Under the pieces are notes generated by a model that was given only the letters and a program-made list of their open reading frames with translations, did no database searches and had not been told where the DNA came from. The position numbers were made by a program, and so were the translations under genes. Shown piece by piece: positions 1-64,000 of a stretch of DNA of 64,000 nt. Each line of letters starts with the position of its first letter. The first letter of the stretch is position 1. This DNA comes from Gammaproteobacteria bacterium (GTDB lineage: Bacteria; Pseudomonadota; Gammaproteobacteria; Eutrophobiales; Eutrophobiaceae): contig OZ244905.1 in assembly GCA_965221695.1 (NCBI GenBank), positions 2,368,001 to 2,432,000 of the forward strand, in the 5' to 3' direction.

Positions 1-2
1 TG

Positions 3-707
3 TGGGTGCGTTTGGATTCAAGCGCCGATACAGAGATACCTCTGTGTCCTGGATTTACTGATAAGAACTTCAAAGCAGTCCAGATTGATCCTTACGATTG
101 GCGGACTTCGGCAGCCAGACGATTGGAGAATTATGTTGATCTGGCACATTTTCCATATGTGCACCCTAATACATTATTTGATCCGAATATCATGAATGTG
201 ACTCCGCCGTATGTCGACAGGGTAGATGGACAACTGGTTTTTTATTTTGAAGCGCCTGAAGATATGCCTGTGCCGGATCTGGCGCTGATGGGAAAAACCA
301 ATTATCAGATCACGATCCCGTTTACCGTGAATGCGGAATTCTTGCTCAATACCCAAGCAGGCAGAGGCAACAGGGCAATCCTCTGGATGTCTGCCTCGCC
401 AATCGACTCAAAAAACTGCCGGGTTTTTTCATTTACCTGTCGCGATCATGATAAGGATAAACCCGATTATCCGCATGTTGCATTTCAGGAACAGGTTTTG
501 AATGAAGACAAGCCTGTAATTGAAAGCCAATATCCTCAGGAAATTCCTAACCCCTCCCAAGAAATATCGGTTCAGTCAGATAAAGTATCGATATACTATC
601 GTAAATGGTTGCGTCAACTCGCGGTAGCGGCGGAAAAAGGTCCCTCTGAATTAATGAAGTGTATTACATCAGAAGTTAAGGATCCGACCAGAAAACAGTC
701 GGTGTAG
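3..707 (+). CDS. Rieske non-haem iron oxygenase, catalytic C-terminal part, NdmA-like methylxanthine N-demethylase family (5'-truncated by window edge)
   Basis: Frame open from the window start (WVRLDSS...). Mononuclear Fe motif ENYVDLAHFPYVH plus EDKPVIESQ and DKVSIYYRKWLR blocks recalled from NdmA. The Rieske cluster motif lies outside the window. Confidence 0.85.
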   Translation, partial: WVRLDSSADTEIPLCPGFTDKNFKAVQIDPYDWRTSAARRLENYVDLAHFPYVHPNTLFDPNIMNVTPPYVDRVDGQLVFYFEAPEDMPVPDLALMGKTNYQITIPFTVNAEFLLNTQAGRGNRAILWMSASPIDSKNCRVFSFTCRDHDKDKPDYPHVAFQEQVLNEDKPVIESQYPQEIPNPSQEISVQSDKVSIYYRKWLRQLAVAAEKGPSELMKCITSEVKDPTRKQSV

Positions 708-925
708 TATAGGGTTGAATATGAAAGGATCATTAAATATTATCAGATGATTATCGGATGAACTCTTCAACAGAGAATTTATTCTTGGTACTACGGTTAG
801 CTATTGTTTGGCGCTACTTGGACATAGGTTATGTGGATTACATTTCCTTCTGTAAATTAAGCCTGTTGTGCAATATATGCATGATGAGACCAGCGATAAT
901 TTAGGGCCACTTGGGAGGAGAAAAA

Positions 926-3208
926 ATGCGGCTAATATTGACCAGTTTTAATCGAATGGCAAGAGTCACGCTACACTTCGCATTGTTATTCATTTTTTCG
1001 AATTCGGTAACGGCTCAGGGTGTGCTTGAAGAGATACTCGTAACGGCGCAAAAGCGGGAACAAAGTCTGCAAGACGTGCCCATTGCTGTGTCAGCGATTA
1101 CCGGAAATACAATAAGAAAACGTGCAATTGCTCAAGGTAGAGAGCTGTTGGATTCGATCCCGGGTTTAACTACTGCCGGCACTGGTTTTGGGAAGGTCGA
1201 GTACAGCCTGCGAGGCGTAGGTGTTGATGATTTTCAGTCCTCAGCAGGAAATGCGACTGCGATTTATCAGGATGGGGTCGTATTCGGTTCCACCTTCGGC
1301 ACATCCGGCCTGATTTTCGATCTGGATCGCGTAGAGGTATTGAAAGGCCCGCAAGGAACATTATGGGGTAGAAACACAACAGGCGGATTGGTGAATTATG
1401 TGTCCGTCAAGCCGGAAGTAGGTGGAGAAATCAATGGTTATGCCAGCGCTACCGCGGCTGAATATGATCAATACAACTTCGAAGGGGCAGTTGGTTTACC
1501 TTTAACTGACACAATGGCTGCTCGTATCAGTGGCACTTTCCGTACCCTCGATGGTTATTTTGAAAATGCTAACCCGGCAGCAACCGGAGATGATGATACT
1601 GGTGGTTATGACTGGGGTGCTATCCGGGGCCAACTGGTCTGGCAACCGGATGAGCGTTTAACAACCAGGTTGTCCATTACCTATAGTGAGCTGGATGGTG
1701 AGGACACCCCACATAAGGCATTTGGTCTAGGCGCACATCCGTTTGATTTCGGGTTCTCCTGTACTGACCCCCTGCGTGGCCGGCCTGGGTCTACTTGTGT
1801 AAACCTGTTAGGTGACGTAGCGAATTCAGACGTATATGCGACTGAGCAAGGCGAAGACGGATTTTCTAAAATGGAGTTGTTTCAAACAGCTTTATTCATC
1901 GATTATGAGTTCGATGCGGTTACTGCAACGGTGATTGCGGCGTTTCAGTCTAACGAAAGGCAGGATTTAAATGAAACGGACGGCTCTCCATCCGGAGTAT
2001 TACGGGCCAATTTTGACGATGAACACGAACAATGGAGTGTGGAAGCGAGGTTGTCCTCGAACAGCGATGGTCCGATACGATGGGTGATAGGCGGTTTTTA
2101 TTATGATGATGAACTTGAATATTTTCGATCCAATTATATTTTGGCATTTGGCGGCACCAGCGCCGGGCGTTTGAATATTATAGAGTCTGAAAATAAGGCG
2201 ATTTTTGGTGAAGTTTCCTATGATTTTACTGATCGTTTTACCGCGACGGCCGGCGTAAGGTTAACCTGGGATGAACGGGAAGGCGCTATTCGCGCCGGTA
2301 GCCTGGCGCCGCCTAATCCCACTTTGACCAACAAATTTATCGGCAGAGACCTTTGGTTCAGCCTGCCGCATGTCATACTGGCTGATGAGGATAATAAGAA
2401 AGAAGACTGGTTTGAGCCAAGCGCAAGAGTTTCATTGCAATATGCGCTGATGGAAGAAGTCAATCTTTGGTTTACCTGGTCTCGCAGTTTCAGAGGTGGT
2501 GATTTTAATGGTGGCGCATTGGCTAACGATGAATTTGAAGTCACCGATCCGGAATTTTTGAATAATTATGAAGCCGGCTTCAAGGGTGATTTCCTGAATG
2601 GGGCTTTACGCCTGAACGCATCAGGTTATTATTATGATTATACGAACAAAATCGGTTTTGTTGAGATTCCGGGCGCGCGTGGCGAGTTAGGTAGCATATC
2701 CTTGCTGGCAAACTTTGGTGATGTGGAAGGCTACGGCGCTGAAGTTGAACTTGATTGGCAACCGGTTGAGCAATTTAATATATATACAAATTTTGCATGG
2801 ACGGAGTCCGAATTCGTCACCACCAGTTTTGATCTCGGCTTTGGGGGAGGTGATGTGACCGGTAACAGGACTGCGAAAACGCCGGCTTTAACTATGAATG
2901 CGTTTTTCACTTATACAGCGCCTATGGCGCAGGGCGGCCGCTTGGATCTGACCTTCAATCCTCACTGGCGGGATAATCAATATTTCACTGATACCAATAC
3001 AGACTATGAGTCTCAGGATGCTTTTTGGATACTGAATGCCAGTATCGGTTATACCAGCGCTGACGATAAGTGGGACGCGAGACTCTGGGTCAAAAACCTC
3101 ACCGATGAAGAATGGCTCGCTGATGGATTCACTTTCATCGCTGAACATTTGTCCTTACCGGGCGGTCCGCCTCGACAAATTGGAGGTACTGTATCGTATC
3201 GTTTTTGA
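926..3208 (+). CDS. TonB-dependent receptor
   Basis: GGAGGAG RBS at 914-920 before ATG 926; signal peptide; TonB box LEEILVTAQKRE; plug motif RVEVLKGPQGTLWGRNTTGG; C-terminal YRF. Confidence 0.95.
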   Translation: MRLILTSFNRMARVTLHFALLFIFSNSVTAQGVLEEILVTAQKREQSLQDVPIAVSAITGNTIRKRAIAQGRELLDSIPGLTTAGTGFGKVEYSLRGVGVDDFQSSAGNATAIYQDGVVFGSTFGTSGLIFDLDRVEVLKGPQGTLWGRNTTGGLVNYVSVKPEVGGEINGYASATAAEYDQYNFEGAVGLPLTDTMAARISGTFRTLDGYFENANPAATGDDDTGGYDWGAIRGQLVWQPDERLTTRLSITYSELDGEDTPHKAFGLGAHPFDFGFSCTDPLRGRPGSTCVNLLGDVANSDVYATEQGEDGFSKMELFQTALFIDYEFDAVTATVIAAFQSNERQDLNETDGSPSGVLRANFDDEHEQWSVEARLSSNSDGPIRWVIGGFYYDDELEYFRSNYILAFGGTSAGRLNIIESENKAIFGEVSYDFTDRFTATAGVRLTWDEREGAIRAGSLAPPNPTLTNKFIGRDLWFSLPHVILADEDNKKEDWFEPSARVSLQYALMEEVNLWFTWSRSFRGGDFNGGALANDEFEVTDPEFLNNYEAGFKGDFLNGALRLNASGYYYDYTNKIGFVEIPGARGELGSISLLANFGDVEGYGAEVELDWQPVEQFNIYTNFAWTESEFVTTSFDLGFGGGDVTGNRTAKTPALTMNAFFTYTAPMAQGGRLDLTFNPHWRDNQYFTDTNTDYESQDAFWILNASIGYTSADDKWDARLWVKNLTDEEWLADGFTFIAEHLSLPGGPPRQIGGTVSYRF

Positions 3209-3237
3209 TTGCCAGTACTAGCCAAGTAATAAATATC

Positions 3238-3269
3238 AACAGGGTGGAGTTTTCCACCCTGTTTATTTT
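3238..3269 (+). terminator. Rho-independent terminator after the TonB receptor gene
   Basis: Perfect 11-bp stem AACAGGGTGGA-GTTT-TCCACCCTGTT followed by TATTTT. Confidence 0.75.
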
Positions 3270-3316
3270 CTCGGACTCATATTCCTACGGTATTTTAAAT
3301 TATATATGTTTTGGAC

Positions 3317-4666
3317 ATGACCAATACATCAATGGCTTCTAACAGTCTTAAAAATGCTTACCCCAATCCTGTGTACGCCTGGTACGTCGCAACGGTATTG
3401 ATGATTGCCAACATTGTGTCTTTTATCGACAGGCAAATCATCAGTTTGCTGATAGAACCCATTAAGGCGGATTTAAGCTTGACCGACACGCAAATCAGTG
3501 TGCTGCACGGTTTCGCTTTTGCAGTATTTTATGCGCTTATGGGTATACTCATCGGACGTCTGGCAGACTCAAAAAATCGTCGAACCATAATTGCTGTAGG
3601 CATCACGGCATGGAGCCTTATGACTGCTTGTTGCGGGTTGGCAAAAACCTTCTGGGTGTTTTTCCTGGCCCGCGTCGGTGTCGGTGTAGGCGAGGCGACC
3701 CTATCGCCGTGTGGTTATTCGATGATCTCTGATTATTTTCCCAGAGATAAACGCAGCAAACCCATCAGTCTGTTGGCAATGGGACCCTATGTAGGTGGAG
3801 GAATGTCGTTTATTCTGGGTGGGCTGGTAGTACAACTGGTGGCAAACAGCGCTGCGCTTGAGTTACCTATAGTGGGTGTGTTGCAGCCATGGCAAACCAC
3901 ATTTATCGTTGTCGGATTACCAGGTGTGCTGGTTGGTCTGCTGGTATTGTTAACCGTCAAGGAACCTGTCCGACATGATAAATTATTGCAACTGGAGAAT
4001 GAGCAGGAAGTTTTGCCGCTGAGTGAAACCTTTCGGTACATCGCATCACATTTTCGCGTGTATACAACCGTCACCCTGGGCTACTCCACCACTGCCATGC
4101 TGGGTTATGGTTTGCTGGCCTGGACGCCCACTTTGTTTATTCGTAATTTTGCCTGGACACCAGGCGAGGTGGGCATGGTATTCGGCCTGCTGGTATTGAT
4201 CTTTGGCGGCATCGGGACCTTTTTGGGCGGGGTCTGGGCTGATTGGTTGATCCGGCGAAAGCATGCTGATGCTTATTTGCGGGTATCTGTCTATGGCGCG
4301 GTCGGTTTGTTATTTTTTATCCTGGCGCCGCTGGCGCCCAACGCTGCTATGGTCCTGTGCCTGTTAGCGCCAACTTTATTTTTCATAGGCGTTCATGTAG
4401 GCGTCGGCATGGCTTGCATCACACAGGTCACACCCAATGAATTCCGCGGGCAGATATTAGCGATTTACCTGTTTGTGCTGATACTCATCGGCGCGGGTCT
4501 CGGACCGTTTATGGTGGCGTTCTTTACAGACTATGTGTTTAAAGATCCATTGTTAGTAAATTATTCCCTGTCACTCTTTGGAGGGATCTTCGTGCCGGTA
4601 GCCTTTATTATTTTTTACTCTGGCCTTAAACCCTTTGCAAGCATGATCGAAGAACTAAGGTACTAA
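3317..4666 (+). CDS. MFS transporter (spinster-like)
   Basis: About 12 hydrophobic helices, SFIDRQI motif, motif A GRLADSKNRR, ARVGVGVGEA. Confidence 0.92.
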   Translation: MTNTSMASNSLKNAYPNPVYAWYVATVLMIANIVSFIDRQIISLLIEPIKADLSLTDTQISVLHGFAFAVFYALMGILIGRLADSKNRRTIIAVGITAWSLMTACCGLAKTFWVFFLARVGVGVGEATLSPCGYSMISDYFPRDKRSKPISLLAMGPYVGGGMSFILGGLVVQLVANSAALELPIVGVLQPWQTTFIVVGLPGVLVGLLVLLTVKEPVRHDKLLQLENEQEVLPLSETFRYIASHFRVYTTVTLGYSTTAMLGYGLLAWTPTLFIRNFAWTPGEVGMVFGLLVLIFGGIGTFLGGVWADWLIRRKHADAYLRVSVYGAVGLLFFILAPLAPNAAMVLCLLAPTLFFIGVHVGVGMACITQVTPNEFRGQILAIYLFVLILIGAGLGPFMVAFFTDYVFKDPLLVNYSLSLFGGIFVPVAFIIFYSGLKPFASMIEELRY

Positions 4667-4675
4667 TACGATTGA

Positions 4676-5737
4676 TTGCGCCAGGAAATATCACCTGTGT
4701 TTTTATCAAGAAATTTTGCAAGTGATGCTTCCGGTTATCCGGAAAATTCAGATATTACAAAAAGTGACTGGCTGGTTCTGGCAGCGATGTGGCACCCGGT
4801 TGCCCTGATAGATGAGATCAATGAAAATCCGCGCCGCTTCACATTACTGGATCTGCCGCTGGTCATATTTCGCGCCAGCCAGGGCGTTACCGTAGCCAGA
4901 GATATCTGTCCTCATCGAGGCGCTCCGCTGAGCATGGGTCATGTGAAAGAAGACAGGATTATCTGTCCCTACCATGGGTTGGAATTCGCGCCTGACGGGA
5001 CCTGTGTCAGGATTCCGGCGCGGGAAGATCAATCTGCCCCTATCGCCGGTAGTTTTAACCTCATCACGTACCGTAACACCGAACGATATGGTTTGCTCTG
5101 GGTCTGTCTGAAGCCCGAACCGATAGTACCCCTGCCGGATTGGCCTATTCTTGGAAATGAGAAAGTGATGAGTAACCCGGATACGACGATTACAATCAAT
5201 TCCGAAGTGTGGGAAGTATCAGCGCCTCGCCACGTGGAAAATTTTAATGATCCCGCCCATCTCCCTTTCGTTCATGCGGACACGTTTGGGAATCCTGAAG
5301 ATCCAAGGATACCGGAATTTGACGTGGATATAACAGTTCCCTATGTGCTAAGACGCGTTAAATTAAGCCGTTCCGAGGTACGGGGGATTAAAAGAGACTT
5401 TGCTTTGGTGTCTGAACTGACATTGCCATTTTCCTCTATGCTGGTTGACCAAGAGGAAGACGGCAGGATAAGGTATGCCATACACGATGTTGCATCGCCT
5501 AATTCCGCTTATCAATCCACTATCTACCAGATAGCCATATCGGAATGTGATGATCCCCGGGCGCACTTGGACTATATGCTTCAGGTAAACAGCGAAGATA
5601 TAGCCCTGGTAGAAAAACTGTATCCCAAGGACTACCTGCTCAACATAAGGAACGAACGGCACACTCATGCTGATGCATGCAGCGTTGCATATAAAAAGGC
5701 TTTAGTTAAATTGGGTTTGGGTGTTGCTGAAAAATAA
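4676..5737 (+). CDS. Rieske oxygenase alpha subunit (VanA-like O-/N-demethylase family)
   Basis: Rieske motif CPHRG...CPYHG and Fe motif ENFNDPAHLPFVH; TTG start is uncertain. Confidence 0.9.
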   Translation: MRQEISPVFLSRNFASDASGYPENSDITKSDWLVLAAMWHPVALIDEINENPRRFTLLDLPLVIFRASQGVTVARDICPHRGAPLSMGHVKEDRIICPYHGLEFAPDGTCVRIPAREDQSAPIAGSFNLITYRNTERYGLLWVCLKPEPIVPLPDWPILGNEKVMSNPDTTITINSEVWEVSAPRHVENFNDPAHLPFVHADTFGNPEDPRIPEFDVDITVPYVLRRVKLSRSEVRGIKRDFALVSELTLPFSSMLVDQEEDGRIRYAIHDVASPNSAYQSTIYQIAISECDDPRAHLDYMLQVNSEDIALVEKLYPKDYLLNIRNERHTHADACSVAYKKALVKLGLGVAEK

Positions 5738-5746
5738 ACCTTGCAT

Positions 5747-7501
5747 TCACGAATACTTCTTGTATTTTTCCAGGTGGCGTATCGGTTTGGACAAGGCGTC
5801 ACGGCGGAATGGATCGCCTAACTCGCGGGTGCACATAATCTCAAGTATCGTCGTCTTGCCGCCATTCATCTGGGCATCGATTGCCTTGTTGAGCGCAGGG
5901 CCAACATCCTCCAGTTTATCGACAACAATACCTTCCGCGCCCATAGCCTGAGCAATACCGGCAAAGCTTTGGTTGTCGAGATCCCCTGCCACAAAACGGC
6001 GCCCGTAGAAATCCACCTGGTTCTTCTTCTCGGCTCCCCATTGCCTGTTGTTGAATACCACCGAAGTGACCGGGATGCCTTCACGCACGCAGGTCATTGT
6101 TTCTCCCATGCTCATACCCCAGGCGCCATCACCCACGTAAGAAATCGCGGGGCGGTCCATGGCGGCGAGTTTCGCGCCGATTATTGTGGGGAAAGCATAA
6201 CCGCAGTTGCCGAAACTCATGGCAGCAAACATGCTGCGCGGTCGTTCAAAGCGCAGATAGCTGTTCGAGACCGAGCAGATATTGCCGATGTCGGTGGATA
6301 TCATCACATCGGCAGGCATTGCCTTTTCCAGTTCCCGCAGGACCTGGCGCGGCGACAGCAAGCTACCCTCAGCTTCTTCAATCATGGTTAAACTGAAATC
6401 GTCTTTCTCATGGAGCCAGTCATCCAGTTCATTTTCCCAGGCATCTTTTTCCTGGCTGATTTCCAATATACGCTGTTCCTTACTCCGGTCGCACACCAGG
6501 GATTTTGCGTCAATGCGCGACAGTAATGCATCCGCGGCGGCCTTGGCATCGCCACAGATGCCGACAGATATCTTTTTTACCAGCCCCAGCATTTTATGGT
6601 CTGCATCTACCTGGATGATTGTCGCGTTCTCCGGCCAGTATTCCATTCCATATTGGGGCAAGGTCCCAAAAGGTCCCAGCCGAGTGCCTAGCGCCAATAC
6701 GACATCAGCCTTACTGATAAGTTTCATGCCGGCTTTGGATCCCTGATATCCCAAAGGGCCGCACCAGAGCGGATGGCTGGCGGGGAAGGAATCGTTGTGG
6801 AGATAACTGTTAACTACCGGCGCGCCAAGACGTTCAGCCAACGCTTTGCATGCATCCACACCATCGCCCATGACGACCCCACCGCCGGAGATGATGACCG
6901 GGAATTTCGCGTTGGCTAACAGGTCTGCTGCTTCATTTAAACTCTTGTCGCCACCTGGTCCTCTGTCCAGGGCACGCGGTTGCATAATTTCCGCATCAAT
7001 TTCGCCATAGAAAAAGTCTCGTGGAATATTTAACTGGGTGGGACCCATTTCCGAGAGCGCGCGCTCAAAACAACGACCAGTGATTTCAGCCATGCGTTTC
7101 GGATTATTGACGTGTCCTTGATATTTTGTGAACTCCTGAAACATGGGTAACTGGTTTGCTTCTTGGAATCCGCCCAGGCCCATGCCCATGGTGCCGGCTT
7201 CCGGGGTGATGATGACTACCGGTGAATGAGCCCAATAGGCGGCGGCGATGGCGGTTACACAGTTGCTGATCCCCGGTCCGTTCTGGCCGATACAGACGCC
7301 ATGACGGCCGCTTACACGAGAATACCCATCCGCCATATGTGCCGCGCCCTGTTCATGTACTACCGAGACCATTTTTATTCCGGCAGGTTCGAAGATATCC
7401 ATGGCATCCATGAATGCGGAACCCATAATTCCAAAAATCCTGGTCACGCCATGGGCAGCCATGGTTTCAACAAGGGCTTCGCTGGGACTCATTCGTGTCA
7501 T
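5747..7501 (-). CDS. xsc: Sulfoacetaldehyde acetyltransferase (ThDP-dependent)
   Basis: Xsc-typical FGIMGSAFMD, HEQGAAHMADGY, GQNGPGI, GDGAWGM...NNRQWGAEKKNQ and LGDPFRRDA motifs. Confidence 0.95.
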   Translation of the reverse strand: MTRMSPSEALVETMAAHGVTRIFGIMGSAFMDAMDIFEPAGIKMVSVVHEQGAAHMADGYSRVSGRHGVCIGQNGPGISNCVTAIAAAYWAHSPVVIITPEAGTMGMGLGGFQEANQLPMFQEFTKYQGHVNNPKRMAEITGRCFERALSEMGPTQLNIPRDFFYGEIDAEIMQPRALDRGPGGDKSLNEAADLLANAKFPVIISGGGVVMGDGVDACKALAERLGAPVVNSYLHNDSFPASHPLWCGPLGYQGSKAGMKLISKADVVLALGTRLGPFGTLPQYGMEYWPENATIIQVDADHKMLGLVKKISVGICGDAKAAADALLSRIDAKSLVCDRSKEQRILEISQEKDAWENELDDWLHEKDDFSLTMIEEAEGSLLSPRQVLRELEKAMPADVMISTDIGNICSVSNSYLRFERPRSMFAAMSFGNCGYAFPTIIGAKLAAMDRPAISYVGDGAWGMSMGETMTCVREGIPVTSVVFNNRQWGAEKKNQVDFYGRRFVAGDLDNQSFAGIAQAMGAEGIVVDKLEDVGPALNKAIDAQMNGGKTTILEIMCTRELGDPFRRDALSKPIRHLEKYKKYS

Positions 7502-7560
7502 TTGATTGTTACTCTCGTAATATTAATAAAGTTCACTCTACATCTGTATATTTTCTGAGA

Positions 7561-7593
7561 ATAGAACCAGTTATGCTGTATACCAAGTTCCAG
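7561..7593 (-). promoter_or_regulatory. Candidate TauR operator upstream of xsc
   Basis: Minus strand reads CTGGAACTTG-N13-CTGGTTCTAT, resembling the CTGGACYTAA direct repeats recalled for TauR. Confidence 0.5.
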
Positions 7594-7616
7594 AAAACGA
7601 TATTGTAAACGCTCTG

Positions 7617-9083
7617 TTATCTCATACGGGCCATTGTCTTCCGGATCAGGGCTATGCCATCGTTAATCTTGTCTTCTGTGATCGAAGAGAATCCAAGACG
7701 AAAATAATTCATGGGGGGTTCGCCCTGACCGAAATGGACATCTCCCGGTTCAATTAAGATACTTTGTCTGGCACATGCCTGTTCGAGCAAACGCGCATTA
7801 CATGTGTCAGGGCCCCGTACCCAGAAAGCCGTGCCGCCAAATTCAGGAATGTTTGTCGAACCCGGCAGATATTGTTCAAGCGCCTCGCACATTTGTTCCC
7901 AGCGTCTTTTTAGCGCCTGATTAAAACGGCTGATATGGGAATCATAATGCCCAAGCTGTAAAAACAGGGCAACTGTGCGTTGTACCAGGGCGGGAGGGTG
8001 GCGCAACAATAACCGCCGCAGCATTCGGGCTTGTCGTATTAACTCAGAATCTGCAACAAGAAATCCGAGGCGCAGACCCGGCGCGAGTGATTTCGACAGA
8101 CTGCCGCAGTAGATGACCCGGTTGTCCTTATCAAGACTTTTCAGAGACGGATTTGCCTGGTGGATATAATTGGCTTCAGCTTCATAGTCATCTTCTATAA
8201 TGATCAAGTCCTGCAGCTTCGCTTTTTCCAATAAGGCTTTACGCCTATCCAGGGGCATGGTAGCGGTTGTAGGTGACTGGTGACTGGGGGTTATATAGAT
8301 ATAGTCGCATCCGTCGAGTTTATCATTAATCACAAGACCATTTTCATCAATATCAAGCAGCGCCAATTGTTTGGTGCGCAATAAAAATAAATTCCGGGCA
8401 TCAGGGTAGCCGGGATTTTCAATACCTATCACGGTGTCTTTGTTGAAAAGCAATTGAGAGATGATTGACAAGGCATTTTGGGCGCCAATAGTAACTAACA
8501 GGTTTTCCGGCTTGATCCAGATACCCCGTCTGGGTAAAACCCGGATACACAATTCTTCTACCAATACCTCATCATCCTGATCGATATAGTCCAAACTCCC
8601 TGCCGTGATCACGGCCACACTTTGTGATTGACGCACACATTCCCGCCAATCAGCAATAGGGAATAAAGCAGGGTCAGACTGACCATAGATGAATGGATAG
8701 TGGTATTTTTGCCAATCAGGCGGTTTGTGAATATTACGTTGCAGAGACAGATCGGTATTCAGCCTCTGTTGCCATTTCGGAATTCCGCCGTCATCCGCCC
8801 CCCGTTTTTTTTGAAACGATGGTCTGGACTTGAGTAGCGCCGGGTTGACAAAATAACCTTGTCGTTCCCGACTGACCAGGTAACCTTCATCTATAAGGCG
8901 CTGATAAGCCAGCACGATCGTATTACGGGAGACCTGCAGTTCTTGTGCAAGCTCACGACCGGAAGGCAGCGGCAAATCGATGCTTATCCTGCCTTCAAGG
9001 ATAGCTCTGGTCAGCCCTTTTCTAATTTGCATCTGCAAACTTTCCGGGGCAGATTCGTTAAGCTGTATCAGTTGCCTCCACAT
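7617..9083 (-). CDS. tauR: MocR/GabR-family PLP-dependent regulator, TauR-like
   Basis: N-terminal GntR wHTH (LPSGRELAQELQVSRNT) plus aminotransferase-like domain (IIEDDYE, GSLSKSLAPGLRLG), adjacent to xsc. Start is ATG 9083 or 9107. Confidence 0.85.
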   Translation of the reverse strand: MWRQLIQLNESAPESLQMQIRKGLTRAILEGRISIDLPLPSGRELAQELQVSRNTIVLAYQRLIDEGYLVSRERQGYFVNPALLKSRPSFQKKRGADDGGIPKWQQRLNTDLSLQRNIHKPPDWQKYHYPFIYGQSDPALFPIADWRECVRQSQSVAVITAGSLDYIDQDDEVLVEELCIRVLPRRGIWIKPENLLVTIGAQNALSIISQLLFNKDTVIGIENPGYPDARNLFLLRTKQLALLDIDENGLVINDKLDGCDYIYITPSHQSPTTATMPLDRRKALLEKAKLQDLIIIEDDYEAEANYIHQANPSLKSLDKDNRVIYCGSLSKSLAPGLRLGFLVADSELIRQARMLRRLLLRHPPALVQRTVALFLQLGHYDSHISRFNQALKRRWEQMCEALEQYLPGSTNIPEFGGTAFWVRGPDTCNARLLEQACARQSILIEPGDVHFGQGEPPMNYFRLGFSSITEDKINDGIALIRKTMARMR

Positions 9084-9246
9084 TAGCTGGTGCGATCGCT
9101 TACTCATTTCTGGCGCTACCTGAGAACAGGGTCGATTCGTAACATCTGCACTGGACAAAAATATAAAGCTTAAACAATCATATTAGCAGATGAACAAAAT
9201 GACCAATACTCTAACAGAAGCGGTTGACTTTATATCTGAAATCGCC

Positions 9247-10575
9247 ATGAGCACAAAGCAGAATTACTCATGTGCCGATCTGGAAAATCACTGGATGCCG
9301 TTTACCGACAATAAATCCTTTAAGCGGGAACCCCGTCTGCTGGTAAAAGGAGAAGGGGTATACGTGTGGAATACCAGGGGCGAACGTTTGATTGACGGCT
9401 GTTCCGGCCTGTTTTCCGTTCCCTGTGGTCATTGCCGGCCTGAGATCGCAGCAGCGGTGCATAAGCAACTACTGGAACTTGATTACACTTCACCTTTTCT
9501 ACGCGGCCACCCCAAATCGTTCGAACTCGCAAACCGGTTAGCGGCGATGACGCCGGAACCGTTGAATCATATATTCTATGGAAACTCCGGGTCGGAAGCC
9601 GTTGATACATCCATGAAGATTGTGATGGCGTATAACTATGCGAGAGGACAATCGCAGAAGAACATATTCGTCTCCCGTGAACGGGCCTACCATGGAGTCA
9701 ATATCGGAGGCACGTCACTCGGCGGCATTGTCAAAAACAGGGAGGCTTTTACCAGTGTCCTGCCGGGTGTAACCTACATGCGTAGTACAGCAACCTCTGA
9801 TCGGAAATTTATCAAAGGCCAACCCGAGGATGGCGGACAAGAACTGGCCAACGATCTGTTACATATTGTTCAGATGTATGGAGAGAACCGGATAGCTGCA
9901 TGCTTCGTTGAGCCAATCGCCGGTTCTACCGGTGTGCTGGTCCCGCCCAAAGGGTATCTGGAGCGGTTGCGGGAAATCTGCAATCAGTATGACATCCTGC
10001 TGGTTTTTGATGAGGTGATCACCGGTTTCGGCCGCACCGGTTCGGCATTTGCCGCGCAGGAATTCAACGTTACGCCTGATATTATTACGATGGCTAAAGC
10101 TATGACGAATGCCGCCCAGCCAATGTCAGGCGTTGCTGTCCACGATCGGATATACGATGCCATTGTGAACGGTAGTGAAAACGACATGATTGAATTCTTC
10201 CATGGTTACACCTATTCTGGTCATCCTGCCGCTTGTGCTGCGGGCCTTGCAACCCTGGAAATTTATGAGAAAGAAGACCTGTTTCAACGGGCCAGAGACC
10301 TTTCCGGATATTTTCTGGAATCCTTATTCGAACTACAGGAGCATCCGATGATCACGGACATCCGCGGTTACGGTATGCTGGCCGCTATTGAACTTTTGGC
10401 TGAAGAGAGACCAGGCAAGCGCGGACATGATTTCCAGAAGCGTTTGTTTGACGCCGGCGTGCATGTCAAGACCACTGGAGATGCAGCATTGATAGCGCCG
10501 CCTTTCATAATCGAAAAATCGCAAATCGATGATATGTCAGGAATCATCCGAGAGGCGCTTGACAGTTATCTTTGA
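9247..10575 (+). CDS. Class III omega-amino acid:pyruvate aminotransferase (candidate taurine transaminase)
   Basis: HWMPFT, NSGSEAVD, FDEVITGFGRTG, PLP lysine in TMAKAM, HGYTYSGHP. Alternative starts at 9190/9199. Confidence 0.88.
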   Translation: MSTKQNYSCADLENHWMPFTDNKSFKREPRLLVKGEGVYVWNTRGERLIDGCSGLFSVPCGHCRPEIAAAVHKQLLELDYTSPFLRGHPKSFELANRLAAMTPEPLNHIFYGNSGSEAVDTSMKIVMAYNYARGQSQKNIFVSRERAYHGVNIGGTSLGGIVKNREAFTSVLPGVTYMRSTATSDRKFIKGQPEDGGQELANDLLHIVQMYGENRIAACFVEPIAGSTGVLVPPKGYLERLREICNQYDILLVFDEVITGFGRTGSAFAAQEFNVTPDIITMAKAMTNAAQPMSGVAVHDRIYDAIVNGSENDMIEFFHGYTYSGHPAACAAGLATLEIYEKEDLFQRARDLSGYFLESLFELQEHPMITDIRGYGMLAAIELLAEERPGKRGHDFQKRLFDAGVHVKTTGDAALIAPPFIIEKSQIDDMSGIIREALDSYL

Positions 10576-10579
10576 GTAA

Positions 10580-11608
10580 ATGATGTCACACGACTTAACA
10601 GATTTCATTACCGGGATGCCCAAGGCGGAACTCCATGTCCACATTGAAGGCTGTTTGGATCCCGGGATGTTATTGCAATTTGCGGAACGCAATGGAGTGG
10701 ATCTTCCCTACCAGGATGAAGATGAAGTGTTGGCGGCACAGGATTATGGCGAACCTGCCCTGGATAATTTTTTGAAATACCATGAGAACTGTCTCCGTGT
10801 ATTAAGGACAGGACAGGATTTTTATGAACTTGCCTACGCTTTTTTTAAAAAATCTGCTGAAAACAATATTATCTACCTGGAAATCATGTTTGAAACGCAG
10901 GCACATACCAGTCGAGGCCTTGTATTTTCGGAATTCTACGGCGGCATTAACCAGGCAAGAGAAGAGGCAAGACGTGATTTTAATATCGAAGCAAACTGGA
11001 TCATGAGTTTTCAGAGGGACCACAGCGCTGCATCCTGCATGGAAATACTTGATATGGCCGCGCCGTTTAAGGATCAGATTATCGCTGTGGGGCTGGATAA
11101 TTATGAAGTGAATAATTTCCCCCTGAAGTTTGTAGAAGTATTCCGGCGGGCGCGTGAAGAAGGCTATCGCCTGACCGCACATTGTGACTGCAATCAGCAG
11201 AATTCCATCAATCATATTCGCCAGTGTCTGGAACTGTTACAAGTGGAACGCATCGATCATGGCCTGCATGTAATCGACAGCCTTGAATTAACGGCAATAG
11301 TTGGAGAGCGGAAGATACCACTCACCATGTGTCCGACCTGGCGGCCTTCGGACCCCGCTCCCCGGCGGATGGAGAGTATTCGAAAAATGCTTGAACTGGG
11401 ACTGCTCGTATCGGTCAACTCAGATGATCCAGAAGAATTCGCGAGCCGCTATCTGAACAATATTTTAGTTGAAATGCACAAACAAGGCAGTTATACAAAG
11501 GATGAAATTATCCGCCTGACGCGTAACGCTTTTTCATCAGCCTGGATTTCGGAGGATTCCAGAGCGCACTACATGGAAGAATTGGATCAATATGTTGCTG
11601 CGCATTAA
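10580..11608 (+). CDS. add: Adenine/adenosine deaminase family amidohydrolase
   Basis: PKAELHVHIEG, RIDHG and NSDDP metal motifs. Confidence 0.85.
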   Translation: MMSHDLTDFITGMPKAELHVHIEGCLDPGMLLQFAERNGVDLPYQDEDEVLAAQDYGEPALDNFLKYHENCLRVLRTGQDFYELAYAFFKKSAENNIIYLEIMFETQAHTSRGLVFSEFYGGINQAREEARRDFNIEANWIMSFQRDHSAASCMEILDMAAPFKDQIIAVGLDNYEVNNFPLKFVEVFRRAREEGYRLTAHCDCNQQNSINHIRQCLELLQVERIDHGLHVIDSLELTAIVGERKIPLTMCPTWRPSDPAPRRMESIRKMLELGLLVSVNSDDPEEFASRYLNNILVEMHKQGSYTKDEIIRLTRNAFSSAWISEDSRAHYMEELDQYVAAH

Positions 11609-11676
11609 GCCGGGCGCGCGTATCTGTAATCATAATAGATTCATGCAACAACTGGCTTGCCGGCGAGTAATACGGA

Positions 11677-12648
11677 CTACTCTGCCGATATCATTATCGC
11701 CGCGGTTGCAACAATGTCCTCTATACTTGCTCCGCGTGATAAGTCTGCAACAGGTTTAGCAAATCCTTGCAGTATAGGGCCGATGGCATCGGTCTGACCA
11801 AGGCGCTGGACGAGCTTGTAGGAAATGTTACCGGCATTCAGATCCGGGAATATCAACACATTAGCATGCCCGGCGACAGGACTTGCAGAGCCTGACTTGA
11901 TTTTCGAGATAGCAGGAACGAGCGCGCTATCTGCTTGTAGTTCTCCATCGATTGCGAACTCAGGAGCCCGCTCTTGAGCGAGCGACACTGCGCGCACGAC
12001 TTTATCGACATGCGGATGACGGGCGCTGCCTTTTGTAGAGTACGAGAGCAATGCCACGCGAGGCGCGTCATCAAGTAATTTCTCCGCATTTCTGGCCGAA
12101 GAAATAGCAATATCGGCGAGTTCTTCCGCTGTGGGATCAGCGTTGACCGCACAGTCCGCAAAAACAAGTGGTTTGCCATCCTTTGGGAGCATGATAAAAA
12201 AACTTGATGGCGTCTGAATCCCGTCGGCAAGACCGATGCATAACCGGGCCGCCTCAATAACCTTGCGTGTCGGGTTGTCAATACCTGCAAGGAGCGCATC
12301 AGCATCGCCTGCTCTTACCATCATCGCTCCATAGTAAAGCGGTTTGTGCATGGCCCGAAGCGCCATTCCCGGGTTCACTTTGCCGCGCTGGCTTGCGTAT
12401 AGGCGGGCATAGTTTTCCAGATGGCTGCTTGTTTCAGGCTCGACAATCGAGCAGGCTCTGATCGGTATGTTGTTATCCGCTGCCAATGCCTCGATACGCC
12501 TGGGCTTGCCGATAAGGCACACTTCAGCTATCCCTTCAATGGCAATTCTGCTCGCGGCCTCAAGCATCCGAATATTATCGCCCTCCGGAAACACAAGACG
12601 CGCCGACGTTGCCCGCGCGCTTTCTATGAAACGCTGAACAAATGTCAC
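11677..12648 (-). CDS. pta: Phosphate acetyltransferase (short form)
   Basis: [36 protein letters not shown]. Confidence 0.93.
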
Positions 12649-12657
12649 GTTTTTCCG

Positions 12658-13794
12658 CTAACGGTCTTCCATAGATATGTAAGGACGCCGTTCCGGACCG
12701 TTATAACTTAACAGTGGCCTGATCAGAATATTGTTTTCCATTTGTTGCCGCACCTGTAATGTCCAGCCCGGGACACGCCCTGCCGCGAAGATAGGGACAA
12801 AGATATCCTGTGGTATGCCGTGCAAGTGATAAATCACACCGGAGTAAAAATCGACATTGACATTGACACCATGGCGCGCATAAGGCTGCATCGCTTCGAC
12901 CAGGGCCTGTAGTATCCGATTCCAGTGCGGTTCACCCTTCTCTCTCGACAGGCGTTCGACACCATCACGCAGGTGTTTGGCTCGTGGATCTTCCGCGCGG
13001 TAAACCCGATGACCAAAACCCATGATAGGTTCTCTGTTTTTTCTTCTGGTCTTGACGTACTCCTTTGCATTCTCAGGAGCGCCAATTTCACGCGCCATCT
13101 TTATAACGTTTTCAGCAGCTCCGCCATGCGCGGGTCCGGATAACGCCGCTATGGCTGCTGTTATTGCGGCATGCAGGTTGGCATCTGTTCCGGTGACAAC
13201 TCTCGCTGTGAACGATGACGCATTCGATCCATGTTCAGCATGCAGGATAAAGTCAAGATCCATCAGTCTTGCAGCATTTTCGCTGGGCGGTGCGCCATGT
13301 AACATATACAGAAAATTGGCTGCATGACTTAAATCCATGTCCGGCGAAATCAGGGGTTTGTCAATCCTGACTCTATGGATAGCAGCCACGATCATCGGCA
13401 GTTGCGAAGTGAGTCGAACACCTTTTCGCAGAATTGCTTCTCTCGAACAGTCTTCAACCTCCGGATCATAAGCGGCCAACGCAGATACTGCCGTGCGCAG
13501 TATGTCCATAGGATGAGCATCAGCCAGGGTTCTGATGATGTCATAGAGAGAATCCGGCAGTACCCGCTCCGTCTTGAGTTGTTCATCGAATGCGCTGTAT
13601 TCTGCGTTGTTCGGCAACTCACCATGCAACAGCAGGTAGGTGGTTTCTTCAAAACTGGAATGCGTGGCCAGATCATCAATCGAATAGCCGTAATAGCGGA
13701 GTTCACCAGCCTGGCCGTCAATGAATGTTGCCGGTGATCGGTCGAAATAAACTCCTTTCAAACCGCGATGAATTCTGACGCCATCATCAGCCAT
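12658..13794 (-). CDS. Citrate synthase / 2-methylcitrate synthase family
   Basis: HAEHGSNASSF, GPAHGGA, MGFGHRVY, NVDFY. Likely start is ATG 13794; the longer ORF overlaps mauD. Confidence 0.92.
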   Translation of the reverse strand: MADDGVRIHRGLKGVYFDRSPATFIDGQAGELRYYGYSIDDLATHSSFEETTYLLLHGELPNNAEYSAFDEQLKTERVLPDSLYDIIRTLADAHPMDILRTAVSALAAYDPEVEDCSREAILRKGVRLTSQLPMIVAAIHRVRIDKPLISPDMDLSHAANFLYMLHGAPPSENAARLMDLDFILHAEHGSNASSFTARVVTGTDANLHAAITAAIAALSGPAHGGAAENVIKMAREIGAPENAKEYVKTRRKNREPIMGFGHRVYRAEDPRAKHLRDGVERLSREKGEPHWNRILQALVEAMQPYARHGVNVNVDFYSGVIYHLHGIPQDIFVPIFAAGRVPGWTLQVRQQMENNILIRPLLSYNGPERRPYISMEDR

Positions 13795-13814
13795 AAGTTT
13801 TACCTTGCCCCGTG

Positions 13815-14426
13815 TTAGTCTGCCTCTGCGGAGTGATACTTCTTCACATATTCCTGGATGGATGCCACGCCCTGTTCCTTTGCCTCGAACAGGCTTTCGA
13901 GGTGTTCCCTGGAATTGATGATGCCCATGGTGACAACCTTGCCCTGCTCGTCGATCAAGACCGAGTACGGCAGTTTGCCTACCCCGTAACTGCGGCCCAG
14001 GATTTCCGACAATATGTAATCGAAGCGTGACAGCTTCTGCTGTTCGATGAACTTGCGGTGTTGTTCTACCGGGCCGTCGCTGGCCAGCACGATATCCAGC
14101 CAGGCGCGTTCCTCCTTGTGTGCCGAGAACAGCGCCGGTAGCAGCGTCTTGCACACCGGACAATCGGGAGCGAGAAAGAACAGCAACAGGCTGCGCGCCG
14201 GCTCGCGGACTCCGCCGACACGGATTTTTTTATTCTCAATGGTCAACAAATCCATTTCCGGGGCGGCATCTCCGGGGCGCAGGGTCTGGTTCACCATCAG
14301 CGCGCCGGCCGGGGCCACCCGCTCGTAGAGCACGCCGATCTGCCTCACCAGGGCAAATACCATTAAGCCAAGTATTACCACGATGATCCAGAGCAGGAGG
14401 TTGGAGACGATCAGGGCTTCAAGCAT
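13815..14426 (-). CDS. mauD: Methylamine dehydrogenase accessory protein MauD (membrane-anchored thioredoxin fold)
   Basis: RQIGVLYERVAPAGAL, CPVCK, NSREHLESLFEA...SIQEY. Confidence 0.92.
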   Translation of the reverse strand: MLEALIVSNLLLWIIVVILGLMVFALVRQIGVLYERVAPAGALMVNQTLRPGDAAPEMDLLTIENKKIRVGGVREPARSLLLFFLAPDCPVCKTLLPALFSAHKEERAWLDIVLASDGPVEQHRKFIEQQKLSRFDYILSEILGRSYGVGKLPYSVLIDEQGKVVTMGIINSREHLESLFEAKEQGVASIQEYVKKYHSAEAD

Positions 14427-14970
14427 GGAATTCCTCGCGGACCAACGATTTCAGCAGGTCTTTGTTCACCAGCAACTGGTTGATGATATTGTAGAGCAGG
14501 CAACCCATGACGGCCGCCAGGATGATCGTCAGCCAGTCGAACCAGAGCAGCACGCGCGGCAGCGTCTGACTGCCGGCAACACCAGCGAGCAACAGCAGCA
14601 AAGCGTTGCGCGCGATCATCCACTCGCTGATGGTTTGTTTCTGGGCCGGGCCGCCGCATCCACAATCGATACTGCGGCGTCCGCGCAGCAGGTTGATGGC
14701 TATCGCGATCATGTAGACACACAGCAGCGCGCCGGCCGAGAACGCCGCGAGGCGCGCCACCGCGGGTATCAGCAGCGCTGCCCCGGTCATGATTTCAACC
14801 ACGGGAATCAAGTAGACGCCTTGGCGGGCCAAACCCTCCGGCAGGATTTTATAATTCATCAAGGTCGTCGCAAACTCTGCCGGCGCCTTGCACTTGTGCA
14901 GTCCGGCCAGCACGAATACGTAGCTCAGGACCAGCGCGGCAATGAGATTGAGGACGGGGTCGAAGATCAT
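14419..14970 (-). CDS. mauE: Methylamine utilisation membrane protein MauE (MauE/DoxX family)
   Basis: Multiple TM helices, NLLRGRRSIDCGCGG and ARNALL motifs; overlaps mauD by 8 bp. Confidence 0.9.
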   Translation of the reverse strand: MIFDPVLNLIAALVLSYVFVLAGLHKCKAPAEFATTLMNYKILPEGLARQGVYLIPVVEIMTGAALLIPAVARLAAFSAGALLCVYMIAIAINLLRGRRSIDCGCGGPAQKQTISEWMIARNALLLLLAGVAGSQTLPRVLLWFDWLTIILAAVMGCLLYNIINQLLVNKDLLKSLVREEFHA

Positions 14971-14991
14971 GATGCCAGGTAACCTTTGGGA

Positions 14992-16359
14992 TTAAGTCAG
15001 AGTTTCCAACGCTACAGGGCGGTCGCTAAAGTAGTTTGCCGCGGTCTTCTGCCTTACCTCATCTTCCGTGACCCCTGGCAGCAACTTAACCAGGCGCATC
15101 CCCGTGTCACCGAAATGAAATACCGCCAGGTCCGTGATCAGGATATCGACGGCCTTGCGTGCGGTCAATGGCAGGTCACAACGGGACGCTACTTTAGAGT
15201 TGCCGTTCCTGTCGCAATGGGTCATGGTCACGATCAGCTTGCCGGCGCCGGACGCCAGGTCCATCGCGCCACCGACCCCGAGCAGCGGTTTGCCGGGCAC
15301 GGCCCAGTTGGCCAGGTTGCCCTGTTCGTCCACCTGCAGGCCGCCCATGATGGCCACATCCACGTGACCGCCCCGGATCATGCCGAAAGAGGCGGCGCTG
15401 TCGAAATAGCTGGAGCCGGGCAGCGCGGTAACCGGAACCTTGCCGGCATTGATCGGATACTCCATCGCGCCGCCGGATTCGGGTTCCGGCCCTACGCCCA
15501 GCATACCGTTTTCGGAGTGCAGGATGATGCCGTCTTCCGGCTTGATCAAGTCCGCCACCAGGGTGGGAATACCGACTCCCAGGTTCACGATATCGCCCCG
15601 CTGCAACTCGGCCAGCGCCAGCCTGGCCATCGTCATACGGGCTTCATCCACCTTTTTCCGGCTTGCCGCCACTGATGCCGAGGTGCCCAGGTGCTCAGGG
15701 TTGAGGCTGGCCTGTACCAGGTAGTCGACGAAACAACCGGGAGTATGAATATGATCCGGGTCCAATTCGCCGGCAGGGACAATCTCCTCCACTTCAGCGA
15801 TGACCAGATCGGCGGCCGTCGCCGCGGCCGGGTTGAAATTGTTTTCCGTCATGCGGTATTGCAGGTTGCCGATGGTATCGGCGCGCCAGGCCCTGATGAC
15901 GGCAACATCGGCGCGCAGCGCGGGAACGAATACCATCTCTGTTCCGTTGATGACCCTGGTTTCACAGCCTTCCGCCAGCGGCGTTCCGGCCGCAGTGGGT
16001 GTGAAGAATCCCCCCAGACCGGCTCCACCGGCGCGGATGGCTTCCGCCAGCGTGCCCTGGGGCAGAAGTTCAAATTCGACTTTCCCGGACTGCGCCGCCA
16101 CCACGGCTTCGAGGTTGCTGGTGAAGAATGACCCGACAACTTTTTTCAACTGGCCCTTACGCAGGCAGAGCCCGCCGGCTAGGCCGGGTTCGCCCACATT
16201 GTTGCCGATATAGGTAAGCCCGGTTACATCGGTTTCGGCAAGCGCATGCATGACGTTGGTCGGGTTGCCCGTCATACCGAAACCGCCAACGATCAACACA
16301 TCGCCGGAGCGCACCTTGGCGGCAGCCTGCTCTAAGGTTATCTGCGGTACGGTTCTCAT
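14992..16359 (-). CDS. 3-oxoacid CoA-transferase, fused alpha+beta subunits
   Basis: Alpha motifs VGGFG and PQGTLAE; beta motifs NLGVGIPT, catalytic SENG and GVGGAMDL. Confidence 0.92.
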
Positions 16360-16428
16360 CGCGCATATATTATAGGAAGCGCTGAACAAGTCCATTCGTG
16401 TATCAGGTACAAGACGGGAGCCGTTACA

Positions 16429-17043
16429 TCAACGGGTAGGGGACAGGGAACACTGGCCGCGATCGGGGTTTGGTTCCACTGCGGGCAGGTCGAGGATGTG
16501 TTTCAGTTCATCGGCGCCGCCGACATAATCGCCGCCCAGCCAGATCTGCGGTACCGTGACCGGGGTTTTCGGGCCGATGATTGGTTTTACCCGGGCCAGC
16601 ATTTCGTACAGCGCTCGGGGGTCCTTGACAACATCATGGTAACGGTAGTCAACGTTGGCTTGCTCCAGGTAGGTTTTGGCGCGCACGCAATGCGGACAGG
16701 TGGCCTTACCGTAGATATGATTGCCTTCCACGGGAATTTTGCTGACGGCTTCCTCAATCACGGATTGGGTCAGTACACCGCGGTTCAGCGCCGCGCCCTG
16801 GGAGATCAGTTTGCCGTTGACCAGTACTATGGGGGCATGCCAGCCCCCCTTCAGCAGGGGTTTCCACCATTCCGTAAGCCAGTCGCGCAGGTCAAGGTCG
16901 ACCTGTAAGCCGTCCAGGTCGATATCGATACAATCCTGGATAATGTCCTTGGTCAGGGCACACTCTCCGCAGGGTATTTTTACCTTGAAAGGCCCCCAGG
17001 CGCCGGCCCAGCGGAATACGGTGATGTTTACGGGGTTTTTCAC
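16429..17043 (-). CDS. Two-domain thioredoxin-fold/glutaredoxin protein
   Basis: N-terminal CGEC...HAPIV domain; C-terminal glutaredoxin CPHC...TVPQIW...YVGG. Confidence 0.8.
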   Translation of the reverse strand: MKNPVNITVFRWAGAWGPFKVKIPCGECALTKDIIQDCIDIDLDGLQVDLDLRDWLTEWWKPLLKGGWHAPIVLVNGKLISQGAALNRGVLTQSVIEEAVSKIPVEGNHIYGKATCPHCVRAKTYLEQANVDYRYHDVVKDPRALYEMLARVKPIIGPKTPVTVPQIWLGGDYVGGADELKHILDLPAVEPNPDRGQCSLSPTR

Positions 17044-17110
17044 GGTTAAGTCTTCTCAGAGGTTCCAACGGTACAGGGATGTGCAAGTCCTGGATGAACT
17101 TGTTCAGAGC

Positions 17111-18172
17111 TTACACTGGCATTGGTGGATGGCCGTGCCAGGCGTTCTCCAATAGCGCCCGTACCCGCGCGCGGGTGACCGGTTCGGGGTTGTTAATCGG
17201 TTTCTCCACGGTTACCGCGGCGGCTTCATCCAGGTCTGTCTGTTTTATCCCTATGTCTTTCAACGCGATCGGCGCGCCGAGTTTCCGCGCCAGCTCAAAC
17301 AGGCCGGTTGCGGCGTCATTGACGCCCAGGGCTTCCGCAATGCGTTGTGTTGCTTCCGGCCTGGCGTCGCTGTTGTAGGCCACACTATGCGGCAGCAGGA
17401 TCGTGTGGGTCTCGGCATGGGGGGTGTTGAACGTGCCGCCGAAGGTGTGGCACAGGCGATGGTGCAAGCCGGTCGTGCCGGTACCCAGCGCAGCGCCGGC
17501 CTGGCTGGCGCCGTACAGGGCTTCGGCGCGTGCGACCACGCTGCCGGGATCCGAAATAATAAGAGGCAAACTGTGCGCCAGGGCGCGTATGCCTTCCAGG
17601 GCCAGCGCCGCGCTGATGGGGTTGGCGTCCTGCGCGGCCGCATTGGCAACCGCCTGGGCCATCGCGTTCATGCCGCTGGCCGCGGCGAATGCGGGCGGCA
17701 TGGTCAGCGTCAACTCCGGGTCATAAATCGTCAATGTAGGCACGACGATATTGTCGCGCCGGGTCACTTTGCGCTCGTTTCGGGTCACCGCCCAGAGGTT
17801 GGTCATCTCCGAACCGGCGTAACTGGTGGGCAGCACGATGTTGGGCAACTCCAGGTGGAACGCGAGAGCCTTGCCGAGACCGGTGGTGGAACCACCGCCA
17901 ATGGAAACGGAGCAGTCTGCGCCCAGACGCGTTACCTCCTCCATAGCCTGATCTAGCGTTTCGCCGGGCACATGCATCATGGCTTGATCGAACAGGCCAG
18001 CCGCCTTGTCTCCGAGTTGTTCGACGATCTCCCGTCCGGTGTCCGCCTGGTGCGGTGTTGTCAGAACCAGGGCGCGGGAATAGCCGAGTTTCGCCAGCTC
18101 TTCCGGCAGGCGCTTACGGGCGCCGGCTGCAAAGATGATGTTCCAGGGCAGCGCGGCAAACTGAAAGTTCAT
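17111..18172 (-). CDS. Maleylacetate reductase (Fe-ADH family; PcpE/LinF/HapF-like)
   Basis: GGGSTTGLGKA, PTSYAGSEMT, GLHHRLCHTFGG, PHAETH. Confidence 0.93.
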   Translation of the reverse strand: MNFQFAALPWNIIFAAGARKRLPEELAKLGYSRALVLTTPHQADTGREIVEQLGDKAAGLFDQAMMHVPGETLDQAMEEVTRLGADCSVSIGGGSTTGLGKALAFHLELPNIVLPTSYAGSEMTNLWAVTRNERKVTRRDNIVVPTLTIYDPELTLTMPPAFAAASGMNAMAQAVANAAAQDANPISAALALEGIRALAHSLPLIISDPGSVVARAEALYGASQAGAALGTGTTGLHHRLCHTFGGTFNTPHAETHTILLPHSVAYNSDARPEATQRIAEALGVNDAATGLFELARKLGAPIALKDIGIKQTDLDEAAAVTVEKPINNPEPVTRARVRALLENAWHGHPPMPV

Positions 18173-18175
18173 TCG

Positions 18176-19144
18176 TCAGTCAGACCTGATTTCACCGATC
18201 ACTTTGAGCACTTCATCTTTGTTGGCTTCAATTTGCGGCGACATCATCAGTTTTGTCCCCAGGGTTTCATAAGGTTCGTCGCAGGTAAACGCAGGTTTGT
18301 GCGAACAGCACGCTTCAAACAACGCGCCTGAGGGCGTGCGGATATAAATGGAATCGAAATAACCGCGGTCTTTCACATCCGAGAAATCCGTGTAACCCAG
18401 GCCCTCGGTAAAGAACTTGATCGCGTCCTGCTCGGCGCGGCTGGGCACATTGTAGGCCATGTGGTGGATCGCGCCTTCTCCGACGGTCCAGGAACCCGGT
18501 TTGCGGTCCGGTTCGATTTCAAAATCGGTATAGGCGCCGCTGCCGCCTTCGCCCATACTGTAACGCACCAGGTTGCTGTCATCCGCCTCCTTGCGCGATC
18601 CCCAGGCCACTTCCAGGAACTCTGCCATGAACTCCATGTCGCGGGTGGACACGCCGGCCGCATGGGTGCCGCGGATCATGTGTTCGGCAGGAACCGGCCC
18701 GTCGGAATAGGGCGTTCGGTCATCCTCTTCGACGCCTACCATGGACATGCGGATGTTGTGGGGGGATCGGAAATCGAGGTGTTTTTCACCGAAGCGTTCG
18801 GTCTCCGTCACGTCAAAACCATGTTCCTTCAGGCGTTTGTGCCAGTATGGCAGCGAATCCGGCGCTACGGACAAGCTCACATAACTCACCTGGCCGCTGC
18901 CTTCCTTGGCCTTGACGCCAATGTGCGCGACCGGGAACGTGGTGAGCAACGTGCTTTCTTCACCCGTGTCATTGCCGTAGTACAGGTGGTAAACCGGTGT
19001 TGCGCCATCATAGAACAACGTGCGTTTGACGCATTTCAGGCCCAGTGTCTTGGTGTGAAAATCGAAGTCTTCCTGCACGTTGCCGACGCCGATAGTGATA
19101 TGGTGATGGCCGGTCAGACTCGTGCCTGGCAGTTTATCGGACAT
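18176..19144 (-). CDS. (Chloro)hydroquinone ring-cleaving dioxygenase, PcpA/LinE-type VOC family
   Basis: HHITI, VKRTLFYDG..PVYHLY, GSWTVGEGAIHH, EGLGYTDFSD.K.RGYF.SIY.RTP.G.LFE match blocks recalled from Sphingobium PcpA/LinE. Confidence 0.88.
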   Translation of the reverse strand: MSDKLPGTSLTGHHHITIGVGNVQEDFDFHTKTLGLKCVKRTLFYDGATPVYHLYYGNDTGEESTLLTTFPVAHIGVKAKEGSGQVSYVSLSVAPDSLPYWHKRLKEHGFDVTETERFGEKHLDFRSPHNIRMSMVGVEEDDRTPYSDGPVPAEHMIRGTHAAGVSTRDMEFMAEFLEVAWGSRKEADDSNLVRYSMGEGGSGAYTDFEIEPDRKPGSWTVGEGAIHHMAYNVPSRAEQDAIKFFTEGLGYTDFSDVKDRGYFDSIYIRTPSGALFEACCSHKPAFTCDEPYETLGTKLMMSPQIEANKDEVLKVIGEIRSD

Positions 19145-19281
19145 GATGGTTATCCTCCGGGAAAGCTGTGATTGCCGTATTGTAGCTGACGCTGTTTTTA
19201 ATATAGCACCCCCGCAATAATAAAACACGCGCGATGCTATACTATCGCGTGTTCAACACAGATACATTACGGTAAAGCAGA

Positions 19282-20268
19282 ATGGGATTGTTGATAGACG
19301 GCAAGTGGCACGACCAGTGGTATGACACCGAAGCCAACCAGGGGCGTTTCATCCGTTCCGAATCCCGGTTTCGCAACTGGGTAACACAGGATGGCTCTGC
19401 CGGCCCTTCCGGCACGGGAGGTTTCAAGGCAGAGTCCGGCCGTTACCACCTGTATGTCTCCCATGCGTGCCCCTGGGCCAACCGCACCATGATCTTTCGC
19501 AGTATCAAGGGTTTGAAGGACATGGTTTCCGTTTCCGTCGTGCACTGGCACCTGGGCGACCACGGCTGGACGTTTGAACCGGGCGAGGGTGTTATTCCTG
19601 ACCCCGTTCATAATGCAACATATCATTACCAGGTATATACGGCAGCCGATCCCGAGTATAGCGGCCGGGTGACCGTGCCGGTGTTATGGGACCTGCAAGG
19701 CAACACCATCGTCTCCAATGAATCATCGGAGATCATCCGCATGTTCAACAGCGCATTCGACAAGGTCGGCGCCGCGCCGGGTGATTATTACCCGGAACCC
19801 CTCCGGGATGAGATAGACGGGATCAACAGCCGGGTTTACAACACCTTGAATAACGGCGTGTACCGGGCCGGGTTCGCCACCACCCAGGAGGCCTATGAGG
19901 AGGCGGTACACCCGTTGTTCGATACCCTGGACTGGTTGGAAGACCGGCTTCAGAGCCGCCGTTACCTGACCGGCAATCAAATCACCGAGGCGGACTGGCG
20001 GCTGTTCACGACCCTGATACGTTTCGACCCGGTGTACGTGAGTCATTTCAAGTGCAATATCCGGCGGCTGGTGGATTATCCGAATTTATGGGGGTATACG
20101 CGCGATCTGTATCAGCAACCGGGCGTTGCGGAGACGATCAACATGAAACACATCAAGCATTCCTATTACGGCAGTCAAACCATGGTGAACCCGACCGGCA
20201 TTGTTCCTGTCGGTCCTGATTTTCACCCGGAAGCGCCGCATGATCGGCATTTATTGGCTGCAACATAA
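19282..20268 (+). CDS. yqjG: Glutathionyl-hydroquinone reductase (GST Xi class, PcpF/YqjG)
   Basis: GRYHLYVSHACPWA, RVTVPVLWD, NNGVY, RFDPVY. Confidence 0.93.
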   Translation: MGLLIDGKWHDQWYDTEANQGRFIRSESRFRNWVTQDGSAGPSGTGGFKAESGRYHLYVSHACPWANRTMIFRSIKGLKDMVSVSVVHWHLGDHGWTFEPGEGVIPDPVHNATYHYQVYTAADPEYSGRVTVPVLWDLQGNTIVSNESSEIIRMFNSAFDKVGAAPGDYYPEPLRDEIDGINSRVYNTLNNGVYRAGFATTQEAYEEAVHPLFDTLDWLEDRLQSRRYLTGNQITEADWRLFTTLIRFDPVYVSHFKCNIRRLVDYPNLWGYTRDLYQQPGVAETINMKHIKHSYYGSQTMVNPTGIVPVGPDFHPEAPHDRHLLAAT

Positions 20269-20321
20269 AGCGCCTGTGATAGGATATGAAATGAGTGGTA
20301 CGGGAACCAGGAGACAACATC

Positions 20322-20822
20322 ATGTCTGTGACAACCTTGTTCGGCAGTATTGACAGCTATGAAAAGGGAGGCGTGGAGATCACCGGCAATGAAGATGCCC
20401 GTGATTACCTGTTTTCCAATATGTTCGAGGTGGCCGGCAGTGCCCGGCCTTGGGAACGGGTTGTCGTTGCGAAAAACCTGGAGAATACCATAGAGTGCAT
20501 TCGCGCCGAGGGCGACAGTCCCTGGTATATTTGCAGCCATGATGAGACCGCTTTGCTGATGCAGGGCAGTATGCAGGTGCGGTTCATACAGCCTTCCGAC
20601 CCGGCGCTGGTTCCGCCCGGGGAAAAAGAGGGATCAGTCCAGCTTGCCGGGCAGCCGGAAGGCCGGGTGATGGGCCATGTCAATGCCGGCCGGGGCCACC
20701 TGACGCTGCTGCCGGCAGGCGCCGCCTACCAGTTTTGCGCCGGGGAATTGAGCGTGATATTACTGCAAACCATCCAGGGCGATGAGTCCATTGAGAAGTG
20801 GGCTGACATCTGCCAGCGCTGA
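20322..20822 (+). CDS. hapC: Hydroquinone 1,2-dioxygenase small subunit (HapC/PnpC-like)
   Basis: FGSIDSYEKG, YLFSNMFEVA, VAKNLE, CSHDE, LLPAGAAYQF, EKWADIC. Confidence 0.85.
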   Translation: MSVTTLFGSIDSYEKGGVEITGNEDARDYLFSNMFEVAGSARPWERVVVAKNLENTIECIRAEGDSPWYICSHDETALLMQGSMQVRFIQPSDPALVPPGEKEGSVQLAGQPEGRVMGHVNAGRGHLTLLPAGAAYQFCAGELSVILLQTIQGDESIEKWADICQR

Positions 20823-20840
20823 TACGGGGGAGAGACGATT

Positions 20841-21857
20841 ATGGCTGCCACCGCGGAAAAAATAAACGAATTGCCGGTTCTTGCCGATGCACACAGCGCA
20901 AGCGAACCGCACCCGACCAACGGCTACAGACGCTTCGAGATCGGCTCGTTCACATTCACCCGGGATGAATATTTTGCCCATATCCGGTGTCCGACCGGGA
21001 CACATGTGATGGACGTGGAGAATTTCCTGCGCTCCCTGATGCGGGATGTGGCCTGGGGCTTTTTCTACGGTTGGGTGAATTTTGACGAGGTGTTCGGCAC
21101 GGTGAACAACTACGGCACGGTGGATGTGTTCATGGGCGCGTACAACCAGGCCTATAAGGACTCCGGCACAGACTTTACCGAACGCTTCGATGCGGACGCG
21201 CTCTTCGCCTGTTTCAAGTCGTTGTTATTGGACTGGACCAATGCCGGCTTTGACCCCTTTGCCGCGCCCCTGGAGACCGGCAGCGCCCGTGGGCCGAAAA
21301 ACGGCAACAACGATGAGGCCGTCAATTTTCAGCGGGAGCTGGCGGAGCGTTTCGTCGGCCTGCCGGGCGACAGTCCCATCCGTTCCGATGAAAACGGGCG
21401 CCCGGTCAACCGGCAGTTCGCCGATGTGGACCAGTCCGAGCCGGCGGTCCACGCGGAGGCCGGGTTCGAAGGCCAACTGGCGGCGTTCAACCTGTTCAAA
21501 TACCTGTCCCGTTCGCCGGTTACCTGGAACCCGTCCATTGTTTCCGTGGTAAAGAGCAGCGCTTACTGCCCGACATCGGAAGAGCACATCCTGCCGGTGG
21601 ACCACGGCAACGACCGGGTGGAGTGGTTCATCCAGATGTCCGATGAGATAACCTGGAAGGTGGCTGACAAGAATACGGCGGCGCCGATGTCCGTGGTAAC
21701 CATGAAGGCCGGTGATGTGGCCTGTATGCCGGCGGACATCCGCCATCGCGGGTTTTCCCCGAAGCGCTCCATGCTGCTGGTCTGGGAGAACCTGACGCCG
21801 GGCCTGGAGAAACGCTACGCAAAAGGTGAGTTGCCGCCCACGCCAGTGACGTTTTAA
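20841..21857 (+). CDS. hapD: Hydroquinone 1,2-dioxygenase large subunit (HapD/PnpD-like cupin)
   Basis: RDVAWGFFYG, WNPS, LPVDHGNDRVEWF (His/Glu Fe ligands), MPADIRH.G.S.KRSMLLVWEN. Confidence 0.88.
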   Translation: MAATAEKINELPVLADAHSASEPHPTNGYRRFEIGSFTFTRDEYFAHIRCPTGTHVMDVENFLRSLMRDVAWGFFYGWVNFDEVFGTVNNYGTVDVFMGAYNQAYKDSGTDFTERFDADALFACFKSLLLDWTNAGFDPFAAPLETGSARGPKNGNNDEAVNFQRELAERFVGLPGDSPIRSDENGRPVNRQFADVDQSEPAVHAEAGFEGQLAAFNLFKYLSRSPVTWNPSIVSVVKSSAYCPTSEEHILPVDHGNDRVEWFIQMSDEITWKVADKNTAAPMSVVTMKAGDVACMPADIRHRGFSPKRSMLLVWENLTPGLEKRYAKGELPPTPVTF

Positions 21858-21874
21858 CAGCTTGCTTTGTTTGA

Positions 21875-21900
21875 CTGGACTCTCGCTTCCGCGGGAGTGG
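21875..21900. repeat. REP-like palindrome / bidirectional terminator between convergent genes
   Basis: CTGG-ACTCTCGC-TTCC-GCGGGAGT hairpin, a degenerate form of the common CTGGATTCCCGC...GCGGGAATGAC repeat. Confidence 0.5.
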
Positions 21901-21932
21901 TCGTTATTCGGTAATACCAGGCTGAGAAAATA

Positions 21933-23033
21933 CTAACGCCAGACTTCCCGCGCGATTTCAACGATCATCTGTAGTTTTTCCCACTGCTGGTCTTCGGTCA
22001 GCAGGTTGCCTTCTTCGGTGGATGCGAACCCGCATTGCGGGCTGAGGCAGAACTGGTTCTGATCGGCAAAGCGGGCTGCTTCCTCTATGCGGCGCAAAAT
22101 GGCGTCTTTTTCCTCCAGGTCGCCGGATTTGGACGTTACCAGACCCAATACGATCCGTTTGTCGCCCCGCGGCAGGAACCGCAAGGGTTCAAAGCCGCCG
22201 GCCCGTTCGGTGTCGTATTCCAGGAAATACCCGTCATAGCCGATTTCCCCCAACAGGATCTCCGCCACCGGATCATAGCCGCCTTCCGCGATCCAACTGG
22301 AGCGGAAGTTGCCGCGGCAGATATGGGTGGTGACCGCCATATCCTCCGGTTTGTCCTGTAACGCGTGATTGATCATGTCGGCATAGACGCGCGGCAGCGA
22401 TTCGGGATCATCGCCGCGCTCCCGGGAAGCCCGCCGCTCTTTTTCGGAGCAAAGATACGCCCACGAGGTTTCATCGAACTGCAGGTAACGGCAGCCGGCG
22501 GCGTAGAAGGCGTGCACGGCCTGGCGATACGCTTCTGCGGTATCGGCAAAAAACTCGTCCAGACCGGGATAGACCTGCTTGCTGATCGAGGCCCTGCCGC
22601 CGCGGAAGTGCAGCACAGTGGGTGATGGTATCGTCATCTTGGCCGTGACCCCGGCGACGCTGTGCAGGTAGCGGAAATGATCGAGCATGAAATGCCCGTC
22701 AAAACCGACCTTGCCGGTCACCGCAATATTCTGCGACTTGGTCTGTACGCCATGAAACTGTATGCCCTCGCTGGTTTCGACCAGTTCCACACCGGACAGC
22801 CCGGCGAGGAAATCGAAGTGCCACCAGGCGCGTCTGAATTCCCCGTCAGTAACGGCTTGCAGGCCAACGGCTTCCTGGCGCGCCACCACTGTGCGAATGC
22901 ACTCATCTTCAATCGATTTGAGGGTATTTGCATCGATTTTGCCGTCTGCAAACTCGGCACGGGCGGTTTTCAGATGGGGCGGCCGCAACAAGCTGCCCAC
23001 GTGATCAGCCCGAAAAGGAGGCTTGGAAGTCAT
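21933..23033 (-). CDS. Cobalamin-independent methionine synthase II family (core MetE C-terminal-like)
   Basis: RADHVGSLLRP, TDGEFRR, Zn motifs HICRGN, FLEYD and SPQCGFAS. Confidence 0.88.
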   Translation of the reverse strand: MTSKPPFRADHVGSLLRPPHLKTARAEFADGKIDANTLKSIEDECIRTVVARQEAVGLQAVTDGEFRRAWWHFDFLAGLSGVELVETSEGIQFHGVQTKSQNIAVTGKVGFDGHFMLDHFRYLHSVAGVTAKMTIPSPTVLHFRGGRASISKQVYPGLDEFFADTAEAYRQAVHAFYAAGCRYLQFDETSWAYLCSEKERRASRERGDDPESLPRVYADMINHALQDKPEDMAVTTHICRGNFRSSWIAEGGYDPVAEILLGEIGYDGYFLEYDTERAGGFEPLRFLPRGDKRIVLGLVTSKSGDLEEKDAILRRIEEAARFADQNQFCLSPQCGFASTEEGNLLTEDQQWEKLQMIVEIAREVWR

Positions 23034-23131
23034 TGGTGTGAGTCCCCCGGTAGTGATAACAGTCTTTCAATTTTAACCTGAATATGCCAAACTCGCATGG
23101 TCTGAATCGTCTGTATCGTCATTTTGCCGGC

Positions 23132-24502
23132 ATGAATGAAGCTATCACGCAGTTAACCGAAAAATTAGGACCGGATGTTATTCTGACCGGCCCTGAGGTA
23201 TCCACGAAATACCATGCCGACAGCTCGGGAGAAACCGCCCATCCCCCGGTAGCCGTTGCCCGACCAGCATCCACCGGGCAGATATCCGACATCCTGCGCA
23301 TCTGTTCATCCGCCGGACAGAAGATAGTGGTGCAGGGCGGTCTGACCGGGTTATGCGGCGGCGCCACACCACAAGGAGAAGAGTTGGCGCTATCCCTGGA
23401 GCGCATGAGCGGAATCGAGGAACTGGACGAGGCATCCATGACCATGACGGTGCTTGCAGGTACCCCCCTGCAAGCCATTCAGGATGCCGCGGATGCGGCA
23501 GGGTTCCTGTTTCCCCTGGACCTGGGCGCACGCGGTTCGTGTAATATCGGCGGAAATATTGCTACCAATGCCGGCGGCAACGAAGTGATCCGCTTCGGCA
23601 TGACCCGCAACCTGATCCTGGGCCTTGAAGTGGTATTGGCCGACGGCACGGTTATCTCCTCATTGAACAAGATGCTGAAGAATAACGCCGGTTATGACTT
23701 GAAGCACCTGTTCATCGGCTCTGAGGGCACCCTGGGCGTGGTCACGCGCGCGGTCTTGCGGCTGTTCGCGAAACCGCAAGGCAGGAGCACGGCGCTGGTC
23801 GCGCTGACTTCTTTTGCCGATGTGGTGCGCTTCCTGCATTTCATGGGCCGGGAGTTTGGCGGCGCGCTCACTTCATTCGAAGTGATGTGGGACAGCTACT
23901 ACAATTACATCATTGAGCATGTTTCGTCAGTCAGCAGCCCGTTTGACGAGCGCTATCCGATCTACGTATTGACCGAAACCAACGATAAATCCGGCCAAAG
24001 CCGCCTCGAAAACGCACTTGCGAGTGAATTGGAGGAAGAACGGATACTGGACGCCGTGATTTGCCAATCCGAACGCGAACGCCAGGCCGTCTGGGCCATA
24101 CGCGATGGCGTTGGCGAAGCCCTGGCCGTGATCCAGGACAATGCCAATTTTGACGTGAGCGTTCCCATTAACAGCATGGCCGATTTTCTGGCGCAGCTTG
24201 AAACGGAGATCCACGCGTTGCTGCCGCGCACAGAGCTGCTGGTTTTCGGGCATATCGGTGACAGTAACCTGCATCTGGTGTTCACCGTTGAACGGAAGGA
24301 TGACAGGCAAACGGTCTATGATGTGGTATACAGACAGGTGGGCGAATACAACGGTTCAATTTCCGCCGAACACGGTATCGGCATGATGAAACGGCAGTAC
24401 CTGCATCAATCCCGGAGCGCAGAAGAACTGGCATTGATGAAGCTGTTAAAGCAGACTCTGGACCCGAACAATATCCTGAACCCTGAACGGGTCCTGGGCT
24501 AA
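23132..24502 (+). CDS. FAD-linked oxidoreductase (D-2-hydroxyglutarate/D-lactate dehydrogenase family)
   Basis: GGNIATNAGG, KNNAGYDL, GSEGTLG, FGHIGDSNLH, SISAEHGIG. Confidence 0.9.
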   Translation: MNEAITQLTEKLGPDVILTGPEVSTKYHADSSGETAHPPVAVARPASTGQISDILRICSSAGQKIVVQGGLTGLCGGATPQGEELALSLERMSGIEELDEASMTMTVLAGTPLQAIQDAADAAGFLFPLDLGARGSCNIGGNIATNAGGNEVIRFGMTRNLILGLEVVLADGTVISSLNKMLKNNAGYDLKHLFIGSEGTLGVVTRAVLRLFAKPQGRSTALVALTSFADVVRFLHFMGREFGGALTSFEVMWDSYYNYIIEHVSSVSSPFDERYPIYVLTETNDKSGQSRLENALASELEEERILDAVICQSERERQAVWAIRDGVGEALAVIQDNANFDVSVPINSMADFLAQLETEIHALLPRTELLVFGHIGDSNLHLVFTVERKDDRQTVYDVVYRQVGEYNGSISAEHGIGMMKRQYLHQSRSAEELALMKLLKQTLDPNNILNPERVLG

Positions 24503-24504
24503 CG

Positions 24505-25359
24505 CTACGCATTGTTCCCGCCGGCTGATTTTTTGAAGGCCTGGTAAATCGAATCCAACTGATGCCACGCAGGGCCGGGTTTGCCGCCGCTAATCGTCCG
24601 GCCGTCGAGTCTGACCACCGGCGCTATGCCCAGCGAGGAACTGGTGAGCCATATTTCATCGGCCTGTTGCAAGCCGGCCAGGCTGATAGGGACTTCCCGG
24701 CATTGATATGCCGATTGGCCGACCAGTTCCACGACCAGGTCGCGGGTGATTCCCGGTAGCAGCCGATTACTCTTGGGCGGGGTGCAGACAGCATCTCCGG
24801 TCACGATGAACACATTGCTTGCCGCACCCTCGGTGATATGTCCGTCCCGGTGTAGAATGGCCTCGATGGAACCGTCTTTCTCCCGTGCATATTGTTTCAA
24901 CATTACGTTCGGCAACAGCGCCACCGCTTTGATATGACAATACTCCCAGCGGATATCCTTATGCAGCACAGCGCTGACGCCATGGCTCACGTCCATCTCC
25001 GGCGATCGTTTGCAGTAGATAAAAACAGTCGGGGTGGAATCTGACTGGAAGAAATGGCTGCGTTCGGCTACTCCCCGGGTAACCTGGATGTAAATCGATG
25101 AATCATCCGACACCCGGTTCCGTCTCAGCAGCTCATCTATCAGTGACTGCCATGTTTCGCGGTCGTAATCCAGACGCAGGGAGATACCATCCAGGCTGTT
25201 GCGCAACCTTTGCAGGTGTTCAGCCAACCTGAACGGTGCGCCGGAAAATACCGGAATGACCTCGTAGACTCCGTCGGCAAAAATAAAACCCCGGTCCAGC
25301 ACAGGGACCTGCGCCTGCTCCAGCGGGATGAATTTGCCGTTCAGGTATACTGTCGTCAA
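24505..25359 (-). CDS. dat: D-amino acid aminotransferase (class IV PLP)
   Basis: DRGFIFADGVYEV, HIKAVALL, EGAASN, LPGITR. Confidence 0.9.
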   Translation of the reverse strand: MTTVYLNGKFIPLEQAQVPVLDRGFIFADGVYEVIPVFSGAPFRLAEHLQRLRNSLDGISLRLDYDRETWQSLIDELLRRNRVSDDSSIYIQVTRGVAERSHFFQSDSTPTVFIYCKRSPEMDVSHGVSAVLHKDIRWEYCHIKAVALLPNVMLKQYAREKDGSIEAILHRDGHITEGAASNVFIVTGDAVCTPPKSNRLLPGITRDLVVELVGQSAYQCREVPISLAGLQQADEIWLTSSSLGIAPVVRLDGRTISGGKPGPAWHQLDSIYQAFKKSAGGNNA

Positions 25360-26507
25360 TTTCGGTTTTGATTCAGCAGTTTGATGTGGTCTCTGAGCCG
25401 GATAAGGAAACTGCCTGCCGGAATGGTTTCAGACGCGACCAGCGGCATGATTGCAATAACCTCTTCATCCAGCGACAGCTCCAGTTGCCCCAGTTTCTGC
25501 CCTGCTTCAATCGGCGCAGTCGGGTTTTCCTCAACCGTCATTACCGTCTCAATTCGGTCGTAGTGTGCCTTGGCCATGGTCATTACCAGCTCTTCTTCCA
25601 CCACGAGTTCCAGGCTGTCGCGTTCCCCTTTCCATACTTTTATGTCCGTTACCTTCTCGCCGGCGCGGTAGAGTGTCCTGGTTTCAAAATACCTGTAGGC
25701 ATAACTCAGCAATGCTTGCGTGGCCTTGGTCCTGGCAGCCTCGCCGGATGTTCCCATGACTACCGAGACCAGGCGTACTCCATCCCGCAGCGCCGAGGCT
25801 ACCAGGCAGTAACCTGCGCTTTCGGTATGGCCGGTCTTTATCCCGTCCACGCTCGCATCATTCCACAACAGGCTGTTCCGGTTCGGTTGTTTTATATTGT
25901 TGTAGGTGAATTCCTTTATCGAATGCAGCGCATAGACCTCAGGATAATCCCTGATCAGGGCACGCGCCAGAATCCCCAGGTCCCCGGCCGTCGTATAATG
26001 ATTTTCGTCAGGCCAGCCGGAACTGTTCACGTAATGGCTGTGCTTCATCCCCAGCTCGGCCGCGTATTGGTTCATCAGGTCGGCGAAAGCCTCTTCAGTA
26101 CCGGAAATGTGCTCCGCCAATGCCACGCTGGCATCATTGCCGGATTGGATTATCACGCCTTTCAACAGGTCTTCGACACTGACCTGCTTCCCTGCCTCAA
26201 TGAACATGCGCGATCCTCCCATGCGCCATGCCCGCTCACTGACGGTTACCTGGTCGGTCATCGAGATATGGCCGCCGGAGATTTGGCTGGCTGCCACGAA
26301 GGCGGTCATGATCTTCGTGAGGCTGGCGGGGTCTACCCTGCGGTCTGTATTTTTTTCGGCCAGGTAAGACCCGGTGTCCGCGTCCATGATCAAGTAGGAG
26401 ACAGCTTCGATCTCCGGTGGCGGCGGCACGACTGTGACAGCAGCGGAGGGACTTATCAGGCTGATACCGACAAGCAGGGCAAGCAGTTTAACTCTGAGGT
26501 AATTCAT
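25356..26507 (-). CDS. dacA: D-alanyl-D-alanine carboxypeptidase (PBP5/6)
   Basis: ASLTK, SGN and KTG motifs; signal peptide. Confidence 0.93.
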   Translation of the reverse strand: MNYLRVKLLALLVGISLISPSAAVTVVPPPPEIEAVSYLIMDADTGSYLAEKNTDRRVDPASLTKIMTAFVAASQISGGHISMTDQVTVSERAWRMGGSRMFIEAGKQVSVEDLLKGVIIQSGNDASVALAEHISGTEEAFADLMNQYAAELGMKHSHYVNSSGWPDENHYTTAGDLGILARALIRDYPEVYALHSIKEFTYNNIKQPNRNSLLWNDASVDGIKTGHTESAGYCLVASALRDGVRLVSVVMGTSGEAARTKATQALLSYAYRYFETRTLYRAGEKVTDIKVWKGERDSLELVVEEELVMTMAKAHYDRIETVMTVEENPTAPIEAGQKLGQLELSLDEEVIAIMPLVASETIPAGSFLIRLRDHIKLLNQNRN

Positions 26508-26545
26508 AATGTCATGTTATACAAGCAGATAAAGGTACAGGTGGA

Positions 26546-27388
26546 TCATTCCAGCAGGATACGGTGATCGTGGATATCAAACAGTTCCAAGCGGCCGACA
26601 ATACCGTCGGCAATATCGATATCAGTCATCGGGCCGATTATAACCCGAAACGCGGCAGCGCCATTTAACGTGGTTTCGTCTATCCTGACCGGGGCTTCCA
26701 GTCCCTGCAGCCTGGTTTTCAGGTTTCTGGCATTATTGTAGTCGGAAAAGACGCCTACCTGTATGTAAAAATCCAATGGCTTGCGTTGTTCCCGGGACCG
26801 GGTCACAACGGGAGCGCCTCCCGTTTTATGTGCACGCGGATTGATAGCGCTGATTTCCACCAGGGCCGTTCCTTTCGCAATCATATCCAGCTTCAGCGCG
26901 GCCGTATAGGATAAGTCAACCACGCGGTTGTCGTGGAACGGACCCCGGTCATTGACCCGGACAATGATTTTTCTGCCGTTCTCCAGGTTTTTTACTTCCA
27001 GGTAAGTAGGCAGGGGCAATGTCTTGTGGGCCGCGGTCATTGCGTACATGTCGTAAATCTCGCCACTGGAGGTCTTTTTCCCATGGAATTTCGGCCCGTA
27101 CCATGAAGCGATGCCTTTTTGGGTAAATCCATCACTGCTGTCCAACACGTAATACCTTTTCCCGAACACTTCATAGGTTTTCATGTTGCCGGATGCGCTT
27201 CTCGGTTCAACCTTGGGTACGGCATCAGGGATTTTCACCAATTCCGCCGGCGTCCGTGTTGCGCCGGTATCTTTTTGGGGTGCAGTGGAACAGGCTGAAA
27301 TGACTGCGAGTAGCGAAATCAGTGTGACGATTTTTGTCACAGAGATCACACACTGGGTCGGAAAATTTGTTAAAGTGGCTTTACTCAC
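26546..27388 (-). CDS. rlpA: Septal lytic transglycosylase lipoprotein RlpA
   Basis: Lipobox ISAC, GIASWYG, TAAHKTLPLP, VNDRGPF, C-terminal SPOR domain. Confidence 0.93.
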   Translation of the reverse strand: MSKATLTNFPTQCVISVTKIVTLISLLAVISACSTAPQKDTGATRTPAELVKIPDAVPKVEPRSASGNMKTYEVFGKRYYVLDSSDGFTQKGIASWYGPKFHGKKTSSGEIYDMYAMTAAHKTLPLPTYLEVKNLENGRKIIVRVNDRGPFHDNRVVDLSYTAALKLDMIAKGTALVEISAINPRAHKTGGAPVVTRSREQRKPLDFYIQVGVFSDYNNARNLKTRLQGLEAPVRIDETTLNGAAAFRVIIGPMTDIDIADGIVGRLELFDIHDHRILLE

Positions 27389-28365
27389 GCGCCGGCCTGG
27401 TATTGCATCCTGATTGCCTCCGCCAACTGGAAAACTGCCATTGCATACAGTGCGCTGTGGTTATATCTCGTAATCACGTAGAAGTTATGCAGCGCCAGCC
27501 AGTACTCGTATCCGTCCCGGTTTTCAAGCTCGAGCAATTTTACCGGTTCTGAAGCCTCGATTTCAGTCTCGGCAGTGACGCCGGCCTCAATCATGTCCGC
27601 CATCACCAGTTTCGGCTCAAGACCGTCGGTCAGCAATGCGGAAATATCGCTGTCGGGTACGTTTACAGGACGGGTTATTTCAGCATCTTTCTTCCATCCA
27701 TGTTCCAGGAGGTAATTGCCGACACTGCCGATTGCGTCCGCCGGGTTGTCCCAGATATCTGTGAGGCCGTCCCCGTCGAAATCAACCGCATAGGCCCGGT
27801 AGCTGCTCGGCATGAATTGCGGGATACCCATTGCCCCGGCATAGGAACCCGACAACCTGTGCGGGTCGATTGATTGTTCCCGGACAAGCAATAAAAAATG
27901 TTTCAGTTCCGAAGTAAAAAACCTGCTCCGTTTCGGATAATCAAACGCCAGGGTCGAAAGTGAATCGATAACCTTGAAACCGCCTGTAATACGCCCGTAT
28001 TTTGTCTCGACTCCTATAATCGCAACCAGAATTTCTATCGGAATACCGTATTTTTCCGCGGCGCGCTCAAGCTCTGCGGCATTACTGCGCCAGAATTCCG
28101 CGCCGCCCCGTATGCGTCCGGGTTTGATGAATATCGCCCTGTAACGGCGCCATGGAAGCGCTTCGGCCGGCCTGGTCATCGCGGCAATGACTTTTTCCGA
28201 TAGCTCGACCCTGCCGAGGATGTTATTCAGCTCTTCGGCGTCATACATGTGTTCCGTAACCATTTCGTTGATAAATGACGCAACGTCCGGACGTTGCAGC
28301 AGGTCTGCCCTGACATCGGCGAGAGTGAAGAACATCAGTCCGATAATAACCGGCGAGTATTTCAT
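27385..28365 (-). CDS. mltB: Lytic murein transglycosylase B
   Basis: GVETKYG, GSYAGAMG.PQFMPSS, VDFDGDG, YNHS. Confidence 0.94.
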   Translation of the reverse strand: MKYSPVIIGLMFFTLADVRADLLQRPDVASFINEMVTEHMYDAEELNNILGRVELSEKVIAAMTRPAEALPWRRYRAIFIKPGRIRGGAEFWRSNAAELERAAEKYGIPIEILVAIIGVETKYGRITGGFKVIDSLSTLAFDYPKRSRFFTSELKHFLLLVREQSIDPHRLSGSYAGAMGIPQFMPSSYRAYAVDFDGDGLTDIWDNPADAIGSVGNYLLEHGWKKDAEITRPVNVPDSDISALLTDGLEPKLVMADMIEAGVTAETEIEASEPVKLLELENRDGYEYWLALHNFYVITRYNHSALYAMAVFQLAEAIRMQYQAGA

Positions 28366-28366
28366 A

Positions 28367-29458
28367 TTAATTCGACAGCAGTCTTCTGTGAGTGTGAACA
28401 GCCATGAGGATACCGAAACCTGCCATGATAGTCATCATCGATGTGCCGCCATGGCTGATAAGCGGCAACGGTATGCCCACTACGGGCAATTGTCCCGACA
28501 CCATACCCATATTCACGGCGATATAAACAAAAAAACCGGCTATCACACCCACACCGAGCAGCTTTCCGTACAAGTGCTGAGATTGCACGGAAATATACAG
28601 TCCCCGGGCAATAATGAACAGATACAGGCTGACCAGGACCAGCACCCCGATCAACCCGAATTCCTCGCAAAATACCGCGAAAATGAAATCGGTCGATCTT
28701 TCCGGCAGGAATTCGAGGTGAGACTGGGTTCCGTTGAGCCAGCCTTTGCCATATAGCCCCCCCGAGCCGATTGCGATCTTGGATTGTATGATGTGGTAGC
28801 CGGAACCGAGCGGGTCCTGTTCCGGGTCCAGGAATGTCAACACCCGTGTTTTCTGGTAATCGTGCATCAGGTTCCATATCACCGGCGCCGAGGAGACGGC
28901 TGCCACCGCAAACCCTGCCAGGAGTTTCCAGCTTATGCCGGCGATGAACAGGACGGCAAAGCCGCTGACGGCTATCAGCAAGGCCGTGCCGAGATCCGGT
29001 TGTTTCGCCACCAGGAGTACGGGAGCGCTGATGAACAACAATACAATAAACACTCTTGTGACAGTGGGGGGTGGCGGCGTCATGCTGAGATACAGGGCAA
29101 TCACCATGGGCAGCGCCAGTTTCATCAATTCCGACGGTTGAAAACGAAACGGGCCGAAGCCGAGCCAGCGCTGCGCCCCTTTGCCCATTTCGCCAAAGAA
29201 CAGGACCAGCGCCAGCAGGCCGAGACTGACAAGATAGAACCAAAGCGAGGCCCCCGACAAGCGCGCAGGCGGAATTTGGGCAATCGCGAACATGACCACC
29301 AAGGCCGTCACCAGGTGCACTGAACGGCGAATCATCATATCCATATTCTGGTTGCTGGCGCTGTACAGTACCACGTAACCGATCAGGCTCAACGCGATGA
29401 TTCCCAGCAACAAAGGCGTGTCAATGTGTAATCTTTGCGCCAGGGATTCCTGTTTCAT
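28367..29458 (-). CDS. rodA: Rod shape-determining SEDS protein RodA
   Basis: GAQRW, QPSE..K, QPDLG, LPE..TDFIF. Confidence 0.95.
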   Translation of the reverse strand: MKQESLAQRLHIDTPLLLGIIALSLIGYVVLYSASNQNMDMMIRRSVHLVTALVVMFAIAQIPPARLSGASLWFYLVSLGLLALVLFFGEMGKGAQRWLGFGPFRFQPSELMKLALPMVIALYLSMTPPPPTVTRVFIVLLFISAPVLLVAKQPDLGTALLIAVSGFAVLFIAGISWKLLAGFAVAAVSSAPVIWNLMHDYQKTRVLTFLDPEQDPLGSGYHIIQSKIAIGSGGLYGKGWLNGTQSHLEFLPERSTDFIFAVFCEEFGLIGVLVLVSLYLFIIARGLYISVQSQHLYGKLLGVGVIAGFFVYIAVNMGMVSGQLPVVGIPLPLISHGGTSMMTIMAGFGILMAVHTHRRLLSN

Positions 29459-31317
29459 CCGGCGCTTGCCCTTTTTTTCCCGTGAAAATAATGATCCAGC
29501 AATTCCCTGGCTATCGGGGCCGCAGTTGTTGAACCGCTGCCGCCGTTTTCAACGATGACGGCCATCGCTATCTCGGGCGCCTGGACCGGCGCAAATGCAA
29601 TAAACAGGGCATGATCACGAAATTCCTCGGGAATTTCATCCTCATCATACTCTTCATCCTGCCCGATGTTGATGACCTGGGCCGTGCCGGTCTTTCCCGC
29701 AATGTAATACTCTGCGCCCGCGCCGGCGGCGCGCGCCGTCCCTTTTTCTCCATGTAAAACCTCCTCCATCGAATGTATGATCACGTCCCAGTTTTCAGGG
29801 TCGGCAAATACGGTTTGTTTGCCTGCCTGTTCAGGCGCCCTGATTACCAGTTGTCCGGTGGCTGAATCCCTTACTTCCGCCAGCAGGTATGGGCGAACCT
29901 GTCTGCCGCGGTTTGCGACGATTGCTGTGGCCGTGACCAACTGTATCGGTGTGACCAGGGTAGCGCCTTGTCCTATCCCGGTTATCAGGGTTTCCCCGGG
30001 GAACCAGGTTTGACCCTGGGCCTCACGCTTCCATTGGGCTGACGGAATCAAGCCTGCGGCCTCGCCGCCGATATCGATGCCAGTCGGTTTGCCGAAACCG
30101 AAACCCATCAATGTCCGGTGGAGATCGTCGATTCCCATGTCGTGGGCCAGGATATAAAAATACACATCACAGGACTGGGCGATGGCATTGACCACATCGA
30201 TATGGCCGTGCCCCTCTCTCTTCCAGTCCCGGTAACGGCGGGTACTGCCTTTCAACGAATACCAACCAGGACACCAGGTCTCGTTATCAGGCTCGCGCAA
30301 CTGTAAATTCAGGCCGCCCAGGGCCAGCATGGGTTTTATCGTAGAACCGGGTGGATATTTGCCTTGCAAGGCCCGGTTCAACAACGGGGTGTCTTTTGAT
30401 TGCAGCAACCTGCGAAAAACAGTTCTGTCGATACCGTCTATAAAGAGGTTGGGATCGTAACCGGGGGAACTGGCGGAAGCCAGCACTGCCCCGCTGCGCG
30501 CATCCATCGCGACTATCGCGCCCCGTCTGCCGCTAAGGGCTTGCATGGCAAGGATTTGCAGTGAGGCATCAATGGTAAGGTGCAGGTTTTTACTCGGTTC
30601 CGGATGTTCCTTGTGAATTTCGCGAATTTTTCTTCCCTGTGCGTTGACCTCCACCTGTTGGTAGCCCACATGGCCATGCAACAGGTCTTCGTAGGCTTTC
30701 TCGATTCCCGATTTGCCGATATAGGTTGTACCGCGGTAGTTCGATTTGTTCAGTTGCTCGAATTCATCCTCATCTATCATTCCTACATAGCCTAGCGTGT
30801 GCGACAGACTTTCCGCCAGGGGGTAATGCCGGCTTGAACTCGCGACAATATCGATGCCGGGAAGCAGGTGACGATTTACTGAAATCAGCGCGACCTCCTC
30901 ATCACTCAAGTTGAGCCTGAGGGGAATCCCTTCAAAGCGGCGGCTTCTTTTCCGTAATTCACCGAAACGTTGAATGTCATCCGGCATGATGGTGATAAGT
31001 TGTTTTACCTGACCGATAACTGCCTCCAAATCCGAGACTTTTTCAGGCGCCAACTCCAGTGTGAACGAAGGGCGATTATCCGCCAGCAAAACGCCGTCAC
31101 TACTGTAAATCAGACCTCGGGAAGGCGCCACGGGCAAGATTTTAATATGGTTGCTCTTAGACAAGGTTGTGAAATGCTCATGTCTCACAACTTGGAGATA
31201 GAAAATCTGGTACAGGATCAGCAAAGTGACTGCCAGGATCAAGACCGTTGTCAAGTAGATTCTGGTATGGATCAGATTGGTTTTCCAGCCAGGATCAATG
31301 TTCGTATCAATTAACAT
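29455..31317 (-). CDS. mrdA: Penicillin-binding protein 2
   Basis: PGSTIK, SCD and KTGTAQ motifs; N-terminal TM helix. Confidence 0.95.
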   Translation of the reverse strand: MLIDTNIDPGWKTNLIHTRIYLTTVLILAVTLLILYQIFYLQVVRHEHFTTLSKSNHIKILPVAPSRGLIYSSDGVLLADNRPSFTLELAPEKVSDLEAVIGQVKQLITIMPDDIQRFGELRKRSRRFEGIPLRLNLSDEEVALISVNRHLLPGIDIVASSSRHYPLAESLSHTLGYVGMIDEDEFEQLNKSNYRGTTYIGKSGIEKAYEDLLHGHVGYQQVEVNAQGRKIREIHKEHPEPSKNLHLTIDASLQILAMQALSGRRGAIVAMDARSGAVLASASSPGYDPNLFIDGIDRTVFRRLLQSKDTPLLNRALQGKYPPGSTIKPMLALGGLNLQLREPDNETWCPGWYSLKGSTRRYRDWKREGHGHIDVVNAIAQSCDVYFYILAHDMGIDDLHRTLMGFGFGKPTGIDIGGEAAGLIPSAQWKREAQGQTWFPGETLITGIGQGATLVTPIQLVTATAIVANRGRQVRPYLLAEVRDSATGQLVIRAPEQAGKQTVFADPENWDVIIHSMEEVLHGEKGTARAAGAGAEYYIAGKTGTAQVINIGQDEEYDEDEIPEEFRDHALFIAFAPVQAPEIAMAVIVENGGSGSTTAAPIARELLDHYFHGKKRASAG

Positions 31318-31407
31318 TGTATGAATTCAGAGCGGTTCCGACGAGCTGATATGTGTTTTTTTGATACCAGGGAACTGGTGAGAAATGCGGGTTAATTATT
31401 TTCCGGG

Positions 31408-31899
31408 TTAAAAGACATTATATCTGTGCCTGATGCGGTTCATCAGATAGAAAAAAAACGGCCACAACAACACGGAGCTGACAACCGGCGCCCAGAATAA
31501 CCAGCTCTGCGGAGGCACACCCATTATGCCGCGGATCCACAAGTTAATGAATTGTAACAGCAGGAGGAACATACAGATGAGGATTGTATGCTGTAGCGGC
31601 GGGAACGCCCTGATTTGCTTTTGCAGCCGCAACGTGAGGTAAGCAATCAGCGACAGCGCCAGGGCATTCTGGCCCAGCAGCGCGCCGGCATGCGCGTCCA
31701 ATATCAGACCTAGCAACCAGGCAATTCCGACGCCGATCCGTTCAGGCAGGACCATGCACCAGAAGATTAGCATCAGGGCTAACCAGGCCGGGCGCCAGTC
31801 AGTCAGCGCCCCGGGGAGTGGTATAGTGGTCAGCAGCAAGGCGATAAGGAAACTCAGCAGGATCACCCACCCGCCGTGGTGTCTGATAAACGGATTCAA
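31408..31899 (-). CDS. mreD: Rod shape-determining protein MreD
   Basis: Hydrophobic protein, RPAW and GLILD..LLG motifs, operon context. Confidence 0.92.
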   Translation of the reverse strand: MNPFIRHHGGWVILLSFLIALLLTTIPLPGALTDWRPAWLALMLIFWCMVLPERIGVGIAWLLGLILDAHAGALLGQNALALSLIAYLTLRLQKQIRAFPPLQHTILICMFLLLLQFINLWIRGIMGVPPQSWLFWAPVVSSVLLWPFFFYLMNRIRHRYNVF

Positions 31900-32753
31900 T
31901 GTTTCAACGCCACATCAGAAGACGCGTCTTCTGGCTGGTCCGGCCACAGCAACAATGCTTCCCGGGTAACGCCGAACTTTGCGCTTGGGGTCACTTGTAC
32001 GCTGATAAAGAGCTCACCTGGGACATGCGAGATGGCTGATATGGTTCCCACCGGATAACCCCTGGGAAACTTCCTGCCAAGACCAGAAGAAACAATCAAA
32101 TCTCCTTCCTTGATATCGGCGTTGACCGGGATGTGCTCCAGCGACAAGACATTGTCCTGACCCAGACCGTCCGCCACAGAGCGCAGTCCGGTGCGATTGA
32201 CCAGGACCGGTATTGAATGGGCCGGGTCGGTGAGCAGCAGTACGGTGCTTGAAAACGGAGAAACATGGATAGTCTGGCCCATAATGCCGCCCGAATCGAC
32301 CACTGGCTGGCCCTTGTATACCCCATGTGTCCGTCCCTTGTTAATGACAATCTGTTGCCGGAAAGGTTCAAGTTCGACGCCTACAAGTTCTGCTATTAAC
32401 ACTCGTTCATAAAATTCAACCGATGATTCCAGCAGCTCCCTCAGGCGCCGGTTTTCGTCCTCCAATATAAAGACCCGTTGCAATCTGGAATTCATGCGTA
32501 GCTGTTCGGCGCGCAGTCTTTCGTTTTCATCCATGAGCGCCTGTCTCGATACCATGATTGCCGCCATGTTTCGGGGGAGTTCGGCTATCAATCCCGCGTT
32601 ATACTGGAGCGGATAAATAACTGTTGAAATCGAACTGCGGAGAATTTCGAGGTGGGAGAATTTGTGGTCAAGCACCATCAGGGCTATCGAAGCTAGCGCG
32701 AAGATGACTACCTTCACATGAGAGGAGATGCTTGTAAGAAATAAAGGGTTAAT
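31896..32753 (-). CDS. mreC: Rod shape-determining protein MreC (probable ATT start at 32753; GTG alternative at 32717)
   Basis: Coiled coil ENERLR/ENRRLRELL, SSGLG..FPRGYPVG; the in-frame extension INPLFL matches the MKPIF-type N-terminus. Confidence 0.92.
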   Translation of the reverse strand: MNPLFLTSISSHVKVVIFALASIALMVLDHKFSHLEILRSSISTVIYPLQYNAGLIAELPRNMAAIMVSRQALMDENERLRAEQLRMNSRLQRVFILEDENRRLRELLESSVEFYERVLIAELVGVELEPFRQQIVINKGRTHGVYKGQPVVDSGGIMGQTIHVSPFSSTVLLLTDPAHSIPVLVNRTGLRSVADGLGQDNVLSLEHIPVNADIKEGDLIVSSGLGRKFPRGYPVGTISAISHVPGELFISVQVTPSAKFGVTREALLLWPDQPEDASSDVALKH

Positions 32754-32776
32754 TGGTTCTTCCTGCTAGTTGAATA

Positions 32777-33832
<1,056 letters not shown>

Positions 33833-33959
33833 CTACCAAAAAAAACACAACTTTAACAGTGGTATGTATTTTGGGCAAGCCTGAAATATGATAAATTGCC
33901 CACAGTTAAGGAGCCTCTGAGATTAAGTCAGTGGTTCCATAAACAAAACCGGGACTGAT

Positions 33960-34247
33960 ATGCCGATAGATACAACAGAGGCGCGAAATATCGCTTGGCT
34001 GGCAAGGTTAACTCTAGAAGAACAGGCCGCAGCCGGGTATGCAAAAGACCTGACGGATATACTTGTCCTTGTCGAGCAGATGCAAGCTGTCGACACGGCA
34101 GCCGTAGAACCGTTGGCGCATCCTCTGGAAATTGCCGCGCAACGCCGGCCTGATCACGTAAACGAGTCAAACCGGCGCGAGGATTTTCAGAAAACCGCTC
34201 CAGTGACAAGAGATGGTTACTACATTGTGCCCAGGTTTGTGGAATAG
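33960..34247 (+). CDS. gatC: Asp/Glu-tRNA amidotransferase subunit C
   Basis: IAWLARL, VEPLAHP, YIVPRFVE; operon context. Confidence 0.93.
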   Translation: MPIDTTEARNIAWLARLTLEEQAAAGYAKDLTDILVLVEQMQAVDTAAVEPLAHPLEIAAQRRPDHVNESNRREDFQKTAPVTRDGYYIVPRFVE

Positions 34248-34278
34248 TATTGGTATCTGTACGGAGCTATTCTGATTT

Positions 34279-35733
34279 ATGTCCGGTTATACGCTCGCGG
34301 AATTATCCCGCCTGCTGCACGCGCGGGAACTCAGCAGCACGGAGATTGTGAAATCCTGTCTGGACCGTGCCGAGCGTTATAATGGCACACTAAACTGCTT
34401 CATTTCCTTGTTCCCTGAATATGCGCTGGAACAGGCCAGGGTAGCCGATTCAACGATTGCCGCCGGCGAGGCCGGACCGTTAACGGGACTTCCTGTTGCG
34501 CATAAAGACATTTTTTGTACGGAAGGTTTCAAAACGAGTTGTGGGTCAAAAATGCTGGACAGCTTTATCGCTCCATACCAGGCAACCGCGATGGAGAAGC
34601 TAGACGCGGCGGGAACAGTGATGATCGGCAAGACCAACATGGATGAGTTTGCCATGGGCTCATCCAACGAGACCAGTTATTACGGTCCGGTGAGAAATCC
34701 GTGGGATATAAGCCGGGCGCCGGGTGGTTCTTCAGGCGGTTCAGCCTGCGCGGTCAGCGCAAGGATCGTGCCTGCCGCGACTGCAACGGATACCGGTGGC
34801 TCAATCAGGCAGCCCGCCGCGTTTTGCGGCGTGACCGGGTTAAAACCCACTTATGGACGGGTGTCCCGCTACGGTATGATCGCGTATGCTTCCAGCCTGG
34901 ATCAAGGCGGCCCCATCGCCAGGACCGCGCAGGATGCAGCCATGTTATTGGCCGCCATGTCGGGGTTCGACCCGAAAGATGCGACCAGCGCGGAGGTTCG
35001 GGTTGATAATTATCTGGAAGCATTGAATAACGGGATTAAAGGGCTGAAAATCGGGCTGCCTAAAGAATATTTTGCCTCCGGTTTGGAGCAGCCGGTTGCA
35101 GATGCGATCACCGCCGCGCTGAATGTGCTGGAACAGTGCGGCGCGGAGATTATCGATATCGAACTCCCCCACACCGAGCTGTCTATTCCGGTTTATTACG
35201 TGATAGCATCGGCCGAATGCTCCTCAAATCTTTCCCGGTACGATGGCGTTCGTTTTGGTCACCGCTGTCCGGACCCCAAGGATATCAACGACCTGTTCTG
35301 CCGTTCTCGCGGCGAGGGTTTCGGCAATGAAGTCAAACGCAGGATAATGATCGGGACTTATGTCCTATCCGCAGGATATTACGATGCGTATTACCGCAAG
35401 GCGCAAAAATTACGGCGCTTGCTGAGGGATGACTTCCGCGCGGCGTTGGAGCTTGTTGATGTCATTATAACGCCAACAAGCCCGACGACTGCGTTTTCCC
35501 TGGGTTCCCGGCTCGACGATCCGGTGGCCATGTATTTGTCAGATATTTATACCGTATCAGCCAATCTTGCCGGGTTGCCGGCGATATCAATTCCTGCAGG
35601 ATTCAGTGATGGCCTGCCGGTCGGAATGCAGATCATAGGCAATTATTTCCAGGAAGCCAGGTTATTGAATGTCGCGCATCAGTATCAGCAACTGACGCAA
35701 TGGCATGAACAGGCTCCGGAAGGTTGGCTGTAA
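34279..35733 (+). CDS. gatA: Asp/Glu-tRNA amidotransferase subunit A
   Basis: Amidase signature [26 protein letters not shown]. Confidence 0.97.
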
Positions 35734-35764
35734 CTCTGGGTTCTCATCAGATCGCTTATTGCAA

Positions 35765-37249
35765 TTGGATACTCGTTCAGCACATAAGAAATCCGGCTTA
35801 GCCGAACAATGGGAAACTGTGATCGGTCTCGAGTTGCACGCGCAACTTTCAACCCGTAGCAAGATTTTTTCGGGAGCTGCCAATCACTTCGGCGCAGAAC
35901 CCAATAGTCTGGCCTGCGCTGTTGACCTTGGCCTCCCAGGTGTGTTGCCGGTTGCCAACGAGGAAGTGATTCGCATGGCAATAAAATTCGGGTTGGCCAT
36001 TAACGCAAGTATTGCCAAACAATCTGTTTTTGCCAGAAAGAATTACTTCTATCCGGACCTGCCCAAAGGTTACCAGATAAGCCAGTATGAATTACCCATA
36101 GTCAGCGCCGGCAGAGTAGTCATCCAGTTGGACGGGAACGCCAGGGAAATCGGCATTACCCGGGCGCATCTCGAAGAAGACGCAGGCAAGTCGGTACATG
36201 AGGATTTTGCCGGATTTACCGGTATCGACCTGAACCGCGCCGGCGCGCCGTTGCTCGAAATCGTTTCCGAACCGGATTTGCGTTCCGCCGCGGAGGCAGT
36301 GGCGCTGATGAAAAAAATCCACTCACTGGTGCGCTACTTGGATATCTGTGACGGAAACATGCAGGAGGGATCGTTTCGTTGTGACGCTAATGTATCCATC
36401 AGGCCCGCGGGCGAGAGCAGGCTGGGAACCCGCGCCGAGATAAAAAACATCAATTCCTTCCGCTTTGTGGAACAGGCGATCAATTACGAGATAAACAGGC
36501 AGATCGGCCTTGTTGAAGCAGGGCAGTCGGTGATACAGGAAACCCGCTTGTTCGACCCGGAGCGGAATGAAACACGCTCAATGCGGGGCAAGGAGGAGGC
36601 GAATGATTACCGTTACTTTCCCGATCCGGACTTGCCGCCGGTTGTGGTGGATAATGATTACATTGAAGCCATTCGGCAGCAACTGCCGGAACTGCCGGAA
36701 CAAAAACAGCAGCGCTTTATGGAAGCATACGGCTTGTCGGAGTATGACAGCGACCACCTGGTAGCGAACAGGGAAACCGCTGATTATTTTGAGGCTGCCG
36801 TTGCTGCTGCTCCCGGCCAGGCCAAGCCCATTGCGAACTGGATCATGGGGGATTTGGGCGCGGCATTGAAACGCGAGAATCGCTCCATCAATGCCAGCAG
36901 GCTGAACGCGCCGGCGTTGGCCAGACTGGTTCAACGTATCGCCGACGGCACGATTTCAAACAAGCTTGCCAAGCAGGTATTTGCGACCTTATGGGAGGGT
37001 GGAGGTGAAGTGGATGACATCATTGAAAAGCAGGGACTGAAACAGGTTACAGACAGTGATGAGATAGGCCGGTTGGTGGATGAGGCGATCGCCGAAAACG
37101 CACCGCAGGCAGAACAGTACCGCAATGCCGCGCCGGAAAAGCGCGTAAAAATGATCGGCTATTTCGTCGGGCAGGTGATGAAAAAATCCAAGGGCAAAGC
37201 CAACCCGAAACAGGTCAACCAGTTGTTATCGGAAAAGCTGGGGCAGTAG
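35765..37249 (+). CDS. gatB: Asp/Glu-tRNA amidotransferase subunit B (start uncertain, TTG 35759/35765)
   Basis: [40 protein letters not shown]. Confidence 0.96.
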
Positions 37250-37263
37250 CGGACTTATTCCTG

Positions 37264-38955
37264 CTATGCAGTCTCCCGGATCGTCAGGCCCAACTCTTCA
37301 ATCATCTTGTCGCGCATGATGAACTTCTGCAGCTTGCCGGTGACCGTCATCGGAAAATCTTCGACGAAGCGGATATAATGCGGCGCCTTGTGGTGGGCGA
37401 TTTTGCCCTGGCAGAAGGCCTTGATCTCGGCTTCGTCTGCGTGCTCACCCCGCTTCAGTTTTATCCAGGCGCAGAGCTGTTCGCCGTACTTGTCGTCCGG
37501 TACGCCGAAAACGGACACATCCTGTATCTTGTCGTGGCCGTACAGGAATTCTTCGACTTCCCTGGGGTAGACATTCTCACCGCCGCGAATCACCATGTCT
37601 TTCACGCGCCCGACGATGTTGCAATAGCCTTCCGCATCAATGGTCGCCAGGTCGCCGGTATGCATCCAAGCGGCTGCGTCAATGGCTTCGCGGGTGCGGT
37701 AGGGGTCATCCCAGTATCCTGACATCACGTTGTAACCCCGGGTACACAACTCGCCTTTTTCTCCGCTGGGAACGGTGTGTCCCGCCGAGTCGATTATCTT
37801 CACCTGCACATGGGGATGAATGCGGCCCACGGTGGAAACACGCCGTTCCAGCGGGTCATCGGTACTGCTCTGGAAACTGACCGGGCTGGTCTCCGTCATG
37901 CCGTAGGCGATGGTAATCTCGCTCATGTTCATCTCGGCCACGACGCGTTTCATCACCTCGATGGGACAGGACGCACCGGCCATGATGCCGGTACGCAGGC
38001 TGGACAGGTCATAGTTGCTGAAATCCGGCAAATCGAGTTCCGCAATGAACATGGTGGGCACGCCGTACAGGGCCGTGCACCGCTCCTCGCTGACGGCAGC
38101 CAGGGTCAGGGCCGGGTCGAAACCATCGCTGGGTATGACCATCGCGGAACCGTGGATCACGCAGTTCAGGTTACCCATCACCATGCCGAAGCAGTGATAA
38201 AACGGCACCGGGATACAAAGCCGGTCAGTCTCGGTGAATTTCATCGCCTGTCCGACAAAATAACCGTTATTGAGGATATTGAAGTGGGTCAGCGTCGCGC
38301 CCTTGGGAGAGCCGGTCGTGCCGCTGGTGAACTGGATATTTATCTCATCGTCGGGTTGCAACAGGGTGGACAGCTCATCCAGTTTCTGCCGTTCGGCAGC
38401 GCCGCCCATCGCAGATATGGCAGCGAAGTTGTAGCAGCCGGGCGTTTCGTCATCTCCGAGGCGAATAACGGTCCGCAGGTGCGGCAGCTTGTCGGATGAC
38501 AGCTTGCCGGGTTCTGCGGCGTCCAATTCCGGCGCCAGTTGCGCGAGCATCGCAAGGTAATCACTGCTCTTGAACGTGGCGGCGGTCACCAGTCCCTTGC
38601 AGCCCACCTTGTTCAGCGCATATTCGAGTTCATAAGTACGGTAAGCCGGGTTGATGTTCACCAGGATCAGGCCGGCCCGGGCCGTGGCAAACTGGGTAAG
38701 CGCCCATTCGGCACAGTTCGGCGCCCAGATTCCAACCCGGTCGCCGGGGACAAACCCCAGCGCAACCAGGCCGGCCGCAAGATCATCCACGCGCTGCAAC
38801 AACTCTGCGTAGGTCCAGCGGATATTTTGGTGGCGAACGATCAGGGCCTCCCGTTGCGGAAACGTCTGCGCAGCCGCCTCCAGGGCATTGCCAATGGTCT
38901 GGTAGATGAGCGGTTTCTCGCTCACACCGCTGACAAAACTGAGTTGTGTAGTCAT
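37264..38955 (-). CDS. AMP-binding acyl-CoA synthetase
   Basis: [32 protein letters not shown]. Confidence 0.92.
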
Positions 38956-39041
38956 CCCATCCCCGCTTCTCATGTGTTATGAATAGATAGTGACATGATT
39001 ATACACATCCGCTATGATTCAGAAGAAAAAGCAAGGGGACC

Positions 39042-40664
39042 ATGACAAATATACTTCCTCCTGGTGTCAATAACAGACAGTTCGAACAAGCCCTTGCCGC
39101 GTTCCGTAAAGTTGTCGGCGCTGACTGGGTATTCGCTGAAGAAACCGGGGAACTGCTCAGTTATCGCGATCCCTACGCAATAGTCGATGATGCACATTTT
39201 CGCCCGTCAGCGTCGATTGCGCCCGACGGTGTTGAAGAAATCCGCGCCATTCTGAAAATCGCCAACGATTTCAACATACCGCTATGGCCGGTGTCTTGCG
39301 GCAAAAACCTGGCCTACGGTGGCGCCGCGCCGCGTCTGCCGGGCAGTGTCGTGCTGGACCTGAAGCGCATGAACCGGGTGCTGGAAGTCAATGAACAATT
39401 TGGATATGCGCTGGTGGAACCCGGGGTCAGTTTTTTTGACCTGTATCAATACATACAGGAGCGCGGCATCAAACTGTGGCTGGATGTGCCGGACCCCGGT
39501 TGGGGCAGTGTGCTGGGCACAACCCTGGAACGGGGAGCAGGTTATACGCCTTACGGCGACCACTTCATGCGCCAATGCGGCATGGAGGTAGTCCTGGCCG
39601 ATGGCGATGTTGTCCGCACCGGAATGGGTTCCATGCCTGGGAATAATACCTGGCAACTGTTCAAGTATGGTTTCGGTCCGTACCACGACGGGCTATTTAC
39701 GCAGTCCAACTACGGAATAGTCACCAAGCTGGGTGTCTGGCTGATGCCGGAACCGCCGGGCTATCGTCCTTACCTGATCACGTTTCCGCGGGATGAGGAT
39801 ATCGAACAGGTCGTGGAGATCATCCGACCGCTGAAGGTCAACCTGGTGATACAAAACGCCGCGACCATCCGCGACCTGCACCTGGTTGCCTCACTGAATA
39901 CCAGCAGGACCGAATATTACGACGGCGACGGGCCGCTGCCGGACAGCATCCGCAAGAAGCTCATGGCTGACCAGCAAATCGGCGCATGGAATTTTTATTC
40001 AGCGCTGTATGGCCCGCCAAAGATCATGGATGCTCACTGGGAAATTATACAAGATGCTTTTGCACAGGTTCCCGGCGCGCAGGTTTACTTTCCCGAAGAC
40101 CGGAAGGACAAAAACGATGTCCTGCATCACCGCGCCAAAACCATGGCCGGGGTTCCGACCCTGACTGAATTCGGGCTGGTGAACTGGGTCGGCGGTGGCG
40201 GTCATATCGATTTCTCCCCGGTGTCGCCCACCACCGGCGAGGATGCCATCAGGCAATTCAATATGGTGAAACAGCGCGCCCATGAACATGGTTTCGATTA
40301 TATGGGAGTCTTCATTGTCGGTTGGCGCGAGATGCACCATATCTACACCCTGGCTTTCGACAAGAACGACCCCGACAAGAAGCAACGCGCGTATCAACTG
40401 TTCGACATACTGATCCGTGAAGCGGCGGAGGCCGGTTATGGCGAGTATCGGACTCATCTTGCTTTTATGGACCAGGTAGCCGCCACTTACAACTGGAACG
40501 ACAACTCCCTGGCGCGCCTGAACAACAAGCTCAAGGACGCTTTGGACCCGAACGGCATACTCGCCCCGGGCAAACAAGGGATTTGGCCGCAACGATTGCG
40601 GGAGACCAAACCCGATAGCGCGCCGCCCCAAGCGGAACCGCAGGTAAACAAGAGCGCCGGCTGA
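39042..40664 (+). CDS. VAO/PCMH-family 4-alkylphenol-oxidising flavoprotein (PchF-like)
   Basis: GKNLAYGGAAP, GYTPYGDH, FTQSNYGIVTK, GYGEYRTH, DPNGILAPGK. Confidence 0.9.
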   Translation: MTNILPPGVNNRQFEQALAAFRKVVGADWVFAEETGELLSYRDPYAIVDDAHFRPSASIAPDGVEEIRAILKIANDFNIPLWPVSCGKNLAYGGAAPRLPGSVVLDLKRMNRVLEVNEQFGYALVEPGVSFFDLYQYIQERGIKLWLDVPDPGWGSVLGTTLERGAGYTPYGDHFMRQCGMEVVLADGDVVRTGMGSMPGNNTWQLFKYGFGPYHDGLFTQSNYGIVTKLGVWLMPEPPGYRPYLITFPRDEDIEQVVEIIRPLKVNLVIQNAATIRDLHLVASLNTSRTEYYDGDGPLPDSIRKKLMADQQIGAWNFYSALYGPPKIMDAHWEIIQDAFAQVPGAQVYFPEDRKDKNDVLHHRAKTMAGVPTLTEFGLVNWVGGGGHIDFSPVSPTTGEDAIRQFNMVKQRAHEHGFDYMGVFIVGWREMHHIYTLAFDKNDPDKKQRAYQLFDILIREAAEAGYGEYRTHLAFMDQVAATYNWNDNSLARLNNKLKDALDPNGILAPGKQGIWPQRLRETKPDSAPPQAEPQVNKSAG

Positions 40665-40682
40665 AACGCCTGTGAGACAACC

Positions 40683-41000
40683 ATGAAACGGTTCGCACCC
40701 ATCATCATTGCCTTAATCGTAATGATCCATCCACTCCGGGCGGACGACATTGCAACCGGAGAAAGGGTATTTCAGCAGTGGTGCATCCACTGCCATGGTG
40801 AAGACAACAGCGGCCCGGGCACCCTGCGCCTGGCCTGGGACAAAGGTGAAGACAAGTCTCTGCTGACCGAACGGGATGATCTCAGCCGCGAATACATCCG
40901 GGTGGTTGTGCGCCGCGGACTGGACGAGATGCCCTCGTTCCGCATCACGGAAATCAGCGCCGCGGAGTTGGATGCCCTGGCAGACTTCCTGGGCTGGTAA
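40683..41000 (+). CDS. Monohaem cytochrome c subunit (PchC-like)
   Basis: Signal peptide, CIHCH haem motif, VRRG..EMPSFR..EIS. Confidence 0.88.
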   Translation: MKRFAPIIIALIVMIHPLRADDIATGERVFQQWCIHCHGEDNSGPGTLRLAWDKGEDKSLLTERDDLSREYIRVVVRRGLDEMPSFRITEISAAELDALADFLGW

Positions 41001-41005
41001 GCGCT

Positions 41006-41560
41006 ATGGTTAGCCGAAGGAGAATATTAAAATGTGCCGCAGCATCCGTCGCAGGTTCGGCCTTGCCCGCTTCTGTTGCCGCGCTGATACTACCGCCGGC
41101 GCAGTTCAAAATCGTCTATGAACGCGGCATTGCGGAAAGCATTGAATTCAAGCAGGCATTGGAAAGCAGGGCTGACACTATCCATATACTTAAGCACGAC
41201 CCTGCGGCAACTTTCCGCGATCTGTACAACGCCGGGCACATCGAAACAACTATTGCCGGTTGCACAAAAGGCGCCGCTGCCTTTGTTCTGGGAGAACTGG
41301 CCCGCAGCCAGGGCGGCACAATGGTGATTTACGGCGAGCATCGCTACCTGCCAGGCGCCGGCTGGCAACATTCCCTGTTATTACCAACCGCCGATCTGGC
41401 GCGCATCAAGAACGCAAACAACTGGAGCAGGGAAATGGCAGCAGCACTGAAAATGGCGCGGACCAGCGCCGAACAGACCACGAAACAGGTGGTCAACACA
41501 ACCATCAGCAAAACTGCGAAAAGCCCCGATTATCTGGTGACCTGGGAGATTGTGAGCTAG
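41006..41560 (+). CDS. Tat-signal protein, PchX-like
   Basis: SRRRILK twin-arginine leader, YGEHR motif, C-terminal LVTW; located in a pchF/C-like operon. Confidence 0.65.
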   Translation: MVSRRRILKCAAASVAGSALPASVAALILPPAQFKIVYERGIAESIEFKQALESRADTIHILKHDPAATFRDLYNAGHIETTIAGCTKGAAAFVLGELARSQGGTMVIYGEHRYLPGAGWQHSLLLPTADLARIKNANNWSREMAAALKMARTSAEQTTKQVVNTTISKTAKSPDYLVTWEIVS

Positions 41561-41629
41561 GTTCCTTCAATTCATGGCTGTGCCACAAAGGTGGATGCCG
41601 TTGGCGCCTCTGACTTTATCAGAGGCTCC

Positions 41630-42520
41630 TCAAAAGTCCATTCTGAACACAACCATGGGTCTCCAGTCGTCCTTGTTATTCAGGTCGACCGCAAAGGTGT
41701 TCGGGTCGTAATCTATACCGCCTTCATCCCAGAAATATTCCAGTCGGCCGCCAATAGCGAAATTCCTGAACGGGTATGCGAATACTTCCAGCTCAAGGAA
41801 TATCCGGTTATGGCGCCCCGCCGGATTGCCGGGATCATCAGCATTGCCGGTAGACTGCTGGAAACGGAAAAAAGTCTGATGATTCCAGTTCATACCGAAC
41901 ATCTCCCATTCTTTCCTGATATTCAAGCCCCAGAAATTATGGTCGTCATAGCAATCACCATCAGGGTCTCCAAACGGTCCGGTGATAAAATCATCGCAAT
42001 TGAACCGGCGCCAATAAACCAGGTGCACCTTTTCTCCGGGCTTGTCGGTGAAACCGGGTATATCCAGGTAAACCGAGGCGCCACCGGCAACCGCATAATA
42101 GTTATAGAAACTGCCGTATTCGGCGCGGAACTCAAGCGCCGCATCCTTGATTAGCGGTATGTTGAAATCCGTTTTAAACAGTTTCTCCAGGCTTATATTG
42201 CTATTCCACAACGCAAATACGGCCGTATCGTCGCCATCTCCATAGGCGCCGCCGATGTCTTCATCCATTTTTACGACGTCCGCGAAGACATAGTTCTCTC
42301 CGATACGGTTATAACTCTGATGCTCAAACCTGAATTGCCAGCGTTCTCCTCCTTTTGAACCATAACCGATAAGAAAATCATTATCTGCGCTACTGGTGTA
42401 GGCCGCCTGAATATTCGTATTTGAAAACCGGCTTTGTTCGTCCGCGGCTTGTAATATGGAAAACGGCGATAACAGCAGAATGATTCCAGAAAGTACGGAT
42501 GTAATACGAGTAAGTTTCAT
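41630..42520 (-). CDS. Outer-membrane beta-barrel channel, Tsx/OmpK-like
   Basis: Signal peptide, FSNTNIQ, FEHQS...GENYVFADV, amphipathic strands, terminal Phe. Confidence 0.65.
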   Translation of the reverse strand: MKLTRITSVLSGIILLLSPFSILQAADEQSRFSNTNIQAAYTSSADNDFLIGYGSKGGERWQFRFEHQSYNRIGENYVFADVVKMDEDIGGAYGDGDDTAVFALWNSNISLEKLFKTDFNIPLIKDAALEFRAEYGSFYNYYAVAGGASVYLDIPGFTDKPGEKVHLVYWRRFNCDDFITGPFGDPDGDCYDDHNFWGLNIRKEWEMFGMNWNHQTFFRFQQSTGNADDPGNPAGRHNRIFLELEVFAYPFRNFAIGGRLEYFWDEGGIDYDPNTFAVDLNNKDDWRPMVVFRMDF

Positions 42521-42738
42521 GTCATTATCCCCCGGGAATTGGCAACTGCCTGATAACATTCCTTATAATATTACAGCTAACCTTTTTTGTAAAATATTAA
42601 TAAAGGAACCTCTGAGACAGGACAACCGCATACTTAAAATCCCGACACCCGCTGTGCCGTTTATAATTGATAAGTCGATCACTTATTTCCTCAGGAGCGC
42701 GGGCGCAACGCCCGCCATCGATATCGGCATGCCCGGCT

Positions 42739-43161
42739 TCAAGCCGGCGACCCTGAACAGCCGATGCGCGCGATGGCGTTGATTTCTACGAAAATTTCCG
42801 GTGTGGCCAGCGCGCTGACTTCGACCAATGTGCAAGTGGGGAAGTCGCCGTTGAAATACTCTTCCCTGGCTTTCCAGATTTTATGGTTATTGCTTATATC
42901 AGTCACGTAAATGGTCATCATGACGATGTCATCCATGACTCCCCCTGCCGCTTGCGCCAGGTTGCGTATTTTTTTAAAGATAATCCCGGCTTGTTCATAT
43001 TCATCTGCGCCCTCTATCGTGACCTGGTCGGCGCCACGGGAAGTCATGCCGGAAATATAGACGGTATCCCCCACCCGCAAACAATTGGACCATCGTTTCG
43101 GGGCGGGCTCAGCAACCTGCGCAGAAACAATGCGCTGCTTGTCAGTTACCTGTCGGGGCAT
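42739..43161 (-). CDS. Rid (YjgF/YER057c) family protein
   Basis: VYISG, YEQA..IF, TLVEVSALA.P...VEINAIA. Confidence 0.9.
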   Translation of the reverse strand: MPRQVTDKQRIVSAQVAEPAPKRWSNCLRVGDTVYISGMTSRGADQVTIEGADEYEQAGIIFKKIRNLAQAAGGVMDDIVMMTIYVTDISNNHKIWKAREEYFNGDFPTCTLVEVSALATPEIFVEINAIARIGCSGSPA

Positions 43162-43549
43162 TGGTCAACCTGCCTATGGTCTTGTCTGTATGATACTCCG
43201 GCATATCGTGGTAGTGTGGTCCGTCATAAATTTCCAGCAGCAGGCTGCGCTTTCTGGCCAGGGTCGGACCATGGGGATGGTCTTTCGGATTCATGTAGAA
43301 ACAACCGGGCGTCAGAATAATATTCGAATCCGTGTATTCATATTCACCTTCCAGGCAGAACATGAACTGGTTTGATGCATGTGAATGTTTGTCGGGGATC
43401 CCGGAACCGGCCGGAAAATCCAGCAAGGCCTGGCTGGCGCCGGTAACCTCGTCTTCCCACAGGATATATTGGCGCAGTTCGATATTCTCGAATGTCATCC
43501 ATTTGTCCGGGTCGAGATTATTGGTATCGATTTTAAGTTCAAGAGTCAT
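43142..43549 (-). CDS. Cupin domain protein (ChrR-like)
   Basis: HSH...CLEGEY and PG.FYMNP..HPHGP cupin motifs. Confidence 0.85.
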   Translation of the reverse strand: MTLELKIDTNNLDPDKWMTFENIELRQYILWEDEVTGASQALLDFPAGSGIPDKHSHASNQFMFCLEGEYEYTDSNIILTPGCFYMNPKDHPHGPTLARKRSLLLEIYDGPHYHDMPEYHTDKTIGRLTNAPTGN

Positions 43550-43668
43550 AAATTTCTCAAGGTTGTATCCACTTTATGAAATAGTATATAGTATTTTATA
43601 AAGAACATTACAGGGTTGCGCCGGCGTATGGCAACAACCACCGCTGCAATCAAAGCGAAGACATTTTC

Positions 43669-44547
43669 ATGAGCTTGACCGGTCTGGAACACTATCATCG
43701 TCCGCAGCGTCTGCAGGAAGTGGCGGCGCTGTTAACGCAGTATGAGGATGAAGCGTTAATCGTCAGCGGCGGCACCTTTATCCACGGGCTGGCCGCACGC
43801 GGGCTGATTGTCAATATCAAGCGCCTGATTGATATCAACGACCTGGATTTGGCCTACATTGATAGTAACGATGAGCAACTACGCATCGGGGCCACCTGTC
43901 TGTTACGGCAATTGGAAAGCAGCCCGGATATACAACAGCAATCCAGTCTTGGCGCGATCCGGGATGCGTTGAAATACCCGCCGCCGCAGATAAAAAATGC
44001 CGCCAGTATCGGTGGCAGTGTAGCCTCAGCTTGCCCGTTTCTGGATTTGCCCATCAGTTTGCTGGCGCTCGATGCCGGCATTGTTGCGTATGGTTCGGCG
44101 GGCGCCAGAGACATTGCGCTGGAGTCCTTTTTTCTGTCATTGTTCGAAAACGCGCTTAATGAAGACGAGTTGTTGCAGGAAATCCGGGTGCCGCTGAGAC
44201 AGAACCGCGCCAGCGCGTTTGAGAAACTGGAAACCAACGCCAACGATTTGGCGATCCTGAATGCCGCGGTGGCCGTGAGCGCAAACGGTAATACCTGTAC
44301 AGACATCAAGGTATTCGTCGGCGGTGGGGTCGGGGAAGTGCCGGTGCGCGCCGTGTCCGTAGAGCAGGCCTTGGGCGGCAAGGCCATGACCCGGACCAAA
44401 ATCGAGCAGGCGGCTGCGTTGGCCAAAGAGGATGTCGACCCGTTGTCCGATCATCGCGGTTCGTCCCGTTACCGCAAGGCCATGGCAGAGGTGCTGGTGC
44501 GGCGCTGTCTGCATCGCTGCCTGGCGCAGTTGGAAATAAGTGGGTGA
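43669..44547 (+). CDS. Molybdenum hydroxylase FAD subunit (CoxM/XdhB-like)
   Basis: SGGT, QIKNAASIGG, D.RGS..YR. Confidence 0.9.
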   Translation: MSLTGLEHYHRPQRLQEVAALLTQYEDEALIVSGGTFIHGLAARGLIVNIKRLIDINDLDLAYIDSNDEQLRIGATCLLRQLESSPDIQQQSSLGAIRDALKYPPPQIKNAASIGGSVASACPFLDLPISLLALDAGIVAYGSAGARDIALESFFLSLFENALNEDELLQEIRVPLRQNRASAFEKLETNANDLAILNAAVAVSANGNTCTDIKVFVGGGVGEVPVRAVSVEQALGGKAMTRTKIEQAAALAKEDVDPLSDHRGSSRYRKAMAEVLVRRCLHRCLAQLEISG

Positions 44548-44554
44548 GCGCAGG

Positions 44555-45016
44555 ATGAAACAACTGGTCAGTCTGAATATCAACGGTGATGTAACAGAGG
44601 TTGCCATTGAACCGGGTGCGACGCTGTTACAGGTATTACGGGATGAGCTGCGGTTGCTTGGCCCCAAGCGCGGGTGCGACACGGGGGGGTGCGGTTGTTG
44701 CACCGTGTTAATCGATGGTTGTTCCCGGTATGCATGTATGACCTATGCCCTGTCAGTTCAGGGGCGCGCCATCACCACGGTTGAAGGCTTGGCGGCCGGG
44801 GCTGACGTGAGCGCTGTTCAACAGGCTTTTGTCGACCAGGGCGCAGTACAATGCGGTTATTGCAGTTGCGGGTTTATCATGGCGGCGGAAGAATTGCTCG
44901 CACACAATAACAATCCGTCTGAGACCGAGATCAGACAAGCGATTGCGGGCAATCTGTGTCGCTGTACCGGTTATCATAAGATAGTGAAGGCTATCGGTGC
45001 GGCGGCCGGCAGGTAA
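44555..45016 (+). CDS. Molybdenum hydroxylase 2x[2Fe-2S] subunit (CoxS-like)
   Basis: GCDTGGCGCC, QCGYC, NLCRCTGY. Confidence 0.93.
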   Translation: MKQLVSLNINGDVTEVAIEPGATLLQVLRDELRLLGPKRGCDTGGCGCCTVLIDGCSRYACMTYALSVQGRAITTVEGLAAGADVSAVQQAFVDQGAVQCGYCSCGFIMAAEELLAHNNNPSETEIRQAIAGNLCRCTGYHKIVKAIGAAAGR

Positions 45017-45022
45017 TTCGAT

Positions 45023-47350
45023 ATGTCCGAAGCAGCGTATATAGGCGCAAACGTTCGCAACGTCGATGCCCTTGATAAAGTCAGGGGCGGGCGGGGCTAT
45101 CCGGTCAACGTCACCTTGCCGGGCATGCTGCACGGCAAGTTGCTGCGCAGCAGTTACGCGCATGCGAGGATCCTGTCAATCGATACCACCGAGGCTGAAA
45201 AGCTGCCCGGTGTGAAAGCAATTCTGACGCCTGACGATGTGCCGAAGAAGAAATTCAATCCGATTTTTTTTATGCCGGTACAGGGACATGGCGCCAATCA
45301 CGATATGCAGGTATTGAGCGATGTCGTGCGTTATGCCGGGCAACCCGTCGCGGCCGTGGCGGCAACCTCAATCGAGATCGCCGCACAGGCGCTGGAATTG
45401 ATTGATGTCGAATACGAAGAACTGCCGGCGCTGTTCAGCGCCGCCGAGGCCATGGCCGAGGGCGCCCCGGCGCTGCATGATTACACACAGAACAATATTG
45501 CCAAGCACCCTTTCTTTGAAACCGGCGACGTGGATGCCGCGCTGGCCGACGCGGACCGTGTTTTTGAGCACAGCTACCAGACCCAGCGGGTGCATACCTG
45601 TTATATGGAACCGCGCCTGGTTGTGGTGGAATCCGATGCGACCGGCAACCTGACGGTGCACAGTTCCAACCAGCACTTGTTCGGTTTGCGCGAGAAGCTC
45701 GCGTTTGTGCTGGATATTCCGGAAAGTAAGATACGTGTTATCAAGCCGCCATATATGGGCGGTGGCTTCGGCGGCAAGTTGGACCTGGGTTATATCGAAC
45801 CGCTGGCTGCGCTGATGAGTTTGAAGACCGGCCAACCGGTCAGGTTCGAGCACAGCCGGGCCGAAGAGTTTATTACCGGTGCGAGAAACCCGGTACGGAT
45901 GGAACTCAAGACCGGGATGAAACAGGATGGGACGATTACGGCGCGCTGTGGCAAGAGCACATTTGATGCCGGCGCGTATGCGACCCACGGCTCCACCGTG
46001 ATCATGGTGCATGGGCTGTTCGGGTTCATGTACACCTATAATTGCCCGAACCGGCGCTGGGAAGGCATCTCGGTACACACCAATAATATGATCAGCGGCG
46101 GCTTTCGGGGCTACGGCGCGCCGCAGGCGGCGTTTGCGGTGGAATCGCAGTTGGATGAGATTTGTGAGGAGATGGGGCTGGACCCGCTGGAGGTCCGGAT
46201 CAGGAATACCCATAAGGAAGGCGAGCCGCATCCGGTTTTCAACCAGGCGTTTACCACTTACCGCCTCGAAGACTGCATCAGACAGGGCGCTGAACGCATC
46301 GGGTGGTCTCGCCGCACGAAGCCCAACAGCGATGCCGGCACATTGCAACGCGGACTGGGTATGGCTTGTGTGCCCACCTGGACTTCCAACTGTATCGGAC
46401 AGCCGGATTTATACGAACATTCGGGCGCGTTGGTGAAGCTGAACCCTGACGGCTCGGCGGATATTGCCACTGCCTGCATGGACATCGGCGCCGGTCAGAA
46501 CACGGTATTCTGCCAGATGGTGGCGGAAGAGCTTGGTATTCCTTTCGAGCAGGTGCGGATGAGCAATGTCGATACCGGCAACGTGCCGTTTGACGCCCCT
46601 ACCCATGCCAGTCGGGGTACTTACGCGGCCGGTGGCGCAATCAGGCAGGCTGCGGAAAATGCCAAGCAGAAAATGTTTGAGGTCGCAGCGACCATGCTGG
46701 AGGCCAATCCCCTGGACCTGGAGAGCAGGGATGGTAAGGTGTTCGTCAAAGGCAGTAAGGAAACAGCGGTAAGCATCCGGGAAGTCGCGTTTCGGGCGGA
46801 TTCCCCGTTGATACACGACACCCCCCAGGGACCGCAGCCGGATTCCACCCCGTTCCGCGGCACGATAGTCGGCATATCCAGCCTGAACCCGAACATCACT
46901 CCGATACCTTGCGGCGCAATGTTTGTGGAGGTGGCGGTTGATATTGAAACCGGCCAGGTGCAGGTTGACCACGTGGTCTATGCTCATGACATCGGGCGCG
47001 TGATCTATCCATCAGGCGCTGAAGGCCAGGTGGAAGGCGCGGTGCAGCAAGGCATAGGTTATGCGCTGATGGAACATGTTCAGTTTGACCCGGATACCGG
47101 CGCCTGCCTGACCGGCGATTTCCTTGAGTACAAGATGCCTACTGCGGTGGAGATGCCTGGCAAAATAGAATGTATCTTTATCGAATCAAATGAAGAGACC
47201 GGACCGTTCGGCGCCAAGAGTCTGGCCGAATGTTGTCTTATCGTGCCTGCGCCGGCGATTGCCAATGCGATTTATAACGCAGTCGGCGTGCGCGTCAGGG
47301 AGTTGCCGATTACGCCTGAGAAAATACTGGCTGGCCTTGGCAGGCTTTGA
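45023..47350 (+). CDS. Xanthine dehydrogenase-family molybdopterin subunit (not CO dehydrogenase)
   Basis: GGGFGGK, GGFRGYGAPQ, THASRG, GAKSLAE; lacks the AYxCSFR motif of CoxL. Confidence 0.92.
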   Translation: MSEAAYIGANVRNVDALDKVRGGRGYPVNVTLPGMLHGKLLRSSYAHARILSIDTTEAEKLPGVKAILTPDDVPKKKFNPIFFMPVQGHGANHDMQVLSDVVRYAGQPVAAVAATSIEIAAQALELIDVEYEELPALFSAAEAMAEGAPALHDYTQNNIAKHPFFETGDVDAALADADRVFEHSYQTQRVHTCYMEPRLVVVESDATGNLTVHSSNQHLFGLREKLAFVLDIPESKIRVIKPPYMGGGFGGKLDLGYIEPLAALMSLKTGQPVRFEHSRAEEFITGARNPVRMELKTGMKQDGTITARCGKSTFDAGAYATHGSTVIMVHGLFGFMYTYNCPNRRWEGISVHTNNMISGGFRGYGAPQAAFAVESQLDEICEEMGLDPLEVRIRNTHKEGEPHPVFNQAFTTYRLEDCIRQGAERIGWSRRTKPNSDAGTLQRGLGMACVPTWTSNCIGQPDLYEHSGALVKLNPDGSADIATACMDIGAGQNTVFCQMVAEELGIPFEQVRMSNVDTGNVPFDAPTHASRGTYAAGGAIRQAAENAKQKMFEVAATMLEANPLDLESRDGKVFVKGSKETAVSIREVAFRADSPLIHDTPQGPQPDSTPFRGTIVGISSLNPNITPIPCGAMFVEVAVDIETGQVQVDHVVYAHDIGRVIYPSGAEGQVEGAVQQGIGYALMEHVQFDPDTGACLTGDFLEYKMPTAVEMPGKIECIFIESNEETGPFGAKSLAECCLIVPAPAIANAIYNAVGVRVRELPITPEKILAGLGRL

Positions 47351-47368
47351 TGTATATTCTATGTCGTT

Positions 47369-47830
47369 GTGAAAATTGAAAAATCTTTTACTGTTGCCGC
47401 TGCCCGCGCAGCAGTCTGGCAGTTTATTACCTCTCCTGAAGCGGTTGCCGCCTGTATCCCCGGTTGTGAGCAGGTTGAAGATACCGGCGAGAACACGTAC
47501 CAGGCCGTCATCAGAGTAAAAATCGGCATGATTAAGGCCAGGTTTAAGGTAGACATAGAGACCCTTGAAGAATCTCCCCCTGAATTTGCCCGTTACCTGA
47601 CCCGGGGGTTCGAGGGCGGCAAGGCGAGCAGGCTAAAGGCGGAGAGCAAACTGGTGCTGACGGCACTGGATGAGGCAACAACAGAAGTCACGTACAGCTC
47701 GGAAATCAGCCTGCTCGGGCGTTTGGGCAAGTTCAGCCAGGGGATGATGAATAAGGTCGCAGATTCAATCGGTGAGAATTTTGTGCAAGCCCTGCGCAAG
47801 GAAATTGAAGTTGGCAAGGAAGCAAAATGA
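47369..47830 (+). CDS. coxG: CoxG/SRPBCC family protein
   Basis: VW.FI..PE.VAACIPGC, GRLGKFS. Confidence 0.85.
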   Translation: MKIEKSFTVAAARAAVWQFITSPEAVAACIPGCEQVEDTGENTYQAVIRVKIGMIKARFKVDIETLEESPPEFARYLTRGFEGGKASRLKAESKLVLTALDEATTEVTYSSEISLLGRLGKFSQGMMNKVADSIGENFVQALRKEIEVGKEAK

Positions 47831-48567
47831 CAGTTGCCGCAGTGTCCCGGCAGCATCTTGCTTCCCTGAAGCAAAGCGGCGCTGCAACCATTGCCAACGT
47901 ATTGCTGATGCAGGGTTTGAAAAACACTTGCATGTCAGGATTGGCTCCGCTGCGCGCGCAACAGGAATCCTTTGCCGGTCCCGCCTATACCCTGCGCTTC
48001 ATCCCGAGTCGCGAAGACCTGGATGGCCTGGAAAATTATTCGCGCGAGGATAATCTGCATCGGCGCGCGATAGAGGAATGCCCCGCTGGCAGCGTGCTGG
48101 TGATTGATGCGATGGACTGTCTGAGCGCTTCCGTAGCGGGGGATATGATGGCGTTACGCTTGAAGATGCGCGGGGTGGTTGCGCTGGTTACTAATGGCGG
48201 GTTGCGCGATAGCGCGAGTATTATCGACGCCGGGCTGCCGGCATTTCAGCGCCGGCCTGTGACTCCGGCGACACCCATTGCATTACATCCGGTGGAACTC
48301 AACGCGCCGATAGGTTGTGGCAATGTGGCCGTTTATCCCGGTGATATAGTTGTGGGCGATGCCGATGCGTTGGTCGTGGTTCCTGCGCATCTTGCCGAAG
48401 ACACTGCAATGAAAGCGTCCGCGGCCGCCGAGTATGAAGAGTATGCCCGACAGCGCATTCGCGGGGGACGTTCCATTTTTGGGCTTTTTCCCGCGACAAA
48501 GGAAAGCCTGGCAGACTTTGACAAGTGGCAAGAGCAACAGGCTGCGCCCCCGGAGGAGCAAGTATGA
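47827..48567 (+). CDS. RraA-like / HMG aldolase family protein
   Basis: GPAYTLRFIP.RED, GDMM, GGLRD, VYPGDIVVGD. Confidence 0.85.
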   Translation: MTVAAVSRQHLASLKQSGAATIANVLLMQGLKNTCMSGLAPLRAQQESFAGPAYTLRFIPSREDLDGLENYSREDNLHRRAIEECPAGSVLVIDAMDCLSASVAGDMMALRLKMRGVVALVTNGGLRDSASIIDAGLPAFQRRPVTPATPIALHPVELNAPIGCGNVAVYPGDIVVGDADALVVVPAHLAEDTAMKASAAAEYEEYARQRIRGGRSIFGLFPATKESLADFDKWQEQQAAPPEEQV

Positions 48568-50096
48568 AATTCAACATTGACCGGATTCTCGGCGACCTTG
48601 GCATAGAGGCCGTTAATCCCGGCGCCTATTGCTCTGCCACAGGCTGGACTTCGATAAATGAGCGCGCCAGTTTCGCGGCGATAAACCCGTCCACCGAAGA
48701 GACGACCGCTCTTATAACCAGCGCTACCGAAGAAGATTATCGTCATATCGCTGACAACGCTATAGCCTGCCAGAAAGCCTGGCGCATGACTCCCGCGCCG
48801 CAACGGGGCAAGCTGGTGGCGCGCATCGGCGAGCTTATGAAGGATAAGTTGGAGGAGCTCGGCGCGATTGTCTCCATTGATACCGGCAAATCCTTGATGG
48901 AAGGCAAGGCTGAAATCAACGAGTGTATCGATATGGCCATGCTCGCGGCCGGGCAATCCCGCATGTTGTACGGCTTTGCGCAACAATCCCAGCGCGAAAA
49001 ACATAGAATGTATGATCAATGGTTGCCGCTGGGAGTCGCCGGCATCATCACCGCATACAATTTTCCTGCCGCGGTATGGGCGCAGAATGGTTTCCTGTCA
49101 GCTATCTGCGGCAACACCGTCATCTGGAAGCCCAGCCCCAAAGTTCCTCTGACAGCCTTGGCCTTACAGCGTTTGGCCAACCAGGCGATGCAGGATACCG
49201 GATCAGACGGTGTGTTTTCGCTGTTTATCCCGCAAGATAATGCGCTTGCCAACCGGCTGCTGGAGGACCGCCGCATTGCGCTGGTGTCATTCACGGGGTC
49301 CAGCGCGGTGGGCAAACACGTAGCTGCCGTGGTGGCTGAAACTCCTGGACGCCGCTGCCTGCTCGAGTGTTCCGGAAATAACGGCTGCATTATCGATGAA
49401 ACAGCAGACTTGAAACTGGCGGCCCGTTCTGTCACCTTCGGCGCGGTGGGGACTACGGGGCAGCGTTGCACCAGTACCCGACGTTGCATTGTTCATAAGG
49501 ATGCGGCCGAAAAATTTGTGGACTACCTGGCCAGGTCATTCTCACAAATCACCCTGGGAGACCCGCGTGAGGAAGCTGCGCTGGTCGGGCCGCTGATAGA
49601 TCCAAAAGCCATAGATGATTTTGCCGCCACAATCGCCGCGGCAGTCGAAGCGGGCGGAAAAGTGGTTTATGGCGGCAAGCGGCTTGAACGCCCCGGTTAT
49701 TTCGTCGAACCGACCATCATCACCGGTTGCGACCCTGACTGGCCTTGTGTGCAGGAGGAGACCTTTGCGCCCATTGTATTTGTCATGACGTATCAGTCAT
49801 TGGATGAGGCCATTGCCATTCATAATAATGTCGCCCAGGGCCTGGCCTCCGGCATACACAGCAGCAATGTCTTTCATATTGAACAGTTCCTGTCCGCCGC
49901 CGGCAGCGACTGTGGCATCGCCAAGGTCAATATGGGAACAACCGGGGCAGACGTAGGCGCCGCTTTTGGCGGAGAGAAAGAAACCGGTGGCGGACGCACT
50001 GCCGGGTCAGATGCCTGGAAAGGCTATATGCGCCGGCAGAGCGTGTGCATCAACTGGAGCAGCGCCTCTCCCTGGGACAGGATTATCGAGCTGTAA
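48564..50096 (+). CDS. Aldehyde dehydrogenase, ALDH7 (antiquitin-like)
   Basis: ITAYNFP, SFTGS, LECSGNN, GQRCT, AFGGEKETGGGR; ATGA overlap with the upstream gene. Confidence 0.92.
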   Translation: MKFNIDRILGDLGIEAVNPGAYCSATGWTSINERASFAAINPSTEETTALITSATEEDYRHIADNAIACQKAWRMTPAPQRGKLVARIGELMKDKLEELGAIVSIDTGKSLMEGKAEINECIDMAMLAAGQSRMLYGFAQQSQREKHRMYDQWLPLGVAGIITAYNFPAAVWAQNGFLSAICGNTVIWKPSPKVPLTALALQRLANQAMQDTGSDGVFSLFIPQDNALANRLLEDRRIALVSFTGSSAVGKHVAAVVAETPGRRCLLECSGNNGCIIDETADLKLAARSVTFGAVGTTGQRCTSTRRCIVHKDAAEKFVDYLARSFSQITLGDPREEAALVGPLIDPKAIDDFAATIAAAVEAGGKVVYGGKRLERPGYFVEPTIITGCDPDWPCVQEETFAPIVFVMTYQSLDEAIAIHNNVAQGLASGIHSSNVFHIEQFLSAAGSDCGIAKVNMGTTGADVGAAFGGEKETGGGRTAGSDAWKGYMRRQSVCINWSSASPWDRIIEL

Positions 50097-50112
50097 GCGA
50101 AGCATGCTCTAC

Positions 50113-50206
50113 CTGAATAGCTCAGATATGGTTCGCCCCGGTATTGCAAGCGTAAGGGTAGCCCGAATATCTCAGATATGGTTCACACCGGTATTGCAAG
50201 CGTAAG
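50113..50206. repeat. Two-copy tandem direct repeat, 50-bp period
   Basis: 36-bp core CTCAGATATGGTTC(G/A)C(C/A)CCGGTATTGCAAGCGTAAG at 50121-50156 and 50171-50206, 2 mismatches. Confidence 0.9.
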
Positions 50207-50297
50207 ATTTGCATTGGCAAAGTAGGCATTGCGGCACGGGAAAGTGATCTTTGATCAGTCCCGATAAGCTTATTCGGAGGTTTCCCAGACAGCGTAA

Positions 50298-50936
50298 TCA
50301 ATAAGGCAGGTCCGCCAGCTTGTTCAGATGGTGCCTGATCGCGGCAACTGCGGCTTTTTTGTCCGATTCCATAACGGCATCCAATATCGCCTCATGTTCG
50401 CTTTGTACTTCCTGCAATTTCTCCGGGCCGGTAATCATTAAAAACCACAGCGGGTTGGATCGCTGCTTGAGGAAGTTGGCCAGTTCAACAAGAACAGGAT
50501 TTTGGCTGGCCTCCGCTAAAATGCCATGGAATTCATGATCGATTCTCATCAATTCCTTGCGATTATTTTTTTTCACGTAGGCGCGACCTTGCTCCATCAG
50601 TGATTTCATGTGATTGACCTGGGCAACCGTCGCATGGGTCGCGGCAAGTCTGACGACCTCGGCTTCAATCACCAGGCGAACATGGATCAACTGCTTCAAC
50701 TCTTCTGTCGACCACCCGGAGATGATCATCCCTTTACGGGGTATGACCTCAATGAGACGGTCCCGTTGCAGATTGGAGAGTGCGCTGCGTATCGGTGAGC
50801 GGCCAAAGTTAACCAGTTCACACAGCTCGGCCTCGGTGTACAGTTTACCCAGGCTCAACTCGGAGTTGAGAATTTTCCATTTAAGCGCTTCGTAGGCCAG
50901 CGCGCTTTGTGATGCTTTTTTTCCTGACATCGCCAT
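50298..50936 (-). CDS. GntR/FCD family transcriptional regulator
   Basis: wHTH (GRSPIRSAL..L..DRLIEVIPRKG) plus FCD (DHEFH, EHEAILDA). Confidence 0.92.
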   Translation of the reverse strand: MAMSGKKASQSALAYEALKWKILNSELSLGKLYTEAELCELVNFGRSPIRSALSNLQRDRLIEVIPRKGMIISGWSTEELKQLIHVRLVIEAEVVRLAATHATVAQVNHMKSLMEQGRAYVKKNNRKELMRIDHEFHGILAEASQNPVLVELANFLKQRSNPLWFLMITGPEKLQEVQSEHEAILDAVMESDKKAAVAAIRHHLNKLADLPY

Positions 50937-51046
50937 GATGTTTCAATTCCTGACGTTAAGAGCTTCCGGCTGGCGTCTTGCAGTCATTTCCATGTTCATG
51001 TGTGTATCATGCCCTCCCGGAGATTACAAGACGCAGGAGTCAAGGG

Positions 51047-52051
51047 TCAGAATCCCTTGCGTGTCAAAAATTCATCGTGTCGGGCAAAATCGTATTCAGG
51101 CAGAAAAAACTCTTCCGGTGGCAGTGGTCCCCACTGTGTGGTTTCGTCAGCCGTGCCGGTGAAATAGACCGGCTGGTAGGAGGCATTGACCTTATCCGTA
51201 TCGGTATAATGCTCTATGCGATTGCCAAACGGATCAAACCAGTAATCGTAAATCAGGCTGCCCAGGTAATGGCGCCCGTAGCCGACATCCAACTGCCAAC
51301 CCTTGGACAGCAGGTAGTCGTGGGCGCTGGCAACCGCGTCAAAATCACACATCTCAAAAGAAGTATGGTGACAGCCGATGCGAGGGGCGCCGCTCACCAG
51401 CAGTACGTGATGGTCGACGAACTCATCGCCCCGGTCAAACCGCAAAAATGTGGCCAGCACGTTATCGGCATTGCCGGGTTCACAAATATGATCTGAAGCA
51501 AGCAGGCCAAAATACTCCATATACCATTCAACATCATCCTGCTGTTTGAGTGTATAGGGAACCAGGTGCCCGAGTTTATTGACCAGGCCGGGTTCGTGGC
51601 GGCTGGGCCGGAGATTGGTATTGAAGCGGCGCTTCCTGTCCATGAAGTTGAGTTCATACGACTCGCGTAAAGGCAGTTCATCCACCGGTTTCATCCCATG
51701 CGCGACGTCCACATGAAACCCACCTGGTGTGACCAGGCGCACTCGCTTGCCGCCGGCCGGCCCGTCTATATCTTCCACAGCAGACGCGCCGGGCACTTTC
51801 GCTGCCGCATGTAAATCATCCTCAGTTGCGGCCTCGAAGGTGTAACTGATGATTTTGTTTTGCGAACTCTGTTTCGCCACATAGATATAAGGTATGGAAG
51901 AGGCGCCGCGAAAATACACACTGTCGCTGGTCCGATATGCCGGAACCATGCCGAAATCAGTTAAAAACGTTTCCATCAGGGCAAGGTCAGGAACACCCAT
52001 GGTAACGTAGGCAATTTGTTTGCAAGCAATCATCGTTTTACCAGAAATCAT
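51047..52051 (-). CDS. VOC-family extradiol dioxygenase, trihydroxytoluene oxygenase-like
   Basis: KLGHLV, VDHH, HHTSFE, GRHYLGS.IYDYWFDPFGNRIEHYTD. Confidence 0.8.
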   Translation of the reverse strand: MISGKTMIACKQIAYVTMGVPDLALMETFLTDFGMVPAYRTSDSVYFRGASSIPYIYVAKQSSQNKIISYTFEAATEDDLHAAAKVPGASAVEDIDGPAGGKRVRLVTPGGFHVDVAHGMKPVDELPLRESYELNFMDRKRRFNTNLRPSRHEPGLVNKLGHLVPYTLKQQDDVEWYMEYFGLLASDHICEPGNADNVLATFLRFDRGDEFVDHHVLLVSGAPRIGCHHTSFEMCDFDAVASAHDYLLSKGWQLDVGYGRHYLGSLIYDYWFDPFGNRIEHYTDTDKVNASYQPVYFTGTADETTQWGPLPPEEFFLPEYDFARHDEFLTRKGF

Positions 52052-52344
52052 AATTCCGGAGAGACTATGCCCAAGTCCATTCCCGGCTCAAGCACGGAAC
52101 AGACCCCGGTCTGGTGAGCGCATCGGAAAACCAGTGCGACACTGTATCCAGGAAACTCTGACTCAATCACAGAGTTCCTGAGCGAAGTAAATATACCACA
52201 CTCCAAACCGTTATGATCAGGGTGCGGCGTAAGCCGATTAGGTGTAGGCGACATTCGGGCTTACCGACGAGCGCATGCGAAAAATCCTGGCTGAGTGCTG
52301 TAATATACTTGCGAAATAACAAAAAACTTCTCAGGATTTCTGTT

Positions 52345-52530
52345 ATGAAATCAGCAATCATTATTCACGCAGCAGAAGAAGGCGGCTACTGGGCTGAGGT
52401 TCCTTCTATTCCTGGCTGTGTCACACAGGGTGATACCATTGAAGAACTGTCATTTAACCTGAGGGAAGCTGTAGATGGATGCTTTGACGTTCTTGCAGAG
52501 AATATAAAAACTATTGTGGAACAGGAATAG
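52345..52530 (+). CDS. hicB: HicB-like antitoxin (no hicA partner seen)
   Basis: AEEGGYWAEVPSIPGCVTQGDTIEEL..NLREAV. Confidence 0.85.
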   Translation: MKSAIIIHAAEEGGYWAEVPSIPGCVTQGDTIEELSFNLREAVDGCFDVLAENIKTIVEQE

Positions 52531-52763
52531 CGTGAATTTGACTAAGTTTGCTCTTTATCGATAAATTCGTCTTTAGCCTTACTCAACCGGAGGCTAGGCA
52601 GTTCGCCCGCTGCCCGGATTCTGAATGAAAATTCCTCCCTCTTTTAGCCCGGAATATCTCAAAGCTCGGTATCGTTGGCGCATTTGGCCTGTTTGGCGTA
52701 TTTTTGAAGCGCTGATATAGCCTTCAAAATCATCCTCAAAGGGGTATGCCCGTGCTTCAAAGG

Positions 52764-52776
52764 TAACTGATTGATT
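52764..52776 (-). promoter_or_regulatory. IHF consensus site
   Basis: Minus strand AATCAATCAGTTA fits WATCAANNNNTTR exactly. Confidence 0.5.
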
Positions 52777-52907
52777 TTATTGAATACGTGCTGGCCCGTA
52801 GGCACTACAACGGTTTCTTCTGACGCCCGCGTTGATAAATAAGGAGTTTTCAAATAAATTGCGCTCTAAAACCGTCGTAGTCGGGACAGATGGTATAATT
52901 AACCAGG

Positions 52908-54224
52908 ATGCATGCAAGAAAAAAAGTCAATCCGTATACGCCCGGCGCTGGCGCAACTCCGCCCGTCTTGGCCGGGCGAGTAGCGGAACAGCGCGCATTA
53001 AATAAAGGGCTAAACAGAATCTGTCACCCTGACGGACCGTATGCGCCCAAACATATACTGATCAGTGGCCCCCGGGGCGTCGGAAAAACAGTTCTTCTCA
53101 ACTGGGTAGAAAAAGAATTTGCCGGTAAATTCAGTACCGGAAATATAATCAGCACACATTCCCGAAACATCAGGACAATTACGGATCTGGTCAGCGTGTT
53201 GGACAAGAATGTCATAGACAATTCCATACTTTACGGATGGCACGCGGGAGGGGGTATCGTTACAGGGTCGGGAGAATATGGCAAAACTCCAGTTCCCCAT
53301 GTTGTCACCCCGCCATGGGAGCATCTGCTGGAACAATCATTGTTGTCGAAACATGCCGTGCCGGAAGGCGGGCCTGCCACTGATATGCCTCCGCTCCTGG
53401 TGACCATTGATGAGGCGCAAAACCTGACAGGAGAATCAGCGGGCGCAATTGCAAATCTGGCCCAAAGCGCCAATCGTTACAAGGCGCAGATATGTTTCAT
53501 ATTGGCGGGCACGCCGGAATTAATGAGCCACCTGACGTCTGTCGGGCCCAAAGACCCTTCAACCGGGAAGACAATGACGGCTACATTTATTGAGCGCGCC
53601 GATAAGGTTTACCCTGGCCTGCTTGATAAAGACGCTTCCTTTGAGGCGCTGTTTACGCCGTTTCAGGAAGAGAAATGGCAAATCGATGATGCCGTGATGA
53701 ACGATATCCTTGCCGATGCACAGGGCTACCCCTGGTTTATTCAGCTATGGGGAGAAGGGCTTTGGGATAATGGCCTTAATGACAAAAAAATCAACCGAGC
53801 GGTCATGGAAATGACGAAGGACAAAGTAATTCGTGAACGGATATCTCTCTATCAGGCCAGATTGAATGAATTAAACGATCCCCTGAGTGAAGATATTGGG
53901 GGCAGGCAGGTGCTGCGTGCAGCCAGGGTGGTCGCCGAACGCTTTTTGTCTCAGGACAATGCCCCCATGTTGGAAACAGAATTAACGCAAACATTGGATA
54001 CGCTGGAAGAAGCAGGGATTTCATCCAATGCGCACAAATCCCTGAAAATGCGATTTCTCCACACAGGGTTCCTGGTAGAAGGCCCCGCATACGGAGATCT
54101 TCCCGCTTCTGAACAGATGTACTGGCGGTCCGGGATACCTTCTCTTGCGAATTTTGTTATCCGATCAACCTCACACTTGACGACAGCGCCTGAGCCTGAT
54201 GATGCGGCACTGCCAAAGCCATGA
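52908..54224 (+). CDS. Stand-alone P-loop AAA ATPase (AAA_16-like)
   Basis: NPYTPG...LAGR N-terminus, Walker A GPRGVGKT, Walker B LVTIDEAQ, GYPWFIQ. Confidence 0.88.
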   Translation: MHARKKVNPYTPGAGATPPVLAGRVAEQRALNKGLNRICHPDGPYAPKHILISGPRGVGKTVLLNWVEKEFAGKFSTGNIISTHSRNIRTITDLVSVLDKNVIDNSILYGWHAGGGIVTGSGEYGKTPVPHVVTPPWEHLLEQSLLSKHAVPEGGPATDMPPLLVTIDEAQNLTGESAGAIANLAQSANRYKAQICFILAGTPELMSHLTSVGPKDPSTGKTMTATFIERADKVYPGLLDKDASFEALFTPFQEEKWQIDDAVMNDILADAQGYPWFIQLWGEGLWDNGLNDKKINRAVMEMTKDKVIRERISLYQARLNELNDPLSEDIGGRQVLRAARVVAERFLSQDNAPMLETELTQTLDTLEEAGISSNAHKSLKMRFLHTGFLVEGPAYGDLPASEQMYWRSGIPSLANFVIRSTSHLTTAPEPDDAALPKP

Positions 54225-54376
54225 CGGAGGCGTCAGGCAGCTTGCCGACATTGCGACCCTGCCAGCTATATGAGATTAATGGGTTATATCCAGAGCCGAC
54301 GATATAGCGAAAGGCGGGTAAAGTCAGACCAGTTTTGATATTGATAAATCCACATATTAATCACCACATGATTTAA

Positions 54377-54433
54377 GGCAATTATGGGACTTATTCACCG
54401 CATAATTTACGGTGATTGGAGTGATTAATTGCC
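54377..54433. repeat. Imperfect 57-bp palindrome (REP-like)
   Basis: GGCAATTA...TCACCG-N9-CGGTGA...TAATTGCC with symmetric 24-nt arms. Confidence 0.5.
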
Positions 54434-54482
54434 GCAAGGCTCTGCCGCGCTCCAATGCAATCAGGGTGAGAATCGACTGACC

Positions 54483-54511
54483 TTGACCTGACTAGTCTGA
54501 CCAGATATAGT
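54483..54511 (+). promoter_or_regulatory. Sigma70 promoter of the Phd-PIN module with embedded operator-like palindrome
   Basis: TTGACC-N17-TATAGT; GACTAGTC palindrome and CTGAC repeats lie in the spacer. Confidence 0.65.
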
Positions 54512-54518
54512 GGTTTTC

Positions 54519-54794
54519 ATGAGTATTGTGTATTCGACTTATGAAGCCAAAGCGCGGTTCTCCGAGGTGTTGCGTCATGTGCGGGAGGGCAGGACGGTGA
54601 CAGTGTCTTACCGGGGTGAACCGGTGGCTGAAATTCGGCCTACTCAACAAGGTCCTGAGAAAATAGAGGACAGGCTGGAAGAGCTCGAACGGCGCAGGGT
54701 CATCGTGCCTTCGGGTAAGTCCAAGCGGCCACTTTCAGTGTTGGCCTCCCGTCCTGGGGCATTGAAACGTTTTCTCGACGAGCGCAACAAATGA
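54519..54794 (+). CDS. Phd/YefM-family antitoxin
   Basis: YEAKARFSEVLRHVREG..VTVSYRGEPVAEI. Confidence 0.9.
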   Translation: MSIVYSTYEAKARFSEVLRHVREGRTVTVSYRGEPVAEIRPTQQGPEKIEDRLEELERRRVIVPSGKSKRPLSVLASRPGALKRFLDERNK

Positions 54795-55171
54795 GTGTTG
54801 CCTATGTGGACACCTCTGCGCTGGTTGCCGTGGCCTTCGATGAAAGCAGTGGCGCGGCAATGGTTAATCAGCTTGGCGATATCCCATATCTGCTGTCATC
54901 GAACCTGCTTGAAGCGGAACTCCGGTCTGCCTGCTTGCGCGAAGGTATCAACTTCTCCCCGGCTATCTTCTCCAACCTTAAGTGGGTATTACCCGACCGG
55001 CCACTGGTTCCTGAGATAACAGCAGTCCTTGAAGCCGGGTACTTGCGCGGCGCTGATTTGTGGCATGTGGCTTCGGCGTTGTATGTTGCAAGGGAACCGG
55101 AACAGATGTGGTTCCTGACGCTGGATGCGCGGCAGCGTTCTGTCGCCGAGGCAGTCGGGTTCAAAGTCTGA
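54791..55171 (+). CDS. vapC: PIN-domain (VapC) toxin
   Basis: YVDTSALV, LRGADLWHVA, FLTLD; ATGA overlap with the antitoxin. Confidence 0.9.
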   Translation: MSVAYVDTSALVAVAFDESSGAAMVNQLGDIPYLLSSNLLEAELRSACLREGINFSPAIFSNLKWVLPDRPLVPEITAVLEAGYLRGADLWHVASALYVAREPEQMWFLTLDARQRSVAEAVGFKV

Positions 55172-55229
55172 TCATTCCAGCCGCGTCTCATGTCAGAGAG
55201 AGATAGGGCAACACTGTTATTCCGGTGGA

Positions 55230-56552
55230 TTATGTGCGACCCCCCCACAACGCCCGCCAGTGGTTGACCATGTAAAATGGTATGGACAGTACCGGCTTTT
55301 CATATTGCAGTGGCGCTGTTGATATTTTAATTCCCCATTCCTGGTGTTTTTCCTGGAGAAACAGGTGCAGGCTTTTCAGTCTGCCGGTTTTTCCCGCTTT
55401 TACCTCTATCGGGACCAGGTCGGTATCGGACTGGCAGACATAATCAATCTCGGCGCTGCTGTTTTTGGCCTCCCTGGCCCAATAATACAGCGCCGGTTTG
55501 TCGAAACAGTCCTGGCTGGCGATGAGTTCCTGTCCTACGAATTGTTCCATTAATGCCCCCCGGTAAATCTTCATAAGGTCTTTTTCCAGGATAATATCCG
55601 AAGCCAGGCCGCATAGATTTTGCATCAAGCCGACATCTAGAAACAGTACCTTGAAAAAACGTTCGTTGATGTTTGCTCCGAGGGGCAAACCCTCCGCAGA
55701 GGATCTGATCACTTTGTGATAGACGCCGGCCAGCGCCAGTAGATCCAGAGCGTTTTTTGTATTTTTTGACAGTTCGTCGGGGTCCACCTTGACGTATTTG
55801 AATTTGTGACCCACCTGTTGCACAGCGGATTGAAAGACCTTGCCGATGTGTTCCAATCGTCCGAATTTTACATACTTGTTGAAATCATCCCGGTAGGTTT
55901 GCAGTAGTGAGGTCTGAATACGGCGACAGCGCTCATAACTGCCGGACTGCCGGTATTCTGCCACGACTTCCGGCATCCCGCCGATCAGCAGGTACTCTCT
56001 TACCCTGTTGAGCATCGCATTGTGAACAGCCGGTTCCGCGAACAAAGCCCGATCATGCGCAAGCGCTTCCACTGCTGACTCCTGTCCTTGGGCAAACAGA
56101 AATTCCTCAAAACTCATGGGCTTCATATGAAGGTATTGCACGCGTCCCACCGGCATCGAAAACCCGCTTGCGTTCAAGGCTAACTCCAATAATGAACCTG
56201 CTGCAACTACATGAAGTTCCGGCGTTTGTTCATAAAAATAACGCAAGGCAGCAACAGCTTTGGGAAATGCCTGGATCTCGTCAATAAAAAATAATGTTTT
56301 GCCGGGAACTACCTTTTGTCCAGTCAGTATTTCGACCTTGTTCAGTATCTCCTGAGGCTTCATGCTGTTGAATATCTCCGCAACCTGAGGTTCCGCTTCA
56401 AGATTGATAACGGCCATATCGGAGAATTCCTGTTTTCCGAACAGGCTCACGGAATAAGACTTGCCTACCTGGCGCGCGCCACGGATTAATAACGGCTTGC
56501 GTCGGGAATCATTTCGCCACTCTCGCAGCACAGCATCAATAGAACGCTTCAT
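55230..56552 (-). CDS. AAA ATPase with C-terminal DUF4143 (PD-(D/E)xK-like) domain
   Basis: GARQVGKS, FIDEIQ, GGMPE, EIDYV...PIEVK. Confidence 0.9.
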   Translation of the reverse strand: MKRSIDAVLREWRNDSRRKPLLIRGARQVGKSYSVSLFGKQEFSDMAVINLEAEPQVAEIFNSMKPQEILNKVEILTGQKVVPGKTLFFIDEIQAFPKAVAALRYFYEQTPELHVVAAGSLLELALNASGFSMPVGRVQYLHMKPMSFEEFLFAQGQESAVEALAHDRALFAEPAVHNAMLNRVREYLLIGGMPEVVAEYRQSGSYERCRRIQTSLLQTYRDDFNKYVKFGRLEHIGKVFQSAVQQVGHKFKYVKVDPDELSKNTKNALDLLALAGVYHKVIRSSAEGLPLGANINERFFKVLFLDVGLMQNLCGLASDIILEKDLMKIYRGALMEQFVGQELIASQDCFDKPALYYWAREAKNSSAEIDYVCQSDTDLVPIEVKAGKTGRLKSLHLFLQEKHQEWGIKISTAPLQYEKPVLSIPFYMVNHWRALWGGRT

Positions 56553-56594
56553 GGTTGGTGTCACCGACAAAGAAAACGGCAATATACTGCTGAA

Positions 56595-56645
56595 CAGTCA
56601 AAAATACAAGGTTAAAAAAGAGCTTTTCAGTCTAAAATACAAGGT
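56595..56645. repeat. 18-bp direct repeat pair, 33-bp period, upstream of the AAA-DUF4143 gene
   Basis: CAGTCAAAAATACAAGGT (56595-56612) and CAGTCTAAAATACAAGGT (56628-56645). Confidence 0.8.
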
Positions 56646-56740
56646 ATAAAAGGCCATTGTTGGATTACGCTGGCAAAACCTGGATTTATCGACTATAGCA
56701 ACGACTAACAAACTGCGCTCAGGGTTAGAAGCGATAAGTA

Positions 56741-56769
56741 TTGACACATGATTAAAGCAGCAATATGGT
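56741..56769 (+). promoter_or_regulatory. Sigma70 promoter for the RHH gene
   Basis: TTGACA-N17-TATGGT. Confidence 0.55.
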
Positions 56770-56778
56770 GGCTACATC

Positions 56779-57072
56779 ATGATTGTACGCACTCAAATCT
56801 CCCTTGAATCCGAATTTCACAGCCAGATTCGAATGCGCGCCGCGGCATTGGGTATCTCCTTCGCTGAATACATTCGTCGCCTGATTGGGCATGAACTGAA
56901 GGAGATGCCTAGAGAGATTGATCGTTCTGTCATCTTCGATCTCGGCATATCAGAACCATCCGATATTGCAAAGCATATAGATCAAATGATCTCGAAAGCC
57001 ATCGCTGCCGGCAGACCCGGCGCTTCCTTACTTCCTTTGCGCTTATGTAACGTAAGGGGATCTCACGCGTGA
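56779..57072 (+). CDS. Ribbon-helix-helix (CopG-like) antitoxin-type protein, no toxin downstream
   Basis: RTQISL...RAAALGISFAEYIRRL RHH pattern; SDIAKH motif. Confidence 0.7.
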   Translation: MIVRTQISLESEFHSQIRMRAAALGISFAEYIRRLIGHELKEMPREIDRSVIFDLGISEPSDIAKHIDQMISKAIAAGRPGASLLPLRLCNVRGSHA

Positions 57073-57175
57073 TTGCATTTGATGTTGACTTTGCTGTTTT
57101 TCGTTATGGTCGTGGCCGTAAGGTCGCATTTGAGGTATTGAGGTAAGACTCGGCATGATGAGGGGGGGGGGTTCT

Positions 57176-58978
57176 ATGCACCGTAAAATAACCGTAACAG
57201 TGGTTTTTCTGTCGCTCCTGGCGCTGCCGGCGGCGGCGCAATACGAATTGGAAAAAAAGACATGGAGAGAAGTCGAAGCAGCGCTGAACAGTGGTATAAC
57301 GACCGCAATCATTACGATTGGGGCCACCGAACAGCATGGGCCTCATCTTGCGCTGGCAGCCGACTCTGCTTCGGGCGACTGCCTGGCGCCGGAGATAGCC
57401 GAACGAGTGGGACAAGCTCTTGTCACACCCAACATCCGGTTAGGCATCTCGCCTCATCACATGCATTTCCCCGGGACGATCAGCGTACGCGGCCGGATAC
57501 TCAAATCCCTGGTCTATGAATATGTTCACAGTCTCGCGTGGCATGGGTTTCGGCATGTTGCCATTATCCCGACCCACGGTACCAATTTCGGTATGGCCGG
57601 TGAGCTGGAACAGGAACTTCGAGTCCTCTATCCGCATGTGAATATTTTTTCCTTTTCCGATGCTGATGCTTTTCTCGACGCGCTGTCCGATACTTCAAAA
57701 CGGCTGGGAGTCGATCTTGTCGCGGCGGGCGGTCACGCCGGCCTGACAGAAACGGCTTTGATGCTGGCCTGCCAACCGGAACTGGTCGACTTGGAGAACG
57801 CTGAACAGGGTTTCATGGGGGATTTCCGGGCGATGGGTGAAAAGCTGAACCGCGACGGTACCCATAGCATCTCGCCGATTGGCGTTCTGGGTGATCCCCG
57901 CGGCGCCACTGCCGAGGCGGGACAGGCATACTTCGACAGCTTGGCAACGCTGCTTGCCGGCTACATTGTAGAACGGCGGGAAGGATGGACGCCCCAACTC
58001 CCGGGCGATTTGCCTTACGGCGGCTTGCCGGAACCTGATGGCGACCTGGCCGATGCCGTCCGGGCGCGCCGAGACGGTGATTTCGACCTGGCCCGGCAAC
58101 TGCTGGATGAGAAACAGCGGGAAAAGCCCGGCGACCCCATGATTGTCATGGAACTTGCGAGGACAGACACCCTCGAAGACAGAATTGATACGGCCCGACA
58201 GCGCCTGGAGTCATTGCTTGCCGAAACGACCGGTAATGAGACACAGGAGAAAATTCATGACGAGCTGGCGCTGATTTCCACCTACCACGGCAGGTTTTCC
58301 GAGGCCGCAGAACACAAGCTGGAAGCCAAACGTCTACGGGGCTTGCGCAACGATCCGGCGGGTGAAGGGCTTAAGCTGTTCTACATCGCTTATTTCCAGG
58401 CCGAAACCGGCCGGGTTGACGCGGCGATTGAAAGCTATGGGCAGGCGCTGGAACTGGCGCGGGACCCAAGCGACATAAATCTGGATATCGAGCACCTGGT
58501 CGGTCTGGCCCTGGTCAAAAAAGGGCGGCTGCTCGATGCCGGCCAACGGTTGCGGGTGATCGGCGACTCGGTGAACGACCCTGAATTCCGCTCCCATATT
58601 CGCCGCTTCTACCACCTGAACGGCGAAATTCTGCTGCGCCGCGACCGACCGGAAGATGCGGTAATCAACTTCCAGGGCGCGTTGAAGGTATATGACCACC
58701 CCCTGTACCGTGAAAGCATGGCCCGGGCCAGGTGGCAGGCCGGCGACCTGGAGGGCGCTATCGCCGAACTGGAAAACCTGGTCGCCCTGACCGACCCCAG
58801 GTTGGACATTCCCATCCATTATGTAAAAGCCCATTATCAACTGGGCCAACTGTATGAACAGCAGGGAGACAAGGTGCGGTCCCGGGATTGGTATCGTCGC
58901 TTTTTACAGTTCTGGGACGAGAGTGATATGGACCTTGAGGAAATCCGGGCGGCGCGGGAACAACTGGTAGCTGACTGA
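57176..58978 (+). CDS. Secreted creatininase/MftE-family amidohydrolase fused to a TPR region
   Basis: Signal peptide (LLALPAAA), TEQHGPHL....D, HHMHFPGT, THGTN, HAGLTET, GVLGDP, then about 300 aa of TPR-like helices. Confidence 0.85.
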   Translation: MHRKITVTVVFLSLLALPAAAQYELEKKTWREVEAALNSGITTAIITIGATEQHGPHLALAADSASGDCLAPEIAERVGQALVTPNIRLGISPHHMHFPGTISVRGRILKSLVYEYVHSLAWHGFRHVAIIPTHGTNFGMAGELEQELRVLYPHVNIFSFSDADAFLDALSDTSKRLGVDLVAAGGHAGLTETALMLACQPELVDLENAEQGFMGDFRAMGEKLNRDGTHSISPIGVLGDPRGATAEAGQAYFDSLATLLAGYIVERREGWTPQLPGDLPYGGLPEPDGDLADAVRARRDGDFDLARQLLDEKQREKPGDPMIVMELARTDTLEDRIDTARQRLESLLAETTGNETQEKIHDELALISTYHGRFSEAAEHKLEAKRLRGLRNDPAGEGLKLFYIAYFQAETGRVDAAIESYGQALELARDPSDINLDIEHLVGLALVKKGRLLDAGQRLRVIGDSVNDPEFRSHIRRFYHLNGEILLRRDRPEDAVINFQGALKVYDHPLYRESMARARWQAGDLEGAIAELENLVALTDPRLDIPIHYVKAHYQLGQLYEQQGDKVRSRDWYRRFLQFWDESDMDLEEIRAAREQLVAD

Positions 58979-59060
58979 TTGTGGGCTCAACGCCCCACCG
59001 GTAGTCGGGCCGGCGCGGCCAGCACTAGCGCCGGCCGCTATGCTGTGATACGCAACGGCA

Positions 59061-61106
59061 TCAATACCTGTACTCAAACCCGGCGCCGAGCTTGAAATCC
59101 GAGTCATAGCCGCCGCTAATGACGGTTTGCTTGGTAATCTCATAACTGAACTGGGCTCGATACTCATCATCGGTATTCCAGTCCCAGTGAAAGCGCAGAC
59201 GGTCTGTCAACTGTATTGCACTATCCAGTTGCAGACGGAAATGACCGGAAGAATCGATGCGCAACTCTGAATCGATCAGCATCGGCAACGTATAGCGAAT
59301 CCCGGCAATGCCCCTGTTCTGCTCGTGGGCGCGCTCTTTCTCAAAGCCGGCGCCGGCATACACGGCAAAGAATCGGGTCAACTGTCTTTGCATCGTAAGA
59401 TCGACATCGTATTCGTTGTCGTAGTCAAAATCATACTCCAACTCAATACCGTAACGCCTGTTATATGCCCATAAACGCCCGGACATCATCTGCGACTGGA
59501 ATGACATATCCGCAAAGTAGTACCAGGGATTGTCATTGTCACGGTGATGACGGTAGAAAGCCGAGTTACGGTAGTCATCCTGGGCGGCGGGCAGGTAACT
59601 CACCACCCGCGCCATACCGCTTTTCATGTGGTAGAGGTTATGGCAGTGGAATAACCAGTCCTTTTCTTCATCGGCGGCAAATTCAATTGTCACTGTATCC
59701 ATGGGCGGCACGTTCACAGTATGCTTCAACGGCGCGAATTCACCCTGGCCATTCAGCACGCGAAAGAAATGGCCGTGCAGATGAATGGGATGGTGCATCA
59801 TCGTTTCGTTGATTAGATTAAAACGCACAATTTCGCCTTTGTTTATCCTGATCTTGTCGACCTCGGTCAGGGTTTTGTTGTCGAACGACCAGGTGTATCG
59901 TTCCATGCTGCCCGTTAGCGTCAGGTCGATTTCCCTGGTTTTCCGGCCCGTGTCAAATCCAGTGGGCTGCTTCGCTTTGAGGTCGGCATATTCGCTCGAA
60001 TGACGCATATGAGCATGACTACCGGAATGGGTTGTACCGCCGTGCGCGTGGTTGTGACTTCCGTGCCCCATCAGGTAGAGATTGGGTTTTGCCGCAGGCA
60101 GAACAGGAACCGGTTCGCCTGTGCCCAGGTAATAGGAGGCATGGCCTGAGCCGTCCTCGGCGGTTGCTCGCAGTTCATAACGTTTGGCAGCGCGCACTTT
60201 AATAAGGACATCATAGGTTTCCGCGGTGGCCAGCCGCAAGCGTTCTATGGTTGTCTCCACTACGGGGACGCCATCGGCTTCTATCAGGAGCATATCGCCG
60301 CCACTGAACTCGACATTGAAATAACTGGAGGCGGACGCGTTGATAATTCTAAGCCTTAGAGTTTCTCCCTGTTTCACCTCAGTGTTATGCATACTCTGCT
60401 TGCCGTTAACAAGGAACGCGTCATAACCCACATCGGACAAGTCCATGGGTCCCATGCGGATCCAGGCGCCTGCCAGCCTGTTCCGAATCGCCTGGCGGCC
60501 ATGTTTCAGGACACCTTGCCAGGATTGAACGGTATCTTTTTTCAGTGCGTAGTAATCCGCATCGCGCTTGAGGTTGCGCAGCACGGTTTCCGGGTATTCA
60601 TCGGTCCAGTCCGACAGTACCAGGACCAACTCCCTGTCGTACTTGCGGATCTCATCCGGATCGCGAAACACCAGCGCGCCATACAACCCCCGTTGTTCCT
60701 GCAGGCCGGTGTGGGCATGATACCAGTAGGTGCCGGTATGGGTGACCGGGTATTCGAATGTCAGCGAACTTCCAGCCGCAATAGGGGGTGTGGTCAGATA
60801 GGGGACGCCATCCTGGTCGTTCGGCAGGAGCACGCCGTGCCAGTGGATAGAGGTTTCCACCTCCATCCGGTTATTGAAGGTGATTCTGAGGGTGTCATCC
60901 AGGTTGGCTTGAATGGTCGGGCCGCGAATATTGCCATCGATGACCAGCGCGGTGATTGTTTTGCCGGTTACGTTGATTGCGCGGTAATCAATATCGAATT
61001 CGTAGTTTACAACCTCAGCTTCACTTATGTTCGACAAGGGCAGGATAATCAACCACAATGCAAAATTGAAAAGAAATCTAAGCATGTATTGCCATAGTAT
61101 CATCAC
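59061..61106 (-). CDS. CopA-type multicopper oxidase with His-rich linker and C-terminal beta-strand domain
   Basis: HWHG, WYHAH, HPIHLHGH, HCHNLYHM; C-terminal amphipathic strands ending in YRY; start uncertain. Confidence 0.9.
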   Translation of the reverse strand: MMILWQYMLRFLFNFALWLIILPLSNISEAEVVNYEFDIDYRAINVTGKTITALVIDGNIRGPTIQANLDDTLRITFNNRMEVETSIHWHGVLLPNDQDGVPYLTTPPIAAGSSLTFEYPVTHTGTYWYHAHTGLQEQRGLYGALVFRDPDEIRKYDRELVLVLSDWTDEYPETVLRNLKRDADYYALKKDTVQSWQGVLKHGRQAIRNRLAGAWIRMGPMDLSDVGYDAFLVNGKQSMHNTEVKQGETLRLRIINASASSYFNVEFSGGDMLLIEADGVPVVETTIERLRLATAETYDVLIKVRAAKRYELRATAEDGSGHASYYLGTGEPVPVLPAAKPNLYLMGHGSHNHAHGGTTHSGSHAHMRHSSEYADLKAKQPTGFDTGRKTREIDLTLTGSMERYTWSFDNKTLTEVDKIRINKGEIVRFNLINETMMHHPIHLHGHFFRVLNGQGEFAPLKHTVNVPPMDTVTIEFAADEEKDWLFHCHNLYHMKSGMARVVSYLPAAQDDYRNSAFYRHHRDNDNPWYYFADMSFQSQMMSGRLWAYNRRYGIELEYDFDYDNEYDVDLTMQRQLTRFFAVYAGAGFEKERAHEQNRGIAGIRYTLPMLIDSELRIDSSGHFRLQLDSAIQLTDRLRFHWDWNTDDEYRAQFSYEITKQTVISGGYDSDFKLGAGFEYRY

Positions 61107-61210
61107 CGGCTGTCTAAAGGCAGAAGAAGAGACAGGCGCCGGTCAGGGTCAGGAGACAGGCTGACAAGCAAACGTGAAGGAACTACTATTTTGCGGCCAG
61201 TTTAGTCACC

Positions 61211-62521
61211 TCAATGCAGTTTCAATCTCGGTCGCGTGCGCGCTGCGAAGAAGCTGGCAATGCGGAGATAAATGGTTTTCGTCAGGCCGAGTACCGATAA
61301 CAGGTGCATCTGGTAAAGCGACAGGTAGGCCCAGCGCGCCAGGCGTCCTTCGAAAGTGATGACCCCCAGGGCTTTGCCCATCAATGTGCCGACTGCGGAT
61401 TGATCGGCAATAGAAACCAGGGAGCCCCGATCCCTGTATTTGAAATGCGCCAGCGGCTGATCGGCCAAGCGGCGCCGGACCTGTTTGACCATGAACGCGG
61501 CCTGCTGGATGGCGGCCTGGGCGCGCGGGGGAACCGGTGTGTCTTTGCCGGCCCAGAGACAACTGGCGCAGTCGCCCAGTACGAAGATATTGTCGTATCC
61601 GACTGCCTGTAGCGTATCGTCGACCCGGATGCGTCCGATCCGATCATGTTCAAACTGCCCGAGTGACCGGACCGCATCAGGCGCGGCAATCCCGGCGGCC
61701 CAGATCTTCAGGTGCGCAGCAACGGTTCGGCCATCGTCCAGTGTGATACCGTTATCGGTTACCTGAGTTACGCGGCTGTTCAATACTACATTAATCTTGA
61801 GATTCTCGAGCTCGCTCCGGACCGCACGCGACAAACGATCGGGCAAGCCCGGAACGAGCCGGTCACTTGCTTCGATGACGCTGATATGGACATCATCGGG
61901 AGGGATCAGGGTGTCAATGCCGTTATGCGTTGCCTCGCGCAGTTCTGCGGCCAGTTCCACGCCGGTGGCGCCACCGCCAACGATGGCGATATCGATGGAA
62001 TCGCTGTTATCCGCCAATGCCCCACTGCCATAGCGCAAACACAGGTTTAAAAATTCACGATGCAGAGTTTGTGCTTGCTTCCTGTTATCCAGGAACAGAC
62101 AGTTTTCAGTCACGCCCGGAATGCCGAGATCGGAGCAGACACTACCGATGGCAAGGACCAGGGTGTCATAGCTCAGGGTGCGCCTCGGTGTTAAGGGTTT
62201 CCCGGCATCATCCGCGACGGGGTCAAGTATGACTTCCTGTTTTTCGGTATCAACCCCCGCAAGATATCCGAGCCGGAATTGATAATTATTCCTTTCCGAA
62301 TGCGATAAAAAACTGACTTCGTCATCACCTATGCCGCGCGAGCCTGCGGCAAATTCATGCAATGACGGTTTCCAGACATGGGTCAGCGTGGCATCGATCA
62401 GTATTACCGAGACTTCCGGTTTGGAACGGAATTCCCGTCCCAGCTTTGTTGCCAGGTGGATGCCCGCGACACCACCGCCGACGATGACAATGTCATGGGT
62501 GGCAGGAGGTTTCGTGTTCAC
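61211..62521 (-). CDS. ndh: Type II NADH dehydrogenase
   Basis: VGGGVAG, HVWKPSLHE, VGGGATGVELAAEL, PPRAQAA; GTG start 1 nt after the trpB2 stop. Confidence 0.92.
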   Translation of the reverse strand: MNTKPPATHDIVIVGGGVAGIHLATKLGREFRSKPEVSVILIDATLTHVWKPSLHEFAAGSRGIGDDEVSFLSHSERNNYQFRLGYLAGVDTEKQEVILDPVADDAGKPLTPRRTLSYDTLVLAIGSVCSDLGIPGVTENCLFLDNRKQAQTLHREFLNLCLRYGSGALADNSDSIDIAIVGGGATGVELAAELREATHNGIDTLIPPDDVHISVIEASDRLVPGLPDRLSRAVRSELENLKINVVLNSRVTQVTDNGITLDDGRTVAAHLKIWAAGIAAPDAVRSLGQFEHDRIGRIRVDDTLQAVGYDNIFVLGDCASCLWAGKDTPVPPRAQAAIQQAAFMVKQVRRRLADQPLAHFKYRDRGSLVSIADQSAVGTLMGKALGVITFEGRLARWAYLSLYQMHLLSVLGLTKTIYLRIASFFAARTRPRLKLH

Positions 62522-62522
62522 T

Positions 62523-63893
62523 TCAGGCGGCGGCAGCCGTCGAGGGCAGGCCCGACAGCGCCATCGCGAGCTCTTCCTCGGAATATTCCTGGTCGTACAG
62601 TTTGCCGGCAAAATAATCCATATAGGCCTGCATGTCGAAATTTCCATGGCCGCAGAGGTTGAACAGGATTGCCTTGCTGTTGCCTTCTTCCTTGCATTTT
62701 ATTGCTTCCTCTATCGCCGCGACAACCGCGTGGTTGGCTTCCGGCGCCGGGATTATCCCTTCTGCTCTGGCGAATTGTATGCCTGCCTCAAAACATGCAG
62801 ACTGCGGGTATGAACGCGGGTGCACCAGGCCCAGTTCAGCCGTCTGGCTGACCAGTGGTCCCATACCGTGATAACGCAAACCGCCGGCATGGAATCCGGG
62901 GGGAACGAATTTCGACCCCAGGGTATGCATTTTGACCAGCGGCGTCAGGTGGCCGGTGTCGCCAAAATCATACGCATACCTGCCTTTGGTCAGCGTCGGG
63001 CAGTTGGCCGGTTCCACCGCGATGATATGTACGTCCTTACCGCCGCGCAGTTTCTCTCCGAGGAACGGAAACGCGATGCCGGCGAAGTTACTGCCCCCAC
63101 CGGTGCAGCCGACGATGATATCGGGATAGTCATCAGCCATCTCCAGTTGTTTCATGGTTTCCTGGCCGATCACGGTCTGGTGCAACAGCACATGGTTCAG
63201 CACACTGCCCAGCGCGTAGCGAGTGTCGTCCCGCTGTATCGCCCGTTCCACCGCTTCGCTGATGGCAATGCCCAGACTGCCGGTGCTGTCCGGATTTTCA
63301 GCGAGCACCGCCCGGCCCGCTTCAGTGGTGTCGCTGGGACTGGCGATGCAGGTGGCGCCGAAGCTTTCCATGAAGGCGCGGCGATAGGGTTTCTGGTTGA
63401 AACTCACCTTCACCATGTAGACTTCGATTTCCAGTCCGAAAAATGAGCCGGCCAGCGACAGCGCCGAACCCCACTGGCCGGCGCCCGTTTCGGTGGTGAT
63501 GCGCTTCACGCCTTCCTGCTTTGAATAAAACGCCTGGGGCACGGCAGTATTGGGTTTGTGCGACCCGGCCGGGCTTACCCCCTCGTACTTGTAATAGATG
63601 CGCGCCGGCGTATCCAGCGCCTGTTCAAGTCTACGCGCCCGGTACAGGGGTGATGGCCGCCATTGTTTGAGTATGTCTCTTACCGGTTCCGGTATATCGA
63701 TGTAGCGCTCGCTGCTGACTTCCTGTTCGATCACCGCCATAGGAAACAACGGCGCAAGGTCGTCCGGCGTGATCGGCTGGCCGGTCCCGGGATGCAGTAC
63801 CGGTGGCGGTGGTTCGGGCAGATCCGCGGCAATATTGTACCAGGATGTAGGTATATCAGTTTCTTGTAAGAGGTATTTGATTGAGTCGGTCAT
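62523..63893 (-). CDS. trpB2: TrpB-like PLP enzyme (TrpB2)
   Basis: [42 protein letters not shown]. Confidence 0.93.
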
Positions 63894-64000
63894 GTCCTGT
63901 ATTTCCTTTTGTTGGCGTTATTGATAACGGCAGTTTGTCACAGATACAAAAGAAGGCAAGTCATAATGACTGTTCGGAAACATTTTCCGTGCCGTCTTGT

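Follow-up and report, generated by a model that had tools for sequence, protein, structure and literature searches.

The window, a 64,000-nucleotide stretch from an uncultured marine-type bacterium, contained a divergent gene cluster in which two unrelated hydroquinone dioxygenases adjoin and have a common downstream route. Profile searches and structure-sequence searches confirmed all seven genes of the original prediction (7/7), with correct coordinates and identities. The features of the cluster are as follows, in window coordinates.

14419..14970, minus strand: MauE/DoxX-like membrane protein (Pfam MauE, 97 bits); closes the minus-strand operon, 21 bp past the CoA-transferase; role presumptive
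14992..16395, minus strand: fused alpha+beta 3-oxoacid (3-oxoadipate) CoA-transferase, 467 aa (TIGR02429 and TIGR02428)
16429..17043, minus strand: two-domain thioredoxin-fold/glutaredoxin protein, 204 aa (Pfam Glutaredoxin at residues 110-174)
17111..18172, minus strand: maleylacetate reductase (MAR) of the Fe-ADH family (matches the solved 3w5s and 3hl0 at 303 bits)
18176..19147, minus strand (ORF readable to a GTG at 19228): type I PcpA/LinE-type dioxygenase of the VOC superfamily (4huz PcpA match)
19148..19281, no strand: divergent intergenic region of 134 bp, the site of a TetR gene in relatives
19282..20268, plus strand: Xi-class glutathionyl-hydroquinone reductase of the YqjG/PcpF type (3r3e, 4fqu), leading the plus-strand operon
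20295..20822, plus strand: HapC/PnpC/HqdA-type small subunit of a type II hydroquinone 1,2-dioxygenase (5m21_A, 4zxa_A)
20841..21857, plus strand: HapD/PnpD/HqdB-type large catalytic subunit of the type II dioxygenase (5m21_B, 4zxa_W, PF18191)

Past hapD, a terminator-like hairpin (21879-21898; pattern match only) was followed by a MetE-like gene on the opposite strand. The pattern and promoter scan of the intergenic region 19148-19281 revealed no more sites than were found in shuffled sequences. An inverted repeat was observed at 19230-19249 within this region. The predicted absence of a semialdehyde dehydrogenase, a LinD/PcpC glutathione S-transferase (GST), a phenol monooxygenase, and a LysR regulator held for the cluster, although the dehydrogenase proved to be present elsewhere in the genome. 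The cluster also contained no transporter.

The type I dioxygenase, a single chain of about 320 aa, had full-length similarity to PcpA (PDB 4huz; E 1e-76, 261 bits, residues 10-311) and LinE (43.7% identity, 98% of the query covered), while MhqO scored 164 bits. PcpA and LinE are the two characterised relatives, and their substrates are chloro-hydroquinones (for PcpA, PMC3204407). The metal-site residues of PcpA given in the same source, His11, His227, Tyr266, and Glu276, fell in columns identical in the window protein (4/4; HMMER alignment with PcpA, read by eye). The true start is likely the ATG at 19147, as relatives align from approximately residue 22. A large environmental clade of such PcpA-like enzymes is named only 'VOC/glyoxalase' in databases.

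The type II dioxygenase consisted of two subunits encoded 18 bp apart. HapC matched 5m21_A (E 4e-45) and 4zxa_A (E 8e-44), and HapD matched 5m21_B (E 4e-137), 4zxa_W (E 3e-129), and PF18191, the PnpD N-terminal domain (175 bits). HapD was 58-62% identical to plasmid-borne homologues of Burkholderia, Sphingobium, and Pseudomonas. Its translation contained an H-x-N-x3-E stretch and a later histidine, which are candidate iron ligands. The glutathionyl-hydroquinone reductase was closest to YqjG (3r3e; E 1e-131, 443 bits) and PcpF (4fqu; E 5e-130, 437 bits), with its catalytic cysteine in a CPWA motif. A reductase of this kind occurred in the cluster at 5/80 HapD loci, all of them closely related to the window, with HapD identities of 84-93%.

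Maleylacetate reductase was recognised by its scores to 3w5s and 3hl0 (the best-scoring enzyme of any other kind reached 122 bits), and it scored 327 bits to the unnamed structure 3jzd. Homologues occupied the pnpF position at 45/80 HapD loci, mostly right behind an aldehyde dehydrogenase (ALDH) in the hapE position; on gene content, MAR would be a trunk step common to both branches. Both halves of the CoA-transferase exceeded the cut-offs of their profiles (TIGR02429, 208 bits, residues 20-229; TIGR02428, 274 bits, residues 252-454). The gene followed MAR in relatives and in the wider-clade contigs L084, L085, and L096, and a MauE/DoxX gene lay 3' of it also in L002, L004-L007, and L083.

The glutaredoxin gene, which had been counted as a member of the system, did not keep that place. 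No homologue was present at any of the 80 HapD loci. A homologue could be detected in 21/22 genus genomes, in 19 of them full-length and elsewhere in the genome; G044 gave a partial match, and the sister strain G054 retained an in-cluster remnant shortened to residues 150-204. Contigs of three sequencing runs carried a form of the cluster without 16595-17117; no RNA runs were among those containing the stretch. The N-terminal part of the protein, about 100 aa, was not recognised and contained a second CxxC motif. This distribution indicates that the gene was gained by a strain-specific relocation and is no conserved part of the system.

Comparison across the genus revealed 17 genomes that have both dioxygenases, and in 15 of these the two lie within 8 kb of each other. 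Since the arrangement is conserved across the genus, it is not a product of chance, and the proposed pairing of the type I and type II families in one divergent cluster is real. Single-feeder genomes and a dispersed one also occurred: G047 carried HapC-HapD-HapE next to MAR-CoA-transferase with no PcpA, G039 carried TetR, a FAD-monooxygenase, PcpA, MAR, and CoA-transferase with neither HapCD nor HapE, and G042 carried MAR-CoA-transferase next to HapCD with PcpA 284 kb off. The single-feeder genomes are a natural experiment by which accessory hapE can be assigned to its branch. A TetR repressor gene lay beside PcpA in 15/22 relatives and a flavin hydroxylase gene in 4/22. The regulator (224 aa, TetR_N and TetR_C_7) lay between PcpA and the plus-strand operon. 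A homology search of the window's genome (G000) revealed no TetR homologue; this strain has lost the repressor and carries a stripped version of the genus system. Constitutive expression is therefore probable.

The pairing was uncommon. A PcpA homologue stood alongside at 8/80 HapD loci, a sample of 400 other genomes from across the class contained a single one with both dioxygenases, and three records beyond genus g1 carried PcpA with HapCD (L016, L019, and G254, the last from another family). No published description of the pairing was found among titles and abstracts, in agreement with the supposition that it was new. The arrangement is recurring and undescribed, while its component enzymes are well known.

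The original prediction had read the whole cluster as a single system dedicated to halo-hydroquinones, with ring cleavage beside a halogen by both dioxygenases and hence no need for a semialdehyde dehydrogenase. The cluster itself has no ALDH, PcpA, LinE, and PcpF come from pathways for chlorinated compounds, and type II enzymes are described as able to cleave halogenated hydroquinones (PMC3222310). However, the genome search that had been proposed for hapE found a HapE/PnpE-type semialdehyde dehydrogenase at G000:C1:1729046-1730542, approximately 640 kb from the cluster. Its score to the solved PnpE structures 4go3 and 4go4 was 772 bits; the second-ranking ALDH of the genome reached 465 bits. 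Its identity to hapD-adjacent ALDHs was 82% for L010/G047 and 72-78% for L012 and L014-L017, and it was 69% identical to the ALDH behind pnpD of P. nitroreducens. In a quick maximum likelihood tree, it was sister to the same-genus ALDH of L010 (SH-aLRT 99) and fell within a clade containing 19 ALDHs encoded next to hapD (support 99), with nine other ALDH paralogues of the genome outside. The gene was present in the same 19 of 22 other genus genomes as hapD, and both were absent from G039, G044, and G052. It adjoined hapD at 45/80 HapD loci and still does so in G047. Because this orthologue sits elsewhere in the genome, a finding that the original prediction had itself named among its refuting conditions, the halogen-only inference fails, and its reading of the whole cluster, which also included the relocated glutaredoxin, is largely refuted and very improbable. 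The second proposed search, for a halophenol monooxygenase, found no counterpart of the L016 or L007 phenol 4-monooxygenases in G000 (L007 hydroxylase as query, best 24% identity). The L087 GST as query (E 1e-10) gave no LinD-like match, so that the PcpC/LinD GST and PcpB-type dehalogenating hydroxylase of the pcp/lin systems were both absent from G000 by these two queries. Chemistry that is derived from the missing gene of a cluster needs a whole-genome search first.

We consider that the cluster most probably encodes a lower pathway for hydroquinones and benzoquinones, with two ring-cleavage feeders (HapCD with HapE, and PcpA) and one trunk of MAR and CoA-transferase (probability about 0.6). 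The gene identities, their conservation, co-variation, and modularity are established here; substrates, fluxes, and regulation are proposed from them. Benzoquinones would spontaneously form glutathione adducts, which the glutathionyl-hydroquinone reductase would return to hydroquinones; a role of such reductases in quinone reduction has been described (PMC5063366). HapCD would cleave hydroquinone to 4-hydroxymuconic semialdehyde, which the unlinked HapE would oxidise to maleylacetate. The PcpA-type enzyme may cut hydroquinones that carry a leaving group beside the hydroxyl, most likely a halogen, and would yield (halo)maleylacetate with no dehydrogenase. MAR would then reduce (halo)maleylacetate to 3-oxoadipate, the fused CoA-transferase would activate it, and a 3-oxoadipyl-CoA thiolase would finish the route into central metabolism. 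A thiolase gene could be identified at 1781652-1782866, unlinked to the cluster (NF006001, 644 bits, cut-off 622). G039, the one genome of the genus with PcpA but no HapE, keeps PcpA-MAR-CoA-transferase without HapCD and HapE, and therefore only the PcpA branch is considered dehydrogenase-independent. The wider-clade contig L085 carried LysR next to PcpA-MAR-CoA-transferase-thiolase, with no ALDH on the contig.

The same genes might serve mainly in defence against quinone stress and not in growth: electrophilic (benzo)quinones from the habitat would be trapped by glutathione and reduced by the glutathionyl-hydroquinone reductase, and two ring-cleavage enzymes with redundant roles would then destroy them. 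The cluster would in that case be a Gram-negative equivalent of the MhqR/QsrR quinone regulons known from Bacillus and Staphylococcus. The glutathionyl-hydroquinone reductase heads the HapCD operon; GSTs precede hapCD in L015, L016, and L019 too. The genome has no upstream hydroxylase or transporter, the regulator of the relatives is of the repressor type, and the LinE homologues MhqE and MhqO are described as detoxifying quinones (PMC6798810). However, with MAR, CoA-transferase, and thiolase the genome retains a complete path as far as acetyl-CoA and succinyl-CoA, which goes beyond the needs of detoxification, and in L085 the thiolase lies within the same operon. As the main function, defence is unlikely. 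The defence and lower-pathway readings are compatible with each other.

Within the lower-pathway reading, halogenated substrates appear plausible for the PcpA branch only. Parallels are provided by homologues of the FAD-monooxygenase, VOC, and MAR genes on plasmids of chlorophenol degraders. The FAD-monooxygenase/VOC/hydrolase/MAR set of C. basilensis pRK1-5, a record from an enrichment on 2,6-dichlorophenol, was 38% identical to the L007 monooxygenase, 42% to the window PcpA, and 46% to the window MAR, and pACHL02 of P. chlorophenolicus A6 carried FAD-monooxygenase/VOC/.../MAR/thiolase/CoA-transferase. In L087 (PcpA 71-73% identical), the neighbouring GST was 40% identical to LinD. The branch could instead act on hydroxyquinol, methoxy-hydroquinone, or S-conjugated hydroquinones, where a ring cut next to a hydroxyl, alkoxy, or thioether substituent would give maleylacetate or its ester or thioester, again with no dehydrogenase. 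In G039, genes for a TonB receptor and for a GCV_T-family protein that may be a demethylase lie within the PcpA-MAR-CoA-transferase operon, and this favours methoxy- or hydroxy-hydroquinones over halogenated ones; the GCV_T family includes aromatic O-demethylases. An esterase or phospholipase directly followed the VOC gene in L094, the LinE locus, A6, and pRK1-5, although the cluster of the window has none. The PcpA family includes enzymes for non-halogenated substrates, for example MhqO/MhqE, acting in quinone and methylhydroquinone detoxification (PMC6798810), and an MhqO-type gene beside a MAR gene has been proposed as a possible hydroxyquinol dioxygenase (PMC12673573). However, in L087 the PcpA-type gene has a distinct intradiol dioxygenase gene (hydroxyquinol/catechol-type) as its neighbour, which argues against redundancy on hydroxyquinol, and the chloro-hydroquinone substrates of PcpA and LinE also speak against this alternative, which is quite improbable.

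A further reading, offered only tentatively, is that the divergently paired PcpA-type and HapCD genes form a recurrent, laterally shared module of uncultured Proteobacteria. The type I enzyme would take 2-substituted hydroquinones (natural bromo- or chloro-, or glutathione-conjugated), which would evade the type II enzyme or render it inactive, and would thereby bypass the semialdehyde dehydrogenase. If this is true, marine bacteria associated with hosts or algae could use the two enzymes together to mineralise organohalogen quinones of natural origin. Such a division of labour is not required, since HapCD-type enzymes are described as also cleaving chlorinated and alkylated hydroquinones (PMC3222310). 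All enzymes are of known kinds, and the biochemistry is not overturned; the cluster provides a testable case of why both hydroquinone dioxygenase families are kept together through an uncultured genus and three outside records. It also gives the environmental PcpA-like clade a pathway context beyond polluted soils, which bears on the origin of the lower pathways for pentachlorophenol and lindane.

Among known systems, hapCDEF/pnpCDEF of Pseudomonas fluorescens ACB, Pseudomonas sp. WBC-3, and Burkholderia sp. SJ98 and hqdAB of Sphingomonas sp. TTNP3 share with the window the two-subunit HapCD dioxygenase, the HapE/PnpE dehydrogenase, and MAR. In the canonical layout, hapE and MAR stand right behind hapCD in one operon; in the window, hapE is unlinked and MAR is divergent, accompanied by the type I dioxygenase and the fused CoA-transferase, and only the hapE part of that layout is seen in G047. 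The window also differs in its Xi-class glutathionyl-hydroquinone reductase, with no LysR regulator and no upstream monooxygenase. The pnp clusters carry a benzoquinone reductase in the place of this gene.

With pcpA-pcpE (and pcpF) of Sphingobium chlorophenolicum and linE/linEb-linF of Sphingobium indicum UT26, the cluster shares a PcpF-type reductase and a type I VOC dioxygenase that has the conserved metal-site residues, is paired with MAR, and would need no semialdehyde dehydrogenase. At 261 bits to PcpA and 43.7% identity to LinE, the resemblance is moderate, and the window differs in having its type I enzyme joined to a type II dioxygenase, in lacking the PcpC/LinD dehalogenase, PcpB, and PcpD, and in the regulator of its relatives, which is TetR, not LysR. 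The original prediction had the cluster as possibly ancestral to the xenobiotic pathways; a derivation of pcpA/pcpE from a natural lower pathway has already been published, Copley et al. treating these two genes as a standard lower route for compounds that occur in nature (PMC3318906).

The PcpA branch of the genus (regulator, class-A flavin hydroxylase, PcpA-type dioxygenase, and MAR, with no ALDH) resembles pRK1-5 of Cupriavidus basilensis DSM 11853 and pACHL02 of Pseudarthrobacter chlorophenolicus A6, the latter also in its thiolase and CoA-transferase. Unlike these plasmids, the window strain has neither the hydroxylase nor the regulator (present in 4/22 and 15/22 relatives, respectively) and no esterase gene, and its CoA-transferase is fused and a HapCD operon is attached.

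The MhqR/QsrR regulons of Bacillus subtilis and Staphylococcus aureus (mhqED, mhqNOP) similarly combine LinE-like dioxygenases against hydroquinones and quinones with a repressor and thiol chemistry (PMC6798810). MhqO is, however, more distant from the window enzyme than PcpA (164 vs 261 bits). The thiol chemistry of these organisms is that of bacillithiol, not glutathione. Their regulons lack MAR, the CoA-transferase, and the type II dioxygenase, all three of which are present in the window.

The cluster occupied 14.4-21.9 kb of the window, which spans C1:2368001-2432000 of a 3.54-Mb genome assembled as a single contig, and consisted of two divergent gene sets separated by 134 bp. The predicted genes and their database matches were as follows.

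14419-14970, minus strand: MauE/DoxX-like membrane protein
14992-16395, minus strand: fused 3-oxoacid CoA-transferase (TIGR02429 and TIGR02428, both above cut-off)
16429-17043, minus strand: 204-aa glutaredoxin-domain protein (domain at residues 110-174; second CxxC motif in the N-terminal part)
17111-18172, minus strand: maleylacetate reductase, MAR (303 bits to solved MARs 3w5s and 3hl0; next other kind 122 bits)
18176-19147, minus strand: PcpA/LinE-type (type I) hydroquinone dioxygenase (PDB 4huz, E 1e-76; MhqO 3oaj, E 5e-47)
19282-20268, plus strand: Xi-class GS-hydroquinone reductase (YqjG, E 1e-131; PcpF, E 5e-130; CPWA motif)
20295-20822, plus strand: HapC of the two-subunit type II hydroquinone dioxygenase (5m21_A, E 4e-45)
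20841-21857, plus strand: HapD of the same enzyme (5m21_B, E 4e-137; PF18191 match)

Alignment of the window dioxygenase revealed that all four PcpA residues named in PMC3204407 (His11, His227, Tyr266, and Glu276) were conserved. The cluster genes were single-copy in the genome except for the CoA-transferase, as a second, two-subunit CoA-transferase was also encoded. The gene matches, the conserved metal-site residues, and the copy number thus confirmed the cluster as it had first been observed. A link of the MauE/DoxX-like gene to quinone regulons through B. subtilis MhqP was considered and dropped, MhqP being called an azoreductase in PMC12673573. The 199-aa ORF at 14383-14982 on the plus strand, antisense to this gene and without a family match, is probably spurious. 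Scans for promoters and terminators turned up 5 and 9 sites, where shuffled sequence would give 3.7 and 7.8, and were therefore uninformative. No RNA run containing the stretch was listed.

The original prediction proposed a dedicated halo-hydroquinone system from the absence of a semialdehyde dehydrogenase in the cluster. A genome search using the aldehyde dehydrogenase (ALDH) encoded after pnpD at locus L021 of Pseudomonas nitroreducens revealed a 69%-identical gene at C1:1729046-1730542, beside recQ and about 640 kb from the cluster. PnpE, the gamma-hydroxymuconic semialdehyde dehydrogenase of solved structure (4go3/4go4), matched this HapE candidate at 772 bits, compared to 465 bits for the next other ALDH kind. 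The candidate shared 82% identity with the ALDH located directly after hapD in a genome of the same genus (G047, locus L010) and 72-78% with the ALDHs of loci L012 and L014-L017. A quick maximum-likelihood tree (29 rows), which included nine other ALDH paralogues of the window genome, placed the candidate as sister to the L010 ALDH (SH-aLRT 99) within a clade with 19 hapD-adjacent ALDHs (support 99) and left those paralogues outside. Of the 22 further genomes in the genus, 19 carried hapD and the same 19 carried this HapE-type ALDH, both being missing from G039, G044, and G052; the match was exact, but the genomes are related and do not count as independent cases. The orthology scores, the tree position, and the co-variation with hapD indicate that the HapCD branch is supplied with the usual dehydrogenase. 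As the HapE orthologue lies elsewhere in the genome, a finding that the original prediction had itself named as refuting, and occurs in the same 19 genomes as hapD, the case for a dedicated halo-hydroquinone system, which relied on a missing dehydrogenase, fails.

A 3-oxoadipyl-CoA thiolase was also encoded, unlinked, at 1781652-1782866 (NF006001, 644 bits against a cut-off of 622). The region around the unlinked hapE (C1:1719000-1738999) encoded the alpha subunit of a Rieske ring-hydroxylating oxygenase, a flavoprotein of the ferredoxin-reductase type, an arylsulfatase-like protein, and an ALDH resembling benzaldehyde dehydrogenase. Genes for aromatic or aryl-sulfate metabolism may be dispersed over this region.

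Comparison of layouts within the genus revealed a PcpA-type gene in 18 of the 22 other genomes, and both dioxygenases in 17, of which 15 carried them on one contig, 1.4-8 kb apart. In the remaining two, they were on separate contigs of a 760-contig assembly (G037) or 284 kb apart (G042). The order in G042 was MAR and CoA-transferase divergent from HapCD, with PcpA alone at another place, while G047 carried HapC-HapD-HapE opposite MAR-CoA-transferase without PcpA. A 98% complete, single-contig genome (G039) encoded a TetR regulator, a flavin monooxygenase, PcpA, MAR, and CoA-transferase without HapCD or HapE, and a sister-genus genome (G125) had HapCD-HapE at one place and PcpA at another. Outside the order, PcpA-MAR-CoA-transferase occurred in loci L084 and L096, and L085 (PcpA 76% identical) showed a LysR gene divergent from PcpA-MAR-CoA-transferase-thiolase on a contig that encoded no ALDH. 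The PcpA-side metagenome survey comprised 19 loci, mostly short.

Based on these layouts, MAR and CoA-transferase form a shared trunk, into which HapCD (with HapE) and PcpA enter as separable feeders. Independence from a dehydrogenase, the chemical argument of the original prediction, is therefore limited to the PcpA feeder, for which it comes mainly from one genome (G039) and one contig (L085); it was not sustained for the HapCD branch, which has HapE. As read from its sequence, the cluster is a real and conserved lower pathway for hydroquinones or quinones with a modular structure. In G039, genes for a TonB-dependent receptor and for a GCV_T protein of the aminomethyltransferase family were located between MAR and CoA-transferase (L112, 11992-15857), and these may provide uptake and demethylation for methoxylated aromatics.

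The proposed co-occurrence survey was conducted on the best 80 HapD loci of the genome collection, in which PcpA was sought within the fetched flanks. A PcpA homologue accompanied HapD in eight loci, six from the genus together with L016 (58% identical) and L019 (60%), while a HapE-type ALDH was found in 45, MAR in 45, CoA-transferase in nine, and GS-hydroquinone reductase in five. L016 combined both dioxygenases with MAR, a GST, an ALDH, and an HpaB-type monooxygenase scoring 665 bits to the solved oxygenase component of 4-nitrophenol 4-monooxygenase and 466 bits to 2,4,6-trichlorophenol 4-monooxygenase. Of 400 other genomes sampled evenly across the class, three contained HapD, three a PcpA-like gene, and one both (G254, another family). 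There, the dioxygenases were adjacent and divergent, with PcpA on the minus and HapC-HapD on the plus strand, and no MAR, CoA-transferase, HapE, or GS-hydroquinone reductase was present within 20 kb of the pair. In the plasmid collection, 345 records carried PcpA-like genes and 23 carried HapD, and no record contained both among the matches listed (40 of the 345 PcpA-like records). With eight of 80 HapD loci, one of 400 sampled genomes, and the same divergent layout each time, the pairing is rare but recurrent. The parts are known, and reviews (PMC3222310 and PMC3727088) treat the enzyme families separately, as "type I" and "type II". No description of both dioxygenase types in one cluster, or of this arrangement, was found in the titles and abstracts within reach, most subscription journals being outside it. 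The closest relatives of the window genome among the matches listed were all uncultured metagenome-assembled genomes.

A 224-aa TetR-family gene (TetR_N and TetR_C_7) was located between PcpA and the plus-strand operon in eight related loci (L002, L004-L008, L083, and L084). It was present in 15 of the 22 genomes and stood beside PcpA wherever coordinates could be compared (in G037, the two were on different contigs). The gene was found neither in the sister strain G054 nor in the window genome, which had no homologue anywhere; it was lost from the window strain. A class-A flavin aromatic hydroxylase (PF01494 and Rng_hyd_C) was adjacent to PcpA in four of the 22 genomes (G039, G049, G051, and G055).

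The glutaredoxin, originally taken as a component of the system, was absent from all 80 HapD loci. It occurred in 21 of the 22 genomes: 19 had a full-length copy at another genomic position, G044 a partial match, and G054 an in-cluster remnant. The flanks of the native site in G053 mapped to two distant places in the window genome. In G054 (97-99% nucleotide identity), the last 55 glutaredoxin codons were left in the cluster, followed by a repeat of about 580 bp with a 168-aa coiled-coil-like ORF (L102, about 8780-9390) at the MAR/CoA-transferase junction; copies of the repeat were present in the window genome at about C1:862200, 1081203, and 2928071. Contigs from three public runs contained a junction skipping 16595-17117, with short sides (20-34 letters), and one public-run contig spanned 16552-17083 as in the window, across the left end of the skipped stretch. 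The absence from the HapD loci, the native site elsewhere, the remnant, and the junction-skipping contigs argue that the glutaredoxin was relocated into the cluster and is not integral to it. The MAR/CoA-transferase junction appears prone to rearrangement.

The G+C content of the cluster (0.589; genome mean 0.550, SD 0.033) ranked at the 92.5th percentile among 7-kb windows, which gave no clear sign of recent transfer, and the idea of a foreign island was set aside. Third-position G+C jumped near 14.2 kb, from 0.45-0.52 in citrate synthase and pta (11677-14163) to 0.67-0.79 in the cluster and later genes (14419-26507). The citrate synthase ORF, called from a TTG start, carried about 130 surplus N-terminal residues. 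Directly after hapD, on the opposite strand, a MetE-like gene (21933-23033, minus; "cobalamin-independent methionine synthase family", NF005085, 616 bits) was kept in six related loci (L002-L005, L007, and L008). An FAD-linked oxidase (23084-24502, plus) was downstream of hapCD genus-wide; in G047, it immediately followed hapE. This oxidase was considered as an upstream enzyme of the vanillyl-alcohol-oxidase/p-cresol type; since it was closest to D-2-hydroxyglutarate (265 bits) and D-lactate (159 bits) dehydrogenases and not to phenol oxidases, it is probably an unrelated neighbour.

Halogenated hydroquinones are a fair hypothesis for the substrate of the PcpA branch. In its favour, the characterised relatives of the window dioxygenase are PcpA and LinE, the branch can do without the dehydrogenase, plasmids of chlorophenol degraders carry modules of the same logic, and a GST next to the L087 PcpA-type gene resembles LinD (both described below). 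Pointing away from halogens or to other substrates, the PcpA relatives MhqO and MhqE serve methylhydroquinone/quinone detoxification (PMC6798810), hydroxyquinol has been proposed as the substrate where an MhqO-like gene lies beside MAR (PMC12673573), and the G039 operon carries the TonB receptor and GCV_T-family gene. On the same side, type II enzymes also convert chlorinated and alkylated hydroquinones (PMC3222310), and the window genome lacked a LinD-like GST as well as any hydroxylase resembling those of L016 and L007. It did encode PobA and an HpaB-family protein outside the cluster. Following the known activity of its family (PMC5063366), the GS-hydroquinone reductase would recover hydroquinones from quinone-glutathione adducts; GSTs were also present upstream of hapCD in L015, L016, and L019.

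On a marine metagenome contig (L087, 137-4872), the neighbours of a PcpA-type gene (71-73% identical) were a LysR regulator, a GST with 40% identity to LinD, a sulfatase, and a dioxygenase of the intradiol (catechol/hydroxyquinol) type, and this looks like a natural lin/pcp-like cluster. Among known systems, plasmid pRK1-5 of C. basilensis DSM 11853, a strain whose source is recorded as enrichment on 2,6-dichlorophenol, carries an FAD-monooxygenase, a VOC-family gene, a hydrolase, and MAR in a module logic like that of the PcpA branch. Its FAD-monooxygenase was 38% identical to the L007 hydroxylase, its VOC protein 42% to the window PcpA, and its MAR 46% to the window MAR. Plasmid pACHL02 of the chlorophenol degrader P. 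chlorophenolicus A6 likewise follows the module logic of the PcpA branch, with the addition of a thiolase and a CoA-transferase.
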